Source: an uncultured delta proteobacterium
Lineage (GTDB): Bacteria; Desulfobacterota; Zymogenia; Zymogenales; Zymogenaceae
Direction of reading: 5' to 3'
NCBI GenBank assembly: GCA_963792965.1
Contig: CAWBYW010000016.1
Location: 115,925-179,924 of the forward strand
DNA: 64,000 nucleotides
In this document: piece by piece, positions 1-64,000 of the stretch
Position numbering within the stretch: position 1 is the stretch's first letter
Layout of the letters: every line of letters begins with the position of its first letter
Notes under the pieces: model-generated
Seen by the model: the letters and a program-made list of their open reading frames with translations, nothing else
Database searches by the model: none
What the model was told of the DNA's origin: nothing
Translations under genes and position numbers: made by a program

Positions 1-45
1 TAGGGGACATAGGCGTTATACTTAAAGTATGGTTGTTGTTAATAC

Positions 46-231
46 ATGAAGGAGGGTACTATGGCCAAAGTCAATGTCTCAAATAAGGTCTTCTGGTGGG
101 TTGCGCTGATCCTGCTCATTGTCGGAGGCGTCTCTTTCATTCTCGAACAGCTGGGCGCATTCGCGCTGCCGTATGAGCTAACGGGGTGGCTGCTGTTGAT
201 TTCAGCGCTCCTTTTTGCTTTCGTGGTCTGA
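46..231 (+). CDS. small hydrophobic membrane protein (hypothetical)
   Basis: 61-aa ORF with two predicted transmembrane segments. No recognizable family. The ATG is preceded by a GAAGGAGGG ribosome-binding site. Confidence 0.35.
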   Translation: MKEGTMAKVNVSNKVFWWVALILLIVGGVSFILEQLGAFALPYELTGWLLLISALLFAFVV

Positions 232-339
232 CGCCAGCGTCGCTCGCCGGCGCGTCAGCCTCACAAAGCGATTTATCAGAGTGTTTCCAAGGTGACCCTT
301 CAACGGGTCACCTTTTTATTTTCCCGGTTACCCCCCCAC

Positions 340-570
340 TCAGCGCTTTTTGACTGCCGCGACAACGAGGAGGATAATCCCTCCGGTCAGTGCGACGACT
401 CCCAGTATCGGCGGGAGGGGAAGCGTTTTGGTCTTCTCCGCGGTCACGTGCAAGGGACCGAGCTCGACGACATTCTCCTGGGTTTTATAGGTAATGCCGT
501 GATAGGCCAGCGCCACGACCCCTAACACGATCAGAATAATCGCAACGACAATCATGACTTTTGGCTTCAT
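340..570 (-). CDS. small two-TM membrane protein (hypothetical)
   Basis: 76-aa ORF with an N-terminal hydrophobic helix (MIVVAIILIVLGVVALAY) and a C-terminal helix. No family recognized. Confidence 0.35.
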   Translation of the reverse strand: MKPKVMIVVAIILIVLGVVALAYHGITYKTQENVVELGPLHVTAEKTKTLPLPPILGVVALTGGIILLVVAAVKKR

Positions 571-786
571 CCAGACCTCCCATTCCCTTGCTTCTGGTAA
601 CCGCTTTACCCGCCATGATCATCCCTGGATGGCGCGACTAACGCCGGGATAGCGGCATCCCCTGCTACGTCGACCCTTGCTTAAAGTATTATTTACGCGA
701 TACGTTACGGTCCCTTTGAACTCTGCGTCGAGCGGAGTGTAGGTTTCGGTGAGAAGGGACGGCTGCGCCGGCGCGGCCGTGACGTC

Positions 787-2193
787 TCACGTGCGGGCCG
801 TGCGAATCCTCCCGAGGACTTCCGTAAACTCCCGGATGTCCTTCATCTCATCGATTCTCATGGCGGATTCATAGATCTCCCGCCATTGGCCGTCGGAAAG
901 GAAGTTTCTCGTGCAGACGAGGAGCTTTTCCCGGATATCGATCGGGTTCTTGTAGGAGCCCTTCATCGCCTCGGTGAACTTCGAAAACGTCGCACCGTTC
1001 TTCATCACGAAGGTGACCTCGCCCGAATTGATTCCCTCCTGCATCTCCCTGACGTCAAGAGACGGATCGGCGGTGAACTCTATTTTATCGAAGAAGGCGT
1101 GGAGTCTCTTGTCCGCCATCCTCTTCTTCGTAAACTGGGCCTCCGTCAGCTCACCGTCGAGGATCGCCGCCGCCAGCGGATAGACCGAATTGAAGAAGAG
1201 CGGCACCGCGGTCAGGTAATCGGTCTTGACGATCTCGCCTATCAGATCGACCAGCTCGTCGGTAGGCTTGTTGAGGAGCAGCGTCACCGTGGGGCACCGC
1301 ACCTGGACCCGGTCGATCGCGTCGCGGTCGATCCCGTGCTCTCGGATCAGGTCAAGGGCGCTGTCCACCAGGGCGTCCAGCCACCCGCAGCAGGGATAGA
1401 GTTTGGGTGAGTGCGTGTCCGTGCGCCAGTCGGTGCCGAGGTCCTTGACCATCTCCGTCAGGTCGTACCGGTCAAAAATCGCGTTGGAGAAGCCGTCGGG
1501 GTGCTCGATGATCTTCCGAAAGCCGTGGAGCCCGCTCTTGGCCAGCGACGCACCGAGGATCCCCGCGTAGACCGGGGCCCCGGTGATGAACCCCTTGCTC
1601 GGGGAAAACCATCCGGCAAACGACTGGGTCATCGGCGGAAAACACGAGATCCCCACCGCGTCCATTATCTGTTCCTTCGTGAGACGGAAGAGTTTCCCGG
1701 CCACGAAGGCGGCATCGATCTGGTGGTTCGGGCACGAGTTGGTGAAAAGACGGCTCTTGATGTAGGCGTGGCCCGTCCTTCCGGAGATCTCGTTGCCGAC
1801 GATCAGCGCCGTCAACAGCTCACGGCCGGATGCCCCGACCGCCTCCGCCACCGCCAGGGCGCAGGGGACGGTGGACGCGCCGGAGTGCTGGGACCTGAGG
1901 TAATCCTCCCACTCGAGCGTCTGGGCGGCCACCGCGTTGGCCATCCCGGCGTGGCGCATGCTGCTCTTGGTGCCACGGCCGATGAGGGTCGATTCTTCGC
2001 GGTCTCCGAACGACTCGACGCCGGCAAAGAGCGGCGCGAGCTCATCCGTGCGGCTCCCGGCAAGGATCGCCGCGACGATGCCGATCACCTGCTCCTTGGC
2101 GCAGCCGACGGTCTTTTTCGGAATATCGGTAAACGCGAGGCCGGACGCCCATTCGCTCAGGATCTCCGTTACCGCAATGCCTTTCTGTGTCAT
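787..2193 (-). CDS. MmgE/PrpD family protein (2-methylcitrate dehydratase-like)
   Basis: Intact 468-aa ORF whose length and composition match MmgE/PrpD family proteins. Substrate cannot be assigned. Confidence 0.65.
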   Translation of the reverse strand: MTQKGIAVTEILSEWASGLAFTDIPKKTVGCAKEQVIGIVAAILAGSRTDELAPLFAGVESFGDREESTLIGRGTKSSMRHAGMANAVAAQTLEWEDYLRSQHSGASTVPCALAVAEAVGASGRELLTALIVGNEISGRTGHAYIKSRLFTNSCPNHQIDAAFVAGKLFRLTKEQIMDAVGISCFPPMTQSFAGWFSPSKGFITGAPVYAGILGASLAKSGLHGFRKIIEHPDGFSNAIFDRYDLTEMVKDLGTDWRTDTHSPKLYPCCGWLDALVDSALDLIREHGIDRDAIDRVQVRCPTVTLLLNKPTDELVDLIGEIVKTDYLTAVPLFFNSVYPLAAAILDGELTEAQFTKKRMADKRLHAFFDKIEFTADPSLDVREMQEGINSGEVTFVMKNGATFSKFTEAMKGSYKNPIDIREKLLVCTRNFLSDGQWREIYESAMRIDEMKDIREFTEVLGRIRTART

Positions 2194-2207
2194 GACAAAT
2201 CCTCCGA

Positions 2208-2606
2208 TTATCCGAGCGGAAGGAGCACCATCGCCTGCATGACCGACGAGAAGCGCTCGACCAGCGCCATATCCTTCAGGGCGACGACGTCACGGACCGG
2301 GTCAAGCTCAAAGCGGAAGACCGTGGCGTAGGTCTTCTTCCCGGTCAGGATTTTCTCCCACTGGTCGCGCGTGGTGACAAGGCGCGCGTGGCAAAACGGG
2401 TCGTCCCCATCTGTGACGGTCATCCCCTCGGGGGTGATCGTCACGGTATACGCCCGCCCCCCGGCCTCGGCGAGCACGACCTTCTTGTGGAGGAGGTCCT
2501 CCACGATGCCCATCTGCAGCATGACGGGGATGAGCATATTGAAACGGTCTTTTACCCTGCCGAGCAATTCCAAGAGTCGTTCATTGTTTTTCACCGGGTT
2601 CTTCAT
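2208..2606 (-). CDS. SCP2 sterol-carrier-like domain protein
   Basis: 132-aa ORF directly downstream of the PrpD-like gene. Weak resemblance to SCP2 lipid-carrier domains. Confidence 0.4.
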   Translation of the reverse strand: MKNPVKNNERLLELLGRVKDRFNMLIPVMLQMGIVEDLLHKKVVLAEAGGRAYTVTITPEGMTVTDGDDPFCHARLVTTRDQWEKILTGKKTYATVFRFELDPVRDVVALKDMALVERFSSVMQAMVLLPLG

Positions 2607-2666
2607 GGCCCATTCTCGCTAAAGGGATGAGATAAACGGCAACCCGCGCCCTTCCCGGGCCGAGGC

Positions 2667-3985
2667 CTATTTCAATCGTTTGACGATCTCAAAGACTTTT
2701 GCCAACGCCTCCCCCTCGTCGAACGTGAGGATCTTCCCCCAGTGATGGACGACCCGCCCCCCACGATCGTGGTCTTGACATCGAGCCCCCGCGCGGAATA
2801 GACGAGGTGGGACTCGTACGAGAAGAGCGGCGCGGCATGGGGACGCGACAGGTCGACGACGATCAGGTCCGCGGCCATGCCCGGCGCAAGGCTCCCCACC
2901 TCCGTTTCCAGCCCGAGGGCCTCGGCGCCAAGGAAGAGCGAGAGCGAGAGGACGGTTTTGGCGTCCATCTGGGCGGGGTCCTTCGAGGCAAGCTTATGCC
3001 CCTTGGCGCAGAAGTCCATCTCGTAGAAGAGGTCCTGGCGGTTGTTGGAGGCCGGCCCGTCGGTGCCGAGCCCCACAGGGATGCCGGCCGCCAACATCGC
3101 CGGCACCGGGGCAAGGCCGTTGCCGAGCTTGGCGTTGCTGCCCGGGCAGTGTACCACGGACGCGCCGTACTCGGCCAGGATATCGATCTCCTCGGGCTCG
3201 ACGTAGACGGCATGCACCGCGATAAAGGTATCGGAAAGAATACCCTCCCGCGCGAGGAGGCGCACGGGTGTCGCCCCGTATTTCTGCGTGACCGTCTTCA
3301 CCTCCGCCTCCGACTCGGCAAGGTGGGTGAAGAGCGGCACTCTGTACTCGTCGCACAGCTCCTTTACCGTGCGGTATGTCCGGGGGGAGGCGGTGTAGGG
3401 GGCGTGAACGAAGAGGGCCGGGGTCACGAGGCCGCCGCCCTTCTTTTTCGTTTCTTCGAGGAATTGCCTGAGGACCGATAGGCGCCCGCCGTCGTCCTTC
3501 CACTGGGGCTGCGGCCCATCGATGACTCCCTGGGCCGAGATCGCCCTTATCCCCGCGGCGCCGAAGGCCTCGGCGGCAGAGGAGGCAAAGAAATAGGCGT
3601 CGGCGCACGTGGTGATGCCCGAGCGCAGCATCTCGGCGGCCGACACGAGGCTCCCCCAGTAGACCATGTCGCGTCCCATGAGTTTTTCTTCGGCGGGTAT
3701 GATCCGATTAAATAGCCAGGTGTCAAACGGGAGGTCATCGGCATAGCCGCGCAGGACCGACATGGCGGCGTGGGTGTGGCCGTTGATGAGCCCCGGCATG
3801 ACGAGGTCGCCCCCGGCATCTAAGGTGCGCTCGGCCTCAAATCCGTGGCCGATCTCGAATTCGTCGCCGACCGCGACAATCACCCCGTCTTTTATGCAGA
3901 CGATGCCGCTCGGAAAGCGGCTCCCCCGCTCATCGAAGGTGAGGACCGGACCACCCTTGACGATGAGGTCGACCTTCTCGGTCAT
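2667..3985 (-). CDS. MtaD-like amidohydrolase (5'-methylthioadenosine/S-adenosylhomocysteine deaminase family), frameshifted near 2770
   Basis: N-terminal metal-binding motif LINGHTHAAMS and amidohydrolase-wide similarity. After ...VKTTIVG the frame turns to junk. The alternate frame gives RVVHHWGKILTFDEGEALAKVFEIVKRLK followed by TAG at 2667-2669. A 1-bp indel in a C-run near 2769-2779 explains the break. Confidence 0.75.
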
Positions 3986-4380
3986 ACGACCACCGACTCG
4001 TCATCGGCGCGCCAGGCCGGGTCAACGATGCAATAGAAGACGAGGTCGGAATTGCCCGTGTTCTCGGTCCACTGCAGCGCCCCGGGGGGGACGTAGACGA
4101 GGCTGCCCGCCGAGACCTCGGCCGCCTCATCATTCACGTGCATGATGCCCCGTCCCTCGGTGACGATGAAGACCTCGGAGGACGATTTCAGCCGGTGGGG
4201 CAGGTTCCGGGAGCCCTTCGGCATGCGCGCGACGGCGATCGAGTAATGCGTCGCGACGGGGTCCTTCATGGGCGACATGAGCTCCTTGATCGGCGTCGTG
4301 TCGGCGGCCGTGATGCCCGGCGTCTTATGCGGTTCAACGATTTTCATTTGTTCTACCCGATTAGAGGATTTTGGTGACAC
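3982..4380 (-). CDS. cupin domain protein
   Basis: 132 aa with cupin_2-like beta-barrel motifs (EVFIVTEGRG...LVYVPPGA). Overlaps the downstream deaminase gene by 4 bp (ATGA). Confidence 0.6.
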   Translation of the reverse strand: MSPKSSNRVEQMKIVEPHKTPGITAADTTPIKELMSPMKDPVATHYSIAVARMPKGSRNLPHRLKSSSEVFIVTEGRGIMHVNDEAAEVSAGSLVYVPPGALQWTENTGNSDLVFYCIVDPAWRADDESVVV

Positions 4381-4426
4381 TCTACTTAATTAAGACTCTA
4401 TAAATTGACGGGGTAGATCTCAATTA

Positions 4427-4453
4427 AAATTAAGCATGGTGTCCCCCTAATTC
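4427..4453. repeat. 27-bp palindromic repeat unit, copy A (aaattaagcatggtgtccccctaattc)
   Basis: Near-identical to copy C at 4945-4971 (23 of 27 positions). The ends of the unit are self-complementary (gaattaag / cttaattc). Confidence 0.6.
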
Positions 4454-4860
4454 TACTTCCTTCTCCCGCACTCAGAACAAACACCTTTATGAACACAAAT
4501 AGTCCCACCACAATCGGGACATGTCCATCTTGATTTTTCGTTTAGTAGAAATTTTGTAATACCCAATTTTTCAATATTCCCGAGATTTTCAATCATGCTC
4601 ATAGTATACTTTGTTCTATATCTTTTGTCCAAATGCTTCAATGTATCGCAGGGAAAATCATTGCATTGAAAACAAAACGTTGCCTTTCCATTCTTGAGGA
4701 CTTCGCAGATTTTGATTTTGCATGTGGTGCGGGTAATCGGCTTGCCAACATCCGAGCCTCTGCATCCACGACATTTGTTACTTTCTCTCAGATATGCTAA
4801 GCAAACACCGCAATTCATCCCACAGGGGGCGATGAGCAAAGCTGCGCCTAATGATGCCAT
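4453..4860 (-). CDS. DUF3795-like cysteine-rich protein
   Basis: 135 aa with N-terminal CGMNCGVCLAY...KCRGCRG and further CxxC motifs typical of DUF3795. Lies in an AT-rich (about 40% GC) island in a 62% GC background. Confidence 0.55.
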   Translation of the reverse strand: MASLGAALLIAPCGMNCGVCLAYLRESNKCRGCRGSDVGKPITRTTCKIKICEVLKNGKATFCFQCNDFPCDTLKHLDKRYRTKYTMSMIENLGNIEKLGITKFLLNEKSRWTCPDCGGTICVHKGVCSECGRRK

Positions 4861-4887
4861 GCTATTACTATATATTATTTCCCAAAA

Positions 4888-4971
4888 GAATTAAGGGGAC
4901 ACAATACTTAATTCACTTTTCTTTGCTTATCCTGAAGGCCCGTTGAATTAAGTATTGTGTCCCCTTAATTC
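4888..4971. repeat. pair of perfect inverted 27-bp repeats (copy B 4888-4914, copy C 4945-4971) forming a long hairpin
   Basis: gaattaaggggacacaatacttaattc and gaattaagtattgtgtccccttaattc are exact reverse complements, separated by 30 bp. Confidence 0.7.
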
Positions 4972-4973
4972 GC

Positions 4974-7162
4974 TTACCCCACCGACTTCCTCACCCTCCC
5001 CGACAGCTCCCGCGCCTTAGCCATGATGTCGGCCGCATCCGCCTTCGTTAGCTTGCCGTCGTGCACCAGCACGTCCCCGTTGACCAGCACGTCCCGCACG
5101 TCGGTGGATTTTGCGGCGTAGACGAGGTGCGAATAGGGGTTGTAGACAGGCGTCAGGTGGGGCTTATTGAAATCGACGATGATGAGGTCGGCCTTCTTGC
5201 CGACGGCGAGCGTCCCCACCAGCTCACCGAGCCCGAGGGCTCGCGCGCCGTTTTTTGTGGCGGTCTGGAGGACGGTCTTTGCCTCCATGTGCGTCGGGTC
5301 CGCATCGTAGACCTTGTGGAGCTTTGCCAGCGTATCCATCTCCCCGAAGAGGTCAAGGTCGTTGTTGCTGGCGCATCCGTCCGTGCCCAGCCCCACGACG
5401 ATCCCCCGCCCAAGGTACTTGTGCACCGGCGCCCATCCCGAGGCGAGCTTCATGTTGCTCTCGGGGTTGGTGACGACGGTAACATTCCTTTCACGCATGA
5501 TCTCCATCTCGGCATCATCCACCCAGACGGCGTGGAGCGCCGTGAATCTCTCGTTGAGGACGCCCAGGTCGTCCAGATACTCAAACGAGCTCTTGCCGTG
5601 CTTCTTCTTCACGTCCTCGATGTTTGCACGGGACTCCGCCACGTGGACGATGCAGCGCACCCCAAACCCGTCCGAAATCTCCTTTGCCCGCACGAAGAGC
5701 TCCGGCGAGCAGGTGTCCAGCGCGTGGGGCTGGATGGAGGGAACGATAAGGGGGTCGCTCTGCCACTTCTTGATGAAGTTTTCCGTATACTCGAATCCCT
5801 TCTCGATGGGCCCGTAGTTCGGGGAGGGAAAGTCATAGAGCACCTCGCCGAGCACCCCCCGCATCCCCATCTCTTTGGCGGCTCTCGCCGCCGAGTCCTC
5901 GAAGAGGTACATGTCACAAAAGGTCGTCACCCCCCCGAGCAGCATCTCCGCGCAGGCGAGCTTCGTCCCCCAGTAGACGAAGTCGTCGTCGAGGTTGGCC
6001 TTCTCGGCCGGAAAGATATAGTCGCATAGCCACCGCTCCAGCGGCAGGTCGTCGGCGATCCCCCGAAAGAGGCTCATGGCCGCATGCGTGTGCCCGTTGA
6101 CCAACCCCGGCATCACGACGCATCCCGTCGCGTCAATCTCGGTTCTTGCCGCCCAGCGACGGGCGGCATCGCTCCGTTTCCCCACGAAAGCGATCGCGTC
6201 GCCTACGACCACGACCGCGCCGTCTTCAATCGGGACCCCGTCCTCCATCGTCAGGACGATCCCGCCCGAAATAACTACGTCCGCGCCGATTCTCTCCGTC
6301 ATTCCTCTTTTGTTTCTCCTATCCGCCGGATTACCGCGGCGATCAGTCTGATGAGGTCCGGACCGGTCCTCTTCTCCCGTGGCGATGATATCGTCGATCA
6401 GGATGGGAGCCATGGCGTCGGGGAGGTTAACGTTGGCCACGAGCGAAAAGCCCAACACCCGCATCCTCACGTGCGCCGCGGTGATCACCTCCATAACCGT
6501 CGACATGCCCAGGGCGTCGGCACCGAGGCCGCGAAACATCCTGGTCTCGGCCGCCGTCTCGAGGCTCGGGCCCAAGACCCCGATATAGACCCCCCGGTTG
6601 ACGTGGATGCCCAGCCTGAGCGCCTCCTCTTCGGCGATCTCGATGAGCTCCCGATCATAGGCCTTCGTCATGTCGGGAAAGCGGGGGCCCAACGTGTCGA
6701 GATTGGGGCCGACGAGCGGGTTACGGCCCGTGAAGTTGATCTGGTCGTGGATAACCATGATCTCCCCCGGCCGAAAGAGCGGATTGAGGCCGCCGGCCGA
6801 ATTGGTGATGATGAGGGTGTTGATCCCAAGGGCGAAGAGGGCCCGGACGGCAAAGGCGATCTCGGGGGCCGTATACCCCTCGTAGAGGTGGAACCGGCCC
6901 TCCATGGCCGCCGTCTCCACCCCGGCGATCCTCCCGATATGCAAAATCCCCGCATGACCCTCCGCGGTCGAGACGGGGAAGTGGGGGATCTCCCCATACG
7001 GGATCGAAACCTCCGTCTCCATGACCGCGGAAGTACCGGAAAGTCCCGTGCCGAGGATCACGGCCACGCGCGGACGGAGGTTTGTCTTGATGAGGATGTG
7101 ATCGGCCGCCTCGTGGATCTCTTTGATCGCTTTGTCTGCATCGCGGGGGGGCTGGACTGTCA
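4974..7162 (-). CDS. PNP-family nucleoside phosphorylase (MTA/MTI phosphorylase-like) fused in frame to an MtaD-like deaminase
   Basis: Residues about 37-300 carry PNP family-1 motifs (ILGTGLSG, GHAGILHIG, GMSTVMEV). Residues about 325-765 are an amidohydrolase with VNGHTHAAMS. The likely start is the ATG at 7162 (MTVQPP...), preceded by GGAGGGAG. An internal ATG at 6301 is preceded by AGGAG. The linker between the two domains is Arg-rich and low in complexity. Confidence 0.7.
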
Positions 7163-7313
7163 TGGTATGACTCCCTCCACTGAGATAGACCGCTGGACCG
7201 GACGGACACAAACGGTCCGTCTGCGGCGCACGGGTGAGTGGCATACGGTCAGCCGGGCCGCATGAGCACACGGCCCATCGCGTCCGCGCGGCGCACCGTG
7301 CCCGAAAGTATCT

Positions 7314-10300
7314 TTACTTTGCGTTCGGCCGTATGGGCTTGGGCGGGATCGGGGTTTTCTTCTCCTCTTTTGGGATCTTTTCGTCGACCGTGGAGAGAAG
7401 CTCGGTGATCTCCGCATCGTCGGGGAGCCCGTTTTTAGCCAGCTTCAGGTACTTCTTTGCCTCGGTATAGTTCTTCATCTGAAAATAGATGAGCCCGAGC
7501 GCTTTTTCCGCCGGCGCGTTTTCGGCCTTGAGGACGAGGGATCGATTGGCCAGCTTCAGCGCCCTATCGAGCTTCTTGTTTTCTTTCGCGTACAGGAGTG
7601 CCGTGTCGGACCAGACCGAGTAGTCGCTCGGGTCAAGCGCGAGCGATTTCTCGTAATATTTGAGGGCCTCCGACACCTTTCCGTTCCTGAGGTAGTAATC
7701 GCCGATGGTACGGAAGGTGGCATAGTCGTTCGGCTTGAGCTTGACCAGCGCAAGGTAGGCCGCCTCCGCCTTTTCGGGGTCGGGTTTGGCCTCATAGGTC
7801 TCGGCAAGCCCGAGCATCGCGGGGTAGTTGTCCGGTTTTGTCGCCAGCGCCGCCGTCAACAGCTCAACCGCTTTGTCATACTGCCCCGTGCGGGAATAGC
7901 ACTGGCCCAACAGATAGTAGACATCGGTGTTGTCGGGGGCCATCTCCCGCGCCTTTTCGAGATACCCGATGGCTTCATCAAACTTCCCGGCGATCCTCAG
8001 CCCGTCGCCAAGGTCGATGTAGGGCCTCGGGTCGTCGGGGTAGCTCTTCATGAGGTTGGTGTTGAATTCACGCAGCTTATCGAGCGCAACGTCGTAATCC
8101 GGCTTTATCGAGAGACAACGCTTGAGGGAGAGCATCGCCTCTTCCGACCATCCCCGCACGGCGAAGATGACGCCGAGGTTGTAGTGGGCCTTGTAGTTTT
8201 CGGGCTGGATGCGCACGACGTTGTTGAAGGCCGAGATCGCCTCGTCATAGGAGCCGAGCTTGACGTAGTTGGTGCCGAGGACGAAATAGAGGTCGGCGTT
8301 GTCCGGCTCGATCTCAAGCGCTTTCCAGATCGTATCGACGGCGAGCTTGTATTGGCCGGTGTTGGAGTAGCACTCGGCGACGTAGAGCATTGCCTGGATG
8401 TTTTTCGGATCCCGTGAGATCACGTCCGCAAAGACCCCGAGCGCCTTCTCGTAGAGTCCCCCGTCGAAATAGGTCTGCCCGAGCAGTATCTGCGCGTCGC
8501 TATAATCCGGCTTGACTTCAAGCGCCTTTCCGAGGGCCTTGGCCGCTTCGTCGTAGTTGGCCAGTTGGTGATAGGCAAGCCCGAGCATGAACAGGCCGTC
8601 GACGTATTCCGGGGAGTAGGAGACCGCCTTCTTGAAATATTCGAGGGCTTCCGGCGTCTTGCCGCCTTCCATCTTCAGAATACCGATCTGATAGTAGGCC
8701 AGGTAGTTATCCGGGGACTGCTCGATCGATTTTTCGTAGTTCAGGGTGGCATTGTCGGTATCTCCGAGCTTCCAGTAGACCTGGCCGAGGCTGTAATAGA
8801 CCAAAAACTGGTTGGGATCGAGCTTGAGCGACTCCTCGTAGGCCGCAATCGACTTGTCGTATTCTTCCCGGTAGTAGTAGACCTTACCGACCCCCTTGTA
8901 GGAGCGGGGGTTGGCCGGATCGATGTCTTGCGCGCGCTCGTAGTAGTCCATGGCCTTGTCGAGCTCACGGTTATCGAGGTAGGTCTCGGCCATGAGGATC
9001 AGCGCATCAAAAAAGCGGGGGTCGATCTTGACTGCCATATCCAAGAGCGCCATGCCGTTGGTCTTTTCTCCCTTTGCGATATAGATATCCGCAAGCGAGT
9101 AGAGGGCCGTCGTGTTCTTCGGGTCGATCTCGACGACCTTCCGGAAGGTCTCGATGGCCGTGTCCTTCTGGCCCAGAAAGGCATAGAGATTGCCGAGGGC
9201 GAGGTAGGCGTCGACATACTTCGGATCCGTGTCGATGGCCTTCTTAAGTATGCGACGATGGCCGATTTCACGTCGCCGGCCTCGACATAGATCCTGGCCC
9301 TGTTATAGTATCCGGGCGCGTATCCCGGTTGTATCTTTATGGCCTTATCGATCGCGGCGATCGCCTTTTTCTTCTCCCCCATGGCAAGGTAGACACGCGA
9401 GAGCTCCACGTAGGCCTCGTAGTAGTCGGGCTTGAGCTTGATGGCCCGCTCCAGCGTGGCGACGGCATCACCGAACCTGCCGAAGGACGCATACGACCTG
9501 CCGATGGCAAGGTACGCCGGGTAGAAATCGGGCTTTATCTTCAACACGCCCTCATAGACCGATATCGCCCGGTCGATATCGCCGATGGCCAGCGCCACTC
9601 TCCCGATGTGGTCGTATCCGTCCACGAAATCGGGCCTGAGCTCCACGGCCTTCAGGTATGCCGCCAGGGCGTCCCGTGATTTCCCCTGGGCCTCCAGCAC
9701 CGCCCCGAGCTCGTCGTATGCCAGGTAGTGGTGGAATCCAGGGCGACGGCCTCGTTGAGGAACTGCTCGGCCATGACGTATTCGCCCTTCTTGAAGTAGG
9801 CGACGCCGAGGCCGTAGTCTATATCGGCATCCTTCGCGTCAAGGGCGAGTGCTCGGGAGAAGACCCCGATGGCGTTATCGGTGTCGCCCGTCAAAAGGTA
9901 GATCGTCCCGAGCTCGGAGAGGACCTTCGGGTTGTCCCCGGCAAGGGCCAGCGCCCGGGTAAGGACTGTCACCGCCTCGGCGTATTCCTTCTGAGCGGAG
10001 AAGACTTCGCCCTTGAGGATATAGATGGAAGGATCGGCGGGGCGCAGCTTCTCGGCCCTCGCGAGAAAGGAGAGCGCACCCTCAAGGTTCCCCGAGGCCA
10101 CCGCGTTTCTTGCCGAGAGGATGAGCGCGTCGAAGTGGTTGGGATCGATGGTCAACAGCGCGTCGAGCGCCGTTTTGGCCCCGGCGAAGTCTCCGAGGTC
10201 ATACGACAGCTTCGCCATGAGGAGGAGCCCCTCCGGGGAATCCTTCGCCGTCTCGGCCGCCTTCTTATACGCGGCGAGGGCTTCTTTCGTCAGGCCCTCG

Positions 10301-10836
10301 GACGCCAGGAGTTTTCCTATCTTGATATATGCCTCGGTATAGTCAGGCTTGATGTCGACGGCCCGATTGTAGGCCTCAAGCGCCCCGTCGCGGTCGCCCG
10401 CGCCCGCCAGCGCATCGCCAAGGTAGTTGTAGGCAATGAACGAATCGCCGACGATATCGACGGCCTTTTTCAGCGGGTCCGTGGCCTCATCAAACCGTTT
10501 GTCCTCGAGGTAGGTCTTGCCGAGGTTGAAAAAAGCCTCGAAGAACTTCGGGTCAATGGTGACGGCCTCCCGGAAGGCCCGGGTAGCATTCTCGTGATCT
10601 CCCATCGCGAGGTAGACGAGTCCGATCTTATTCTCCGGGCGGGGATCACCGGGGGTGAGGCGGTAGGCGGTTTCAAATTCCTTGAGGGCTTCCTGATACT
10701 CGGCGTTGTTCAGGTAAAAATCGCCCTGGCTCATGGCCGAGAGGAACTCGGTATCGTCGGTCTGGCCCACGAGAGGAGGGACTAGGGAAAGAAGAAGCAT
10801 CACACACAAGGCGCACATCCAAACGGTTCGTTTCAT
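7314..10836 (-). pseudogene. giant periplasmic TPR-repeat protein (about 1170 aa), split by two frameshifts (near 9250 and 9740)
   Basis: Three consecutive ORFs (9652-10881, 8999-9700, 7314-9053) are all TPR repeats. The junk tail of each is continued by real TPR sequence in the next frame (...SAIVAY / LKKAIDTDPKY and ...EAVALDS / HHYLAYDELG). Signal peptide MKRTVWMCALCVMLLLSLV. The start ATG at 10836 overlaps the stop of the upstream gene (ATGA). Confidence 0.7.
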
Positions 10837-13625
10837 CTCTGTTCGCTCACAAAATCGCTTAAGAAAATAACGGTAGTCCATCCTATCGGGGAGCCCGACC
10901 CCATACCCTGTGCAAGATCGCGGACGGTCTGGGCATAGCCGTCAAGAAGAGGGGCCTTCCTGGACGCGGTAATCATTCGAGACAGAAAAGGGGATACCTC
11001 GTCCGGGCGCGCCCCCCGGGGGATCAGCAGATAGGGTGCATCCTTCATGAAGGCCAGGTATTCTATCTGGAAAAACTCCCCGGGAGCGGAGTCTTCGTCG
11101 ATGTCCGATACAACGACGAGGGGTGCCTCCTGCTCCCACCACGCCCGGTCGCCCGGATGCGCGAGGAGGAGCACGGTTGGGGCTCCCACGCCCGTCTCTT
11201 TCGTGTCTGGGTCCGGGAGTCGCCTCACGTCCGTAAAGAGGTCTAATAATCCCTTGTCGACAGGGCCGGCGTCTCCGACGACGGTCACGCTATCCGGCAT
11301 CGTCGGGAGGGCCTGAGGGATCATCGACCGGGGAGAAAGACAGGACGTAAGGAATACGGCGTATTCGGCCGCAAGCGGCACGAACGTCCCGTCCCCGGGA
11401 CTATGCCCGAGGGCGTTGAGCGGAAGTGATGAAAGACGAGGCCCGGGAGATATCCCGAGCGTGGTGACGCCGTCGAGCTCCCCGATCAGAGGGGCAATCA
11501 GTATTGAGTAGAGGTGGTCCGATGCCGCGGCAAATGGGGGAAGCGCGGCCGCCGTCGACCCCTCGGGGGCGGGAGCGGCGACGGGGGGTGTGGAGATTTC
11601 CTTCTTTAGGTCCCGCACAAGCCCCGCGGCTTCCTCCTGTGTTGTCCCGAGTTTTACGACGGATGTCCCCCGTGATGTGACCACGAATGCAAATGCGGCC
11701 TCCCCGTCAAAGTAGTAGTGGACGAAGGCCGCGCCGTTCGGCACGATCCGCGCAAGGTCGCCCGCGTCGGGCGGCCCGATGCCCATGAAGGCGGCAAGCC
11801 GAGGGGACCGCCGCGCGATCGAGGACACGGCGTCGGAAAGCGCCGCGTTTGCCTCATCGCGGCGTCGGATGATGTCCGTGCGCGAGGATTCGGCAAGCTT
11901 GGTGAAGTCACCCGACAAAAAGACCCCTTGGGCCGCGATCGCGCGCATCGCCGCGTCCCGAAAAAGGCCCACGAGCTCCGCGTCTGTTTTCTTCAGGACG
12001 GGTGGAGACTGAAAGATCCCTCGCGCCACCCACGATCCCTCGGACGAAATGAGGGCCTCAAGCCCCTCCCTCTCTTCCCCGAGCTCCGCACAGAGGCCCA
12101 GGAGCTTATTAAGGGCTCCCGCACGCTCCTCTGTTCCGAAGGAAAGGAGCGCTGCTTCCGGCACATCCGTCCTGATGTCCTCCGAGGTTCGGACGCAAGA
12201 GGCCAGCGCGTCGAAGGCCTTCTCTTTTTGACCGAGGGCGATCCTCACTTCGGCCTCGGCTAAAAGCGCCGCGGCGCGCGTGAGCGGGACATCCTCGGAA
12301 AACGCGAGCGTATGGGCCGAAAGGGCGGCCGCCTCGGCCCCCTTGAGATCGCCCATGGCGATGAGAACCCGCGCCGTCTCGCAGTAGACCGCCGTCTCGC
12401 CGAGGGTCCAGCCGAGATCCTTTGCCACCATAAGGGCGTCCTTCAGGAACAGCGAGGCCGCCTTTGAATCGCCGGCCTTGCGGTAGGCCGTCGAGAGCCC
12501 TATGAGGGCGGTTTCTCTGACCACTTCGTCCTCGATTCTTTCCCCGAGGGTCTCGGCGACCTTGTAGGCCGCTATGGCACCGGGGAAGTCCCCCTCGCCG
12601 GCGAGGATCCGGCCGAGCGTCAGATAAGCACGGCCCAGCCGCCCGGCATCGGCCAGTCTCTCAAAGATCGTGATCGCCTCTCTGATCTTCGCCTCTCCCT
12701 GTTTGTTCTCTTGCTGGGCGGCGTCAATCTCGGCGCCCAGCATGAGGACATCGCCGACGTCAGGCGCCGGCCCCGATGCCCCCACCTCTTTGAGAGTCTC
12801 ATCGGCCTGGCGCTTTGCGGCCTCTCGATCACCCGTGAGGAAGAGAAGCCGCGCCTGCGCAAGCCCGGCTTCGGCGACGTACTCGGGCCTGCCGAGGGTG
12901 CGTGATAGCTCTTGGGCCGCGGCCAGGTCGTCCCGCGCGCCTGCCGCGTCGCCAAGGGATATCCGTGCCCTCGCCAGCCCCATCAGGCACTGATAGATCC
13001 CTTCATCGTTTTCCGCCGTCCGAAAGATATTCTCCGCGGAGAGGTACGACTCGATGCCCCGAACGCGATCCAGGAGGATGTCGGAGGCGACCTCCGCCTG
13101 GATGAAGATCGCCTGGGCCTTGGAGACGAGGATCTCCTTTTCCGGGGCGGAGAGCTTGGCCGGCGTGAGGGGTTTTGTCTTGAGGTCGGCGATATTATTG
13201 AGGTAGGCCGAAAGGGTGGCGGCATCTATCGTGACCCTGGCCGTCACCAATACCATATCGGAGGTAGGGAACGGGGTGGAAGAGACGACCTCGGTTTTCT
13301 TGATATATTTCTTGTAGTCGGGGATGACCAGGGCGTCCAGCGCGTCCTGGAGGCGGAAGAATTCATCTTCGCCGAGGGTCTGGAAGATAGACGTGACAAG
13401 CGCCCTTTTTTCGGCGTCATCGACGGCGGTCGGAAGCGGCGGCTCCGCATCCGAAGGTGTCTTCTGAGCGGGCGCGCCCAGGCCGAGGGAAAAAATGGTG
13501 ACCCCGTCTTCGCCTCCGTTGCCGGCGCCGAAGAGCGGATGCGCGCCGAATGAGACGAATAGAAGGATAAGGAGCACGACTATGCGGTACGTAGTATGGA
13601 TAATAGCCCGAGAAAAAAAGGTCAT
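10833..13625 (-). CDS. large TPR-repeat protein with C-terminal CHAT-like domain and N-terminal membrane anchor
   Basis: TPR-like helical repeats in the middle. The C-terminal region (LYSILIAPLIGEL...LSSLPLNAL) resembles a CHAT domain, but the expected catalytic Cys context reads LVVVSD, so it may be inactive. The probable start is the ATG at 13625, preceded by GAGGAT. Confidence 0.5.
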   Translation of the reverse strand: MTFFSRAIIHTTYRIVVLLILLFVSFGAHPLFGAGNGGEDGVTIFSLGLGAPAQKTPSDAEPPLPTAVDDAEKRALVTSIFQTLGEDEFFRLQDALDALVIPDYKKYIKKTEVVSSTPFPTSDMVLVTARVTIDAATLSAYLNNIADLKTKPLTPAKLSAPEKEILVSKAQAIFIQAEVASDILLDRVRGIESYLSAENIFRTAENDEGIYQCLMGLARARISLGDAAGARDDLAAAQELSRTLGRPEYVAEAGLAQARLLFLTGDREAAKRQADETLKEVGASGPAPDVGDVLMLGAEIDAAQQENKQGEAKIREAITIFERLADAGRLGRAYLTLGRILAGEGDFPGAIAAYKVAETLGERIEDEVVRETALIGLSTAYRKAGDSKAASLFLKDALMVAKDLGWTLGETAVYCETARVLIAMGDLKGAEAAALSAHTLAFSEDVPLTRAAALLAEAEVRIALGQKEKAFDALASCVRTSEDIRTDVPEAALLSFGTEERAGALNKLLGLCAELGEEREGLEALISSEGSWVARGIFQSPPVLKKTDAELVGLFRDAAMRAIAAQGVFLSGDFTKLAESSRTDIIRRRDEANAALSDAVSSIARRSPRLAAFMGIGPPDAGDLARIVPNGAAFVHYYFDGEAAFAFVVTSRGTSVVKLGTTQEEAAGLVRDLKKEISTPPVAAPAPEGSTAAALPPFAAASDHLYSILIAPLIGELDGVTTLGISPGPRLSSLPLNALGHSPGDGTFVPLAAEYAVFLTSCLSPRSMIPQALPTMPDSVTVVGDAGPVDKGLLDLFTDVRRLPDPDTKETGVGAPTVLLLAHPGDRAWWEQEAPLVVVSDIDEDSAPGEFFQIEYLAFMKDAPYLLIPRGARPDEVSPFLSRMITASRKAPLLDGYAQTVRDLAQGMGSGSPIGWTTVIFLSDFVSEQR

Positions 13626-13705
13626 CGGATAGATCCTCGCCCCGGCCCGATACGGCCTCAGTTCATCGTCGAACATCACCGATAGATGATCTCGTGTTCC
13701 CCGTG

Positions 13706-14275
13706 CTATAACCCGAGCTCCCCCGCAATCGTCCCCATCGCCTCGATGCTGAGGGTGACGAACTCCTCAAGCGGTATCCCGATCTCCTCACAGAGCCTGA
13801 TCCCCTCGCGGCTGACGGACCTGGCGAAACCCTTCTCTTTCATCCGCTTGACGACGGAGGAGGGTTTCACCTGGGCGATCTTCTTGTCCGGCTGCACGAG
13901 GGCCGTGGCCACAATCAGCCCGGTGATATTTTCCGCGGCGGTGAGGGCGAAATGGAACGTGTCGGTGCGGGAAATCCCAAGGGCCTCGGCGTTGTGGCTC
14001 TTGATCGCCTCGATGATCTCGGGGCTTACCCCCTTTTCGACGAGGATCTTTTCAGTCTCGAGTCCGTGGCGCTCGGGGGTATCCTTGGTCGTCGCGTAGT
14101 CAAGGTCGTGAAGCAGGCCCGCGACTCCCCATACCTCGGGGTCTTTTCCGAACCGCGCCGCAAGCCGCCTCATGATCGCCTCGGTGGCCAGGCTGTGCTT
14201 GATCAGGGCCTGATCCGTGACTTTTTCTTTCACGAGCGCCCACGCCTCGTCTCTTGTTACCGTGCGGCCGCTCAT
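13706..14275 (-). CDS. HD/HDIG domain metal-dependent phosphohydrolase
   Basis: H...HD motif (LLHDLDY), about 190 aa, typical HDIG architecture. Confidence 0.8.
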   Translation of the reverse strand: MSGRTVTRDEAWALVKEKVTDQALIKHSLATEAIMRRLAARFGKDPEVWGVAGLLHDLDYATTKDTPERHGLETEKILVEKGVSPEIIEAIKSHNAEALGISRTDTFHFALTAAENITGLIVATALVQPDKKIAQVKPSSVVKRMKEKGFARSVSREGIRLCEEIGIPLEEFVTLSIEAMGTIAGELGL

Positions 14276-14733
14276 CGATATCGATTCTCCTTTTCCGTTC
14301 TTTTTTGTTTGTCTTCCAGCATCTTTGCCGTACAGTAGGTGTCGGCCAGCTCACAGGCCTTCGTAATGTCGGCATCGGCCTTATCGGCAAGCCCCATCAT
14401 GTTGTAGCAGCCGCCCCGCTGGTAGAGGGCCTCGGCGTCGTTCGGGTAAAAGCCCAATACCATGGAGAAATCATCCGAGGCCTCTTTCCATTTGAAAAGC
14501 TTTTTATAAGAGAGCCCCCGGTTGAAATAGACGGTCGACAGATCGATCCCCTCTGTCGTTGTGCCGGAAGATGCCGCCTCGATTACGCTCGTCCACAGCT
14601 CGATCGCAGTCCCATAGTCGCCCCTTCTGAAGTGCCGCTGGGCATCGTCATTGACATCTTTAACGCTGGCGGCCGCGGCTATCGAGGCCGCCAGCGAGAG
14701 GATCAGAAGAGAAACACATACGCGCTTTTTCAT
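14272..14733 (-). CDS. small secreted TPR-like protein
   Basis: Signal peptide MKKRVCVSLLILSLAASIAAA followed by TPR-like helical pairs. 4-bp overlap with the HD gene. Confidence 0.5.
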   Translation of the reverse strand: MKKRVCVSLLILSLAASIAAAASVKDVNDDAQRHFRRGDYGTAIELWTSVIEAASSGTTTEGIDLSTVYFNRGLSYKKLFKWKEASDDFSMVLGFYPNDAEALYQRGGCYNMMGLADKADADITKACELADTYCTAKMLEDKQKRTEKENRYR

Positions 14734-15026
14734 GCTCTGCACCCGCATCGGTAAGATCGGCCTTCTCCCCGGCAATATCTGGTAGTTATCCACAATAATA
14801 TACACAACATGTGGATAGAATAGCGAAAAACAGGGGAAAATTGTTACTTATCATGATGATACGCTGAAATTGTTTTATGATACTGTATTGTGAGAGTATA
14901 GTCAAGCTTTTCCCTTGACGATGACTCCTGCTTATGATATTTAATTATATTTATACACACGGCACTGTTCGGTCTGACACACGGCGTGCGGTATCTTTTC
15001 GGGCCGACGGCTCGATGGGGTCAACG

Positions 15027-15458
15027 ATGAAACAGCTCCTGCTGGTGGATGACCGCAACAAATATTCGAAGATCATCACGAGCTTCTTCACGAAGCGCGG
15101 CTACCTGGTCGACCGCGCCGTCTCCGCCAGAGAGGGGATCAGACTCCTGGGCGAAAGAGGGCTGGATTACTATTGTGTCGTGGTCACGGACATCACCATG
15201 GAGCATCAGCTGGCCGGCCTGACGGTGATCCTGTATCTACACCGAAAGAGGTTTTCGGGGACGGTTGTCATGGCGAGCACCGGCTTCGACGTATTTTTCG
15301 GGATGTTCTTCTCCAAGCTCTTCATGGGAATTTTCGGCGTGCACTATCTCGTTCCCAAGACCACGGTGTTGAAGCACGATTTTGATTTTTACCCGGCCCG
15401 GCTCGGCTCGCAACCGCAAAAAGAGTTCACCGAGGTTACCGCCGCACTCGGGGCTTGA
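15027..15458 (+). CDS. stand-alone receiver (REC)-like domain protein with C-terminal hydrophobic extension
   Basis: LLLVDD acidic pair, phospho-acceptor context VVVTDITM, conserved T (ASTG) and K (LVPK). Coordinates use the ATG at 15027; an upstream ATG at 15015 (MGSTMKQ...) is also possible. Confidence 0.5.
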   Translation: MKQLLLVDDRNKYSKIITSFFTKRGYLVDRAVSAREGIRLLGERGLDYYCVVVTDITMEHQLAGLTVILYLHRKRFSGTVVMASTGFDVFFGMFFSKLFMGIFGVHYLVPKTTVLKHDFDFYPARLGSQPQKEFTEVTAALGA

Positions 15459-15575
15459 CCGTAGGATCGTAGCTGCGATTGAGCCCTCAGAATCATCACC
15501 ACAGCAAACCTCCTCGTAAGGGGCGGTGAGTGTCGACAAAATAAAGTACATAATCTATTAAGAAAGGAGCATCCT

Positions 15576-16589
15576 ATGAAACGGTTTGTACTTCTTACGT
15601 TAGTGGCGGCCCTGATCGTCCCCCTGGCCTTCGGGATCACCGGCTGCGCGAAGGAAAAGAAACATTACCTCATCGGCATCTCCCAGTTCGTCGAGCACCC
15701 GGCGCTTGATGCCGTTCGCAACGGATTCATCGACTACCTCAAGGAGAACGGCTACGTGGAAGGGGAGAACGTGACGTATGATATTAATCTGGCCCAGGCC
15801 GATTTCGGAACGGCGGCGCAGATCGCGGAGAAGCTTGTCGGGATGAAGCCGGATCTGGTTCTTACCATCGCCACTCCCTCCTCCCAGGCCATGGTCAAGG
15901 CGACCGCGGAAATCCCCATCGTCTTTTCCGCCGTGACCGACCCGGTCGGAGCGGGGTTGGTGAGCTCGCTTTCCGGCGGCGGGAAGAACGTGACCGGGAC
16001 CTCGGACCTCTCCCCCGTAGACAAGCAGCTTGAGCTCATCAAGAAGATCGTACCGAACATCAAGAAGCTCGGCTTTATCTACAACGCCGGCGAGTCCAAC
16101 TCCCTGACTTCTCTCAAGCAGGCCAAGGAAGCGGCCGCCAAGCTCAACATTGAGATCGTCGAGGCCACCGTCACCAACTCAAGCGAGGTCTTGATGGCGG
16201 CTCAATCCCTGGTGGGCAAGGTGGACGCCATTCACGTCCCCACGGACAACACCGTCGTTTCCGCCTTTGAGGCGATCACCAAGGTCTGCATCGACAATAA
16301 GATCCCCCTCTTCGCGGCGGACGTCGATTCGGTCCCGCGGGGCGCCGTCGCGGCCCTCGCGATTGACTACTATCGCCTCGGCCAGCAGACAGGCAGGATG
16401 GCCATCGAAATCCTCAAGGGAAAGAAACCGGGCGACATGCCGGTCGAAACCCTCGAAGATCTGCTGCTTTATGTCAACCTCGATTCCGCCAAGAAGATGG
16501 GCGTGACGATCCCGGCCGACGTGCTTGATAAGGCCGACAAGAAGATCGAAGAAATCTCGGCGCCGACGCCCGCGGAAGAAAAGAAGTAG
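15576..16589 (+). CDS. ABC transporter substrate-binding lipoprotein (ABC_sub_bind / BMP-like family)
   Basis: Lipobox LAFGITGC. Sequence typical of the uncharacterized ABC substrate-binding family that pairs with BPD_transp_2 permeases. Confidence 0.8.
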   Translation: MKRFVLLTLVAALIVPLAFGITGCAKEKKHYLIGISQFVEHPALDAVRNGFIDYLKENGYVEGENVTYDINLAQADFGTAAQIAEKLVGMKPDLVLTIATPSSQAMVKATAEIPIVFSAVTDPVGAGLVSSLSGGGKNVTGTSDLSPVDKQLELIKKIVPNIKKLGFIYNAGESNSLTSLKQAKEAAAKLNIEIVEATVTNSSEVLMAAQSLVGKVDAIHVPTDNTVVSAFEAITKVCIDNKIPLFAADVDSVPRGAVAALAIDYYRLGQQTGRMAIEILKGKKPGDMPVETLEDLLLYVNLDSAKKMGVTIPADVLDKADKKIEEISAPTPAEEKK

Positions 16590-16690
16590 GCGCACGTGCG
16601 CAGACGGATACCGCCGGAAGTCGCCGTCGGCGCTCCGACCGGTCGATACCGGTGCCGAGTCGGGAGTTTTCGAACATCGAAGGTAAAACG

Positions 16691-16731
16691 AGACGGGGTG
16701 GGATATCGATTCTCACCCCGTCTCTTTTTTT
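16691..16731 (+). terminator. Rho-independent terminator after the substrate-binding gene
   Basis: agacggggtg...caccccgtct stem followed by a T8 run. Sits between the binding-protein and permease genes. Confidence 0.8.
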
Positions 16732-16852
16732 GTCACGACGGCGGCGCCGGGCTTTTCCCTTGACCATATAAAGTTATTGTGATATTTAACTACTTTTAAT
16801 AATTGATTTTCGAGCCCGGCCTTTCAAGTACCGTGACCTGGAGGTGGCGCAC

Positions 16853-17788
16853 GTGTCGTTGTATGCCCTCATGGGTGCGATCTCACAGGGCCTCGTCTAT
16901 TCCCTGATGGCGCTCGGGGTTTACCTTACGTTTCGGGTCTTGGATTTCCCCGACCTCACGGTGGACGGCAGCTTCCCGCTCGGGGCTTCGGTGAGCGCCG
17001 TGTTGATCACACACGGGGTAAACCCGTTCCTGACGCTCCCCGCGGCCATAGCCGCCGGGATGCTGGCCGGCCTCGCCACGGGCTTTCTCTCCACGAAGCT
17101 GCACATCCTTAATCTCCTGGCCTCGATCCTAACGATGATCGCACTCTATTCCATCAACTTGAGGATCATGGGCAAGCCAAACATCTCCCTCCTCAACAGG
17201 AAGACCGTCTTTGACTACTTTTCGGCCCTCAGGGATTTCATGGTGGGTCTCGGCATCCCCGAGTCGGTGATGGTCCCCCTTCTCTTCCTTGCGATCATCA
17301 TCCTCGTCAAGATCGCCCTTGATTTCTTCCTCCACACGGAGCTCGGATTGGCGCTGCGCGCCACCGGCGACAACCCCCATATGATCCGGGCGCAGGGCGT
17401 CAATACGAACTTCACCATCATGCTGGGCGTTGCGATCTCAAACGGCCTTGTCGCGTTGTCCGGGGCGCTCTTTTCCCAGAACCAGGGGAGCGCGGACGTC
17501 AACATGGGGGTAGGGACGATCGTGGCGGGGCTCGCTTCGGTGATCGTCGGGGAGGCCGTCATAGGAGAGATGACCGTATTTCGGGCGACGATCGGCGTTA
17601 TCATCGGGTCGGTCATCTACCGACTCGCCATCGCCGTGGCCCTGCAGATCAAGATCGGAAGCCTCCAGATCACCCCGAGCGACCTGAAGCTCATCACGGC
17701 GATTCTCGTGATCATCGCACTGACCCTTCCCACGTTCAGGAATAAGATCAAGATCGGCATCTTCCGAAGGGGAGGGACCCAACAATGA
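16853..17788 (+). CDS. ABC transporter permease (BPD_transp_2 family)
   Basis: About 9 transmembrane segments, typical permease composition. GTG at 16853 with GGAGGTG 7 nt upstream is preferred over the ORF-track start at 16844. Confidence 0.8.
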   Translation: MSLYALMGAISQGLVYSLMALGVYLTFRVLDFPDLTVDGSFPLGASVSAVLITHGVNPFLTLPAAIAAGMLAGLATGFLSTKLHILNLLASILTMIALYSINLRIMGKPNISLLNRKTVFDYFSALRDFMVGLGIPESVMVPLLFLAIIILVKIALDFFLHTELGLALRATGDNPHMIRAQGVNTNFTIMLGVAISNGLVALSGALFSQNQGSADVNMGVGTIVAGLASVIVGEAVIGEMTVFRATIGVIIGSVIYRLAIAVALQIKIGSLQITPSDLKLITAILVIIALTLPTFRNKIKIGIFRRGGTQQ

Positions 17789-18591
17789 TCAGGGTACGCG
17801 ATCTCACCAAGATCTTCAATCCGGGCAGCGTCAATGAGAACCTTGCCCTGGACGACGTAACCCTCGATATCAAGAAGGGCGACTTCATCACCGTCATCGG
17901 CTCCAACGGCGCCGGGAAATCGACGCTGCTCAACCTCATCGCGGGCGTCTATCCTCCGGAGCGGGGCCGAATCGTCATCGACGGCGTTGACGTCACTTCC
18001 TTGAGGGAGTACGAGCGGGCCAAGTTTATCGGCCGCGTATTCCAGGATCCGATGATGGGGACTTCCGCCGCAATGACCATCGAGGAGAACTTCTCCATCG
18101 CCCTGGCGCGTGGCAGGAGGCGGACCCTTCGGTTCGGCGTGAATCACCGGACGAGAGACCTCTTCAAGAGCCGCCTGGCCCTGTTGGGGCTGGGGCTTGA
18201 GAACCGCCTCAAGGATAAGGTGGGCCTCCTTTCCGGAGGGCAGCGCCAGTCGCTCACCCTCCTCATGGCGACCCTCAACTCCCCGAAGGTGCTCCTCCTT
18301 GACGAGCATACGGCGGCGCTTGACCCCAAGACGGCGAAGCTCGTCATGGACATCACCACAAAGATCATCGAAAAGTACGAGCTGACAACCATCATGATCA
18401 CCCACAACATGCAGCAGGCCCTGGCCAACGGAAACCGGCTCATCATGATGCACCTGGGCAAGATTATCCTCGACGTACGGGGCCCGGAGAGGGACAACCT
18501 GACGGTGGAGGACCTCCTGGAGCAGTTCGGCAAGCTCAGGGGGAGCCTGACGGACAAGACCCTCCTTTCGATCAAGTCCGAGGCGCCGTAA
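17785..18591 (+). CDS. ABC transporter ATP-binding protein
   Basis: Walker A GSNGAGKST, signature LSGGQRQ, Walker B LLLDEHTAALD. ATGA overlap with the permease. Confidence 0.85.
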   Translation: MIRVRDLTKIFNPGSVNENLALDDVTLDIKKGDFITVIGSNGAGKSTLLNLIAGVYPPERGRIVIDGVDVTSLREYERAKFIGRVFQDPMMGTSAAMTIEENFSIALARGRRRTLRFGVNHRTRDLFKSRLALLGLGLENRLKDKVGLLSGGQRQSLTLLMATLNSPKVLLLDEHTAALDPKTAKLVMDITTKIIEKYELTTIMITHNMQQALANGNRLIMMHLGKIILDVRGPERDNLTVEDLLEQFGKLRGSLTDKTLLSIKSEAP

Positions 18592-18596
18592 AGACA

Positions 18597-18624
18597 CCCC
18601 AAAAATGCTTCGCATTTTTCGGGG
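18597..18624 (+). terminator. terminator-like hairpin after the ABC operon
   Basis: ccccaaaaatgc-ttc-gcatttttcgggg inverted repeat 6 nt after the stop. No separate downstream U-tract. Confidence 0.4.
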
Positions 18625-18746
18625 CCCCGTCAGAGAGGGGATAAAAGTGACAACGGTCTAAGAATAATGTGCCCAGTCATTAAACTCTCAGTACCTAGTT
18701 GGACGATCGTAGTATTAGAAAGATAGACCTTTCTTATTCCAGGTGT

Positions 18747-20117
18747 ATGTCAAAAAAAACCAAGACCCATTTCATTTGCCAGTCATGTGGATTTACCGTG
18801 CCACGCTGGGTGGGCAGGTGCCCCCAGTGCAACGAGTGGAACACCATCGTCGAGGAGGCCGTGCCGGAGAAGACACTGGCGACGTCGAGGGCCGCCCCCC
18901 GAAGCAGTGCGGTCTTCCTCTCGGCGGTAGACAGGACCGAGGTCTCCCGCATGGTCATCGGGATCGGAGAGCTTGACCGCGTGCTCGGCGGCGGGCTCGT
19001 GCCCGGCTCCGTGGTGCTCGTGGGAGGAGACCCCGGCGTCGGCAAGACGACGCTCTTGATGGAGGCGCTCTCCCGTCTGGCATCACACGGGGTCAAGACC
19101 CTCTATGTCTCGGGAGAAGAATCGGGGGCGCAGCTTGCCGTCCGCGCGGAGCGCCTGGGCCTTGATCCCGCCAAGATGCTCGTCCTTTTCACAACCGCGC
19201 TTTCCGACATCATGGATGCCATGGAGCGGCTCTCCCCGCGGGTCGTGGTCGTCGACTCGATCCAGACCACGGCCGACGACGAGGTCGAGTCGGCTCCAGG
19301 GGGCATCGGGCAGATCCGTGAGGTCGCCCAGAAGCTGACGCAGGCGGCCAAGGAAAAAGGGACCGCGATTTTTCTCGTGGGACACATCACCAAAGAGGGC
19401 GCCATCGCCGGGCCCAAGGTGTTGGAGCATCTTGTCGATACCGTCCTCTATTTCGAGGGGGGGACCCATTACCCCTATCGAATCCTCAAGGCCCACAAGA
19501 ACCGTTTCGGTCCCACCCACGAGGTGGGGATTTTTGAGATGCGAGAGCGGGGGCTTGTGGAGGTGACAAACCCCTCGGAGCTCTTCCTCACCCGGCGCGA
19601 CGAGCCGGTCTCCGGCGGCAGCGTTACCGCGGCGATCGAGGGAACCAGGACCATCATGGTCGAGGTGCAGGCCCTGACCACCCCGAGCGCGCTGGCCGTG
19701 CCGCGCCGGACGTCTCTCGGCATCGACTATAACCGGACCAACATCATCGCCGCGGTGCTCGAGAAAAAGGGGGGCGTCAACCTGTCGGGGCACGATATCT
19801 TCGTCAACGTCGCCGGCGGCATCAGGCTTTCCGAGCCCTCCGTGGATGCGGCGCTGGCCGCAAGCCTCATATCGAGCTTTTCAGACATACCGGTCGCCTC
19901 CGACACCGTCTTGTTCGGGGAGATCGGGCTCTCGGGAGAGATCATGGGCGTCTCTCAGGGAGCGCAAAGGATCGCGGAGGCCAAACGGCTCGGCTTTTCG
20001 AGGGCCATCGTGCCGGCCAAGAACGCGGAGGAAAAGGGGATGCCCTCCCAGATCGAGGCCGTCGGCGTGAGAACGGTCCGGGAATTGATCGACATCCTCT
20101 TTAAGGGCAAGAAGTAA
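18747..20117 (+). CDS. radA: DNA repair protein RadA/Sms
   Basis: N-terminal C4 zinc finger (CQSCGF...CPQC), RecA-like P-loop GGDPGVGKTTLL, Lon-protease-like C-terminal domain. Start taken at the ATG for MSKKTKTHF rather than the upstream TTG. Confidence 0.9.
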   Translation: MSKKTKTHFICQSCGFTVPRWVGRCPQCNEWNTIVEEAVPEKTLATSRAAPRSSAVFLSAVDRTEVSRMVIGIGELDRVLGGGLVPGSVVLVGGDPGVGKTTLLMEALSRLASHGVKTLYVSGEESGAQLAVRAERLGLDPAKMLVLFTTALSDIMDAMERLSPRVVVVDSIQTTADDEVESAPGGIGQIREVAQKLTQAAKEKGTAIFLVGHITKEGAIAGPKVLEHLVDTVLYFEGGTHYPYRILKAHKNRFGPTHEVGIFEMRERGLVEVTNPSELFLTRRDEPVSGGSVTAAIEGTRTIMVEVQALTTPSALAVPRRTSLGIDYNRTNIIAAVLEKKGGVNLSGHDIFVNVAGGIRLSEPSVDAALAASLISSFSDIPVASDTVLFGEIGLSGEIMGVSQGAQRIAEAKRLGFSRAIVPAKNAEEKGMPSQIEAVGVRTVRELIDILFKGKK

Positions 20118-20169
20118 GGCGTCGTTGGGTAGGGCGATGCCCCGGCGGTTTCGGAGCCTCATCAAAGGC

Positions 20170-23100
20170 TTACTTGGCGATGAGCTCGTCCAGCCGCTCG
20201 ATGAGTAATTCGACGCTGAAACGGCTTTTCGACGAACGGGCTTCCCGTAATCTTCAGGAAGGCCTGGGTGTCTTTTCCGAGGACGTCACCGGTGATAAAG
20301 AGAACCCTGTTGGAAAGGCCGGGGTGATATTTCTGAATAAAGGTATAGAGCTCTTTTCCGCCGATACCGGGCATCTTCATGTCCGAGATCACCACGTCAT
20401 ATCGCTTGCCGTTGATAGCCTCGATGGCCTCCTCGCCGCCCGTGCATAGATCCACCCGATGCCCCTCGTCGGCCAACGCTTCAAACAGGAGGTCCCTCAC
20501 GGATTTCTCATCTTCGACCACAAGCACCGACTTTCCGTTTCGCGGTCCGGCCGCCTTTTTCTGCATGGGCCGCTCCGTGCGTTCTTCCTCACTCGTGACG
20601 GGGAGCTCGATGCTAAAGCGTGTCGCCTTCCTTGGGGAGCTTGTCACGTCGATTTTCCCGCCATGCTCACCTATGATGCCGTAGACGATGGCAAGGCCCA
20701 AGCCCGTCCCCTTTCCGACCTCTTTGGTCGTGAAAAACGGATCAAAGATGTAGTTGATGATATCCTTGGGTATGCCCGGCCCGTCGTCCTCAAATTCGAT
20801 CGAGATGGCGCCGTTTTTCAGTACCGAGCGGATCACGAGCGTGCCCCCGCCGGCCGTGACCAGGGCGTCGTGGGCATTGTTGATGAGGTTGATGAAAACC
20901 TGCTGCAGCTGGTAGGGGTCGGCCGAGGTCTTGGGTATATCCTCGGAAAGATCCGTCTGAATCACGACGTTGTCCACCCGCAGCTCATATTCCCTGAGCC
21001 GGTACGATTCCATGATCACGTCGTTGATGGATATCATTTTTCGCTCGGGCTTGTGCTCGCGCGCAAAGGCCAATAGTCCCTGGATGATCTTCGACGAGCG
21101 GAAGGACTCTTTACGGATGATTTCGAGCTTTTCCCGTATGTGGGCCGGTATCTCCTTTCGCATCATCAGATCGGCGTGGCCGATGATGGAGGTCAGGGGG
21201 TTGTTCAGCTCGTGGGCCACCCCGGACAGGATCCCCCCGAGGCTCGAGAGCTTCTCGGCCTGGGCGAGCTGTCGCTCCATTTTCTTTCTCTCGGTGATGT
21301 CCTTGAGGAAGCCCTGGTAGCCGATGATCGCGCCCGACTTGTCCTTCCTGACGACCGCCGTCATCAGGCAGTCGAGCAACTGGCCGTCTTTTCGCGTGAA
21401 CGATATCTCGTGGTCCTTAACGAAACCCCTTTCCGCAAGAAGACGAATAATCCGGTCTCTTTCGTCCGACGGTGAATAGACCTCGGTGAGGTCCAGGCTC
21501 AAGAGCTCTTCCCTCGTGTATCCGGTGAGTTGTTCCGCCGCCCGATTGATGTCGATGATCCGGGCCTCTCTATTCGTCACGACGATGATATCCCGGGAAG
21601 TCTCGAAGATACCGCGGTACCTTTCTTCAGACTCTTTGATTGCCTCTTCGGCCTCTTTTCGCTCGGTGATGTCTCTGATGGTCCCCTGGTAGCCGACGAT
21701 AGCTCCTTTCCTGTCCCTCCTGGCCGCCGCGGTCATGAGGCAGTCCGCATACGTCCCGTCTTTTTTCCGCATAGTCAATTCAAAATCCTTGATAAACCGT
21801 GTCTTTCTATGGTCTCCTTGAATCGATTGCGCTCCGTGAGGATCCTTATAGAAGTAGCTGACGTTTCTGGAGAGGGTCTCCTCCCTCGTGTAGCCGAGGA
21901 TCGTTTCAAACGCCGGATTGACGTCAAAGATAGCTCCTTCTGGCGAGGTAATGAAGACGATATCCTGGGACGTCTCGAAAAAGCCGCGGTATTTCTCCTC
22001 GGACTCTTTGAGGGCCTCCTCGGCCCTTTTGCGCTCCTGTTCGCTCTCAATAGACCGACAGGGCAAATGCGATATCTCCGGCTACTTCCACGAGCAGGGA
22101 TGCTTCCTCATTATCGAAGACGTCGGCCTGGTCCCCATAAACCCCCAGCGCGCCGAAGACCTGTGTACCGACCACAATGGGCAGCGCCATGCATGAGCGG
22201 TAACCCCTTTTCAGCGCCTCCTTCCGCCAGGGCAGGAAGTCCGGATCATGGGCGGTATCATTGGTTATCCACGGGCGCTTCGTTTTGATCGCCGTCCCCA
22301 TCGGGCCCCTTGCCGGTTTTCGTGCTCATCCCAGGTTACGGTGATGTTCTTGAGATATCCGTCCTCAAATCCCCAGTAGGCCGCCGGGATGACTCGTTTG
22401 TGCCCCTCTTCGACCAGGCCGATCCAGACGAAGTGGTAGCCGCTCACCTCGCACAGGATCTCGCATGCTCCCTCAAGGATCGTATCTTTATCCTTTCACC
22501 TTCGCGATCAACTGGTCGATGTTCCTCAGCGACCGGAGGAGCCGGTTGAGGTGGGCGATCCGCTCCTGCGCCCGCTTCCATTCGGTGATGTCCCTCCCGA
22601 GGCCGTGCGCCTCGACGACTTTCCCGTCCTTCCAGATCAGGGTTTCCCTCATCTCCACCGTCCTGATTTCTCCGCCCTTATCAACAATGGAAAGATCGAA
22701 GGGGCCGATATCCTCGCCCTTTCGCTGTCTCTCGAAGAGCTCGGGAATCTTTTTCACTGATTCCGGGGCCAAGAGCTCAATGTAGTTTTTCCTGATCAGC
22801 TCATCCCGGGTATACCCGGAGACCCGCGCGAGGGCCCGGTTGAGATAGAGTATCTTTCCGGTTCCGTCCGTCACGTAGACGATGTCGTCGATGTTCTCCA
22901 CCAGCTCCCGATAGCGCCGTTCCGACTCCCTGAGCGCATCCTCCGCCCTCTTACGCTCGGTGATGTCGCGCCCGATCCCCTGAAATTCCACGATGCGATT
23001 TCCGCTCCAAACCAGTTTTTCCCGGGTCTCGATGGTCTTCAGCGTAACCGTCGGCATCAAAGACATCAAGGCGGAAGATCCCGACATCCTCACCGGCGCG

Positions 23101-24495
23101 CTGGCGCGCTGAAGACGTCGGCGGCGGTCTCCAATGAGCCGGGCGCAAGGAAATCGGCGAAGCTCCGTCCAATCACCTCCTCCCGTCGACGTCCGATAAA
23201 CTCCTCCGCCGCGCTGTTCAGAAAAGTGATTTTCCCCTGCTCGTTGGTAACGTAGACGATATCCGCGATATTCTCGACCAGCTCCCGGTAGCGTTGTTCC
23301 GACTCCCTGAGAGCCAGCTCGGCCTCCTTGCGCCTGCTGATATCCGTTACGATAACCTGAACAGCCGGCTTTCCCCGATACGTGAGAGGTGTCGCAAGGA
23401 CATCGACGGGAACGGCGGTGCCATCCAGCCTGACGTAGACATTCTCCGCCGGGTAGAGCCCTTCCTCTCCGGACAACATCCGCTTAATCCGGTCCTCGGC
23501 ATCTTTCAGATAGTCGGGGTGGATGATCTGCTTAATATCACGGCCGGTTATCTCGTCGGGGGATCCCGCGCCGAGGATCTTTGCCCCCTCCATATTCGTG
23601 AAAACGATCTTCCCCTCGGACTGGACGGCTATACCCACGGGGGCGATCTCAAGGAGTTTACGGTAACGCTCCTCGCTCTCGCGGAGGGCTTCCTCGGCCT
23701 CCCTGCGCTCCGTAGTGTTTCTTCCCACGCCCAGAAAGCCGGAGGGCCGCCCGTCGGCGTCCCTGAGGAGCGTCACGTTGATCTCGCCCCAGAAGGTGGA
23801 ACCGTCCTTCCGACAAAACTCGAGCTCCATCGTTCGGGATATCTTCACGTTCGGGTCGTAAAGCCGCTCAGGCGTCAGGTCTTCCGCCATCGCCCCGGCG
23901 GCGATCCGATACGAATCGGGGGCCATGCTTTTTTCAAGAGGAAGGTCACGGAGCTCCTCGAGGCTGTACCCCCGGTTGAATGCGACCGAAGGATTCGAGT
24001 ACGTCGTGCGAAAGTCCATGTCCATCATCCAGACGGTGTCGTTCATATTCTCGGTGATGATGCGGTAGCGCTCGTCTTTTTCGCGCAGGGCCGCCTCGGC
24101 GCGCTCTTTTTCGATCCGGAGCCTTTTTTGTTCGAGGGCGACGGCGACGGCGGGCCCCAGCCCTTCATATGCTCCTTGATGACGTAGTCGGCCGCGCCCG
24201 CCTTCATGCACTCGACGGCGGTGTCCTCGTTTTGCGATCCGGTCAGGATGATCACGGGCGTTATCGGCGCGCGCTCAAGGGTAAGTTTGAGCGCCGTCAG
24301 CCCGTCAAAGGAGGGGAGCTTGAAGTCCGAGACGATGAGGTCGGGACGGAACGCCTCGAGGGCCGCGAGGAACTCCTCGCGCGTCTCGACCGTCCGGAAG
24401 ACACACTTCTTGCAGCTCTTGCCGATCTCCCGCTCGGCCAATTCCGCGTCCGTCGGGAGGTCTTCGACGATCAGGATGCGCGTGGGCTCATCCAT
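20170..24495 (-). pseudogene. hybrid sensor histidine kinase (REC, 5 or more PAS, GAF, HisKA, HATPase, C-terminal REC; about 1440 aa), broken by at least 7 frameshifts as assembled
   Basis: ORFs 24043-24495 (REC), 23090-24211, 22951-23172, 22488-23093 (PAS), 22265-22447 and 22047-22301 (GAF), 20162-22066 (PAS, AHELNNPL HisKA, HATPase, REC). Each ends in junk while the domain continues in the next ORF's frame, for example ...IAKVK / DKDTILEGACE, ...DIAFALS / SIESEQERK, and a C-terminus ...KPFSVELLIERLDELIAK* in an alternate frame. Breaks are near 24150, 23095, 23040, 22460, 22300, 22055 and 20220. Confidence 0.7.
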
Positions 24496-24543
24496 TGGGT
24501 TTCACCTTCGCTTCATTGATAAGAAGGGATGCCGTCGGCCCGC

Positions 24544-24988
24544 CTAAGAAGGGGGCTGATTCACCAGCAGCCAGTAGAGCCCGAGGTTGCTCATCGCCTG
24601 AAAGAACTGGTCGAAATCGACCGGTTTGACCACGTAGCTGTTGGCGCCGAGGGCGTAGGCCTCCTTGATGTCCGGGTCTTCCCGCGAGGAGCTCACGACG
24701 ACGACGGGGATGCTTTTCGTCCGCTCGATGCCCTTGATCACCCGCAGAACCTCAAGACCGTTCATCTTGGGGAGCTTCAGGTCAAGGAGCACCACCTTGG
24801 GAAGCTTCATCGTCTTTCTTTCCGCGTATTCCCCCTGGGCCAGGAGGATATCCAGCGCCTGCGCCCCGTCCTGCGCAACATAGATCTGGTTTGCCAGATG
24901 GTTTTTCTTGAGTGCCCTGACCGTCAGCTCGGCATCATTGGGATTATCCTCCACCAGGAGGATGTCTAATCGGTTCGATGTTGCTCAT
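24544..24988 (-). CDS. single-domain response regulator (CheY-like receiver), one frameshift near 24973
   Basis: Receiver motifs [28 protein letters not shown]. The true start is MSNIE at the ATG 24988, which overlaps the stop of kinase 2 (ATGA). Reaching the receiver frame needs a 1-bp correction. Confidence 0.7.
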
Positions 24989-27508
24989 GAAGTCCCCCCT
25001 TCATTGAGTAGGGCAAAGTAAAACGCGGCGCCTTTTTCCACTTCTCCTTCGGCCCAGACCCGCCCGCCGTGGCGGTGGATCACCCGCTGGACGATAGCGA
25101 GGCCGACGCCGGTGCCCGGAAATTCCCGCTCGCCGTGGAGCCGCTGAAAAACCCCGAAGAGCTTGTCCGAATAGCGCATGTCAAAGCCGGCGCCGTTGTC
25201 CCTGACGGAGTAGATCGCCTCGCCGTTCTGTATTTCTCCGTTTACCTCGATTACCGCCCGCTCTTTCTTGGACGAAAACTTAACCGCGTTCGATATGAGG
25301 TTCACCCACACCTGCCGAATCATCGTCGGGTCTCCCTCGAAGCGCGGCAATTTCCCCACCCGAAAGTCGATGCGTCCGCGGCCTTCCTCGTTCGTCAGCT
25401 CGAAAAAGACGGAGCGCGCCAGAATCCCCATATCGATCGGGGCGGCCTGCATCTCGACGCGCCCGATGCGCGAGAACGCCAGCAGATCGTCGATGAGCCT
25501 GCCCATTTTGTTCGTGTTATCGCGGATGATCGCGCTCAGGCGCCTTCCCTCCTCGTCCAGAGACGCCTCGTGCTCCTCGAGAAGGACCTTGGTGAACCCG
25601 TCGATGGCGCGCAGCGGGGCGCGCAGGTCGTGCGACACCGAGTAGCTGAAGGCCTCGAGCTCCTTGTTGGAGGCCTCCAGCTGCGCCGTGCGGTCGCGCA
25701 CGCGCTGTTCCAGCTCCTTGTTGAGCGTCTGAATTTCTTCCTCCGCCCGCCTGCGGTCGGTGATATCGAGCGCCGAAGACAGCGCACCCGTCACCTTTCC
25801 GCTTTCGTCTTTGAGCACACGGCACCACCAACCGAGCAGTCGACTTTGGCCGTCACTGCGCCGCTGCCAGCTCTCGACGTAGAAAACGTTTTCAACACCG
25901 TCAAAGAGTGGCTGCACCACGGTCATAGGTTTCCTGCTCACCGACGAAGTAACCGGCCGCTTCTTTCCCGATTACGTCCTCCCCGAAGAACTCGAGGCCC
26001 GCCTGATTGGCCCAGGTATAGACCTTGTTGTTGTCCACCTCCATGATGATGTCGCTAACGGCGTCCAGGATGGCCTCCTGGCGATTAGACAACGCCCGCA
26101 AATTCTCCTCGGCGCGTTTTTTTTCGGTGATGTCTCGTAGGACGGACCGGCTATAGAGGATTTTGCCCTTCGCGTCTCTCACCGCGCTGGTGCTGAGCAT
26201 GACGTCGATCGTCGTCCCGTCCTTTCGCAGTATCTTGAGCTCTTCGCCGTGCACCTCTCCCGTCTTCAGAAAGGTCGGGAACACCACCTTGCCGGGAACG
26301 TTCGGCGCTGTCCGGATGATATATTTCAAAGACGGGGCGGCCGATGATCTCGTCCTTCGTGTACCCCGCTTGCCCTGGCAAACGTCTCGTTGCAGCTTGA
26401 TGATTTTCGCCGTTTTTGCGTCCACCGATACGAACATGTCGGGGGCGTTTTCGTAGAGGTCCTCGTATCGTGCCTCCGACTCCCTGAGCGCCTCTTCTGC
26501 CCGCTTGCGCTCCGTTACGTCCCTCCCGATTCCGTGGACTTCCTTGGCTCTCCCTTGTTCCCAAATGAGCCGCTCTCTTGTTTCGACCGTGTGGATAGCG
26601 CCGCCCTTACCGTGTAGTTTGACTTCAAACGGGCCGACATTTTCCCCGGCGAGTTGTCGTTTATATACACGCGTAATATCCTTATACGAGTCGGTTGTGA
26701 GGAGGCTCTTCGTATTGAGCCTGAGGAACTCTTCCCTCGAATATCCCAGTTTTGACGCGGCGGCGCTGTTGACGAACGTTATGTTTCCCTTATCGTCAAA
26801 GACATAGATAATGTCCTCGATATTTTCTACGATATTGCGGTAGCGCTCTTCGCTTTCCTCGATCCGGCGCAGCATCGGAGACGAGACCCGCAGGAAGAGA
26901 AAGGCGCCGACAAGCGCCAACAGGAGCGCAATGGAACCCGCGGTCAGGCCCGCCCGGACGAAGGGGGCTTTGACCTCCGCAAGGTCGATCTTGGCCACGA
27001 CGCCGAGGCCCAGCGCCTGCACCGGCTCGTAGGCCGCCAGCACCTTCTCCCCCCGGTAGTCGATGCCGACCATCGTCCCGGAAAGCCCCGAGAGGGCGCG
27101 TCGCATTGGCTCGGCCACGGGGGAATCGAGTGGGAGGATCGTCGGCGCCTGGGCCTTCTCGGCGAATCTTCCTGCGAACAGGAAGACCATCGAGTCTCCC
27201 TCGCGACGGGCGACGACGACCTCCCCGCTCACTGTTTCGGGATGATAATGGATGTGAGACTCAAGGAGCTCCCGGAGCTTTGCGTCGTCTATTTTTTTGA
27301 CTCGACTCCCGGCCACTATTCCATTTGCGCGGGTGATCTCCTCAAAGTGCAACGCCTGGCTCCGCGCGATCTCTGACAGGCGCTGCTTCTGCTCCTCGAT
27401 AGCCGCCCGGTAGAGCATGCTGATCGTGACGCCGAGGACGACGAGAATAATCGCGGTCATGATGAGGATGAGGATGGCGATTCTTCTTCCGCTCTCTTCA
27501 CGGTCCAA
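24985..27508 (-). pseudogene. membrane-anchored PAS sensor histidine kinase 2, with at least 4 frameshifts as assembled
   Basis: ORF 25901-27508 has a TM helix, a periplasmic sensor region, a second TM helix and PAS domains. ORF 24985-25941 carries HisKA (SHDLRAPL) and HATPase_c. A PAS domain between 26290 and 26380 switches frame three times (KTAKIIK / CNETFAR / QAGYTKDEIIGRPVFEIYHPDS / KVVFPTFLKTGEV). There is a further break near 25930. Confidence 0.7.
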
Positions 27509-27969
27509 GACCTCGCTGTTTATCTTTTAGAATGCAGAGTGAACACGAATCCGCCGCCCACGTCTTGTCGGGATCTTTGAGAACAAACCAATACGTTAGT
27601 TAGTGCCGTGAATTGAGACTACCCTCCGAGAGCATGCCGTGCCGTCTCCGAGCACGGATTTCACCGCGTAAAGTCAGTTCGACCGATGGCCCGCCGCGAG
27701 AGGTCGCTGTGGAAGTTGAATAGTAAGACGGTACTGATAGTCGCCACGAATGTGAGCTGATGGAGGGAGCGGTAACATACAACGTGCCCCGGTCTCTCTT
27801 GATTAACCAATAACGATTCTTATGATATTATCCGCCGTTTTATTTGATTATGCAAACAGTATTTTGGATATCCTTTCACTATCATATCAGATTAGTATAC
27901 GCATGCCCGTTTTTGCGCTTCATGCTCGGATAAGAAACGGCCATTCATGCGCCTTCCTTCTCTCCCCAA

Positions 27970-28614
27970 TCACAGCCGGATCACGATGGTGTCGCATATC
28001 ATGTCGTGCCACCCCTGCCGCTCCTCGTCCCAGATGATCCACAGGAATCCGACGAAGAGCAAGAGCCCCGATGGAATATAGCACACAAGCCTTAGGGCGG
28101 AGATCGGAAAGGATACCGCCCTTCCATCACTCATGACCACCCTGATGCCCATGATCATCTTCCCCACGGTCTGCCCGAACAGGGTAGTCATCACGATGAA
28201 GTAGAGGGGCGGAACGGCAATCCCGACAAGGAGTCCCGCTTTCAGGAGGGGAGAAAGGAATCCAAGGAACTCCAGGCCCTGGCTCGTGAGTATCATGTCT
28301 ACAATCCCCGTGGTCTTATCTATGAGAAGCGCCGCTCCCAATAGGAGCGCCAGGTCGAACATGAAGACAAAGAGGATATCGAAGGCCATCGCAAACGACC
28401 GGATGAAGAAACCGGCTCGCCTGAAATCGGCGATATTCTTCTTTGGAACAGGGGCATCATGCCGCGCCGGAACAGTCGCCTTCCTCCGACGGACGAGCGG
28501 CTCTCTTTTCGGGCTTTTCACGGCAACCGCCTGTCGGCCGGGCAACAGGGCGCCGCATGAGCGGCAGCGCAGCGCGTCGGCCCTGTTATAGTAGTCGCAC
28601 TCGGGGCATTTCAT
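27970..28614 (-). CDS. RDD family membrane protein with N-terminal zinc-ribbon
   Basis: MKCPECDYYNRADALRCRSCG zinc ribbon followed by an RDD-like multi-TM region. Start taken at the MKC ATG. Confidence 0.6.
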   Translation of the reverse strand: MKCPECDYYNRADALRCRSCGALLPGRQAVAVKSPKREPLVRRRKATVPARHDAPVPKKNIADFRRAGFFIRSFAMAFDILFVFMFDLALLLGAALLIDKTTGIVDMILTSQGLEFLGFLSPLLKAGLLVGIAVPPLYFIVMTTLFGQTVGKMIMGIRVVMSDGRAVSFPISALRLVCYIPSGLLLFVGFLWIIWDEERQGWHDMICDTIVIRL

Positions 28615-28618
28615 CGTC

Positions 28619-29341
28619 TCAGCGCCACCCCCACTCGTATTGAACGATCGCGGCCGCCACCAGCGGCGCGGTCTCCGCCCGAAAAATGAGCCCGCCGAGG
28701 CCCGCCACAATAAGGCCGGCCTCCCGTGCGCCGGCGATCTCGGCACCCGAGAAACCGCCCTCCGGGCCGGTGAAAAGGGAGATCGTGCCGGGGGGGTCCG
28801 TCACCTCTCCGATGATCTCCTTTATTCCCCTGGTCTCCTCCTCCGAGAGGATGAGGGAAAGGCCCCCGCGAAGCTCGACGGCCTCCGAAAAAGCGAGGGG
28901 GGAATGCACCTCCAGCGCGCGGTTTCGCCGCGCCAGCCGGGACTCCTCCTCGGCGATCTTCTTCATTCGCGCAAGCTTCATGTCGCCGATATCACGCACG
29001 ATCGTCCGTGATGAAACAAAGGGAGTCACCGACGAAACGCCAAGCTCGGCCGCGTCCCGAACGAGGCGCTCCATCTTTTTCCCCTTCAGAAGCCCGATAA
29101 AGAGGTGAACGGCAAGCGAGGCCTCGGGGTGCGGCGGCATCTCTTCAATAACGACGAGCGACACCATCTTCCGTGAGACGGCCGCCGTCCGCGCCGCGAA
29201 CTCGTGCCCCCTCTCGTCCACAAGGCAGATCGTATCGCCGACCGAAAGCCTCAACACATCCCTGATATAGTGGGCCTGCTCGGACGAAGGCATGATCGCC
29301 GCCCCCGAGGAGAGCGTCCCCTTAACGAAGAGCCGCTTCAT
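28619..29341 (-). CDS. rsmE: 16S rRNA (uracil1498-N3)-methyltransferase RsmE
   Basis: RsmE-family length and conserved PEGGFS...E motif. Start at MKRLFVKG. Confidence 0.8.
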   Translation of the reverse strand: MKRLFVKGTLSSGAAIMPSSEQAHYIRDVLRLSVGDTICLVDERGHEFAARTAAVSRKMVSLVVIEEMPPHPEASLAVHLFIGLLKGKKMERLVRDAAELGVSSVTPFVSSRTIVRDIGDMKLARMKKIAEEESRLARRNRALEVHSPLAFSEAVELRGGLSLILSEEETRGIKEIIGEVTDPPGTISLFTGPEGGFSGAEIAGAREAGLIVAGLGGLIFRAETAPLVAAAIVQYEWGWR

Positions 29342-31316
29342 CTTCTGCCCCGCCTGTTCCCAGCAGCTCGTAAATCCCCACGGCCTGTTCCTTCCCCTTG
29401 ACGTTGACCTGGCCCAGATCACGGGTCACGAAATCTCCCGCCTTCTTTAGCGTAAACTCGCTGATGATGATCGTCGTGCCGAACTCCTTGTTCAGCCCCT
29501 CCAGTCGCGAAGCCAGATTGACGCTGTCGCCAATGACGGTATAATCCATCCGTCGCTCCGAGCCGATATTACCGACGACCACTTCGCCGCTGTTGATGCC
29601 GATGCCGATCTGCATGGGCGGTATCCCCTCCGTCATGAGGCGCTCGTTGACTTTTTTGAGCTCTTGCTTCATGGACAGGGCGCAGAGACACGCCTTGCGC
29701 GCGTGGTCGGGGGCTTGTTTCGGCGCCCCGAAAAACGCCATGATGGCGTCGCCGACGTATTTGTCGAGGGTTCCGTCGAATCGGAAGACCACCTCGACCA
29801 TGGCCTTGAAATAGATATTCAGGCGCCGCACCACTTCCTCGGGGGGGAGCTTCTCGCTCATGGAAGTAAAGCCCCGGATGTCCGAAAAGAGGATCGAGAT
29901 ATCCCTGCGCTCGCCGCTATCGAGCTTCAGGTCCTCGATGTTCTTGCTGATCTCTTCGGCCACCTGGTGGGAGACATACTTCGCGAAGGCTTCCTTGAAC
30001 TTCTTTTTTGTCCTCCCTTCGGTAACATAGTTGAAGACGAGCGTCGAGACAAAGGAGAGAAATATCGCCGACGTCGGCGCGATATAGTCCATCATGACCC
30101 TCTCCCAGCGAAAGAGGTAGCCGACGATAAGCGTAAAGACGATGAGGATTACGAAAAGCGAGAGGATGCCGTACGCGGCGGACGAGGCCCTGAGCGAGAC
30201 CGCCGCCACCAACAGGGAGAGGATGACAATGACCGCCACGCCCTCCGCCCGCGGGAGGCTTTTCACATGGTCGTTATTGAGGATATTGTCAAGTGCCGTG
30301 GCGTTGAGCTCCACCCCCGGGTAGACCGGCGAAAAGGGGGTCGCCCGCAGGTCGAAGAGCGATACGGCGGTCGTCCCCACCAGGACGATCCTGCCGGCGA
30401 AGGTCTCGGCGGGGATGCGTGGGGGCTGCCCCCTCCGGAGTGCCGCCATCGATTCGATAATGTCGCCGATCGAGTAGTATTCATAGGTACGGTACGGGCC
30501 GTGCCAATTGACGGCCATCCTCCCGTCGGGAGACAGCGGAATGGTAATCGGCCCAGCGAGGAGCGTTCGATTCTTCGTGATGACGATTGACTCCTTTTTC
30601 GGGTCGACTCCAAGGTACTTCAGGGCGGATATGAGACAGAGAGACGGATAATAGCGGCCCTGGTACAGAAAGAGGGGATAGACGGCGCGCGAGGGCCCGT
30701 CGGGGTCGGCCACGAAATTGATGCATCCCGTCCCCGATGAGGCGGCCAACAGCCCGAGGTAAGGCAGCGTGGCCGACCGGTATTGTGAAAGGGTGATATC
30801 GCTTCTGTTCTCCACCGGGACACTGAAGTGCTCCGCCAGATAGAGGTGCTCCATGAGCGCCTCATAGGTCTCGGTCCCGGTTTCCGGGCCCGGCAGAAAG
30901 ACCGTCGAGGTGATGGCCTTCCCGAAACCGGAGGCGGCCCGAGCGAATGCGGCATCGGATGTCGGGTTTTTTATGTCGGGCTCAGCGAAGATGAGGTCGA
31001 AGGCCACCAGCCGCGCCCCGCCGGCTTTCAGGTAGTCCAGCAGTGCCCCAAAGACCTCCCGGGGCCAGGGCCACGTACCCAGGTCGTTCCGATAGAAGTT
31101 GAGGCTCTCCTCATCGAGCGTGATGATGACGATGCGGTCGTCATGGCGCTTCGGGTCGGAAAAGATCCTGAAGCGGACGTCGCCGGTCTTGTTCTCAAGT
31201 GAGGTCAACAATCCCCCGAGATGGGCGGACAGGACCACCGCGCTTACCACAGCGCCGATCACTGCACCCATCAGGAATCGATAGAGAGCGGGATATGTTT
31301 TCCTAATATTCTTCAT
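29322..31316 (-). CDS. CHASE2 sensor domain-containing adenylate/guanylate cyclase
   Basis: N-terminal TM helix, CHASE2-like periplasmic domain, TM helices, and a class III cyclase domain (ILFSDIRGFT, VGDAIMAFFGAP). Confidence 0.8.
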   Translation of the reverse strand: MKNIRKTYPALYRFLMGAVIGAVVSAVVLSAHLGGLLTSLENKTGDVRFRIFSDPKRHDDRIVIITLDEESLNFYRNDLGTWPWPREVFGALLDYLKAGGARLVAFDLIFAEPDIKNPTSDAAFARAASGFGKAITSTVFLPGPETGTETYEALMEHLYLAEHFSVPVENRSDITLSQYRSATLPYLGLLAASSGTGCINFVADPDGPSRAVYPLFLYQGRYYPSLCLISALKYLGVDPKKESIVITKNRTLLAGPITIPLSPDGRMAVNWHGPYRTYEYYSIGDIIESMAALRRGQPPRIPAETFAGRIVLVGTTAVSLFDLRATPFSPVYPGVELNATALDNILNNDHVKSLPRAEGVAVIVILSLLVAAVSLRASSAAYGILSLFVILIVFTLIVGYLFRWERVMMDYIAPTSAIFLSFVSTLVFNYVTEGRTKKKFKEAFAKYVSHQVAEEISKNIEDLKLDSGERRDISILFSDIRGFTSMSEKLPPEEVVRRLNIYFKAMVEVVFRFDGTLDKYVGDAIMAFFGAPKQAPDHARKACLCALSMKQELKKVNERLMTEGIPPMQIGIGINSGEVVVGNIGSERRMDYTVIGDSVNLASRLEGLNKEFGTTIIISEFTLKKAGDFVTRDLGQVNVKGKEQAVGIYELLGTGGAEDEAALR

Positions 31317-31393
31317 ATGTTATACATACCAATAAAAGCAGTCGGAGGCAATAATTTTTATACAACGGGGACGCCTTTCCTCGCTCGTGACGA

Positions 31394-31422
31394 TTGACAT
31401 GATATAAAGAACGGGGTACTAT
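31394..31422 (+). promoter_or_regulatory. sigma70-like promoter for the glycosyltransferase gene
   Basis: TTGACA, a 17-bp spacer, then TACTAT, about 60 bp upstream of the GTG start. GGGAGG lies 8 nt before the GTG. Confidence 0.45.
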
Positions 31423-31483
31423 TTACGGCATTACATAATCTTCATGTATTCTTGATGGTAAGCGACAGAGGGAGGCCGCGCTC

Positions 31484-33072
31484 GTGTACGGAACGGATGA
31501 AGGATACGACGGGTGGGAGGGATATCTTGCCTTATTCATGATTTTCGCGGTCGGCACCGCCCTCAGGGCGGTCATGCTTTTTCACCAGACCGTTATCTCG
31601 CCCGATAGTCCCGGGTATATTTATAATGCCCTCGCAATCGGTAAGGAAGGGCTGAAAAGTCTCTTCGCAGGCGGTTTCGCCGGGAATTTCTCCATCTACC
31701 CCATCTTCATCTACCTTACCAATCTCGTGATCGGCGATCCGGTATTGTCCGGTCAGCTGGTCTCGCTCGTATTCGGTTCGCTCGCTATTTTGCTCGTTTA
31801 TCCCATCACGAAAGAGATAATGGGTGCGCGGGCCGGGCTCATCGTCGCCTTTCTCGTGGCCGTTCATCCGCACCTGATCAGGTATTCGGGGATGGTCCTG
31901 AAAGACTCGACCCTGATCTTCTTCGCCCTCGGGGCTGTGGCCCTGGGTCTGTTTGGGTGCACGAGAAGGAACAGGCTCCTCATCGTCCTTGCCGGGATCT
32001 TGGCATGGACCACGGCGGTCGTGCGTCTGTATGGCATCATCGTCGTCCCCTCGCTCGCTCTCGCCATCGTTGTCTATACCCTTTTTCAGAGGGAAGGGAT
32101 AAAGGAGACGCTCCTTCGTCTGGCCCTCTTTCTCTTTCCCCTGCCCGTCGTGGGGTACATCGCGTTCCTCATCTTTATCGGGCCCCACAATGAATTCTTC
32201 ATCGAGAGTTTCCTGAAGGTCCTCACCATTGTCGTATCCTTTGTTCATCAGACCGGGACCTACCGGGACCTGCTTTTGCGTGGCAATCCCGAAATCAGTC
32301 GTGGTTATCTGGACGTGATAACCCGCTATCCCCGGGTTTCGGCCGCCGTTCATTTCGTTGCTGTTTTTGGAACCGCGTTCTTTTTTTTCTTTTTCGTCCT
32401 TTTTCTGTTGGGCATCTACATTGACAGGAAAAATCTCCTCAACAAGGGCCCGCGCCTCTTCATTCTTTCGTTTGCCTCGGTATACATCTTTTTCGATCTT
32501 GCCATTCTCATGGTCTTCTTCTTCCTCACGAAAAGGCAGCTCATGCCGCTCGTTATCGTTCTTCTCCCCTGGTCGGCGCTCACGTTCGAAAGGGGCATCA
32601 CGTGGCTCACGGACTATTCGCGTGCCCGCGCAGAAGAAGAACGCGGCAGATCCTTCGGGCGACAGTTCCGCTCCTCGCCGTTATCTGGATCGTCGGCGCC
32701 TTCTCTTACACAAGTTCTCCGACCGCGGAAGGTGCGCTGCTCGGGTACAAAAGGGCGGCGGGCGAGTATATCAAGGAGACGGCAGGCGGCCATCCCCTGA
32801 TTCTTCTTCCCCACGCCGATGCCGAAGGACTGGTCGTCTTCTATGCGGGCGCCGAGGGCATATCCTTCGATGACCCGGCCACAATCGAGAAGATGATCGA
32901 TACCGATGACCCCAATATCATCTTGTGGGATACGGTCCTCGGCCCCCTGCCGAAGGAGTTTCCTCTGCTGGTTGAGCACGGCAAAATCGAGCATATCACG
33001 ACGATACCGGGCTCAGGCACCAATGTTATCTATATCTATCGGAATACCCGAAACGAAACCGGCAGGCGGTAG
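31484..33072 (+). CDS. PMT/ArnT-family membrane glycosyltransferase (GT39/GT83-like), frameshift near 32650
   Basis: About 11 TM helices typical of polyprenyl-phosphate-sugar transferases. The C-terminal periplasmic domain continues in ORF 32602-33072 in another frame (...RQ / ILRATVPLLAVIWIVGAF). Confidence 0.65.
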
Positions 33073-33176
33073 GCGCCACGGAAGGCCCGCAAAAAAGGGG
33101 CTGGAGAAAACTATCCCCAACCCCTCTTGTTTCCCACGACTCGCCCCGCCGAGCGGCGGCGTCCCAAAATCTCAGA

Positions 33177-33800
33177 TCAGTTGGTCGCCGGGACCACGTT
33201 GAAGGCCACGGAGGTGTAGTATTCATTGTCAAAATAGATGTCCCAGCGCCACTGACCCGTGGGGTCACCCGAGGGATTAAACCCCCAGTAGCTGGTAAAG
33301 ATGTCGCTGTCCGGCGTCAGCGTGGTGCTATAGACGGCGCGGTTCTCCGCCGGGTAGGTTTTATAGCTTCCCTCGCTCCCCTCCCAGAGGGTCCAGTTCT
33401 GGGGCGCATAGGGGAAAAACTCCTCTTCACGGTAGGAAACCGGATGTCCGCTGTTGCTTTTGTATTTGAATGAGATGCCGAAATAGGTGCTCGGGATGTA
33501 CGGTATGGTAGTCGCGTCCTCATACACGTAGAGATTTCCCGAGCCGTCGTCCTTCATCTTGCCCATCCTGAATTCAGTGATGACACACGTCGTGAGGGCT
33601 TGCGGGGGCGACATCCCGGGCCCGACCACGCTCGGCACTCCGGGCTGGGACGGCGCGCCATACGGCTGCGGGCCCGCGGGCCCCGCCTGTCCGGGTCCCC
33701 CGGCTCCTATCCCGAGCATCTGTTTGATCCTGTCGCATCCCGTCCCCGCGAAGGCCAGCGCAAGCACAAGGAGGGACAAAATAATCAGGTTCTTTCTCAT
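33177..33800 (-). CDS. lipoprotein with Gly/Pro-rich linker (hypothetical)
   Basis: Lipobox LAFAGTGC and a low-complexity GPG/PQP linker. The terminal gene of the macroglobulin-locus strand block. Confidence 0.45.
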   Translation of the reverse strand: MRKNLIILSLLVLALAFAGTGCDRIKQMLGIGAGGPGQAGPAGPQPYGAPSQPGVPSVVGPGMSPPQALTTCVITEFRMGKMKDDGSGNLYVYEDATTIPYIPSTYFGISFKYKSNSGHPVSYREEEFFPYAPQNWTLWEGSEGSYKTYPAENRAVYSTTLTPDSDIFTSYWGFNPSGDPTGQWRWDIYFDNEYYTSVAFNVVPATN

Positions 33801-33932
33801 ATCGTGCTCCTTTATCTATAGTCTATCATAGGCCGAAAAGTAGATGTTTTTCGTATAGTAATGAAATCGGGGTCCCCTGTCAAGGGGGGAAAGACCCGAC
33901 CCACCGTTTTGACGGACGACACCGGACCCGAT

Positions 33933-34580
33933 TCAGGGCAACCGTTCCCCCCGCGTGGACGCCCGGCCCTGCCCCCCGATAACCTTTACCGCCTCCTCAT
34001 AGGCCAGCACATACCCCCACCGATTTTTCTCCCTGTCCGTCCGCTCCGAAAGGAGCGCGTCGATCTCGCCGGTGTTCCGGGTGACGGGCTTGGGTCCCGA
34101 AAGGCCCTTTTTCAACGCGTCGATCTCGCCGGCATAGTAGACCGCGAGTCCCTCCGAAAACCAGAGCGGCACGTGGGTGCCGAAACGAAGCCGGAGAAGC
34201 GCGAGACACACCTCATGGGCGACGGTCGACTTCAACACCCCGCGCTCTTTCAGGACGTTCACCGGCTGCAGGTAGATCGATCCGTCGATCATCGCCGAGG
34301 CCGACCAGAACGGCAGCCTCGTCTGGGCCGTGAAATCTCCGGTCTCCTTGAAGATCACCACGTCGATGGGACGGCCCGCGCCGCTCCCAACCCTCGTTTC
34401 CATCGCGGTGTATGCCGATTCGAGGGCGTCCTTTACCTCCGAGAGCTCGCCGGCCCGAAGGGTCTCGGCGAAATAGATATTGAAATGCCGTGTCTGGGTC
34501 TGGGCAAAGTCAAGGGCGCCTGCCTCTCGGCTGATGACGAGAAGAAGGCACGAGATCAGAAATAGGAACGGTCTTCTCAA
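33933..34580 (-). CDS. secreted hypothetical protein
   Basis: Signal peptide MRRPFLFLISCLLLVISREAGA. No confident family. 4-bp overlap with the PBP gene. Confidence 0.45.
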   Translation of the reverse strand: MRRPFLFLISCLLLVISREAGALDFAQTQTRHFNIYFAETLRAGELSEVKDALESAYTAMETRVGSGAGRPIDVVIFKETGDFTAQTRLPFWSASAMIDGSIYLQPVNVLKERGVLKSTVAHEVCLALLRLRFGTHVPLWFSEGLAVYYAGEIDALKKGLSGPKPVTRNTGEIDALLSERTDREKNRWGYVLAYEEAVKVIGGQGRASTRGERLP

Positions 34581-35605
34581 TCCGTATGCACGCCTCCGAA
34601 ATAGACGCGGAAAACCTCCCGGGCCACCGGCGCGGCATCCTCACCCCCCCGGCCGTGGTAGAGGAAGACGACCACGGCGATCTCGGGGTTCTCGGCGGGG
34701 GCAAAACCCAAGAACCAGGCGTGAGTCGCCCAGCTGGAGCCGAGGAACTCGCCGGTGCCGGTTTTGCCCATAATCTCGTGCCCGTCCGGCGTCCCCTTGA
34801 CGGCGGTTCCGTACGCCGCCGCATCGCGCATTCCCTCGGCGAGGATCGGCGCCGCGCGGGAAACCTCTACCTTCCTGTTGAGTCTCGGCGAAAATGAACC
34901 GATATCGTCTGCGGTGGGGGTCACGCGGGGAACCCAGATACTGCCCCCGTTCACGAGGGCCGAAAGATTCACGATCACCTGAAGGGGCGTCGCCGTGACG
35001 TTGTCGGTGTCTCCGATGACATACTCACGGGCAAACGCCGGCTCGGGGGGGATGAGCCTTCCCGCCTCCTCCTGTGGAAGGTTGACCCCGGTCTTTTCTC
35101 CAAACCCGAGCTCGGAAAGCCCCCGGTAGGTGGTGTCGGCGCCCAGCGTCTCGGCAAGGGAAAGGAAATAGAGATTACACGAGTAGGCGATCCCGCGGAC
35201 AAGGTTGAGATCACCGTGTCCGGGGGGGTACCAGCAATCGTATTTCGTTCCCGATATAACGGCACTCCCGGTACACCTGAAGCGAGCGTCGGGAGAGATA
35301 CGCTTCTCTTCGATCCCTTTCCAGACGCTCACAAGCTTGACGAGCGAGCCGGGGGGAAAGGCCCAGCGTGTCGCCATGTCGGGCCCCACCATCGCTCTGA
35401 TGCGTCCCGTCTTCACGTCCATGACGACGACCGCCCCGGTCCGGCCCGCCAGGGCGTCGGATGCCGCGCTTTCGAGGAGGGCGTCGCCTTTCAACACCTG
35501 TTCCGGGCCCGGCCTGCAACCCGAGGCGAAGAGAAATAAAAGGGCGACCCCCCCGATGAGGGGTCGCCGAAAGAGTAAACGAATCCGCCGCCGGATCCCC
35601 GTCAT
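34577..35605 (-). CDS. penicillin-binding protein, transpeptidase domain only (lipoprotein)
   Basis: SxxK (SLVK), SxN (SCN) and KTG (KTGT) motifs. Lipobox LFASGC. ATGA overlap with the upstream macroglobulin gene. Confidence 0.75.
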   Translation of the reverse strand: MTGIRRRIRLLFRRPLIGGVALLFLFASGCRPGPEQVLKGDALLESAASDALAGRTGAVVVMDVKTGRIRAMVGPDMATRWAFPPGSLVKLVSVWKGIEEKRISPDARFRCTGSAVISGTKYDCWYPPGHGDLNLVRGIAYSCNLYFLSLAETLGADTTYRGLSELGFGEKTGVNLPQEEAGRLIPPEPAFAREYVIGDTDNVTATPLQVIVNLSALVNGGSIWVPRVTPTADDIGSFSPRLNRKVEVSRAAPILAEGMRDAAAYGTAVKGTPDGHEIMGKTGTGEFLGSSWATHAWFLGFAPAENPEIAVVVFLYHGRGGEDAAPVAREVFRVYFGGVHTD

Positions 35606-38600
35606 TTCCCCTCGGTGATGACAAGGCTTGAGCTTCCCGTCCTTCCGAAGCGGTCCGGGAAGTACATCAGGTACGCCTCGGCCGGCATGACACCGTAGGT
35701 CCCCGGGTTTTGGGCGCGGAGGATATACTTGAAGACATAGGTCCCCACGTCGACGTAGTCCATCGATAGAGCGATCCGCTCATCCCGGAATTCCCTTCCG
35801 GCAAACCACCAGTCCGCATCGCCGGTATAGAGATCGTCCCCGGAGATGACATAGTTTTTATCGTCGCTGATGGCCTCATAGCCCGCCGGGTAGTAGTCCT
35901 CCAGCAGGAAGTATTGGGCCTTCTTGTCGGTCGTGACCGAAAGCTCCACGAGGATCTCGTCCCCGCTACTGACCGGGCCGCTGAGCGGCACCTTCGCGTA
36001 GATGAGCTCTCCCTTCTTGGGCACCTTCTTGAGGAGGTAGTACTTTCTGCTCACGGCAAATCCGGCGTTCAGCGGGGCTATCGAGGGGGCCGCGCTGTAG
36101 TGCGTGAAGGTCGAGGAATAGTAGAGGCTACCCGGCCCGTCCTTCTTGATGACGATCGTATTGGGGCCGGTCTTGAGATCCCCTTCCTTGACGGTAATCG
36201 TTCCCCCCTCGGTGAGCATCGTCTCCTTGGTGATGTGGCTCTTCTTGAGCTGTTTGCCGTTGAGGGTAAGCGTCATGGTGTAGTTCGGCTTGATCTCCCC
36301 GGTCCGGGTGATGTAGTCCGTCAGGGCATAGATGATCTTCCCCGTGGCCTTGGTGGAGCGCCAGTAGCTTCCGGTCCGGTTGATGATAAGCCAGCGGATC
36401 GTCTTGGGGATGAGGGGATTATTGACGTCGCGCATGGCCATCACCCGCAAAACGTACGCGGTGGTCTCCAGGGGATCGGCCTCCCAGTCCCACCAATAGA
36501 AGTCCTCTCCGACGTAACCCCAGTGAACATAGCCGTTCTCCTGGATCTTTTCCTTCATGAGCAGGTCATACAGGACGTTGGCCTTCTCCCGGATCCCCTC
36601 GTTCTCGTAGGCCAACAGCAGCATCGCCTGAGAAATGGGGGTGAGCTTGTCGCGCTTCTCGAACATCTCGTCGAGCCACGCGGTCTTGAGCTTGTCCGTG
36701 TAGGACAAGACGTAGAGGGCGTAGACCTTGACGGAGTCCTGATCGATCTTGCTCAGCTGAGAGATGAGGGACGCGGTGCCGCGCTTGATGACGCCCTCGT
36801 CCACGGTGATGGGAATGCCTGCCTCGGGAAGGAGGCGTTTCGCTTCGAGGAGCCCGTACAACACGTAGGCGGTCATGTAGGGATCGGTCTCGTCGAACTC
36901 GTACCACCCCCAGCCGTTATCGTCGTGCTGCCGTTTGTAGAGCACCATGAGCCCGCTCTTGATGTAGGCGGGGAGGTCCTTCTCTACGCTCTTATCGGAA
37001 AGGTCAAGCTTCTTTAATACCGACGCGACCATGACTGATGGCAAGAACCTTGCCATTACCTGCTCGTTTCACCCATAGGGGTAGCCGACGAGGAATGGTA
37101 TAGCGGCAAGCATTGTGTTGACGAGCGATGGACTGGTGGTAATGGTGAGCTCAGCAGCGTTCTTTATCGTGTTGGCGGGCTTGTTGACCGTCACCGTGAG
37201 CGTCCCGGAGTCCTTGATGATCTCTCCCATATCGTTCTTTGTCTCTTTGATGCCGAGCGGGAGGATCGGCACCTTTATCTCCATTCCGTCGGAGACCTCG
37301 TTGGTCATCGCCTTTGCCGTGAGAACGGCACTTCCCACGAGGTCCGCCCTGACGTGCCAGTCGACGCGCTTCTCTCCGTTTTTCGGGACGATTGCATCGA
37401 CCGGAACGCCGGAAGCGAGCGTCAATCCCTTTGCGTCGAACGTGAAGTGCACCTTCTTGTCGGTCGACAGGTAATTATGGGCGATGGTGGAGATTACGAG
37501 GTCGTCCCCCTGGCGCAGAAATCGCGGCGCCTCTATGCGGACGAGTAAGTCCTTGCGCTCGATGACCCGGTAGGTAGTCTCCCCCATGCTGTCGCCCGTG
37601 GTCACCCCCCGGACCGTCGCACGCCAACGCGTCAGGTTGTCCGGGAAGGTGACGGTGACCGTGGCCATACCCTTTGCGTTGGTCGTGATCGTGGGCGACC
37701 AGTACATCGTGTCCTTGAAGTCCTTTCGGATCAGCGGTTGAACGAGCGTGTCTCCCTTGAAGTCGGCAAGCTTCGTCTCTTTTTCCGGAAGTCCCGCCAG
37801 GAGTCCTTTCCGGTGAGAGTATCCGTAAAAGCGGAAGTAGAGGGATGACGACGTGTCCACGGAATGATAGCGCAGCGAGTAGAAATACTTCTGGATTTCG
37901 TCGACAAGCTCCGGTGAGATGGCGTAGATGGCGTCGTCCACGACGCCGAGCGACACCTCTGCCGACACGGGTTTGCCTGTGCTGTCCGTCGTCTTTATCG
38001 TAAAGGTGCCCTTTTCTTGCGGCTCGTACGTCGCCTTATTGGAGGTCACCTCGACGTTGATGAACTTTTCGGTCGGTGGGATGATGATGTTCTTGCTGTC
38101 CGAATAGAGCTCATCGTTGAAGATCGCGGCAACCGAGAGGTAGATGTTGGGGGTGTATCTCTCCTTTATGGGGAGATCCAGCATCGCCGTGCCACCCGTG
38201 GCTTTGATGACTCGGCTATCAAGGATCGAGTCTCCCTCGGTGGTAATCAACAGATAGGTATCCTTCACCGGCGCGGCGATCAGGATGTGGGCGGTATCGC
38301 CCACCGCGTAGGTATCCTTGTCGGGGATAATCGTGACGCCGCCCTCCGACGTCCCGCCGTAGGCATACCCCTCCGTAAAGGAATACGATGAGTCCTTGGC
38401 CGTGGTGGAGTTGCCCGCGTTATCGAAGACCGTGGCGATGAAATTGACGTCGCCCACGTTTTTCACCGTATATTCGATGACGGCGTCCCCACCGGAGTTC
38501 GTCCTTCCCGAAAGGGTGGCCGAGCTCGTGACCTTGCCCCCCTGCCAGTCGGTCTCCGTGACGATGAGCGTCACCGGCACATTCGCCACACCCTTGTTGT

Positions 38601-40242
38601 CAAAGTCGGAGACGTTGACCGTGATCCGCGCCTTATCCCCCGGCGCGTAGACCCAGCGGTCGGGACGTAGCGAAACGGTGTAGTTTGACCGAACGACCTT
38701 GACGACGCTGCTGGTGGTAACCACCCGGCGCGAGAGATCGGTAACGTTGGCCTCGATGGTGAAGGTATAGTCGTTGTCGGGCGACTCAAGGTATTGCGAC
38801 GTGTCTACCGTGAGCCTGAGCTTCCCGGCGTTGTCGAGCATAGCCGTGCCACTGTCCACCATGACCTTCTCGGTGGCGGTCCAGTAGTCTTCGTCCATGA
38901 AGTACCAGCCCCAGTCGTACCCCCACCACCAGGGGCGCTCGTAGACCGACCGGTAGACCGTATAGTCCACCTTGGCCTCCGTTACGGGGCTGCCGAAGTA
39001 GTAGCCCGCCTCGATATCGGCCGTGATCGTGTCGCCCCGGATGTAGACGTTCTTATCCGTCCTGATCTTGACCTCGTATTCGGGCTTCTTGTACTCCTCC
39101 ACCTTGAAGCTGTTGTAGTAGTTCTGTCCATTCAGTCCCACGACGATCTGATATTCGCCGAGCGAGGGCTCCTCTCCGAGGGTGAAGTCCCCCGAGAGGC
39201 TCCCGTACTTATTAATCTTATAGTTGTTCCGGAAGACCTCGTCGCCCTTGGCGTCGTCGATGATGACCAGGTAGTCGTCGCCGGTGTCGGGAACCTTCAG
39301 CCCCGAGTCGGTGGCGTTTCTCAGGATCGAGCGAAAATGCACCGTGTCGCCGGGACGGTAGACGGGTCGGTCGGTGTAGGTGTAGACCTTGTCGCTTGCT
39401 TCCCCTTCCCCGTAGGCATAGGGGTCGGCCAGGGTGAAGTTCTCGCCGTCCTGGGCGAAGACATAGATGACGTCACTCTCGGTCGCTTTCACCTTGGAGT
39501 AGTAGATCCCGTCGGAGTCCGTCTTCCCCTTGAAGAGGAGTTTTTTCTGGTTGTCGTAGACCGATACCTTAACGCCTTTCATCGGTTTGCCGGTTACCCG
39601 GTCGGCCACGTAGATAAGGCTGTCGGTGCTCGAGTTCTTCACGACAAACGACATGGGGGTAACGACGACCATCGTATAGGCCACCGAATCCTCAAAGACC
39701 GCCTCGACGAGGTAGCACCCCGGTTTCGGGACTTTGACGTCTATGTTGTGGTACTCCCACTGTCCACTGCCCGAGATGACCAACTTCTCCTGCCAGCGGT
39801 TGAGGAGCTTGAACTGGGTCAGGATCGGGAAGAGCTCGTAGGTCTGTGGCGCGGGTGAGACGGGCTCCTGGGCGTGCGGCAGGCCGAGTGCCGAGACGAC
39901 ATCGTCTCGGATGTTGTCGGAGAGTTTTGAGCGATAGTCGTCCCGGAAGAGTTCTACCCCCTTCCGTTTGATCGCCCCAACCATCTCGGCGGGGGCCGAT
40001 GTCCCCCGTTTCGTCGTCACCACCGGCGAGTGGACGTCATCGAGCCCGAGGAAGTACGATTTCGGATCGTCTACCCGGTAGAGCCGGATATCGAGGGACG
40101 GGACATCCATGGAGGAAACGGTGACGGTGACGGGCTCCCCCGGAGCGAAGATCTTGTCCGTGGAGAGCTCAAAGGAGCCTGCGAGCGTCACGGCCGGCAG
40201 TGTTAAGAGCAATACGATCGAAAGAATAAGGGACTTTTTCAT
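35602..40242 (-). CDS. alpha-2-macroglobulin family thioester-type protein (1547 codons) with an in-frame TGA at the thioester cysteine codon (37069-37071)
   Basis: ORFs 37069-40254 and 35602-37056 are in the same frame, separated only by TGA. The context GYPYG-[TGA]-NEQVMARFLPSVMVASVL aligns with PYG-C-GEQNMVLFAPNIYVL of macroglobulins. Downstream motif DDNGWGWYEF...TAYVLYGLLEA matches the thioester domain. Signal peptide present. Start ATG at 40242 is preceded by GAGGGA. Confidence 0.8.
37038..37056 (-). promoter_or_regulatory. stem-loop 12 nt downstream of the in-frame UGA (candidate bacterial SECIS)
   Basis: mRNA reads UGA AAC GAG CAG GUA then AUGGCAAG-GUU-CUUGCCAU, a perfect 8-bp stem with a GUU apical loop. 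The loop begins 20 nt after the UGA. Confidence 0.35.
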
Positions 40243-40485
40243 AGTTTCCCTCAAAGAATGGAGTATATCGTTGTTTGGTCTGTCACCGTGAGAGTGCGCG
40301 GCGACCGCGGCAATCCCCGGCTGTCGTTACCGATACGGAGGTAATAAGGATCCTTCCTCGAGAATCAGGGCTCGCCTCGTTGTGCCACATCGCCTGGCCT
40401 CCCACGATTCGGGCAGGAACGTTCCCCTGCAATGACCGAGAAGAGCTCCCACGATACTTTGGACCTCAAAAGCACCTATAAAGCT

Positions 40486-41583
40486 TTAGTTCAGTATCTT
40501 GAACCGATAATAACCCAAAAAATGGTCGTTCTCTCTTACCGGCCGCCAGCGCTCGTCCGGATGCACTTTGAGCGTGGCGAGCCTGACCTTCCTCACGTCC
40601 CCGTTATCGTGGGAGCGCGGGCCGGTGTGATAGACGAGCCAATCTTCGTTTACGTCCGAATCGCTCTCCTTTCCCCACTCGCCGAGGTAGATCATCATAT
40701 GGGAGGGCATCCGGGGGTTTTCCGGGTTGAAGAAAAAGAGGAGATCACCGGGAAGAATACCCTTCTCGGTTCGCCCGAGGAACACGACGTTGTACTGAAG
40801 CAGCGCCTCGGCCGATGCCGCCGCAGAAAAGTTGACGCCGATATCGGAAGGGACAAACGGCCCCGGCGCCGTCCGAAAGACATCGACTCCCAGCAGCGGC
40901 ACGTGGGGATAGGTGTACTTCTTCACGTCGGGATTTGCGGGGCTGACCAGCGTCGCGTAGGAGGAAAAGAAAGCGTCGTCGTGGCGCTTGAGCGCCTCGA
41001 CATAGGCAAAACGCACAAGCCCCGCACAGTCCCGGTTGATCTGGTCCCAGTGGCGGTTCTTCTCGTAGACTTGAGATTCCGCGATGGCGCAGAGCCACCG
41101 CCGGAAGTTGAGGCGGTCTGTGTCGCCGAAGAGCTCCACCACATCGGGAAACCCGTCCCCGTCCCGGTCACGCATGTCGGGGATAACATTCACCTGTGCC
41201 CGGGCAGGCGCCACCCCCGGAGACTCGGCCCGGATCGTGAGGTCACCCGTCTCGAAGGTCGAGATGAGCGTGAGGGAGGCCGTTCCGCGGACAAACGCGA
41301 GCGGTCCTGTTTCCACCCTTGTCGTCGCCGGGCCGACAAGCGTCACCGTAAGGGGTGCGCCGCAGCCGCGCGCAACATTCCCCCTGTCGGTCTTTGCAAG
41401 GATCGTGATCTCCACGGTATCTTCCTTGTTGGCCCAGAGCGTCTGCTTTGACACGGCGATCTCGATGCTTTTGGCCTTTGCGCACGACGTGATCAAACAG
41501 GCCAACAGGAGCGTCGAAAGGATCGCCGCTCCGCCTTTAATCCAGGTCCTTGACCCTGATCTTAAACCCGCCTTGAATTGCAT
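40486..41583 (-). CDS. DUF1175 (YfaT)-like lipoprotein with papain/NlpC-P60-like Cys-His core
   Basis: Lipoprotein signal (LLLACLITSC). DCAGLVRFAY resembles the NlpC/P60 catalytic Cys context and HMMIYLGEWG the His context. Immediately upstream of the macroglobulin gene, as yfaT is in yfaS loci. Confidence 0.5.
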   Translation of the reverse strand: MQFKAGLRSGSRTWIKGGAAILSTLLLACLITSCAKAKSIEIAVSKQTLWANKEDTVEITILAKTDRGNVARGCGAPLTVTLVGPATTRVETGPLAFVRGTASLTLISTFETGDLTIRAESPGVAPARAQVNVIPDMRDRDGDGFPDVVELFGDTDRLNFRRWLCAIAESQVYEKNRHWDQINRDCAGLVRFAYVEALKRHDDAFFSSYATLVSPANPDVKKYTYPHVPLLGVDVFRTAPGPFVPSDIGVNFSAAASAEALLQYNVVFLGRTEKGILPGDLLFFFNPENPRMPSHMMIYLGEWGKESDSDVNEDWLVYHTGPRSHDNGDVRKVRLATLKVHPDERWRPVRENDHFLGYYRFKILN

Positions 41584-43280
41584 CACCGCTGAAGTTGACC
41601 CCCCCGTAGCATGAGACAAAAGATCTTCTGGTCAGTTCCACGAGCGGCACGAGCCGCTTTTCCGAATCCTGGTAGAGAAAGTATTTATAGTTTGCCGAGA
41701 TGTTGACGAGATAACCCTCGATCAACGACATGGCGTTGTTCCCGTCTACGTAGAGATAGAGGTCGTAGGCGTCTTTCGGCATGTCTTTTTGCGCCGAGAT
41801 GAACGCGGGCGACTTCACGAGAAAATCGCGGTCAAAAAGGCCGCCCGCCCCCGTCATCGAGGAAATAACAGAGAGGTCGTTGAGCTGCTCCATCGTCGAA
41901 AGGTCCCAGAAGAGGAAGAGCCTGTCATCCTTGAGCGCAAAACCAGGATTAGGCTTGACGGAGGCGACGTACGACGTCCCGTTCCAATCGAGGCTCTTTT
42001 CCCTGAACTGGCCCATATAGGAGATGTGAGCGGCGTCAAGCTCGAGGGGAGACGGGCCCGCATCTGAAGAATGAATAGCTGTAGAGCTTGCCGATATTGG
42101 TGGAAAGGGCCTCTTCTTTGCCCGGTGCCACCCCAACGGAGGCGATCGTCCTGAGGTACGGTTTTTCTCCCTCATACCCGATCCCGACGAGGGCCGCCAG
42201 CGCCCCCCTGCCGAGGTTGTTGATGATTCCACCCTCCAGGTCGAATCCGCCCTTGTCCTTCCATTTTTTCAGGATCGAGATGTAGTTTACCTTTTGGGCG
42301 ATGTCGGTAAACCAGACCTTCCCGAAATGGGTATAAAGGATGCCGGGGTCGAAGGCCCGAAACGCCACGAGCGCCGCCGTCTCGCCGGGCATCGCCGATA
42401 GGTCTATTGTCGCCTTATCGGAGAGCGACCCCAGCCCCGCCAGGAGGCTTTTCCCCTCGCCCCCGGTGTAGGGGGCAAAGAGCGTGATATCCGCGCCGGC
42501 CTCGGAAAAGGTGACCGAGAAAAGGAGCGCGTCCGTCCCCTTGAGAAGCCGTCTGGCATGGGCGACGATGCCCATCTCGGAGTCATCGGGGCTCATCGCC
42601 TTCGTTGAATAGAAAAGGATATGGTAGTCCTTTGGCAGGTGGGAGAGCCGATCCATGACGGCGGGGTTTCCGGAGAGGTTCTTTGGGTTTTGCCCCGTAA
42701 CGATGTCCCACTCGGATTTGAAGAGATCGGGGGAGTCGGAGACGATCGTATAGCCTTTGACGTTCTTGTAATAGATCTTCTTGTCTGTGCTCGCGACAAC
42801 CCAGACGGAATAGGAGCCCCAGTTTTCCTTCGTCACGTGGCTCGAAAAGATCGAAAAGAGGTTGATGAGAAAACCCTTAAACCAGCCCGTCTCAAGCAGC
42901 GCCGCCGAGGCCTCCTTTCCCTCGAGGGTCGTCCGATAGAAGACGGCCCGCGCACCTATGACCCACAGGAAGCGTTTCAGGGTCGGGCGAATCCCGGTCA
43001 TCTTCTCGATAGTCCCGAGCCTGGAGAGCATCGGGGCCGAGAGGTCGCTCTTGATCGGGCCCTCAAAGAGCGAAAGATCGCCGACTTCATCAAAATAATC
43101 GCTTGAGAGCAACGGCCTCAATCCTGCCCTGAGGTCCCTGAGGTAGACGAAGGAGTCTACGTTCTCCGGGATGATCTGATAGAGCTCGTAGGCGTCTCCG
43201 GCCACGGCACTAAGGGCCCCAAGCGAAAGGGCCGCGATAACGACCGCGCCGATCAGACATGCCCTGATCTTAGATCTCAT
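41537..43280 (-). CDS. large secreted protein, DUF2138 (YfaA)-like, one frameshift near 42045
   Basis: ORF 42036-43322 has a signal peptide and about 410 aa of real sequence. It continues in ORF 41537-42232 in another frame. Removing one C from a C4 run restores ...KLYSYSFFRCGPVSLELDAAHISYMGQF. Family call rests on size and locus context only. Confidence 0.4.
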
Positions 43281-43299
43281 GAATCCCTCCTTTTCTCCG

Positions 43300-43890
43300 C
43301 TATCGGCCGATGGGGCCCGCAAATGACTCGGGATCGGCCCCCGCCCGGAGGATCGTATTGTAGTACCTCAGCGTGACGATGTGAATCACCCGCTCGCGCA
43401 TAGTATCGGGGGTCGCCTTCATGAGAGCGGGGAGGTCCTTGTAGAAATCCTTCAGCGACTCGTTCACGTCGCTCTTCATCTCGGGCGTCGGCGCGCCGGC
43501 ACGACCGAGGCCCGGAGGTTCTTGTATTCGTCCCACTCGGCGTCAAGGATGACGTCCAGCGCGTCTCCCACGGCACCTGTGTCCGTCCCGCCGGGCTGGC
43601 TGTAGTCCGTACCCGACGGCGTCTCGGAGACCGTGGGAGGCACAAGCATCCTGGTCCCGGGCGGCGGCGATCATCTCCCACTCGTGGCGAGGGACGTCCG
43701 GATCTCGCTTTTGCGGCTTGGGATAGCCCGCCTTGATCTGATCGATCGCAAGGGTAACGTCGGCAAAGACCCCCCCGACCTTCGGACCCTTCTCTCCGGG
43801 CGCGGGCGCCTTTTTTTCGCAGGCCCACGAGAAGATCAAGAGAAACGAGAGGAGCCCAAGAATCGGCCAGAGCAGTCCCGGTCGGGCGCT
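43300..43890 (-). pseudogene. small lipoprotein-like hypothetical gene with two frameshifts and no canonical start
   Basis: Signal-like RKRRDGLSARPGLLWPILGLLSFLLIFSWAC. The frame begins directly after the upstream TGA. The body switches frames near 43620 and 43510 (...ARDQD / LVPPTVSETPSGTDYS...DEYKNLRASVVPA / TPEMKSDVNESLKDFYK...). Confidence 0.3.
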
Positions 43891-43911
43891 CAGTCCGTCC
43901 CGCCGTTTCCG

Positions 43912-44779
43912 TCAGGATCGGCCGAGCGCCGAGAGGATCTCGGCCAGCGCCCGATCCGAGCGATACGTATTGGTCTTGATGTTCCATCCCTTCTCCTTCA
44001 AACCGATTAAGAGCTGGGTAACCTCGGGCAGAAACGGCCTCACGCCGTCGAGCGCCGCCCGGTCGGAAAAGAGTTCTTCCGGGGTGCTGTCTAGTTTGAT
44101 CTTCCCCTTCTCGATAACGACGATCCGGTCGGCCACCCGGATGATTTCTTCCATGTCATGGGAGATGATGATGACGGTCTTGTTCTTGGCGTTGAGGGCC
44201 TTGATGTGCCGGATGGTCTCGGTCCTCGACTGGGGATCAAGTCCCTGGGTGGGCTCGTCGAATATGAGTATGGGAGGATCCATAGCGAGGATCGAGGCGA
44301 TGGCGACCTTGCGCTGCTCACCGCCGGAAAGGGTGAACGGCGAGCGCGTCCTGAGCCGGTCGATGTCAAGGTTGACGAGGCCTGCCGCATCACGACACTC
44401 GCCTTTCGACCTCCTCTTTCGAAAAACCCCCTCGGTTGACGAGGGAAAACGCGATCTCTTTCTCGACCGTCTCCTCAAAGAGCTGGTGCTCGGGATACTG
44501 AAAGACGAGCCCTACCATTTCCCGCAGCCTGCCGGTCTTCTTGGTGGCGGGCGTCAGGTCAAAATCACCGACGCGGACGCTCCCCTTCGCGGGCGTCAGC
44601 AGTCCGTTGAGGTGCAGCGCCAGCGTCGTCTTCCCCGAGCCGGTGCGCCCGATCAGCGCGACGAACTGGCCCTCCTCGATCGAGAGGTTCACCCCCGAGA
44701 GCGCCTCCTTTTCCAGCGGCGTATTGGGGAAAAAGACATGCGAGAGGTCTTTTATCTCGATGAGCGGTGCGGTCGTCAT
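43912..44779 (-). CDS. ABC ATPase of the EcfA/CbiO type, one frameshift near 44420
   Basis: N-terminal half (44390-44779) has Walker A GRTGSGKTTL. C-terminal half (43912-44478) has LSGGEQRKVAIASILAMDPPILIFDEPTQGLD. The two halves are in different frames. No EcfT partner gene is adjacent. Confidence 0.65.
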
Positions 44780-45033
44780 GAGACTTTGTAGACCATGTCG
44801 CCCGGCCGAACCCTGTCTTTGATCTTGATCCCCACGAGTGCGCCTGACGCGACCTCGGTTACCGGGGCGTTGTCGATCTGCATCGACTCCACCACTTCCG
44901 TGAAATCGGTCGTCGCACCCTTGAAGCGGAGCTCGTCCCCAACCTTGAGGGAGCCCTCGACCTTTATGGCGGCAACCGACGGCTTGGCAAAGAACTTGAT
45001 GACCTCTCCGATTTTTACCTCACTTGACATCAC
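44776..45033 (-). CDS. small (85 aa) EF-Tu/SelB domain II-like beta-barrel protein
   Basis: IGEVIKFF...VAAIKVEGSLKVGDELRFKG...ASGALVGIKIKDRVRPGDMVYKV resembles domain II of translational GTPases. ATGA overlap with the ATPase gene. Immediately downstream of selA, where selB normally sits. Confidence 0.5.
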   Translation of the reverse strand: MMSSEVKIGEVIKFFAKPSVAAIKVEGSLKVGDELRFKGATTDFTEVVESMQIDNAPVTEVASGALVGIKIKDRVRPGDMVYKVS

Positions 45034-45072
45034 ACTCCTCCTCCCGTGGTAGTCAGCATGATCTATCCTTAT

Positions 45073-46500
45073 TCATTCCCTTCTCATGGCCGACAGGATT
45101 CCGTTTGCGAGGTCCGTGACCTCCCTCTCCAGGACGGTTCGAGGATCGATGACGAGGCTCTCGTCCGAGATTCGTGCGATAATGGTCGGATGCTTGCGTC
45201 CTCAAGCGTCTCTCGAGCGCCTCGGGGCTCTCGGCCAGCGGAGCAATCGTTACCACCCTTGTCGGGATCTGTGCGGTGGGAAATGCCCCGCCGCCCACTC
45301 CCGAGAAGTCATCGGCGGTCGTGACGTGGAACTTCGGATGGGGCGTGGCCGCCAGCAGCTTCACGATCCTTTTGGCCCTTTTCTTCGTCTCGTCATAGGA
45401 CATCGTAATCATCGCCAGGACCGGGATCTTTTTTCGCGCATCAAACGGGTCCCGATAAATCATCAGGGTCGATTCGACGGCGGCAAGCGACAGCTTATCG
45501 ATCCTCACGGCCCGCGCCAGTGGGTTCTTTTTAATGCGGTCCGATCGGGTCCGCCTCCCCTACGATGAACCCCGCCTGGGCACCGCCCAACAGCTTATCG
45601 CCCGAAAAACGTAATGACATCGACGCCCGATTTAATCACTTCCGAGACGGTCGGCTCATGGGGGAGGCCCCAGGGCCCGAGATCCATGAGCGAGCCGCTG
45701 CCGAGGTCCTCCATGACCGGGATGTCATATTTTTTCCCGAGCCCGACGAGCTCGGCGGTCGACACTTCCTCGGTGAACCCGACGATCCGGTAATTGGAGG
45801 TGTGGACCTTGAGGAGGAGCGCGTCTGGCCGACCCGATGGCGCTCTCGTAGTCCGAAAGCCCTCGTCCGGTTCGTCGTGCCGACCTCTCTGAGGCGCGCG
45901 CCGCTCTTTTCCATGACATCCGGGATACTAAAAGCGCCGCCGATCTCCACCAGCTCTCCCCGTGAGACGATGACGTCCCTGCCGTCGGCAAGAGTATTGA
46001 GCGCAAGCAACACGGCCGCGGCGTTGTTGTTGACCGCAAGGCCCGCCTCCGCGGAGGTGATATGGGCGATCAGGTCGGAAACGTGGTCGTGGCGGGATCC
46101 CCGCTCTCCGCGCTCGACGTTGAATTCGAGATTGGAATAGCCCGAGGCGATGCGTACGATATGCTCGAGGGCCTCCGCGGCGAGGGGCGCGCGGCCGAGG
46201 TTTGTATGCAAGATAATCCCCGTGGCGTTGATGACGGGCGCAAGCTGACGGCGTGACCGATTTGATCAGCCACTGCTCGATGAGCGACAAGAGCTCCGGC
46301 TCCGAGACTTCGGCGGGATGCTCTTTGGACATGAGCTCTTTTCGCGCGGACAAAATGGCGCCTCTCACCGCCTCCTTTACCACCATCCTCGGAAAGCGCC
46401 TCGATAGTTCCGTGACCATGGGGTGAGCCAGCAGCTTATCCACCGCGGGGAGTTTGGCGAGAGGGGATTTTTGTGCCGGGTTTTCCGACTTTCTTGGCAT
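45073..46500 (-). pseudogene. selA: L-seryl-tRNA(Sec) selenium transferase (selenocysteine synthase) SelA, with at least 6 frameshifts as assembled
   Basis: Pieces match SelA along its whole length across frames. N-terminal [34 protein letters not shown]...[11 protein letters not shown]...[11 protein letters not shown]...[35 protein letters not shown]. Then [20 protein letters not shown]...ITF / [16 protein letters not shown] / RIDKLSLAAVESTLMIY. C-terminal PTIIARISDESLVIDPRTVLE...SAMRRE*. Breaks are near 46245, 45880, 45845, 45625, 45575 and 45185. Confidence 0.8.
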
Positions 46501-46787
46501 GGCGCCGCTCGAGATTTTTTCCATCTATACCATACTTTGACGGATTTCTCAAGGAAAATAAGGCTCTATGGGCGACGAACCTGACCCTCCCGCGCGGTTC
46601 TCAGTTCGGAAATGGAGATTTTGACCCTCAGGCGAGCGAAGGGCTCGGGGGGCCGAGCCCCGCCAAGACAAACGATTCCGCCGCTCATTATCTGACGGTA
46701 AAGGTAACTGAAGTCAGCTCCGCTCCACCCGAATCGGAGCCGTTCATGCGCAGGTCGTAGCTTCCGGGGGTCGTCGGGCCACAAGGC

Positions 46788-47792
46788 TTATAAATCCTCA
46801 ATTTCTTTAACCAGACTTCGGTCCAGCCGCGCCCCGTGGCTTGCCACCACCTGGGCGGAGATGTAGGCCGCGATCCTGCCGGCCCTCTCCATGTCTATTC
46901 CGTGCGTGACCCCGTAGAGGATTCCCGCCGCGTAGGCGTCCCCCGCCCCGTTGGTGTTGACGACCCGGACGGGGTAAATCGGCACCCTGATGACACGGTC
47001 GTCGGCCTTGATGAGGCTTCCCCGCTGCCCGAGCTTGACGACGGCCAGATCGCACAGCTCGTATATCAGAGACAGCGCCTGTTCCTCGTCATCCTTTCCG
47101 GTGAACGCCCTGGCTTCAAGCTCATTGACGAAAATGATATCGGCGTATTCCTTGACAAGGTCGCGGATCGGCTCAAGGTTCCTTCCGATGAGGGCGGGGT
47201 CGGCAAGATCGATGGAGACCCGTCCCCCCGACTCATGCGCGATTTTCATCGCGTGGACGCAGGTCTCCCTCAACAGGGGGTCCTCCAGCTGGTACCCCTC
47301 AATATGAAGGGTCTTGCTCTCCCTGATGTCCTCATCAAGGATATCTTCCTTCCTGAAATGGATTGCCGCGCCCAGATGCGTGGCAAACGTCCGCTCGGAA
47401 TCCGGGGTAATGAAGGTGATAGCGTGGCCGGTGCCTGCGGACTTGTGCCTGGAGAGCTTGGATGCGACCCCGTCTACGATCGTCCTCTGCTCATAGACCG
47501 TCCCGTGGTAGTCGTCGCCGATCTTGCCGAGGAAGACGGCGCTCCCCCCGAGGGCGCTGACGCCGGCCAGGGTGTTGGCCGATGAGCCCCCCGGGGCGGT
47601 CTTTACCGTGTAGCTCTCCAGCATCTTGAGGATCTTGGTGCTCTGGGCTTCGTCTATCAGGTGCATCTCGCCCTTCTTCATATCGATCTCGGCCAGCACT
47701 CCCTCGTCCACCTCGACGATGAAATCCAACAGCGGGCTCCCGATTCCGCAGACATCGTATCGCTTCACCGAATGTTCCTCAGGCTTCATCAT
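46788..47792 (-). CDS. PfkB-family carbohydrate/nucleoside kinase (ribokinase or adenosine kinase-like)
   Basis: Intact 334 aa. N-terminal GSPLLD...GGSSANT and C-terminal NTNGAGDAYAAG motifs are typical of PfkB kinases. Confidence 0.8.
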   Translation of the reverse strand: MMKPEEHSVKRYDVCGIGSPLLDFIVEVDEGVLAEIDMKKGEMHLIDEAQSTKILKMLESYTVKTAPGGSSANTLAGVSALGGSAVFLGKIGDDYHGTVYEQRTIVDGVASKLSRHKSAGTGHAITFITPDSERTFATHLGAAIHFRKEDILDEDIRESKTLHIEGYQLEDPLLRETCVHAMKIAHESGGRVSIDLADPALIGRNLEPIRDLVKEYADIIFVNELEARAFTGKDDEEQALSLIYELCDLAVVKLGQRGSLIKADDRVIRVPIYPVRVVNTNGAGDAYAAGILYGVTHGIDMERAGRIAAYISAQVVASHGARLDRSLVKEIEDL

Positions 47793-47832
47793 CGCCCCAC
47801 CGATACTCTATTACTGTGCATTCCGTCACACT

Positions 47833-49409
47833 CTACCGTCCGAGCAGGAGGCGACCGATAATCGACCGGATCGTCTCGTCATCACGCCCGGTCGAGTCGA
47901 CGCCGAGGGAATCGGGCCTCTCCGATGCGTCGAGTGGCTCGCGGAGCAGCTTTTGCTTCAGGTAGACCTCAAAGGTCGCGTCCGACGCGTTTTTCTCCTT
48001 CATCCGCTTGGCAATCCTTCTCTTGACCACGTCGTCCGGGCACGTGACGGCAACTATAAGGAAACGCGCCCCGGTCTTTTCGGCGACGCTCTTTGCCTCC
48101 TGCCTCTCTTTGTGCTTGAGGAAGCATGCGTCCAGGATCACGGATCGGTTGGCCCCGAGCGCTTTTTCGGCGCGCGCATACAGGGTAGCGTAGGTTTTCC
48201 TGGTCATCGTGGTCGAGTAGATCCCGGATCCGAAACGGTCGTAGTGGTGAGCCAGAGGGCTTTGCCCCGCCAGCTCCTTTCTCACCTCGTCGGAGCGATA
48301 GACAATGCTGTCCATTTCGTCGGCAAGATCGTCGGCGATTCGGCTCTTGCCCGTCCCGGCAAGGCCGAACATGATGATCAAGAACGGGCGCGTCTCCCTC
48401 ACCGCATAGTGATGGGCAAGGTGAAAATAGCCCCGGGCCCGCCCGGCCGCCTCTTCTTTTTCTTCTGAGTCGATCTCCGCCTCTCCCAGCTCGAAGCTCA
48501 GCACCTTTCCCCGGGTAAAGGCGTGGTAGCAGGCGTAAAAGTCTATCAGCTCGCCGAGCCGTGTGTCCCCCGAGAGCCGCACATATTCTTCGACGAAGAA
48601 GCGCGGCAAGTCCCGGATACCTGAAGGAGTCCAGATCCATCTTGAGAAAGGCGATATCCTGGGCCACGTCCCCCATCCGGAATCGCTCGTTGAACTCGAT
48701 GCAGTCATAGATATAGATATCCTTTGTGGTGATGCAGATGTTTCTCGAGTGGAGGTCTCCGTGCCCCTCCCTGATAAACCCGCCCGCGACCCTCTCCTCC
48801 AAGAGGTCGGCCTTCTCCCTGAAGAAGCGCTCGGTATAGTCCTTGATCGTCTCAAAGTCGAGGGGCGGTATCGTCTTTGAGATATACTTTTTCGTCTGGT
48901 TGAAGTTCTCGTCGCAGTTGAGCCCGATCACAGGGATCGTCCCGTATCGGTTGACGTGCTGGCCCGTGCGCGCGGCGCGGTAAAACGGGACGAGGACCCC
49001 GACTATCCGCGCGATGTCGCCTCTCCCGACCTTCCCCGCGGCAAGCCCCACGTCCATCATCCCCCGCGCCGGGAGCCGCCTCATCACGACGGCGAAGTCT
49101 ATGACGGTGCCCGCGCCCTCTGACCGCGATGCGTGTCCCGTCATCCGTAATCGGCACCACGCCGAGATAGACATCGGGGCAGAGCCGCGCGTTGAGCGCG
49201 ACTTCCTGCTCGCAGTAGAACTTACGCTTTTCCAGCGTGGTGAAATCGAGGAATCCGAAGTCCACCGGCTTCTTGATCTTGTAGACGAGGTCGCCGGCGA
49301 TAAATACGACCGAGATATGGGTCTGGATGACCTCGGCCCGCTTGGGCCAGTGGGGAAAGCTCCCGGGCTTGCTGAGCGACTCGATGAGCGCCGTCAGGGG
49401 CATGGACAA
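47833..49409 (-). pseudogene. APH-like phosphotransferase domain fused to a P-loop NTPase/kinase domain, two frameshifts (near 49135 and 48615)
   Basis: N-lobe in ORF 48852-49409. Catalytic loop GHGDLHSRN and [11 protein letters not shown] in ORF 47969-49174. C-terminal P-loop GLAGTGKS in ORF 47833-48855. Confidence 0.55.
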
Positions 49410-49493
49410 CTCCGATAGGGGAAAATAGCAAGGGGGAAAGACGGCTTCCCCCCACGTAACTCAGTCACAGGAATGATTCGCGCGCGCCTCTCA

Positions 49494-50567
49494 TTACGAG
49501 AAGAGGTCGTCGAAAAATCTTTTCTTCGTCTTGATTTTCAACAGACTGAAAATGTCCCGCTGAATGTCCCGGATGCTCTTTCCGGCCTCAACCATGACGT
49601 CCTGTTTGCGCCACTCGTCGAGCCGAAACGGGTGGTCCGACAGGCCCGACAGGTCAAAGCCCTCATCGTGGGCCTTCTGTACGAATCCCTGCGGCAGCTC
49701 GTTGGGAAGCGTCACGTCGTTCATGATCGCCCACACCATCGTCCAGAGCCGCGCCGTGTTGAAATGGTTGTAGCCGCCGCCCCCGAGCGCGATCCATCGC
49801 TTTGCGTTCTGGCGCATCTTCGTTACGGCGTGGACGTAGCCCTGGGTGGTGAGGTTGAGGTTTGCCAGGGGGTCGGTCAGCATCATGTCGCAGCCCACCT
49901 GGCTGACCAGGACGTCCGGGGAGAACTTCTCGATGACCGGGACAAAAATATCGTCAAAGGCCCACATAAAGGTCCGGTCGTCGGTCCCGTAGCGGAGCGG
50001 AACGTTGAGGGAATACCCTTTCCCCTTGCCGGCGCCGATCTCCTCGGTAAAGCCCGTCCCGGGGAAGAGGGACTTGCCGCTCTCGTGAAACGAGAGGGTA
50101 AGGACCCTGTCGGTATCGTAGAAGGCGGCCTGCACGCCGTCGCCGTGGTGCGCGTCGATGTCGACGTACATCACCTTGAGCCGCTTCTTGACCAGGTACT
50201 GGATCGCGATGACGATATCGTTGACGAAACAGAATCCCGCGGCCCGATCCTTCATGGCGTGGTGCATACCGCCGGCCATGTTGAAGGCGGCCCAGGCCTT
50301 GCCTTCGGCCACCGTCCGCGCCGCCGTCATCGTGTTCCCGAGGACCATCAGGGAAAAATCGAGGATGCCGGGGAAGACCGGGTTATCTCCCGGGCCGATG
50401 TTATATTTCGCGTGCTCGGGCAGGTAGGTGCCGTCGTTTGCGCTCTTCAACGCCTCCATATAGCCCGCGTCATGGTAGGAGAGGGCCTCCTCGATCGGCG
50501 CCGCCGACGAAGAGAGATAGAGGGAATTTTCGAGCTTATCCAGCCCATATGCGCGGATCAGCTCCAT
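49494..50567 (-). CDS. AcuC/histone deacetylase-family (arginase-deacetylase superfamily) protein
   Basis: Deacetylase motifs (VDIDAHHGDG, FHESGKSLFPGTG, GGGGY). The in-frame sequence extends about 34 codons upstream (LAIFKRSKKTALIIPEGFEKFNYGPGHPLKWERVTYA) with no ATG, GTG or TTG. AGGAGG lies 6 nt before an ATT codon near 50665. Confidence 0.75.
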   Translation of the reverse strand: MELIRAYGLDKLENSLYLSSSAAPIEEALSYHDAGYMEALKSANDGTYLPEHAKYNIGPGDNPVFPGILDFSLMVLGNTMTAARTVAEGKAWAAFNMAGGMHHAMKDRAAGFCFVNDIVIAIQYLVKKRLKVMYVDIDAHHGDGVQAAFYDTDRVLTLSFHESGKSLFPGTGFTEEIGAGKGKGYSLNVPLRYGTDDRTFMWAFDDIFVPVIEKFSPDVLVSQVGCDMMLTDPLANLNLTTQGYVHAVTKMRQNAKRWIALGGGGYNHFNTARLWTMVWAIMNDVTLPNELPQGFVQKAHDEGFDLSGLSDHPFRLDEWRKQDVMVEAGKSIRDIQRDIFSLLKIKTKKRFFDDLFS

Positions 50568-50756
50568 CGCGTAGGTAACCCGCTCCCATTTGAGCGGATG
50601 TCCCGGCCCGTAGTTGAACTTCTCAAACCCCTCGGGGATGATCAGGGCGGTCTTTTTTGAGCGCTTGAAAATAGCTAACCTCCTGAAATCCTGCCTCCCA
50701 ATCAGCTGTATTGAGACCCACCGATATCGACGCGGCGACCTTAGCTTCGCTCAGTC

Positions 50757-52086
50757 CTACGGGGCGCCGAACGCCATGCTGGCGAAGGTGACGGTGGAAT
50801 CCGCGCTGTCCATCACCGTGCTGTCGTAGGAGAGGAGCCTCCCCTTCTTGTTTTCCAGCACCCTGAGCATCGTATAGATCGCCGGAAAGCCGCAGATCCT
50901 GCGTTTGTCGTCGTCCGACGCGATATGCTCGAGGAATCGATCCGCGTCTCCCGACGCGATCACCTCGATCATCTCATGGTCCCTTTCCCCGACGGTGGCC
51001 AGGTGCTCCCGCGTGGGGGGATGCTCGTCCCCGTATTTCACCCCGACGTGGGCAAAATCGACCGAGGCAATCAGCACGACCCTTCCCCGAAACGACGCCA
51101 CGGCCCCCTTGAGGGCGGCGATGAAATCCTCCACGACCGTCTTGACCGGCGCCAGCCGCTCCGAATAGAAGATCGAGTGGGGAAAGGAGGTGAGGATCGG
51201 CGCGATGGTAAACGGCGCATCGCCCAGCACGTACTTGAGAAAGACGGTCTGAAACTCGACGGTGTGCTCCGTGCGGTGGATCATCTCGCCGGTAAAGAGC
51301 CGGTCCCCGAAGCGCGCGCCCAGATCGTCCATGAACTCACGGTTCGTCCGGGCAACTCCGAACGGCGTCATGAAGTCCTTTTTCGTCCCGGCATAAAGCT
51401 GTTCGATCCCGGCGTGGCCGACGCCGAGCACCACGTAGAGGTCCGCCCTCGGCGCGCGCGCCAGCGCCGAGTAGGCGTGGGCGAAGCAGGTCCCCCGGAG
51501 GCGATGCTGATGTGGGGGGCAAGGAGCGCCGAAAGCCCGTCCCGGTCGGCGCCTGTACCATTGATCGGGTCCCCACGGCCGCCCCACCGTCGACCCCCGC
51601 GAAGTAGGAGGAGAACTCCTCTTTGAGCTTCTCAGGATCGGTCTGGTACCCGGCGCCCATATGGACCGCGGGACGGATCTGTGCGCGGAAAAAATCCCCC
51701 TCTATACGCCGCTTCTCTTTCAGGAACGATTCGCTCACCAGGAAATAGCTCTTGTCCAGCTCTTCGGCCACCTTCCTGATGTCTTCCAGGTCAAGGGTCG
51801 CGCCTGAATGCTTTTCTACTTCGGCCTGGATCTCCCGGAAGGTCTTGGTGCCGTCAAAAAATTGCATAACGGCCACGACCTCCCGGGGGACAAAGAGAAC
51901 CCGGTCCGTGTAAAGTAAGGGGTCCCTGAGCACGAGCCCCTCCTTGCCGCCGACGCTCATCGGGACGAACTCGACGTTTCTGAGCTTGGGATAGTCGTTA
52001 TCGGCCAAATCTGCACCTTTCTCGAATCGCGTGAGACCGCAAACTCGGAAAGTCCGGTTAAAGGGACTCTTTCTATTACGTATCAC
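50757..52086 (-). pseudogene. MEMO1-family (AmmeMemoRadiSam system protein B-like) protein with N-terminal extension, at least 2 frameshifts
   Basis: C-terminal ORF 50757-51587 carries MEMO-like motifs after a junk N-terminus. The alternate frame gives ...LAPHISIASGG / TCFAHAYSALARAPRADLYVVLGVGH (the PHAGY...AHAY context). N-terminal ORF 51337-52086 is real until ...FAGVDGGAAVG. Breaks are in G-runs near 51575 and 51490. Confidence 0.5.
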
Positions 52087-52243
52087 ACCACAAGGCTTTG
52101 GTCAAGCCCAAAACAGGCGCGTGCCCCGACACACCGCGAGCGCAGTGGCGCGCGATAGAGCGCCGGACCCGTGTCAACTCAATGTTATTGAAACCACGCC
52201 CATCATCTGATATGATGGCTCAGGTTTTTTTACAGGGTGTCTC

Positions 52244-53839
52244 ATGAAAATCACCTTCATCGGCGGGGCGCGGACCGTCACCGGCTCTTCGTTCCTGCTG
52301 TCCACAGACGGCGCCAATATCCTGGTCGACTGCGGGATGTTTCAGGGCGGGCGCGAGCTCATCGCCCGAAACTACCTCGAGCCGATCTACGACCCCAAAG
52401 ACATCGACGCGGTCGTGCTGACGCACGCCCACATCGACCACAGCGGGCTGATCCCGAAGCTCGTGCGCGGCGGATTTTCCGGAAAAATCTATACGACCAA
52501 GGCGACGGCCGACCTCTGCGAGCTGATGCTGCTGGACTCCGCGCACATCCAGGAGATGGACGCACGCTGGAAAACCAGAAAGAACCTCAGGCGCGGGCTG
52601 GCCGAGATGCCCCCTCTCTATACCGTCGACGACGCGCAGAAGTCGCTGCCTCACTTTTCGCGCGTAACGTACGACCAGACCTTCTCTCCCGCGCCGGGCA
52701 TCGAGGTCGTCTTCCGCGACGCCGGCCACATCCTCGGCTCGGGAATGATCGAGATGACCTGTCCCGTTGACGGCGGCACAAAAAGGAAGCTCGTTTTCTC
52801 AGGAGACATCGGGACGAGCGACCAGCCCATCATCCGGGACCCGAGCACGATTTCCGAGGCCGATTTTCTCTTCATCGAATCGACCTACGGAAACCGCACC
52901 CACCGGACCATCGAAGAGAGCAAGGAAGAGTTCACCGAGGCGCTGCTGTCGACCACGCGGCTGGGCGGCAAGGTCATCATCCCGTCGTTTGCCGTGGGCC
53001 GTACCCAGGAGATCATCTATTATCTGGCGGAGCTCACGCGAGCGGGCAGGCTCCCGGCCCTCCCCATTATCGTCGACAGCCCCATGGCCACCTCGGCCAC
53101 GAAGATCATGGAGAACAACCCCGACTGTTTCGATCAAGAAACGAAAGACCTCATCGCCGGCGGGAAGGACCCGCTGGAAATCCCGACCCTGAAATTCACG
53201 CGGTCCACCGAGGAGTCGATGGCGATCAACACGATGAAGGGAAGTGCGATCATCATCTCGTCCTCCGGCATGTGCGACGGGGGGCGCATCAGGCACCACC
53301 TGCGCCACAACCTCTGGCGGCCGGAGACCACGGTGATCTTCGTCGGCTACCAGGCCGAGGGGACCCTCGGCCGCCAGATCGTCAACGGAGACCAGGAGGT
53401 CAGGATCTTCGGCGAAGAGGTACAGGTCAAGGCGAAGATCTACACGATCAACGGCCTGTCGGCCCACGCCGACCGGGACGGGCTGCTGGACTGGGCGTCT
53501 CATTTTCGGGGCGCGGCCCCGACGACGTTCGTGATCCACGGCGAGGAGCGCTCCGCGCTCGATTTCTCCGAGACCCTCAAGGCGGAGCTGTCGCTGACGA
53601 CCTACGTGCCCTCCTGGAGGGAGACGGTGGAGCTTTCCCCGGATAAGAGCTTCCGGTCGCTACCGGCGGCCGAGGCGGGCAAAGAGATCCCGATATTCGC
53701 AAAGAAATATGAGGGTGACCTTGCCTCCATCAAGGAGAAGCTGGCGAGCCTCGAAAAGAAGGGGATCACGGGGAAGAAAGAAGTCGCAGACCGCTTGGGG
53801 GCGATCAAGAATATTTTGAGTGAGATCGAGGACGAGTAG
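52244..53839 (+). CDS. beta-CASP family MBL-fold metallo-hydrolase (RNA-metabolising ribonuclease)
   Basis: Intact 531 aa. HxHxDH (THAHIDHSG) and beta-CASP motifs. Coiled-coil C-terminal extension. Confidence 0.8.
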   Translation: MKITFIGGARTVTGSSFLLSTDGANILVDCGMFQGGRELIARNYLEPIYDPKDIDAVVLTHAHIDHSGLIPKLVRGGFSGKIYTTKATADLCELMLLDSAHIQEMDARWKTRKNLRRGLAEMPPLYTVDDAQKSLPHFSRVTYDQTFSPAPGIEVVFRDAGHILGSGMIEMTCPVDGGTKRKLVFSGDIGTSDQPIIRDPSTISEADFLFIESTYGNRTHRTIEESKEEFTEALLSTTRLGGKVIIPSFAVGRTQEIIYYLAELTRAGRLPALPIIVDSPMATSATKIMENNPDCFDQETKDLIAGGKDPLEIPTLKFTRSTEESMAINTMKGSAIIISSSGMCDGGRIRHHLRHNLWRPETTVIFVGYQAEGTLGRQIVNGDQEVRIFGEEVQVKAKIYTINGLSAHADRDGLLDWASHFRGAAPTTFVIHGEERSALDFSETLKAELSLTTYVPSWRETVELSPDKSFRSLPAAEAGKEIPIFAKKYEGDLASIKEKLASLEKKGITGKKEVADRLGAIKNILSEIEDE

Positions 53840-53870
53840 CCGCCCGGCAGACGTGGACGAAGACCCGTAG

Positions 53871-53890
53871 GGGCGGCATATATGCCGCCC
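53871..53890 (+). terminator. terminator-like GC hairpin after the ribonuclease gene
   Basis: gggcggcat-at-atgccgccc perfect palindrome 30 nt after the stop. No U-tract. Confidence 0.35.
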
Positions 53891-53936
53891 GTCTCCAGCC
53901 CGCGATGACGAATAGACAAATGCTGAGGAACCATCC

Positions 53937-54689
53937 ATGGACCTGAAAGAAGAAATAAGGGAAAAGGCGCGCGAGCAGGGCTTTGCCCTCTTCGGCGTGG
54001 TGGACTCCAAAGACATGGAAGAGGTGGAGACGCCCCCCGGCCGGGGGATCGCCAGGCCCTCCGAGGTGGCGCCGTGGGCGCGATCGGTCATGGTGCTGGG
54101 GATCCGCGTGGCCGATGAGGCGATGAACGTCTCGATCTCAATACCTGTCCCCGGCGGCAAAGACACCTACTATAATTTCTATTACGAGATCACGGAGAGC
54201 CGCGCCTGGCGCCTGATCCGGTGGATGCGGGAGGAGAAGGGGATCAGGGCCGTGCCCTCCCACCGGATCGCCATGAAGCCCGCGGCGATGCTTGCCGGAA
54301 TCGGTTTCATCGGCCACAACACGCAGGTCATCACGCCCGACTTTGGCCCGCGCGTCCGGTTCGTGGCCGTCCTTACCGACAAAGAGCTTGAGCCCGACCG
54401 TCCCTTTGCCCGCGACCTCTGCGAGGAGGAGCCCGCCTGCCGGGACAAATCGCTCTGCGTGCAGGCCTGCCCCTACCGCGCCATCATCCCCGGCCCGTCA
54501 CAGGGCGTCCCGGCGGGGGAGAAGGTGCTGCTCGAAAAATGCGTCGTCTATCACGTGCAGGATAGGGAGATAGGTAAACGCTGGGAGAAGTATATCCGCC
54601 GCCTGACGAACCGCGGCTTCCTCGAATGCACCCTCTGCAACCTCGCCTGCCCGTACGGGGAGAGGGGGAGAGAAGAGCGGTTGACGTAA
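53937..54689 (+). CDS. 4Fe-4S cluster protein with QueG/epoxyqueuosine-reductase-like N-terminus (DUF1730-like)
   Basis: MDLKEEIREKAREQGFALFGVVD N-terminus. C-terminal ferredoxin-like Cys motifs (C-x5-C-x4-C-x3-CP and CxxCxxxCP). Confidence 0.45.
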   Translation: MDLKEEIREKAREQGFALFGVVDSKDMEEVETPPGRGIARPSEVAPWARSVMVLGIRVADEAMNVSISIPVPGGKDTYYNFYYEITESRAWRLIRWMREEKGIRAVPSHRIAMKPAAMLAGIGFIGHNTQVITPDFGPRVRFVAVLTDKELEPDRPFARDLCEEEPACRDKSLCVQACPYRAIIPGPSQGVPAGEKVLLEKCVVYHVQDREIGKRWEKYIRRLTNRGFLECTLCNLACPYGERGREERLT

Positions 54690-54730
54690 GGACTTACCGA
54701 AACCCCTACGAACCGATAACGAACCTTGAC

Positions 54731-55321
54731 TTATAGCTTCCTGCAGACAAGCTCTCCGTTGCCCACGGGCACCACCATGGCGTCGACCCGGACGTCGGAC
54801 AGCACATAGTCGAGCATTTCCTTTAGCGCCACCTTATGGTTGATCGCGTTGTCGGCCACCAGAATCCCGCCCTCTACCATCCTTGGAATGAGCAGTTTAT
54901 AACAATCGAGATACACGTCCTTTTCGGCATCGAGGAAGCAGAACGATATCTTTTCGTAATCGGCCAGCTTCAGCCGTGCGTCACCATGAATGAGCCCAAC
55001 GGTGTCATCCATACCCGTGAGCCGAAACGTCTCTTCGGCTATCTTCACTTTCTCCTCAAGCACCTCGAAGGTGGTAAGCTTTCGCCCGATCTCACGACAC
55101 GCAAGCCCAATCCAAAGGGCCGAATATCCGCCGCTCGTGCCTATTTCGACGTAGTCGCCGGCCGGCGCACACCGCGCCAAAAGAGAAATGAATTTGCCCG
55201 TTTCAGCCGGAATCTGCCGGAGGCGTGAAAGCATCGGGGTGCCGTCCGCCCTGTCATGGGCGTCAATATTTTCGAGATAACGCATTCTCTCAAGGACGAT
55301 GGGAGGGATCGTATGAAACAT
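54731..55321 (-). CDS. class I SAM-dependent O-methyltransferase (family 3, caffeoyl-CoA OMT-like)
   Basis: [13 protein letters not shown]-binding motif. Length 196 aa. Confidence 0.7.
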
Positions 55322-55719
55322 TGATTTCCTCCGTCAGTTTTGTTTCTCTCGGCGGATTCACATGCCTTAGCAATCATAGAAGCAGCCGATATCCGCTCAT
55401 GCAATGGTATATCGTGAAATTGTGGGAGTCAATCTCTATTAAGAGGCGCCTGCGAACCCAAGACGCTCCGAGAGACCCAGCAGCTTACCAAAAGGGCGCC
55501 GCAGCATTCTATAATGTCTTATATATAATGTGACAGCCTGAAAGTCGGCTTCCATGGCGTTTTCGTTTGATTTCATCCGGTGACGAGGATAGAATCTACT
55601 ACCGAAATGGTGACGTGACCATCGTTGAGCGAGCAGCACCGGGCCTTTCGAGGGCATTGAGCTGAATGACCCCATGTCAGTGGTTCATAGGGGGAATCTC
55701 GGATAAAAGGAGATCCGAT

Positions 55720-57072
55720 ATGAAAACCGTAATGAAAAGGGACAGGCTGAGTCTTTCCACGAAGATATTCTACCTCTTCGGCGACATCGGAGTATCGATG
55801 TGCCTGGCTACCGTGGGGTTCTTCATCCTCTTCTATTATGCCGACGTTGCCAAGATCAATCCTGCCCTCGTCGGCACGGCGCTGCTCCTGGGGAGGCTCT
55901 GGAACGCCGTAAACGATCCCCTGTTCGGTTGGTTTTCCGATCGGACGAGATCGCGCTGGGGAAGGCGAAAAGTATATCTCTATTTCGCCTCGATCCCCCT
56001 CGGGATCTCCTTTGCCGTCCTCTGGATGGTCCCAAAAGGACTCACCAACGTCACGGCCACCCTCTGGATCCTCGGGACCTTCTTTTTCTACTATACCCTC
56101 ATCAACGTCGTGGCGGTATCCTACTACGCCATGACGCCCGAGCTGACGCGCGACTATGACGAGCGCACCAATCTCACCACCTTCCGCATGATCGGCGGGA
56201 CGATCGGGTACATGTCCGGCGCGGCGTTTCCTCCCTTTATCGCGGGGCTTTTCATTACCGAGCAGATCGGTTGGAGCATGGTCGGTATCATGTTCGGTGC
56301 CTTTGCGGTCGTCTGCATATTTATAACCGCCTTCGGAGTCAAGCAGCGCAAGGAATTAGAGGGCGCTCCTTCGACGATCCCGGCGCTGAAATCCATCATG
56401 TTCTGTTTCAAGAACAGGCCCTTCGTCTATCTTCTGATCCAGGCCGTCGCGGCCGGGGTCTGTTTCACGCTGGTAATGTCGTATATGGCATTCTTCCTTA
56501 CGTACCAAATGGAAATGAAGGCCAAGATTCCTCTTATCATGACGCTTCTTCTGGTGACGATCGGCGCGTTTCTCTTTTTCTGGAAATGGTTGACGGACAA
56601 ATGGGCAAAGGGGCCCACCTACGCCCTCGGCCTCTTCATCGCCTTCGGTGCGATCGCCTGCTCGTTCCTGCTCCCCCAGGGGGAGAGCATCTGGATATAC
56701 GTCATCGTCTTTATCGCGGGCTTCGGGTTTTCCGCCCAGTGGGTTTTGCCCTGGTCAATCCTCCCGGATGTCGTGGAACACGACGAGCTTTTGACCGGCC
56801 AGCGGCGGGAGGGGATCTATTACGGGGTAAAAGGGTTTGTCGACAACACCTCCAGCGCCTTCGGCCTCTTCATCGGGGGATGGGTATTGTCACTGTTCGG
56901 GTACGTCCCCGAGGCGGTACAGACCAAGACGGCGCTGTTGGGTATTCGGCTCTTCTTCGGCCCCCTCCCTGCGCTCCTGGCGTTCATAAGCCTCCCGCTC
57001 CTCATCTGGTTTCCGATAACACGGAAGACCCATACCGAGACCCTCGAAAAGCTCAAGGAGAAACGGGATTAG
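55720..57072 (+). CDS. MFS transporter, glycoside-pentoside-hexuronide:cation symporter family
   Basis: 12 TM helices. GPH-family signature region (GRLWNAVNDPLFGWFSDRT...GRRK). Start at MKTVMKRD. Confidence 0.75.
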   Translation: MKTVMKRDRLSLSTKIFYLFGDIGVSMCLATVGFFILFYYADVAKINPALVGTALLLGRLWNAVNDPLFGWFSDRTRSRWGRRKVYLYFASIPLGISFAVLWMVPKGLTNVTATLWILGTFFFYYTLINVVAVSYYAMTPELTRDYDERTNLTTFRMIGGTIGYMSGAAFPPFIAGLFITEQIGWSMVGIMFGAFAVVCIFITAFGVKQRKELEGAPSTIPALKSIMFCFKNRPFVYLLIQAVAAGVCFTLVMSYMAFFLTYQMEMKAKIPLIMTLLLVTIGAFLFFWKWLTDKWAKGPTYALGLFIAFGAIACSFLLPQGESIWIYVIVFIAGFGFSAQWVLPWSILPDVVEHDELLTGQRREGIYYGVKGFVDNTSSAFGLFIGGWVLSLFGYVPEAVQTKTALLGIRLFFGPLPALLAFISLPLLIWFPITRKTHTETLEKLKEKRD

Positions 57073-57135
57073 TGTAGTACGAGCGAGGACTTCTGTACGT
57101 GATTCCTCAATAGACCTTTAAGCGTAGAGCAAAGA

Positions 57136-57531
57136 ATGATAGTCTTAAGAGCCATTGCTATTTGGGTCGTTGTGATCTTCGCCGAGGTCCTTCACGGCGT
57201 CTGCGCGAACGCTATTTCTTGTGCCGTACGTGGGTGATTTCAGGGCGCGCCAGATCGGCGTATTCACGGGGTCCGTCATAATTTTTGCTATTGCTCTTAT
57301 ATCCGTGCGATGGATCAGCGCGTCCCGTGCCGCAGAATTGCTGGCGGTCGGATTTCTATGGCTTGGCCTGATGCTTGCCTTTGAGTTTCTCTTCGGACAT
57401 TTCGTCTTAGGCTATTAGCTGGCAGCGGCTCGCCGCAGACTACAACCTGACGAAGGGCGGCCTCATGTCGATCGGTATGCTGGTGCTGACGCTATCGCCC
57501 TTGATAGCCGGAAAGGTGCGGGGTCTGGTTT
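57136..57531 (+). pseudogene. small membrane protein split over three frames
   Basis: Three consecutive short ORFs with hydrophobic helices (MIVLRAIAIWVVVIFAEVL..., ...IGVFTGSVIIFAIALISV..., ...GGLMSIGMLVLTLSPLIAGKVRGLV*). They are joined by +1 shifts near 57225 and 57418. Confidence 0.3.
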
Positions 57532-57630
57532 GATTGACCCCCTTACAGCGTGTCGCAGAATGAGTCAAATCTACCCTTGGCGCTCTTTGCTCAAACTTTC
57601 GCTGAAGACATGCATCTGACGGAGAGAGAG

Positions 57631-58251
57631 ATGGGAAGAAATAGGATTGTCATAATGATGCTTCTTCTATCGCTCCTTGTTGTGTCAGCCGCTGGATACG
57701 CCCAAACCGTCAAGGATTGGTGCAATATTGGAGACTGTGCTGCTGCATCGGGGGATTATGCCAAGGCAATGAAGTGTTATAGCAAGGCCATCGAGCTCGA
57801 TCCGAAGTATGCCCCAGTCTACAGTGACCGGGGTAACATGTATCGACTTCAGGGCAAATACGATATGGCTTTTGCCGACTTCACCAGGGCCATCGAGGTC
57901 GACCCGAAGTATGCCCCCGCCTACGTTGACCGGGGGACAACGTATCGACTTCTGGGCAAATACGACCTGGCAATCGCCGATTTTAGCAGGGCCATCGAGG
58001 TCGATCCGAAGCTTGCCCCAGCCTACAATAGCCGGGGTATCGCCTATGGGTGTCTGGCCAAGTACGACCTGGGGATCACCGACTTCACAAGGGCCATCGA
58101 GCTCGACCCGAAAGACGCCCAGGGCTACTATAACCGGGGAAATGCCTATTACAATTCAGGAAGGATGAATGAAGCCTTCTCGGATTATAAAAAAGGCTGT
58201 GAATTAGGGTCTAAAGATTCTTGTAAAAGCTACGGTCTATTAAAGAGATAA
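57631..58251 (+). CDS. secreted TPR-repeat protein
   Basis: Signal peptide MGRNRIVIMMLLLSLLVVSAAGYA followed by five canonical 34-aa TPR units (AIELDPKYAPVY...). Confidence 0.7.
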   Translation: MGRNRIVIMMLLLSLLVVSAAGYAQTVKDWCNIGDCAAASGDYAKAMKCYSKAIELDPKYAPVYSDRGNMYRLQGKYDMAFADFTRAIEVDPKYAPAYVDRGTTYRLLGKYDLAIADFSRAIEVDPKLAPAYNSRGIAYGCLAKYDLGITDFTRAIELDPKDAQGYYNRGNAYYNSGRMNEAFSDYKKGCELGSKDSCKSYGLLKR

Positions 58252-58260
58252 TATCTTATA

Positions 58261-58286
58261 GGAATACTATGAAGAGCGAGTATTCC
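58261..58286. terminator. bidirectional terminator hairpin between convergent genes
   Basis: ggaatact...agtattcc 8-bp stem 10 nt after the TPR gene stop. Confidence 0.4.
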
Positions 58287-58350
58287 GAAACGAGCGTGAC
58301 GTAAAAGGGGGTAAATCTACCCCGCAAAACTTTAGCCTCCGCCCCCCCTC

Positions 58351-58983
58351 TCACCCGTTCTCCTCTCCCTCTTTCTTAGCGTCAAAGGAGATCACGATCT
58401 TGCACACGTCGTCCCCTTTGGCCCGGCACAGCACCTCCTTCACGTCGTGCTCGTCCCCCGTGGCCCACTTGGCCACCTCGGCGTTCAGCCCGACGTCGCC
58501 GAAGCAGATCGGTCCTTCGCTCTTGAGCCCCTTGCACCAGTAGCAGTCAAACAGCTCCAGGATAAACCCCTCCTCGCCCACGTAGAATCTCTGGTTTTCC
58601 CCAAAGACCTTGTTGGTCGATTCCGCGCCGATCTCCATCACCTTTTCGAGCCGTTTCCTTTTTGACAGGAGCTTGAGCCCAAGCCCCATGAACCCGATCA
58701 TCGCGGGGTTCTTTTCCATGACGAGCTGAAATCCCCTCCGCCCCGCTTTGTAGAGCAGGGGGCGGGCACCCTTCTCGCCGAAGACGTCTATGATGCTCCC
58801 CACGATCGCGCCGAAATCGCTCCCCGGCACTTCGAGCTTTTCGTCGTTGGGCGGGAAGTTATCCCGGTATTTGGTGAGCCCGGAATAGTTCAGTATCGAG
58901 TTGAGCCCGTTTTCACCTATGATGTCCTCCACGGTAAGCAGAGTAACATACATCATCGAATTCGGAATATACTCCTTGAGCAT
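58351..58983 (-). CDS. V4R (4-vinyl reductase-like) domain protein
   Basis: C-terminal ELFDCYWCKG...CFGDVG is typical of V4R small-molecule-binding domains. Start at MLKEYIPN. Confidence 0.5.
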   Translation of the reverse strand: MLKEYIPNSMMYVTLLTVEDIIGENGLNSILNYSGLTKYRDNFPPNDEKLEVPGSDFGAIVGSIIDVFGEKGARPLLYKAGRRGFQLVMEKNPAMIGFMGLGLKLLSKRKRLEKVMEIGAESTNKVFGENQRFYVGEEGFILELFDCYWCKGLKSEGPICFGDVGLNAEVAKWATGDEHDVKEVLCRAKGDDVCKIVISFDAKKEGEENG

Positions 58984-59253
58984 GTCTTTTCCCCCTGGAC
59001 AGGTCCCAGTTCTATTATCCCCCCCGGCAGGCGGGAAGTCAACGGGCACGGGTTGGAGGGGTCGAGTCTACACTTGTCTTGGTGATACGCGACGGCTGGC
59101 TCTACCTATCCACCAGCGACCGGGACGGCCGGGGGACGGTGCGACGCGGTGACGATCGCTCATCAGGATACGCCCGGTCGACATCAAAGGATTGCCGTGA
59201 AATCCGACGCATTGGCCGGACGGCCCTCTCGTGGCCGTCTCTACGCTCTGCCC

Positions 59254-59943
59254 TCACGTTCGGTCGCGTGTCAATCCCGCGTGATGTGGACAGACCGTTC
59301 GGCAGGTGTTACACGCGATCACCCATCCGCCTCCTTCCGTGGAGGAGATGGAGCGTGCCCTGCAGAGGTTCTGGTTAATCGTTGTCCCGTCCAGCGCCTG
59401 CTGCGGGCACGCGTCCAGGCAGATACTGCATCCGTCGTTACATCCGTTGTAAGAGGTGGCGGGGTCTCCCTCGAGCTCGGCGGAGACCAGCACGGCCCCC
59501 AGCCAGATCATGTTTCCGAACGTCTTATTAATCAGAAGCGTGTTCTTCCCCAGCGTCCCCATGCCTGCGAGCCACGCCGCGTGTTTCAGCGACAGGATGC
59601 CCCTCCCGTGGCTCCGATCCGGGTCCCAATAGTCGTACGGCTCGGCGGAGGGAATGGGGACCGAGCCGATACCCTCGGCCTCCAGCTCTTCAGACAGGCG
59701 AAAGGAGATCGCGTCGAGCTTTTCAACCATCTTGTTTCTGACAAAGGTATAGGGGGTGAGGCTCGGCAAGACGAGGGTGCTTGCCGGAAAGCGCGACGCA
59801 TAGACGATCACCGATCGGCATCCCTCGTGGATATCGCGCGGGTGAAACCCCTGCGGGGCATCGCTGAACCGGTCGACCGGGGCGATCCCGCAGATATCCG
59901 CCCCCAGGCCCAGCACCTTCTCCTTCACTTCTTTACAGTCCAT
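59254..59943 (-). CDS. 4Fe-4S cluster protein, QueG-like paralog
   Basis: MDCKEVKEKVLGLGADICGIAPVDRF N-terminus resembles the 53937 gene. CxxGCxxCxxxCP and CNTCRTVCP ferredoxin motifs. Confidence 0.45.
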   Translation of the reverse strand: MDCKEVKEKVLGLGADICGIAPVDRFSDAPQGFHPRDIHEGCRSVIVYASRFPASTLVLPSLTPYTFVRNKMVEKLDAISFRLSEELEAEGIGSVPIPSAEPYDYWDPDRSHGRGILSLKHAAWLAGMGTLGKNTLLINKTFGNMIWLGAVLVSAELEGDPATSYNGCNDGCSICLDACPQQALDGTTINQNLCRARSISSTEGGGWVIACNTCRTVCPHHAGLTRDRT

Positions 59944-60011
59944 CACAAGGCCTTTTCTTCCGTTCAGTTTTATCGTGTGATACCGACCGCAGAGGACCGT
60001 TCCCTTTGCCG

Positions 60012-60443
60012 TTATCCTCGGGCGAGTGCCGTCTTGACGCACGCGGCTCCCAACAGCACCACGATCACGGTCCCGACAATCTGGGGCGCGATGAAGAAAT
60101 AGACCCAGCCCAGCACGGCCACCGCGACGAAGCTCGCGAAGAGCGCCCAGGAGACGGGGAGCAGGGCCGCCCGTGCCTTTTCATCCAGCCCCCCGAGGTG
60201 CCACGTCAGCACCGCCGAGAAGAGCAGAAAAACCGAAAAGAGGAGCCCAAACCCAAGGTACATCCCGCCCCACGTAACGGTCGAGCCCATGATCTCAAAA
60301 TCGACTGACTTCATCAAGGAAAGCACGCCGTCGGCCGCCACCCCGTGGTCGGCGTGCGACAGCATCCCCCCGAACGTGTGGGAGAGGAAAAAGATGACCA
60401 ACAGATACGAACAGATCCGATAGAGATTGAAATACCTGGCCAT
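60012..60443 (-). CDS. small integral membrane protein (hypothetical)
   Basis: Four predicted TM helices downstream of MARYFNLY. The upstream part of the ORF is Arg-rich junk. Confidence 0.4.
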   Translation of the reverse strand: MARYFNLYRICSYLLVIFFLSHTFGGMLSHADHGVAADGVLSLMKSVDFEIMGSTVTWGGMYLGFGLLFSVFLLFSAVLTWHLGGLDEKARAALLPVSWALFASFVAVAVLGWVYFFIAPQIVGTVIVVLLGAACVKTALARG

Positions 60444-60601
60444 GCCATTCCTCCTTATACAGCGGTGACGGAAATACGTTTTGATTATATCACGATCTAT
60501 CGGGGCCACGACGCGGCCGGCGCGGAGAGAAATCTCCTTTCCGGCGCGACGATCCATAGGCGGAGTGGGGGACCCAGCAGAATCTCTGGACATGTGTCTG
60601 G

Positions 60602-61196
60602 TCACAGGAAGTCCGGCAGGACCCCACATAACGCCTCGACTGCGCGCCTGCGGTGGCTGATTTCGTTCTTCTCGGCCTCCGTCATCTCCGCGTAGGTCTT
60701 GCCGAGCGGCGGATAAAAGAAGATCGGGTCGTAGCCGAACCCTTTGCTCCCACGTGGCGCACGGATAATCTGCCCTGCGCACTCCCCCCTGACGACCATC
60801 TCCCTTCCATCGGGCGATACCAGCGCGATCACCGCCACGAAGCGCGCCCCTCTCTCCCCTTCCGGGACCCCGGAAAGCTCGCGCAACAGCTTCTCGTTGT
60901 TTTGCTCGTCGGAGGAGCCTTCCCCGGCGTATCGTGCCGACATCACCCCCGGTGCGCCGCCCAGGGCATCCACCTCTATGCCGGAGTCGTCGGCCAAGGC
61001 TACGTGCGCGGTGCGACGCGCCGCTTCCCGGGCCTTGATGAGGGCGTTTTCCTCAAACGTCTTGCCGGACTCGACCACGTCGGGATAATCGGGAAAGTCG
61101 GAAAGAGAACGCAGAGTGACGAGCCTCAGGAGCCCCAGTCCGTCCATGATCCGGCCGAGTTCGTTGAGCTTTCCCCGGTTCTTGGTGGCGACGACG
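60602..61196 (-). CDS. rdgB: non-canonical purine NTP pyrophosphatase RdgB/HAM1
   Basis: IVVATKNRGKLNEL and FGYDPIF motifs. Probable TTG start overlapping the rph stop, with GGAGAG upstream. Confidence 0.8.
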
Positions 61197-61199
61197 ATC

Positions 61200-61961
61200 T
61201 CAGGAGCGCTCAATGATCTCTCCGAGGAGCTCCTTCTGTTTTGCGATGAGCCGCGCGATCCCGTCCCGGGCAAGCTCCATCATCATATCGAGGGTCTTCT
61301 GATCAAACGGGTGGTTTTCCGCGGTGCCCTGGACCTCCACGAAGAGGCCGGATCCCGTGATGACGAAGTTCATATCGACCTCGGCGGCGGAATCCTCCTT
61401 GTAGTCGAGGTCCAGGAGTATCTTTCCGTCCACCACCCCCGCGCTGATTGCCGCGATATAGTCCCTGATCGGGAACCGGGAGATCTGCCCCGACTTCTTC
61501 AGCTTCAACAGCGCGTATGCCAGCGCCACGAAACCGCCCGTGATGGAGGCCGTCCTTGTGCCGCCGTCGGCGCAGATGACGTCGCAGTCGATCCAGATCG
61601 TCTTTTCGCTCAGGGCCGACAGATCGACCACCGCCCTGAGCGCCCTGCCGATGAGCCGCTGGATCTCAAGGGTGCGGCCCCCCGCCCGCCCCTGGGTGAC
61701 CTCGCGGGTCATCCGGGTTTCGGTCGAGCGGGGCAGCATCCCGTACTCCGCCGTCACCCACCCGTCCCCGGTGCCCTTGAGAAAGTTCGGCACCCGATCC
61801 TCCACGGAGGCGGTGACGACCACCCGGGTGAGCCCCATCTCGATGAGGACGCTCCCTTCCGCGTAGGGGATATAGTTGGGCGTAATGACAACGGGACGTA
61901 TGGCGTTAAGCTGCCTCCCGTTTCTCCTCATCCAGTCTACCTGCTTCGCATTCTTGTATGG
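61200..61961 (-). CDS. rph: ribonuclease PH
   Basis: RNase PH family ([41 protein letters not shown]). Start at [14 protein letters not shown]. Classic rph-rdgB pair. Confidence 0.85.
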
Positions 61962-62472
61962 TTTCAAGGCCCACCCTGTATACGTGAGGGTACGAATCAT
62001 ACTGGTTTCGCCTCTGCCTGTCAAGGGATAACGACCCTCCCGCCCAACGCTCGCGACGTGCCGCCGGAATACAGGAATATGAAGGAAAACAGGAATGGCG
62101 GGGAAAGCCGCTGCCGCACACAACCGACCGCATGCAACGGTACGGAAGATGACCTGCATCAGTGGAACAAAAGTGCAAGTTATTTTGCATCCTGGCAACA
62201 TCTCGTTATCATTAGAAATATCGGTATCTGTTCCTGACAGGATAAACTCGATGAAACACCGTTGAAACATGCATGCAACGCCTCAGAAACCGCGTTAAGA
62301 TGCTGTGCGATAACCTGCTGTAATCATTATAGTATTTGGCCACGGACATCGGGTGGATCGTGCCCGCATATAGGCATGGATATTGCTTAATATATGGCCA
62401 GACACATACGGTTTGGTATATGAGATCTCCGGCAACCGTGTGTATTCATGCAACGAGAGAAAGGAGGAGAGA

Positions 62473-63168
62473 ATGAATAAGAAAAGACTGATGGTGCTTG
62501 ATAACGATTCCCAATTCGTCGGCTCTCTCAACACCGCGTTGGGCAAGACCTATGACGTGCTGTGGGTCAAGGAAGTCGCCGCCGCCGTCCAGACCATTCA
62601 TTCATGCGAGGCGGACGTCATCCTCGTCAACTTCGCCGTCGGCGTCGAGGGGGGGTTCTCCGTAATCCGGGAGGCAAAGAAGTGGGCGATCCCATCGGTC
62701 GTCGTCACCCATCTCTCGACGGAGGAGATGGCCATCGAGGCCCTCAACTCCGGCGTCTCGTATTATATCAAGAAGCCGGTCCTTCTGGAGGACCTGGCAA
62801 AAGCCGTCAACCGGGTCGCGGGCATCCCGAGCGCCGATATGGATACCATCGAGCGCGTGAGATTCTTCATCGTAGAAAATTACATGAAAGACATCTCGGT
62901 CAACGACCTTTCGGACTCGGTCGGCATCAGGCGGCAGAAGATCTTCTACCACTTCAAGAAGCGGTACGGCAAGGGGATCAAGTCATATCTGCGCGACATC
63001 AGGATGCAGAAGGCGCAGGAGTTGCTGGAGACCACCGACCTTGCGATCTACCGTATCGCCAAGGCCGTCGGATATAATCACTTCGGCTATTTTTGTCGGG
63101 AATTCAAGCGCCTCTACCACCTGACCCCCAAAGAGATCAGGAGGGGCCGCTACCAGCAGGCCAGCTGA
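62473..63168 (+). CDS. AraC-family response regulator (receiver-like domain plus AraC HTH)
   Basis: N-terminal CheY-like fold. C-terminal AraC-type HTH (AKAVGYNHFGYFCREFKRLYHLTPKEIRR). AGGAGG ribosome-binding site 5 nt before the ATG. Confidence 0.7.
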   Translation: MNKKRLMVLDNDSQFVGSLNTALGKTYDVLWVKEVAAAVQTIHSCEADVILVNFAVGVEGGFSVIREAKKWAIPSVVVTHLSTEEMAIEALNSGVSYYIKKPVLLEDLAKAVNRVAGIPSADMDTIERVRFFIVENYMKDISVNDLSDSVGIRRQKIFYHFKKRYGKGIKSYLRDIRMQKAQELLETTDLAIYRIAKAVGYNHFGYFCREFKRLYHLTPKEIRRGRYQQAS

Positions 63169-63295
63169 TTCTTACTTGCTCAAGGCGCATGCCGGCTCCA
63201 GGGAGGGAAGGGGCCGTTGCCGGTGATCCGGGGAGAGGAGGATGACGCCGATCTTTCCGGCGCCGGGGACGTGAATAGAGGGGAGGACCGAGCCG

Positions 63296-64000
63296 TTATC
63301 CGTCCTGCTTCTGCCATTCATCGAGGCGGCAGCAGGAAACGCGGTGCCCTTTCTCCACTTCGACCATGGGCGGGACGAACTCGCAGCACGACGGGTCGTC
63401 CACCGGGCAGCGGGTATGAAACCGGCATCCCGGCGGCGGTGATATGGCCGACGGGATCTCTCCCCTCGGGATGGCGTGGGCCCTGCGCATCTTCGGGTCC
63501 GGCACCGGAACCGCAGACAGGAGGGCCCGTGTATAGGGATGCATCGGGTTGTGAAAAACCTGGTCCACCGTGCCGATCTCCACGATGATTCCGAGATACA
63601 TGATCGCGATCCGGTCGCAGATATATTTCGCGGTCGCAAGGTCGTGGGTCACAAAGAGGTAGGTGAGCGATAGATCTTCTTTCAGCTCTCGCATCATCTC
63701 GAGGATCAGCGCCCGCACCGAAACGTCCGCCATGGCGATCGGCTCGTCGGCCACCACCAGCTTGGGGGAAAGGACGAGTGCCCGCGCAAGGACCACCCTC
63801 TGCTTTTGCCCCCCCGAGAGGAGATGGGGATAGCGCTTGTAGATGTCGTTCACGGGGGTGAGCGCCACCCGCCTCATGACTTCCTTGACCCGCTCTTCCC
63901 GTTCTTTCTTATTTCCGATTTTCTGAATCACGAGAGAATAGCCGATATTATCGCCGACCGTCATGCGGGGGTTCAGCGACGCATGCGGGTCCTGAAACAC
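63296..64000 (-). CDS. oligopeptide/dipeptide ABC transporter ATP-binding protein (OppD/DppD-like), 5' end outside the window
   Basis: LSGGQKQRVVLARAL signature, Walker B LVVADEP, and a C-terminal oligo_HPY-like Cys-rich tail. The N-terminus (Walker A) lies beyond position 64000. Confidence 0.8.
   Translation of the reverse strand: MFQDPHASLNPRMTVGDNIGYSLVIQKIGNKKEREERVKEVMRRVALTPVNDIYKRYPHLLSGGQKQRVVLARALVLSPKLVVADEPIAMADVSVRALILEMMRELKEDLSLTYLFVTHDLATAKYICDRIAIMYLGIIVEIGTVDQVFHNPMHPYTRALLSAVPVPDPKMRRAHAIPRGEIPSAISPPPGCRFHTRCPVDDPSCCEFVPPMVEVEKGHRVSCCRLDEWQKQDG

Follow-up and report, generated by a model that had tools for sequence, protein, structure and literature searches.

A candidate selenocysteine at the thioester position of a bacterial alpha-2-macroglobulin

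Type I bacterial alpha-2-macroglobulins (A2Ms), such as ECAM/YfhM and SaA2M, contain a series of MG domains, a bait region, an A2M domain, a thioester domain (TED), and MG10; their reactive motif reads AYPYG-C-LEQ, and a penicillin-binding-protein (PBP) gene has been described directly downstream (PMC5764988). The Type II protein MagD of P. aeruginosa, from the magABCDEF system, is without CxEQ and traps proteases non-covalently. The macroglobulin gene analyzed here is located in a 64-kb stretch of DNA, referred to as the window. It shares with Type I the domain series, the position of the reactive motif (GYPYG-U-NEQ), and the downstream PBP gene (34577..35605, minus strand), which overlaps the macroglobulin stop and encodes about 340 aa. 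In contrast to Type I, a UGA, predicted to encode selenocysteine (Sec), replaces the thioester Cys, the signal peptide has no lipobox Cys, and the neighboring PBP, where a PBP1c-type protein would be expected for Type I, has the transpeptidase domain only; no transglycosylase domain was detected in it. A further difference is the MagC/DUF1175 gene directly upstream (40486..41619, minus strand), a marker of Type II operons. Both adjacencies are conserved. With the MagD system the locus shares a macroglobulin beside MagC/DUF1175 and other conserved periplasmic partners; however, x-E-Q is kept with Sec, a PBP gene lies downstream, and MagC is the sole recognizable mag homolog nearby. The C-x-E-Q of Type I proteins is thus U-N-E-Q in this gene, and the protein would work in a Type I-like manner only if Sec stands in for Cys.

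The complete macroglobulin frame (35602..40242, minus strand) encodes 1546 residues, with the predicted Sec as residue 1058. Translation of 35602-40254 (minus strand) is interrupted internally by one stop, which stands between AAIPFLVGYPYG and NEQVMARFLPSVMV; this is the TGA at 37071..37069, and the true terminator is another TGA at 35604..35602. The claim of an earlier note, written from the letters of the window, that one TGA is the only break in this frame was confirmed. The N-terminal 1057 codons (37072..40242, minus strand), comprising the MG domains and the bait region, are a separate 1057-aa protein (P0001) in the public annotation. The C-terminal 488 codons (35605..37068, minus strand), with the remainder of the thioester domain and MG10, would be translated only if the UGA is decoded.

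Pfam matches in the N-terminal part are bMG3, MG2, bMG5, A2M_BRD, and A2M, and those in the C-terminal part are TED_complement and bMG10, so that the MG-domain series, bait region, TED, and C-terminal MG10 of the Type I architecture are all present. The N-terminus is a signal peptide (MKKSLILSIVLLLTLPAVTLAG/S), and the protein is predicted not to be a lipoprotein, since this peptide has no lipobox Cys. The AF2 model of P0128, a Cys homolog with 72% identity, has a pLDDT of 85.7. Its C-terminal part matches native ECAM (4ziu), SaA2M (4u48), and CD109, and the Foldseek E-values of the P0128 model against 4ziu, 4u48, and 5a42 are between 4e-25 and 5e-22.

The internal UGA (37069..37071, minus strand), the predicted Sec codon, gives U-N-E-Q where the homologs have C-x-E-Q. 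In alignments its counterpart is the PYGCGEQ Cys of CD109 and TEP1 and the AYPYGCLEQ Cys of the Salmonella A2M (4u48) and E. coli YfhM (4ziu); about 75 homologous loci have TGC or TGT at the equivalent codon. These alignments agree with the earlier assignment of the UGA to the thioester Cys. The search of related genomes proposed at that time returned loci with either TGA or TGC/TGT at this codon: 14 distinct loci carry TGA. The codon is TGA in L002, L004, L005-7, L013, L093-96, L098-100, L015, L104, and L102/3. These include two further lineages, one from candidate division KSB1 (L015, L104) and one formed by L102/L103. In at least 13 independent assemblies, built from short or long reads, of relatives with 58-92% identity, the frame beyond the TGA is open and conserved. 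At the protein level, 11 clusters with 58-100% identity all terminate at ...GYPYG; public annotation systematically cuts these TGA macroglobulin genes into two "proteins". Three fragments proposed as TGA splits, the C-terminal P0148 and P0150 (both starting MSSFLP) and P0229, were rejected as contig-edge fragments.

Between 483 and 511 open codons follow the UGA in each lineage. The dN/dS values over the 488 downstream codons are 0.07-0.25, as against 0.10-0.23 upstream, with dS ranging from 0.5 to saturation. The two sides are thus under equal purifying selection, which indicates that the region downstream of the UGA is translated.

A predicted SECIS hairpin (37038..37056, minus strand) lies beyond a 12-nt spacer (37068..37057, AACGAGCAGGUA). 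Its perfect 8-bp stem pairs AUGGCAAG (37056..37049) with CUUGCCAU (37045..37038), and the apical loop GUU (37048..37046) begins at nucleotide 21 after the UGA (+21 to +23). RNAfold recovers the hairpin at -16.6 kcal/mol (62 nt) and at -9.8 kcal/mol for the 30-nt core, so that the position, stem, and loop given before were reproduced by both the sequence and the folding. The bSECIS model comprises a loop of 3-9 nt, a stem of 4-16 bp, G in loop position 1-2, a spacing of 16-37 nt, and a minimum free energy of at most -7.5 kcal/mol (PMC13188914). The loop GUU, the 8 bp, the 20-nt spacing, and the core energy of -9.8 kcal/mol all lie within these published bacterial limits, as the earlier note had held for the layout. 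No SECIS-type match was found in Rfam, either in a scan of the window at the gathering threshold or in a permissive scan of 36950-37120.

The hairpin by itself is modestly unusual (z = -2.1, with equally good folds in 7 of 200 shuffles), and many Cys-type homologs of other phyla are as stable over the same 30-nt stretch. We rejected hairpin energy as a discriminator between Sec and Cys forms, as Cys homologs from GC-rich genomes fold equally well or better over 30 nt. Because the energy is only modestly unusual and is shared by many Cys homologs, the weight of the evidence lies with the comparative data and not with the folding energy.

To find invariant runs, we scanned the whole gene without bias across eight full-length TGA forms. 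Of the invariant runs in the 4.66-kb alignment, the longest has 35 nt, and its first nucleotide is that of the UGA; the runner-up has 14 nt. This block, TGAAACGAGCAGGTAATGGCAAGGTTCTTGCCATC (37037..37071, minus strand), consists of the UGA and the predicted SECIS, and is invariant in all TGA-type orthologs of the clade. All nine degenerate codons of the block are identical in 10 sequences, compared with 9.7% elsewhere (P about 7e-10). The hairpin is composed of the rare codons GTA, GCA, AGG, TTG, and CCA, which make up 6-19% of their own codon families in the genes of the window.

The Cys forms L001 (TGT) and L097/P0002 (TGC) belong, as nested members, to two different subclades. The sequence GTG ATG TCG CGS TTC CTG CCG, present in both, destroys the hairpin; over the nested Cys forms L001, L097, and L014, 5-6 of 10 codons are changed and the hairpin is lost. 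Conservation of the hairpin, which the earlier note had named as a check, thus follows the UGA: within the clade it is nucleotide-invariant in the TGA forms and gone in the nested Cys forms. Among the matches listed by a metagenome scan, which the widespread EEYKKPE pattern saturated, most were distant Cys forms that served as a Cys background, and one was L015.

In the KSB1 loci L015 and L104, the TGA is accompanied by a hairpin GCAG/GUUU/CUGC in the same register. The longest identical run between these two loci is 44 nt and spans the hairpin. Alone, this hairpin is weak (4 bp plus a mismatch, -5.4 kcal/mol for the core) and marginal relative to the bSECIS energy. L014, the Cys twin of the KSB1 loci, has CGU/UUG where the TGA forms have AGG/CUG. 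In L102/L103 the TGA is accompanied by AUGGGCA/AGUUUC/UGCCCAU, and the L102 hairpin lies within the bSECIS limits, with 7 bp, the loop AGUUUC, and -11.2 kcal/mol. Each of the three lineages has G-U-U at +21 to +23. Strict compensatory covariation was not obtained among these sequences: the window's clade shows no variation, and the registers of pairing are slightly shifted (1 nt) among the three lineages. The coding sequence for M-x-R/K-F-L-P is intrinsically close to a SECIS hairpin, which may have helped the exchange between Cys and Sec.

The gene for selenocysteine synthase, selA, was said to lie upstream on the same strand and was found at 45056..46524 (minus strand), 4.8-6.3 kb upstream of the point where the macroglobulin starts and 8-9.5 kb away from the UGA. 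The assembly of the window spreads it over four or more frames. If this frameshifting is real and not assembly noise, the organism would be unable to make Sec. An intact selA of 482-487 aa occupies the syntenic position in the short-read assemblies of L093, L095, and L097, and selA is found upstream in nine related loci. Frameshift-type disruptions also affect three more genes between 41.5 and 49.4 kb of the window (an ABC ATPase, a 587-aa ORF, and a KTI12-like gene), and the frameshift sites of the window are not obviously homopolymers. No gene for tRNA-Sec was detected, whether in the 64-kb window or among 12 related loci, and neither selB nor selD was seen in the Pfam annotation of the window or in the fetched flanks. 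Among the other in-frame TGA read-throughs of the window, nothing was comparable; the mechanical list consists mostly of spurious GC-rich ORFs.

The disrupted genes of the window and the two separate proteins of the public annotation would fit a pseudogene, in which a change from TGC or TGT to TGA killed the gene and left the downstream frame as a decaying remnant. However, the same TGA is present in at least 13 assemblies, in proteins down to 58% identity and in two more lineages. Moreover, the 488 downstream codons are intact with dN/dS equal to upstream (0.07-0.25, though dS is at or near saturation), and the 35-nt block is invariant only in TGA forms. The nonsense-inactivated gene that the earlier note kept as its alternative is effectively refuted by these observations, and we regard it as extremely unlikely. 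A sequencing or assembly artefact hiding a true TGC or TGT might be suspected from the error-prone assembly of the window, with its many indels, and from the indels in the macroglobulin genes of the sister long-read MAG loci L005-L007. Its probability appears next to negligible, as the errors seen are indels and not substitutions, and the identical TGA occurs in independent short-read assemblies (JGI, ENA, Logan, and NCBI). Judged from these comparisons, the TGA is neither an error nor a pseudogene lesion.

Gene callers place start codons soon after the stop (P0121-P0135), the codon after the UGA is GUG in lineages 2 and 3, and protease trapping by Type II bacterial A2Ms needs no thioester (PMC5764988). 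These points would suit a split gene, in which translation stops at the UGA and re-initiates at AUG 37056 (in the other lineages at the GUG beside the UGA). A 115-kDa MG-domain protein and a 54-kDa TED-MG10 protein would then assemble without a thioester-type bond, and the hairpin would serve coupling or re-initiation. We consider this very unlikely. The break falls exactly at the Cys codon in three lineages, and the close Cys relatives are single polypeptides. The codons between UGA and AUG appear to be translated, since their amino acids stay N/V-E-Q while CAA and CAG vary between lineages; the E-Q would be purposeless without a Cys or Sec partner. In the window's clade no start codon stands beside the UGA. 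The AUG at 37056 is inside the stem and the sole possible ribosome-binding site is an AGG 2 nt upstream of it; the earlier note had seen no credible site of its own for the downstream piece. Read-through by other means than Sec is likewise improbable, be it near-cognate Trp, Cys carried on tRNA(Sec) in selenium scarcity, or a lineage-specific suppressor. The frameshifted selA of this assembly speaks for it, as does the fact that selB, selC, and selD were not observed in the window, flanks, or related loci. Against it, the code does not appear to be reassigned, because TGA ends the macroglobulin and neighboring genes in the normal way, and Trp would abolish the reactive bond, yet E-Q is conserved. 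The interchange of Cys and UGA, together with a UGA-only SECIS-type hairpin and selA, is an established selenoprotein signature (PMC13188914).

The gene is therefore best read, and with high probability, as a genuine selenoprotein gene for a secreted Type-I-like bacterial alpha-2-macroglobulin of about 170 kDa in which Sec replaces the thioester Cys. The conserved UGA, the selection on the downstream frame, the UGA-specific constraint on the hairpin, and the nearby selA all support the candidate selenocysteine-containing thioester protein first proposed from the window, and the fold and architecture are those of an A2M. Sec insertion at the UGA is strongly supported by this comparative signal. 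A single mRNA would encode the whole macroglobulin. When the ribosome arrives at the UGA (37071..37069), the hairpin 12 nt beyond it would act as a bacterial SECIS and recruit SelB with Sec-tRNA(Sec). Insertion of Sec would let translation proceed into the rest of the thioester domain and MG10. In the exported, folded protein, an internal gamma-glutamyl selenoester would form when the selenol attacks the amide in the side chain of the Gln three positions later (U-N-E-Q); we infer this Sec-Gln bond from the conserved U-x-E-Q motif. Cleavage of the bait region by a protease would expose the selenoester, and attack by a lysine of the protease would cross-link it, with the selenolate as a better leaving group than a thiolate. 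Selenoesters outdo thioesters as acyl donors in aminolysis (PMC7232547), and a kinetic advantage would mean that proteases are captured covalently faster, compared with the rate of hydrolysis.

To our knowledge, Sec outside redox proteins otherwise acts as a metal ligand, and no natural protein has been described as forming a selenoester. We lean slightly toward a broader proposal, in which Sec acts here as a non-redox acyl carrier, giving the first natural protein selenoester and a faster warhead in the periplasmic protease trap of anaerobes. Exchanges between Cys and Sec would have recurred at this site, in a minimum of two and perhaps three or four lineages of macroglobulins. The UGA macroglobulin would define a selenoprotein family of its own, a new one, in which selenium probably has a non-redox role. 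If true, a Sec in place of the thioester Cys would add acyl transfer to the biological chemistry of selenium, and the bacterial selenoproteome would gain an exported member of about 170 kDa. A natural Cys/Sec pair of macroglobulins would help in asking why Sec is ever preferred, and the well-defined 35-nt SECIS would enlarge the training material of SECIS and selenoprotein predictors by a new type of sequence. No NCBIfam model covers this protein.

Compared with the eukaryotic thioester proteins (A2M, C3/C4, CD109, and insect TEP1), PYG-C-x-EQ aligns residue by residue and the TED-centered fold matches with Foldseek E-values of 1e-22 to 1e-25; however, the known members have Cys, and none with Sec appeared in the literature searched. 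The selenoproteome literature searched likewise contains no mention of a Sec-containing macroglobulin, in accord with the earlier opinion that such a protein is undescribed. With genes that have an in-frame SECIS, of which E. coli fdhF is the archetype, the locus shares the UGA at the Cys site of its homologs and a stem-loop just downstream inside the ORF, with an apical G-U about 20 nt from the UGA. It also shares Sec and Cys forms interleaved in the tree and selA in the genome. The SECIS of E. coli fdhF has a bulged U; the hairpin of the window is a triloop without one. Whereas the bacterial selenoprotein families described so far are mainly redox proteins (PMC9312934), the predicted Sec of this macroglobulin would lie in the acyl-transfer (thioester-type) warhead of an exported protease trap.

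Translation of the macroglobulin region (40254..35602, minus strand) gave a frame that is uninterrupted apart from one internal stop, a TGA at 37071..37069 (minus strand) lying between AAIPFLVGYPYG and NEQVMARFLPSVMV. Pfam places bMG3, MG2, bMG5, the bait-region domain and A2M 5' of this codon, and the thioester domain (TED) and bMG10 3' of it. In alignments, the TGA coincides with the Cys of PYG-C-GEQ in CD109 and TEP1, and of AYPYG-C-LEQ in the solved SaA2M (4u48) and YfhM/ECAM (4ziu). Translation and alignment thus agree with the earlier note, which had reported a single TGA at the thioester Cys and whose observation was correct in all details checked. The protein begins with a signal peptide, which lacks a lipobox Cys.

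The full-length macroglobulin, with Cys put in for the stop, was used as query for homologues. Eleven protein clusters of 1057-1063 aa (58-100% identity) end in GYPYG, all eleven spanning exactly the first 68% of the query; the same query also matched a 1555-aa form with GYPYGCNEQ. The C-terminal piece as query retrieved the corresponding "second halves" (476-486 aa). Homologous DNA was drawn from GTDB genomes, JGI and ENA metagenomes, and Logan assemblies. Among the orthologous loci, hosted by Candidatus Zymogenaceae and related Thermodesulfobacteriota MAGs, the codon proposed for checking is TGA in L002, L004, L005-7, L013, L093-96, and L098-100, TGT in L001, and TGC in L097.

The macroglobulin gene's own terminator is TGA in the window, L002, L004, L093, and L100; these organisms thus use TGA as a normal stop codon, which rules out a reassigned genetic code. 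In every clean assembly, the 488 codons following the UGA form an open frame, and their dN/dS (0.07-0.25) is indistinguishable from that of the 1057 upstream codons (0.10-0.23), at synonymous divergences from 0.5 to saturation. A decaying pseudogene remnant is therefore excluded. SelB/SECIS-dependent insertion of selenocysteine at residue 1058, by which the UGA would be decoded to give a full-length exported macroglobulin, is strongly supported.

Twelve nt past the UGA, AUGGCAAG pairs with CUUGCCAU over 8 bp without a mismatch, around a GUU loop (37056..37038, minus strand). This hairpin, described in the earlier note, was confirmed in the sequence and recovered by RNAfold (-16.6 kcal/mol for 62 nt, z = -2.1 versus shuffles). 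Its conservation was scanned in a codon alignment of eight full-length TGA forms, which spans 4.66 kb and is invariant at 34% of its nucleotide columns. No run of unchanged nucleotides is longer than the 35 nt that begin exactly at the UGA (TGAAACGAGCAGGTAATGGCAAGGTTCTTGCCATC); the second-longest, 14 nt, lies in a Trp-rich stretch. At amino-acid-invariant degenerate codons, codon identity is 9/9 within the 35-nt block versus 9.7% elsewhere (P about 7e-10). The block uses GTA, GCA, AGG, TTG, and CCA, which make up 7%, 10%, 19%, 8%, and 6% of their codon families in the window's genes. The two Cys forms belong to separate subclades (L001 inside a 79-87% group; L097 close to L095 and L099, at 84-86% identity). 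In each, the sequence is GTG ATG TCG CGS TTC CTG CCG, with the hairpin gone and Ala changed to Ser. Such loss is the behaviour expected of a putative SECIS made dispensable by a Cys codon in place of UGA.

The bacterial SECIS consensus in a 2026 review (PMC13188914) has an apical loop of 3-9 nt, a stem of 4-16 bp, an MFE of at most -7.5 kcal/mol, a G within the first two loop positions (most often with G or U next), and a UGA-to-loop distance of 16-37 nt. The window hairpin (GUU loop, 8 bp, 20 nt, core -9.8 kcal/mol) falls within all of these limits, as the earlier note had proposed for its layout. The hairpin of L102, from another lineage, also does; that of candidate division KSB1 is marginal on energy. 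Hairpin energy alone, in 30-nt folds, did not separate Sec from Cys forms. We found no strict compensatory covariation in the hairpin and no matching Rfam family. Many Cys-type macroglobulin genes of other phyla (L016-L092) are as stably folded here as the Sec forms, with hairpins of -10 to -18 kcal/mol in the 30 nt at +10..+39 past the thioester Cys codon; sequences encoding M-x-R/K-F-L-P may be predisposed to hairpins. At the SECIS position of Cys-type genes, the sequence encoding T-M-S-S-F-L-P-D-V is intrinsically palindromic, and this may favour SECIS birth at the thioester site.

TGA forms also occur in other lineages. The KSB1 loci L015 and L104 carry TGA with an upper stem GCAG/CUGC and loop GUUU; their proteins are 69% identical, yet the longest identical DNA run, 44 nt, lies across the UGA and hairpin. 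Their Cys twin, L014, has CGU and UUG in place of AGG and CUG. Three KSB1 proteins (P0156, P0166, P0170) end in GYPYG amid many full-length Cys forms. In the L102/L103 lineage (protein P0191), the TGA is followed by 483 open codons, with AUGGGCA/UGCCCAU enclosing the loop AGUUUC. G-U-U occupies +21 to +23 after the UGA in all three lineages. A fourth may be represented by P0320, a 1090-aa representative known from protein alone, which shares about 34% identity with the N-terminal piece in the window and ends exactly in ...LATYPFG, the thioester position. Sec and Cys forms are interleaved in the neighbour-joining macroglobulin tree, which implies repeated exchange of Sec and Cys.

The claim that selA lies upstream on the same strand held as to position (45056-46524, minus strand), but the gene is in four frame fragments, spanning Pfam SelA positions 1-126, 137-211, and 225-346 plus the N-terminal domain. 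Relative to the short-read locus L093, frameshifts at 41540-49403 (minus strand) affect selA (at least three), an ABC ATPase (43918-44764), a 587-aa ORF homologue (41540-43280), and a KTI12/AAA-like gene (47839-49403), all on the minus strand; none were found in 33-41.5 kb of the window. The sites show no obvious homopolymers, and the cluster reflects either uneven assembly quality or real decay. We provisionally read the selA frameshifts as assembly noise, because the three nearby genes are also frameshifted and sister long-read MAG loci have indels within the macroglobulin gene itself. At the syntenic position, the short-read assemblies L093, L095, and L097 each carry an unbroken selA of 482-487 aa. 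In nine related loci, both Cys forms included, selA is found upstream, about 5 kb from the macroglobulin gene. No selB, selD, or tRNA-Sec was found within the window or the flanks of related loci. A small ORF of 84-98 aa directly downstream of selA is kept in all relatives (window 44779-45072, minus strand; L093 5395-5649; L095 5115-5375); its match to EF-Tu domain 2 is weak and sub-threshold, and it falls short of a full SelB.

Elsewhere in the window, a 765-aa ORF (4974-7271, minus strand) combines PNP_UDP_1 phosphorylase and amidohydrolase domains in one protein, perhaps a fusion for nucleoside salvage; beside it lies another amidohydrolase gene (2672-3985). Four TPR-rich ORFs (579, 409, 948, and 177 aa) form a run at 7314-14805 (minus strand), flanking an HD-domain gene.

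E-Q is retained in every Sec form and lineage, and selenoesters are more reactive acyl donors in aminolysis (PMC7232547). From these two points we infer that the selenol and the Gln of U-N-E-Q would form a gamma-glutamyl selenoester, which after bait cleavage would acylate a protease lysine. P0128 is the C-terminal piece of a Cys form and shares 72% identity with its counterpart in the window; its AlphaFold2 model (pLDDT 85.7) matched native ECAM (4ziu, E = 4e-25), A2ML1, CD109, and SaA2M at TM 0.63-0.68, and protease-activated forms more poorly (TM 0.38-0.43).

In full-text literature searches, no report connected macroglobulin or thioester to selenocysteine or selenoprotein. The term "macroglobulin" does not occur in the main text of the two prokaryotic selenoproteome reviews of 2022 and 2026 or of the deep-Sep and Olavius-symbiont papers, nor in the main text, as distinct from the family table, of the BSepDB paper. 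We regard the macroglobulin as a thioester protein in which Sec would occupy the thioester position, putatively decoded by the already known bacterial Sec system.

The conserved gene order is selA, the small ORF, the ABC ATPase, two unknown genes, MagC/DUF1175, macroglobulin, and a PBP transpeptidase. The PBP is about 340 aa, transpeptidase only, with no transglycosylase domain; L102 keeps MagC and has no PBP. Type I bacterial macroglobulins are marked by a CxEQ-type motif and an adjacent PBP, and Type II by a mag-operon gene (PMC5764988). The window operon (34577-41619, minus strand), like those of L093, L095, and L097, mixes the Type I CxEQ-type motif and PBP with the Type II MagC/DUF1175.

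Follow-up and report, generated by a model that had tools for sequence, protein, structure and literature searches.

A frameshifted selA gene, very probably interrupted by assembly errors, heads a conserved gene block that includes a candidate selenocysteine-containing macroglobulin

The window, a stretch of DNA of 64 kb, carries on its minus strand a block of genes headed by selA. The selA gene is followed, in this order, by genes for a stand-alone barrel protein of 84 aa, an ECF-type ATPase, a lipoprotein, a secreted protein of about 585 aa, a MagC-family protein, an alpha-2-macroglobulin and a penicillin-binding transpeptidase. The macroglobulin gene lies 4.8 kb downstream of selA with five genes between them and contains an in-frame UGA codon. 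An earlier sequence-only reading, which had placed a gene for selenocysteine (Sec) synthesis in the same strand block as a UGA-containing macroglobulin gene, thus described this layout correctly. The features at the locus are as follows.

46691 to 46780, minus strand: last 30 codons of a gene for a secreted two-repeat protein (234 aa in relatives)
45069 to 46524, minus strand: selA, L-seryl-tRNA(Sec) selenium transferase, identified by Pfam fragments, TIGR00474 and orthologue alignment
44776 to 45030, minus strand: stand-alone beta-barrel gene, intact, encoding 84 aa from an ATG or 85 aa from a GTG
43912 to 44779, minus strand: ECF-type ABC ATPase, with one +1 frame break near 44390-44400
43321 to 43878, minus strand: putative lipoprotein of about 190 aa, conserved in the cluster, with two breaks (one +1, one -1)
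41540 to 43292, minus strand: conserved secreted protein of about 585 aa, with one +1 break near 42060
40489 to 41529, minus strand: MagC-family protein, intact
35602 to 40242, minus strand: bacterial alpha-2-macroglobulin gene, in one frame with a single in-frame TGA
37069 to 37071, minus strand: the in-frame TGA, at the thioester cysteine codon (GYPYG-U-NEQ)
37038 to 37056, minus strand: SECIS-like hairpin AUGGCAAG-GUU-CUUGCCAU, starting 12 nt past the UGA

The order selA, barrel gene and ATPase gene is kept in relatives down to 62% identity, and in other public assemblies of relatives every gene of the selA block is intact. Between pfkB and selA, the remainder of the two-repeat secreted protein gene is missing; the PfkB product found no match in an exact-sequence look-up, and a scan for promoters and terminators around selA yielded nothing beyond chance. 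The ATG of the ATPase gene overlaps the TGA stop of the 84-aa gene as ATGA (44779-44776), which fits the previously suggested translational coupling to an EcfA-like ATPase; the intact ATPase orthologue scored 304 bits on TIGR04521 (ECF_ATPase_2), the cut-off of which is 330, and the cluster contains no EcfT-like gene. The secreted protein of about 585 aa had no family match, and NCBIfam offered no model for this protein, the 84-aa protein, the lipoprotein or MagC.

As assembled, selA is spread over three frames. Searching the raw frames of the minus strand with Pfam revealed Se-cys_synth_N (PF12390) and three SelA (PF03841) fragments lying in different frames, and all peptide segments quoted in the sequence-only reading, which had called the SelA homology unambiguous, were recovered in the three-frame translation. 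Deleting seven extra bases restores a gene of 482 codons with its true stop, a TAA, at 45071-45069. The repaired protein matches TIGR00474 over its full length with 592 bits (cut-off 267.9), and its PLP-lysine motif FSGDKLLGG aligns with that of the orthologues. It shares with SelA of Escherichia coli and Aquifex aeolicus (TIGR00474; PF03841 and PF12390) both domains, the PLP-lysine motif SGDKLLGG and an orthologue-like length, and is predicted to convert Ser-tRNA(Sec) to Sec-tRNA(Sec). In E. coli, selB follows selA, although selB need not adjoin selA. The selA gene of the window differs from the E. coli selAB operon in that no selB comes after it, the gene heading a macroglobulin cluster instead; because adjacency is not required, the missing selB beside selA is no anomaly.

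The reading frame of selA is interrupted at seven sites.

46245 to 46248, minus strand: frame break 1, +1 type, approximate position from protein alignment with relatives
45858, minus strand: frame break 2, extra T, from blastn and global alignment with contig L001
45825, minus strand: frame break 3, extra G with an adjoining substitution, from blastn and global alignment with L001
45610, minus strand: frame break 4, extra G directly ahead of the FSGDKLLGG codons, from alignment with L001
45539, minus strand: frame break 5, extra C, from alignment with L001
45195, minus strand: frame break 6, extra A, from alignment with L001
45084, minus strand: frame break 7, extra A five codons ahead of the true TAA stop, from alignment with L001

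L001, an independent contig of 1,296 bp that is 98% identical, served as base-by-base reference for six of the seven sites. Break 1 was placed by protein alignment, since L001 stops short of it and the protein collection searched contained no same-species full-length SelA (the best match was 73% identical); the context of this break, SVTP followed by (Q)LAPVINATG, corresponds to ITPRLTPVINATG in relatives. All seven breaks are +1 insertions, six of them proven against L001. The frame is unbroken over the last 280 codons in L001 and over the whole gene in relatives, where comparison of other public assemblies found SelA orthologues intact at 472-491 aa. Heavy frameshifting with at least six changes of frame had been noted before, and in this respect the count now stands at seven; the accompanying claim that all sites lie at G/C runs did not hold, the extra bases being T, G, G, C, A and A, with three of the six extending an existing run. 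Programmed frameshifting was considered and rejected, as the seven breaks have no common motif and neighbouring genes are broken likewise.

The gene at the far side of the block shows the domains of bacterial alpha-2-macroglobulins with a CxEQ thioester (MG2, A2M_BRD, A2M, TED and bMG10), a family that includes E. coli YfhM/ECAM, which is linked to pbpC. As in the mag operon of Pseudomonas aeruginosa (MagC, MagD), MagC lies upstream of the macroglobulin and a penicillin-binding transpeptidase downstream. What sets the window gene apart from known bacterial macroglobulins is the UGA at the thioester cysteine, the SECIS-like hairpin behind it and the selA gene at the head of the cluster; a literature search across 8 million papers found no report of a selA-headed cluster or of a macroglobulin with UGA for Cys. 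Two orthologues carry TGT at this position and read GYPYG-C-NEQ, and about 480 conserved codons continue past the UGA. Altogether the TGA recurs in at least eight other assemblies from two clades: six genomes that represent their species, with contigs of SPAdes and MEGAHIT style among them, carry it, as do two related loci that both have an intact selA cluster and a second clade that is only 40% identical.

Downstream of the UGA, the sequence is constrained at the RNA level: synonymous variation affects none of the 9 codons at +1 to +10, as compared to 17 of 19 codons in the flanks (Fisher p = 5e-5). The hairpin in this tract has 7-8 bp, lies at +16 and exposes G24 and U25 in its loop. The two clades share this geometry although their sequences differ, and Cys-type macroglobulin genes lack it. 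The hairpin resembles the SECIS element of E. coli fdhF, in which the hairpin lies 11 nt past the UGA with G23/U24 in the loop, the corresponding values here being 12 nt and G24/U25. Its sequence differs from that of the fdhF element and no Rfam model matches it; we regard it as a candidate SelB-binding element. At gathering thresholds, Rfam detected neither a SECIS family nor tRNA-Sec in the window. Because MAFFT aligned the two hairpin types ungapped, covariation is not countable by column, and we therefore describe the structure as a register-shifted hairpin. Its folding energy is not significant (z = -0.27 versus dinucleotide shuffles, with 22% of synonymous recodings folding as well), and the argument for a SECIS thus rests on geometry and synonymous conservation.

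From these features, the macroglobulin looks like an undescribed selenoprotein, and it is very probably one client of SelA in this organism. Sec-tRNA(Sec) made by SelA would decode the macroglobulin UGA with the aid of the bacterial-type SECIS hairpin, and the Sec of the U-N-E-Q motif would form a selenoester with the glutamine of the motif, replacing the thioester. We consider it likely that selA is intact in vivo and heads a conserved operon ending in a macroglobulin with Sec in place of the thioester cysteine, constituting an undescribed selenoprotein family. Linkage of selA to the macroglobulin gene need not be functional, given that Cys-type macroglobulin genes, too, have selA linked to them and that in the distant clade with UGA no selA lies within 10 kb.

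The UGA could instead mark a naturally split gene or be read through by a near-cognate tRNA, in which case selA would be irrelevant to it. Such a reading, which we judge unlikely, draws on the unremarkable energy of the hairpin, on its failure to match Rfam and on the remaining Sec genes: a search for selB, selD and tRNA-Sec (selC), which the sequence-only reading had suggested for the genome, covered the 64-kb window and the related loci examined and found none of them, selA being the only such gene in the window, and ARAGORN, applied to the window and 14 related loci, predicted no tRNA. It leaves unexplained that the stop falls exactly on the active-site cysteine codon in two clades with Cys orthologues in existence, that synonymous sites directly 3' of it do not vary, and that a hairpin with a GU loop recurs at an fdhF-like distance in both clades and not in Cys-type genes. 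Since TGA ends neighbouring genes as their ordinary stop, it is not reassigned, and a changed genetic code was rejected.

The seven interruptions of selA are very probably single-base insertion errors in the assembly, as judged from the sequence evidence: all are of the +1 type, L001 runs in one frame, the neighbours are broken alike, selA of the relatives is intact, and the repaired protein reaches the family score given above. The errors would stem from a noisy consensus, probably of long reads, with errors crowded into a patch from about 43.3 to 46.3 kb, where the two genes that follow the 84-aa gene would be hit as well. Seven genes in the segment from 32 to 52 kb carry at least 15 breaks in total, 13 of which are of the +1 type. 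Another MAG, similar in style, shows about 11 breaks over 16 kb, and these lie elsewhere.

Alternatively, selA may be a true decaying pseudogene in this strain, with the Sec trait lost and the macroglobulin UGA now acting as a stop. In line with this, breaks are concentrated in selA, where 7 of the approximately 15 fall within 1.45 kb, as compared to 0 in the 4.6-kb macroglobulin gene. The sole explanation that we offer for this uneven distribution is the local patch of low quality. Likewise, 4 synonymous and 6 non-synonymous changes among the 10 substitutions separating the window from L001 in selA do not reveal clear purifying selection, dN/dS being uninformative at this number. Natural gene decay produces mixed indels with a deletion bias, unlike the pure single-base insertions (7 of 7) seen here. 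Moreover, the substitution divergence of selA (10 in 843 bp versus L001) is the same as that of intact neighbours (6 in 453 bp), the frame is intact in the 98%-identical strain, the same kind of break is found in the adjoining ATPase and lipoprotein genes and in five others, and the macroglobulin frame and SECIS tract past the UGA are perfectly kept. According to these data, decay of selA is improbable. The sequence-only reading had left both branches standing. Its error branch, in which Sec machinery is present and favours Sec insertion, gains support from the technical signature of the breaks, the intact near-identical contig, the UGA on the thioester cysteine codon and the conserved hairpin, while its branch of a dead selA and a lost trait became unlikely in view of the uniform +1 breaks, the unbroken frame in L001 and the intact genes of the relatives.

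Directly downstream of selA, the predicted stand-alone gene of about 85 aa does exist. It is preceded by an AGGAGG ribosome-binding site, and in an exact-sequence look-up the 84-aa ATG form was matched, whereas the 85-aa GTG form was not. NCBI names the protein 'translation elongation factor-like protein'. Its match to Pfam GTP_EFTU_D2 (PF03144; E = 2.4e-6, 28.3 bits) falls just below the cut-off of 30.3 bits, and the same domain was found in 43 of 47 members of the family. Close homologues number 342, almost all of 83-87 aa, and the family comprises 1,851 cluster representatives at E <= 1e-10 with a mean column identity of 65%. Among the 120 homologues listed, identity to the window protein is 57-87%, and all 14 invariant columns are shared; the window protein also carries the family motifs KFFAKPSVAA, G.TTDF and RVR.GD. 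The AlphaFold model (pLDDT 87.4) has eight strands, and Foldseek assigned it to the translation-protein barrel fold with a probability of 1.00 and TM values of 0.69-0.87. By match, TM was 0.87 for the U32 peptidase C-terminal domain, 0.75-0.84 for IF2, about 0.69 for EF-Tu domain II, and 0.65-0.69 for Pbp11. The earlier likening to EF-Tu domain II is therefore correct at the level of the fold, by profiles as well as by Foldseek, and the protein belongs, judging from its modelled structure, to a large stand-alone barrel family that shares the translation factor domain II fold.

Comparison with known domains revealed the same beta-barrel in domain II of translational GTPases (EF-Tu, EF-1alpha, IF2/eIF5B and SelB; PF03144), with profile E values of about 1e-3 to EF-1alpha/EF-Tu and TM values of 0.69-0.84; the window barrel stands alone, lacking a GTPase domain and domain III. 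The best structural match was the C-terminal domain of a U32 peptidase from Geobacillus thermoleovorans (PDB 4he5 and 4he6; PF16325), with TM 0.87 and an rmsd of 0.9 A over 79 residues. Sequence identity to this domain is 22%, PF16325 is touched by 2 of 47 family members, and the window barrel has a gene of its own instead of forming the end of an enzyme. Barrels of this fold in EF-Tu and IF2 bind aminoacyl-tRNA ends. Pbp11, which has been shown experimentally to bind tRNA (PMC9540759), likewise stands alone, as a barrel of about 90 aa with a translation-factor fold; it is archaeal and confined to Thermococcales, its profile similarity to the window protein is marginal (E = 0.35), and the two are at most possible homologues. 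The 84-aa protein most likely binds a tRNA or RNA end, as its likeness to EF-Tu domain II, IF2-C2 and Pbp11 suggests.

Binding of this kind could be put to use in the Sec pathway itself, with the barrel acting as a lineage-specific accessory that perhaps holds the acceptor end of Ser-/Sec-tRNA(Sec). The tRNA-binding capacity of the fold and the conserved order of selA, barrel and ATPase genes fit this idea, which the wider distribution of the family renders quite improbable. Of 85 family loci, only 6, which all come from the closest relatives, have selA upstream of the barrel gene, rpoA-rplQ precede it in about 30, and an ECF ATPase gene adjoins it in 14, such that the partnership with ECF-type ATPase genes and rplQ is both tighter and wider; in addition, the distant UGA-type macroglobulin locus has no barrel gene nearby. 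The 84-aa protein is not specifically tied to selenocysteine. The further suggestion that the gene is what remained of selB domain II after deletion of the rest, inspired by its position directly after selA and its translational GTPase domain II fold, can be practically dismissed, since the family is large, of constant length and conserved, sits mostly after rpoA-rplQ or beside ECF ATPase genes, has a U32 peptidase barrel as its nearest structural match and finds SelB among its weakest profile matches (E = 0.08 to 0.9, much weaker at best than EF-1alpha or EF-Tu) and outside the top 50 structures, the protein being a single barrel devoid of the GTPase domain, domain III and winged-helix domains of SelB.

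In sum, we hold it highly likely that one joint explanation applies to the locus, according to which selA is functional in the living cell and its breaks are technical, the block is conserved, the barrel protein is not selB, and the macroglobulin UGA encodes Sec. A more general lesson is that a heavily frameshifted gene in a noisy MAG need not be dead and is no ground for calling a trait lost. The 84-aa family is very widespread and uncharacterised, and its ribosomal-protein gene neighbours make it a reasonable target for a tRNA-binding study. An intact selA makes the exchange of Cys for Sec in the macroglobulin credible. If true, this would reveal an undescribed selenoprotein family whose genes current annotation splits in two and whose carriers, among them relatives of Candidatus Zymogenaceae, span at least two clades of Deltaproteobacteria-type bacteria. 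To our knowledge, no natural selenoester protein has been described, and selenoesters far surpass thioesters as acyl donors. The macroglobulin would then be a protease trap armed with a selenoester, a thioester defence protein of the complement C3/alpha-2-macroglobulin family in which Cys has given way to Sec, and owing to the stronger acyl donation of selenoesters, it would put selenium to a new biological use and show the protease-trap mechanism tuned in a new way.

The selenocysteine synthase gene selA occupies 46524-45069 on the minus strand, where Pfam detected the N-terminal selenocysteine-synthase domain plus three fragments of SelA that all lie in different frames. All peptides that a sequence-only reading had quoted as evidence of SelA homology across the gene were recovered in the three-frame translation. 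For an independent comparison, we used the contig L001 (1,296 bp, public run ERR11596056), found by exact-sequence look-up of the 84-aa protein encoded directly downstream of selA. L001 and window 45917-44616 are identical at 1280 of 1302 positions, and gaps are confined to six single bases, each extra in the window and each within selA. The last 280 selA codons form a single open frame in L001, ending in ...SAMEGNE-TAA. Including a further break upstream, seven frame changes were found, where at least six had been counted before:

45858, minus strand: extra T, from alignment with L001
45825, minus strand: extra G, from alignment with L001
45610, minus strand: extra G, from alignment with L001
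45539, minus strand: extra C, from alignment with L001
45195, minus strand: extra A, from alignment with L001
45084, minus strand: extra A, from alignment with L001
near 46245-46248, minus strand: seventh break, where removal of one base restores a protein aligning with ...ITPRLTPVINATG of relatives

The order of the frames shows that all seven are +1 events. The suggestion that every site lies at a G/C run did not hold, as just three of the six extra bases mapped on L001 lengthen an existing run. Without the seven bases, selA encodes a 482-aa protein that reaches 592 bits against the selA equivalog model TIGR00474 (cut-off 267.9) and carries the PLP-lysine motif FSGDKLLGG.

We favour the view that selA is an ordinary gene whose frame breaks stem from assembly noise, and consider a true pseudogene improbable. 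Natural gene decay yields mixed indels biased to deletion, whereas 7/7 selA breaks are single-base insertions. Moreover, selA does not exceed the adjoining intact sequence of the 84-aa and ATPase genes in its density of substitutions relative to L001 (10 in 843 bp versus 6 in 453 bp), and the damage extends to six other genes. Using proteins of intact relatives as probes, we located the following frame breaks outside selA:

Memo-like gene: 1
AAA_33 gene: 2
ATPase gene: 1
lipoprotein gene: 2
587-aa gene: 1
PMT_2 gene: at least 1

In total, about 15 breaks, 13 of them of the +1 type, affect seven genes including selA between 32,600 and 51,550, with the densest patch, spanning three genes, at 43.3-46.3 kb. 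In L004, a genome bin from a relative (isolate MFD05674.bin.2.3), the same 16 kb contains about 11 breaks, but these fall in other genes, with one in selA and five in the macroglobulin gene. All genes are intact in five public assemblies of relatives (L002, L003, L005, L099 and L100, the last with a MEGAHIT-style contig name, k141). In favour of a pseudogene, selA holds 7 of the 15 breaks in 1.45 kb (binomial probability ~1e-5) and the 4.6-kb macroglobulin gene none, a clustering that we tentatively attribute to a local stretch of low-quality consensus. The all-insertion pattern, the damage in other genes and the intact relatives favour the first of the two alternatives raised earlier, in which the frameshifts are technical.

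Three further loci in the window have unusual structures. On the minus strand, 46691-46780 holds the last 30 codons of a gene for a secreted two-repeat protein (234 aa in relatives), directly after pfkB; the missing ~600 bp reflect either a real deletion or an assembly collapse of the internal repeat. An in-frame TGA (24985-24987, minus) separates a HisKA-HATPase ORF (24988-25971) from a receiver-domain ORF (24547-24984) with no obvious start codon, and the upstream PAS part (25904-27526) lies in another frame; the three parts appear to belong to a single hybrid sensor kinase disrupted by a substitution plus a frameshift. At 4977-7313 (minus), nucleoside phosphorylase (PNP_UDP_1) and amidohydrolase domains share a single 779-aa ORF; it may encode a genuine fusion, or else an assembly error has merged two genes.

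The alpha-2-macroglobulin gene of the same strand block is in a single frame with one in-frame stop:

40242-35602, minus strand: macroglobulin gene
37071-37069, minus strand: TGA exactly on the thioester Cys codon, ...LVGYPYG-TGA-NEQVMARFLPS

The relatives L002 and L003 have TGT (Cys) at this codon. Scanning 185,579 species genomes for the TGA-macroglobulin pattern gave eight matches; six prove to be macroglobulin genes carrying this TGA, from contigs including SPAdes- and MEGAHIT-style ones, and two are chance hits, as expected. L099 and L100 contain the whole cluster, with selA intact at 482 aa and the macroglobulin UGA present, and a distant clade (L097, L098; only 40% identical) reads GYPYG-TGA-VEQ. 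Many 'genes' in a protein collection begin just past the TGA position and are 476-486 aa long; public gene calls split UGA-type macroglobulin genes in two. In the bin contig L014 (MFD03899.bin.1.137), the frame is broken ~55 nt past the UGA by one extra base (CTTGAAG, where its relative L013, at 93% identity, has CTGAAG), an insertion error of the same kind. Full-text literature searches turned up no description of a macroglobulin that contains Sec.

Although UGA-type genes share only 68-76% DNA identity with the window, seven of them show no variation in the 33 nt past the UGA; of 9 degenerate codons at +1 to +10 none varies, whereas 17 of 19 flanking ones do (Fisher p = 5e-5). The invariant tract folds as a hairpin, AUGGCAAG-GUU-CUUGCCAU, which begins 12 nt past the UGA and whose loop contains G24 and U25. 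In the distant clade, the corresponding position is occupied by AUGGGCA-AGUUUC-UGCCCAU, again with G24 and U25 in the loop. This arrangement is similar to the SECIS of E. coli fdhF, in which the spacer is 11 nt long and the loop bases are G23 and U24. Genes of the Cys type specify almost the same peptide through different codons, with Ser substituting for Ala, and lack the hairpin. Folding energy alone gave no significance; such a hairpin arises in only 0.9% of cases when the window peptide is synonymously recoded, compared with 9.9% for the peptide of the distant clade and 0% for that of the Cys-type genes. At codon +6 (window 37053-37051), UGA-type genes read VMARFLPS and the Cys-type L002 and L003 VMSRFLPS; because Ser leaves no hairpin-forming recoding, the Ala/Ser difference tracks the Sec/Cys state. 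The TGA with downstream hairpin (window 37071-37038) also occurs in L004, L009, L012-L016 and L097-L100.

The small gene downstream of selA exists as described:

45030-44776, minus strand: 84-aa gene, ATG start with AGGAGG upstream (85 aa from a GTG three bases upstream)

Its stop overlaps the ABC ATPase start as ATGA, as had been noted. Its 342 homologues, almost all of 83-87 aa, are named 'translation elongation factor-like protein' by NCBI, and searching 1.8 billion cluster representatives with a profile returned 1,851 members (E <= 1e-10), mostly stand-alone, with some tandem duplicates or extended forms. Variants include proteins of 180-370 aa with two tandem barrels, and others that have N-terminal extensions of 20-150 aa. 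Mean column identity is 65%, and 43/47 members match Pfam GTP_EFTU_D2. The AlphaFold model is an eight-stranded barrel (pLDDT 87.4) closest to the U32 peptidase C-terminal domain (4he5; TM 0.87, rmsd 0.9 A), followed by IF2 barrels (TM 0.75-0.84), EF-Tu domain II (about 0.69) and archaeal Pbp11 (0.65-0.69), which upholds the proposed domain-II resemblance. The idea of a selB remnant fails on the size and conservation of the family and on the poor match to SelB, which is absent from the top 50 structures and reaches only E 0.08-0.9 in PDB-sequence profiles, compared with ~1e-3 for EF-1alpha and EF-Tu domain II. The protein is therefore no relic but a member of a known, uncharacterised family. 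Pbp11 is a stand-alone, tRNA-binding barrel (PMC9540759); by analogy, the 84-aa protein most likely binds the end of a tRNA or of another RNA.

Among 85 family loci compared, rpoA-rplQ lies upstream of the barrel gene in ~30, an ECF-type ATPase gene adjoins it in 14, at times on both sides, and selA precedes it in only six, all closest relatives; a specific selenocysteine link of this protein is unlikely. In the metagenome contigs L020-L022, L024, L027, L037 and L094, the barrel gene either is flanked on both sides by ECF-type ATPase genes or immediately follows rplQ, a neighbourhood that recalls the Firmicutes order rpoA-rplQ-ecfA-ecfA'-ecfT.

The search for further Sec genes recovered selA but not selB, selD or tRNA-Sec within the 64-kb window: it holds no tRNA gene, nothing in it matches Rfam at gathering score, and the 50 ORFs covering its coding part contain neither a SelB nor a SelD domain. 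The related loci likewise lack tRNA-Sec. The lineage is deltaproteobacterial, near Candidatus Zymogenaceae. Starting with selA, the block continues with the barrel protein, ECF-type ATPase, lipoprotein, ~585-aa secreted protein, MagC, macroglobulin and transpeptidase, and is kept in relatives whose 84-aa protein is as little as 62% identical, while genes upstream of selA vary. Since macroglobulins of either type, Cys or UGA, accompany this block, and no selA lies nearby in the distant UGA-type clade, the selA-macroglobulin linkage may be historical rather than functional. An ordinary selA supports the reading of the macroglobulin, its thioester cysteine replaced by selenocysteine, as probably a new selenoprotein.
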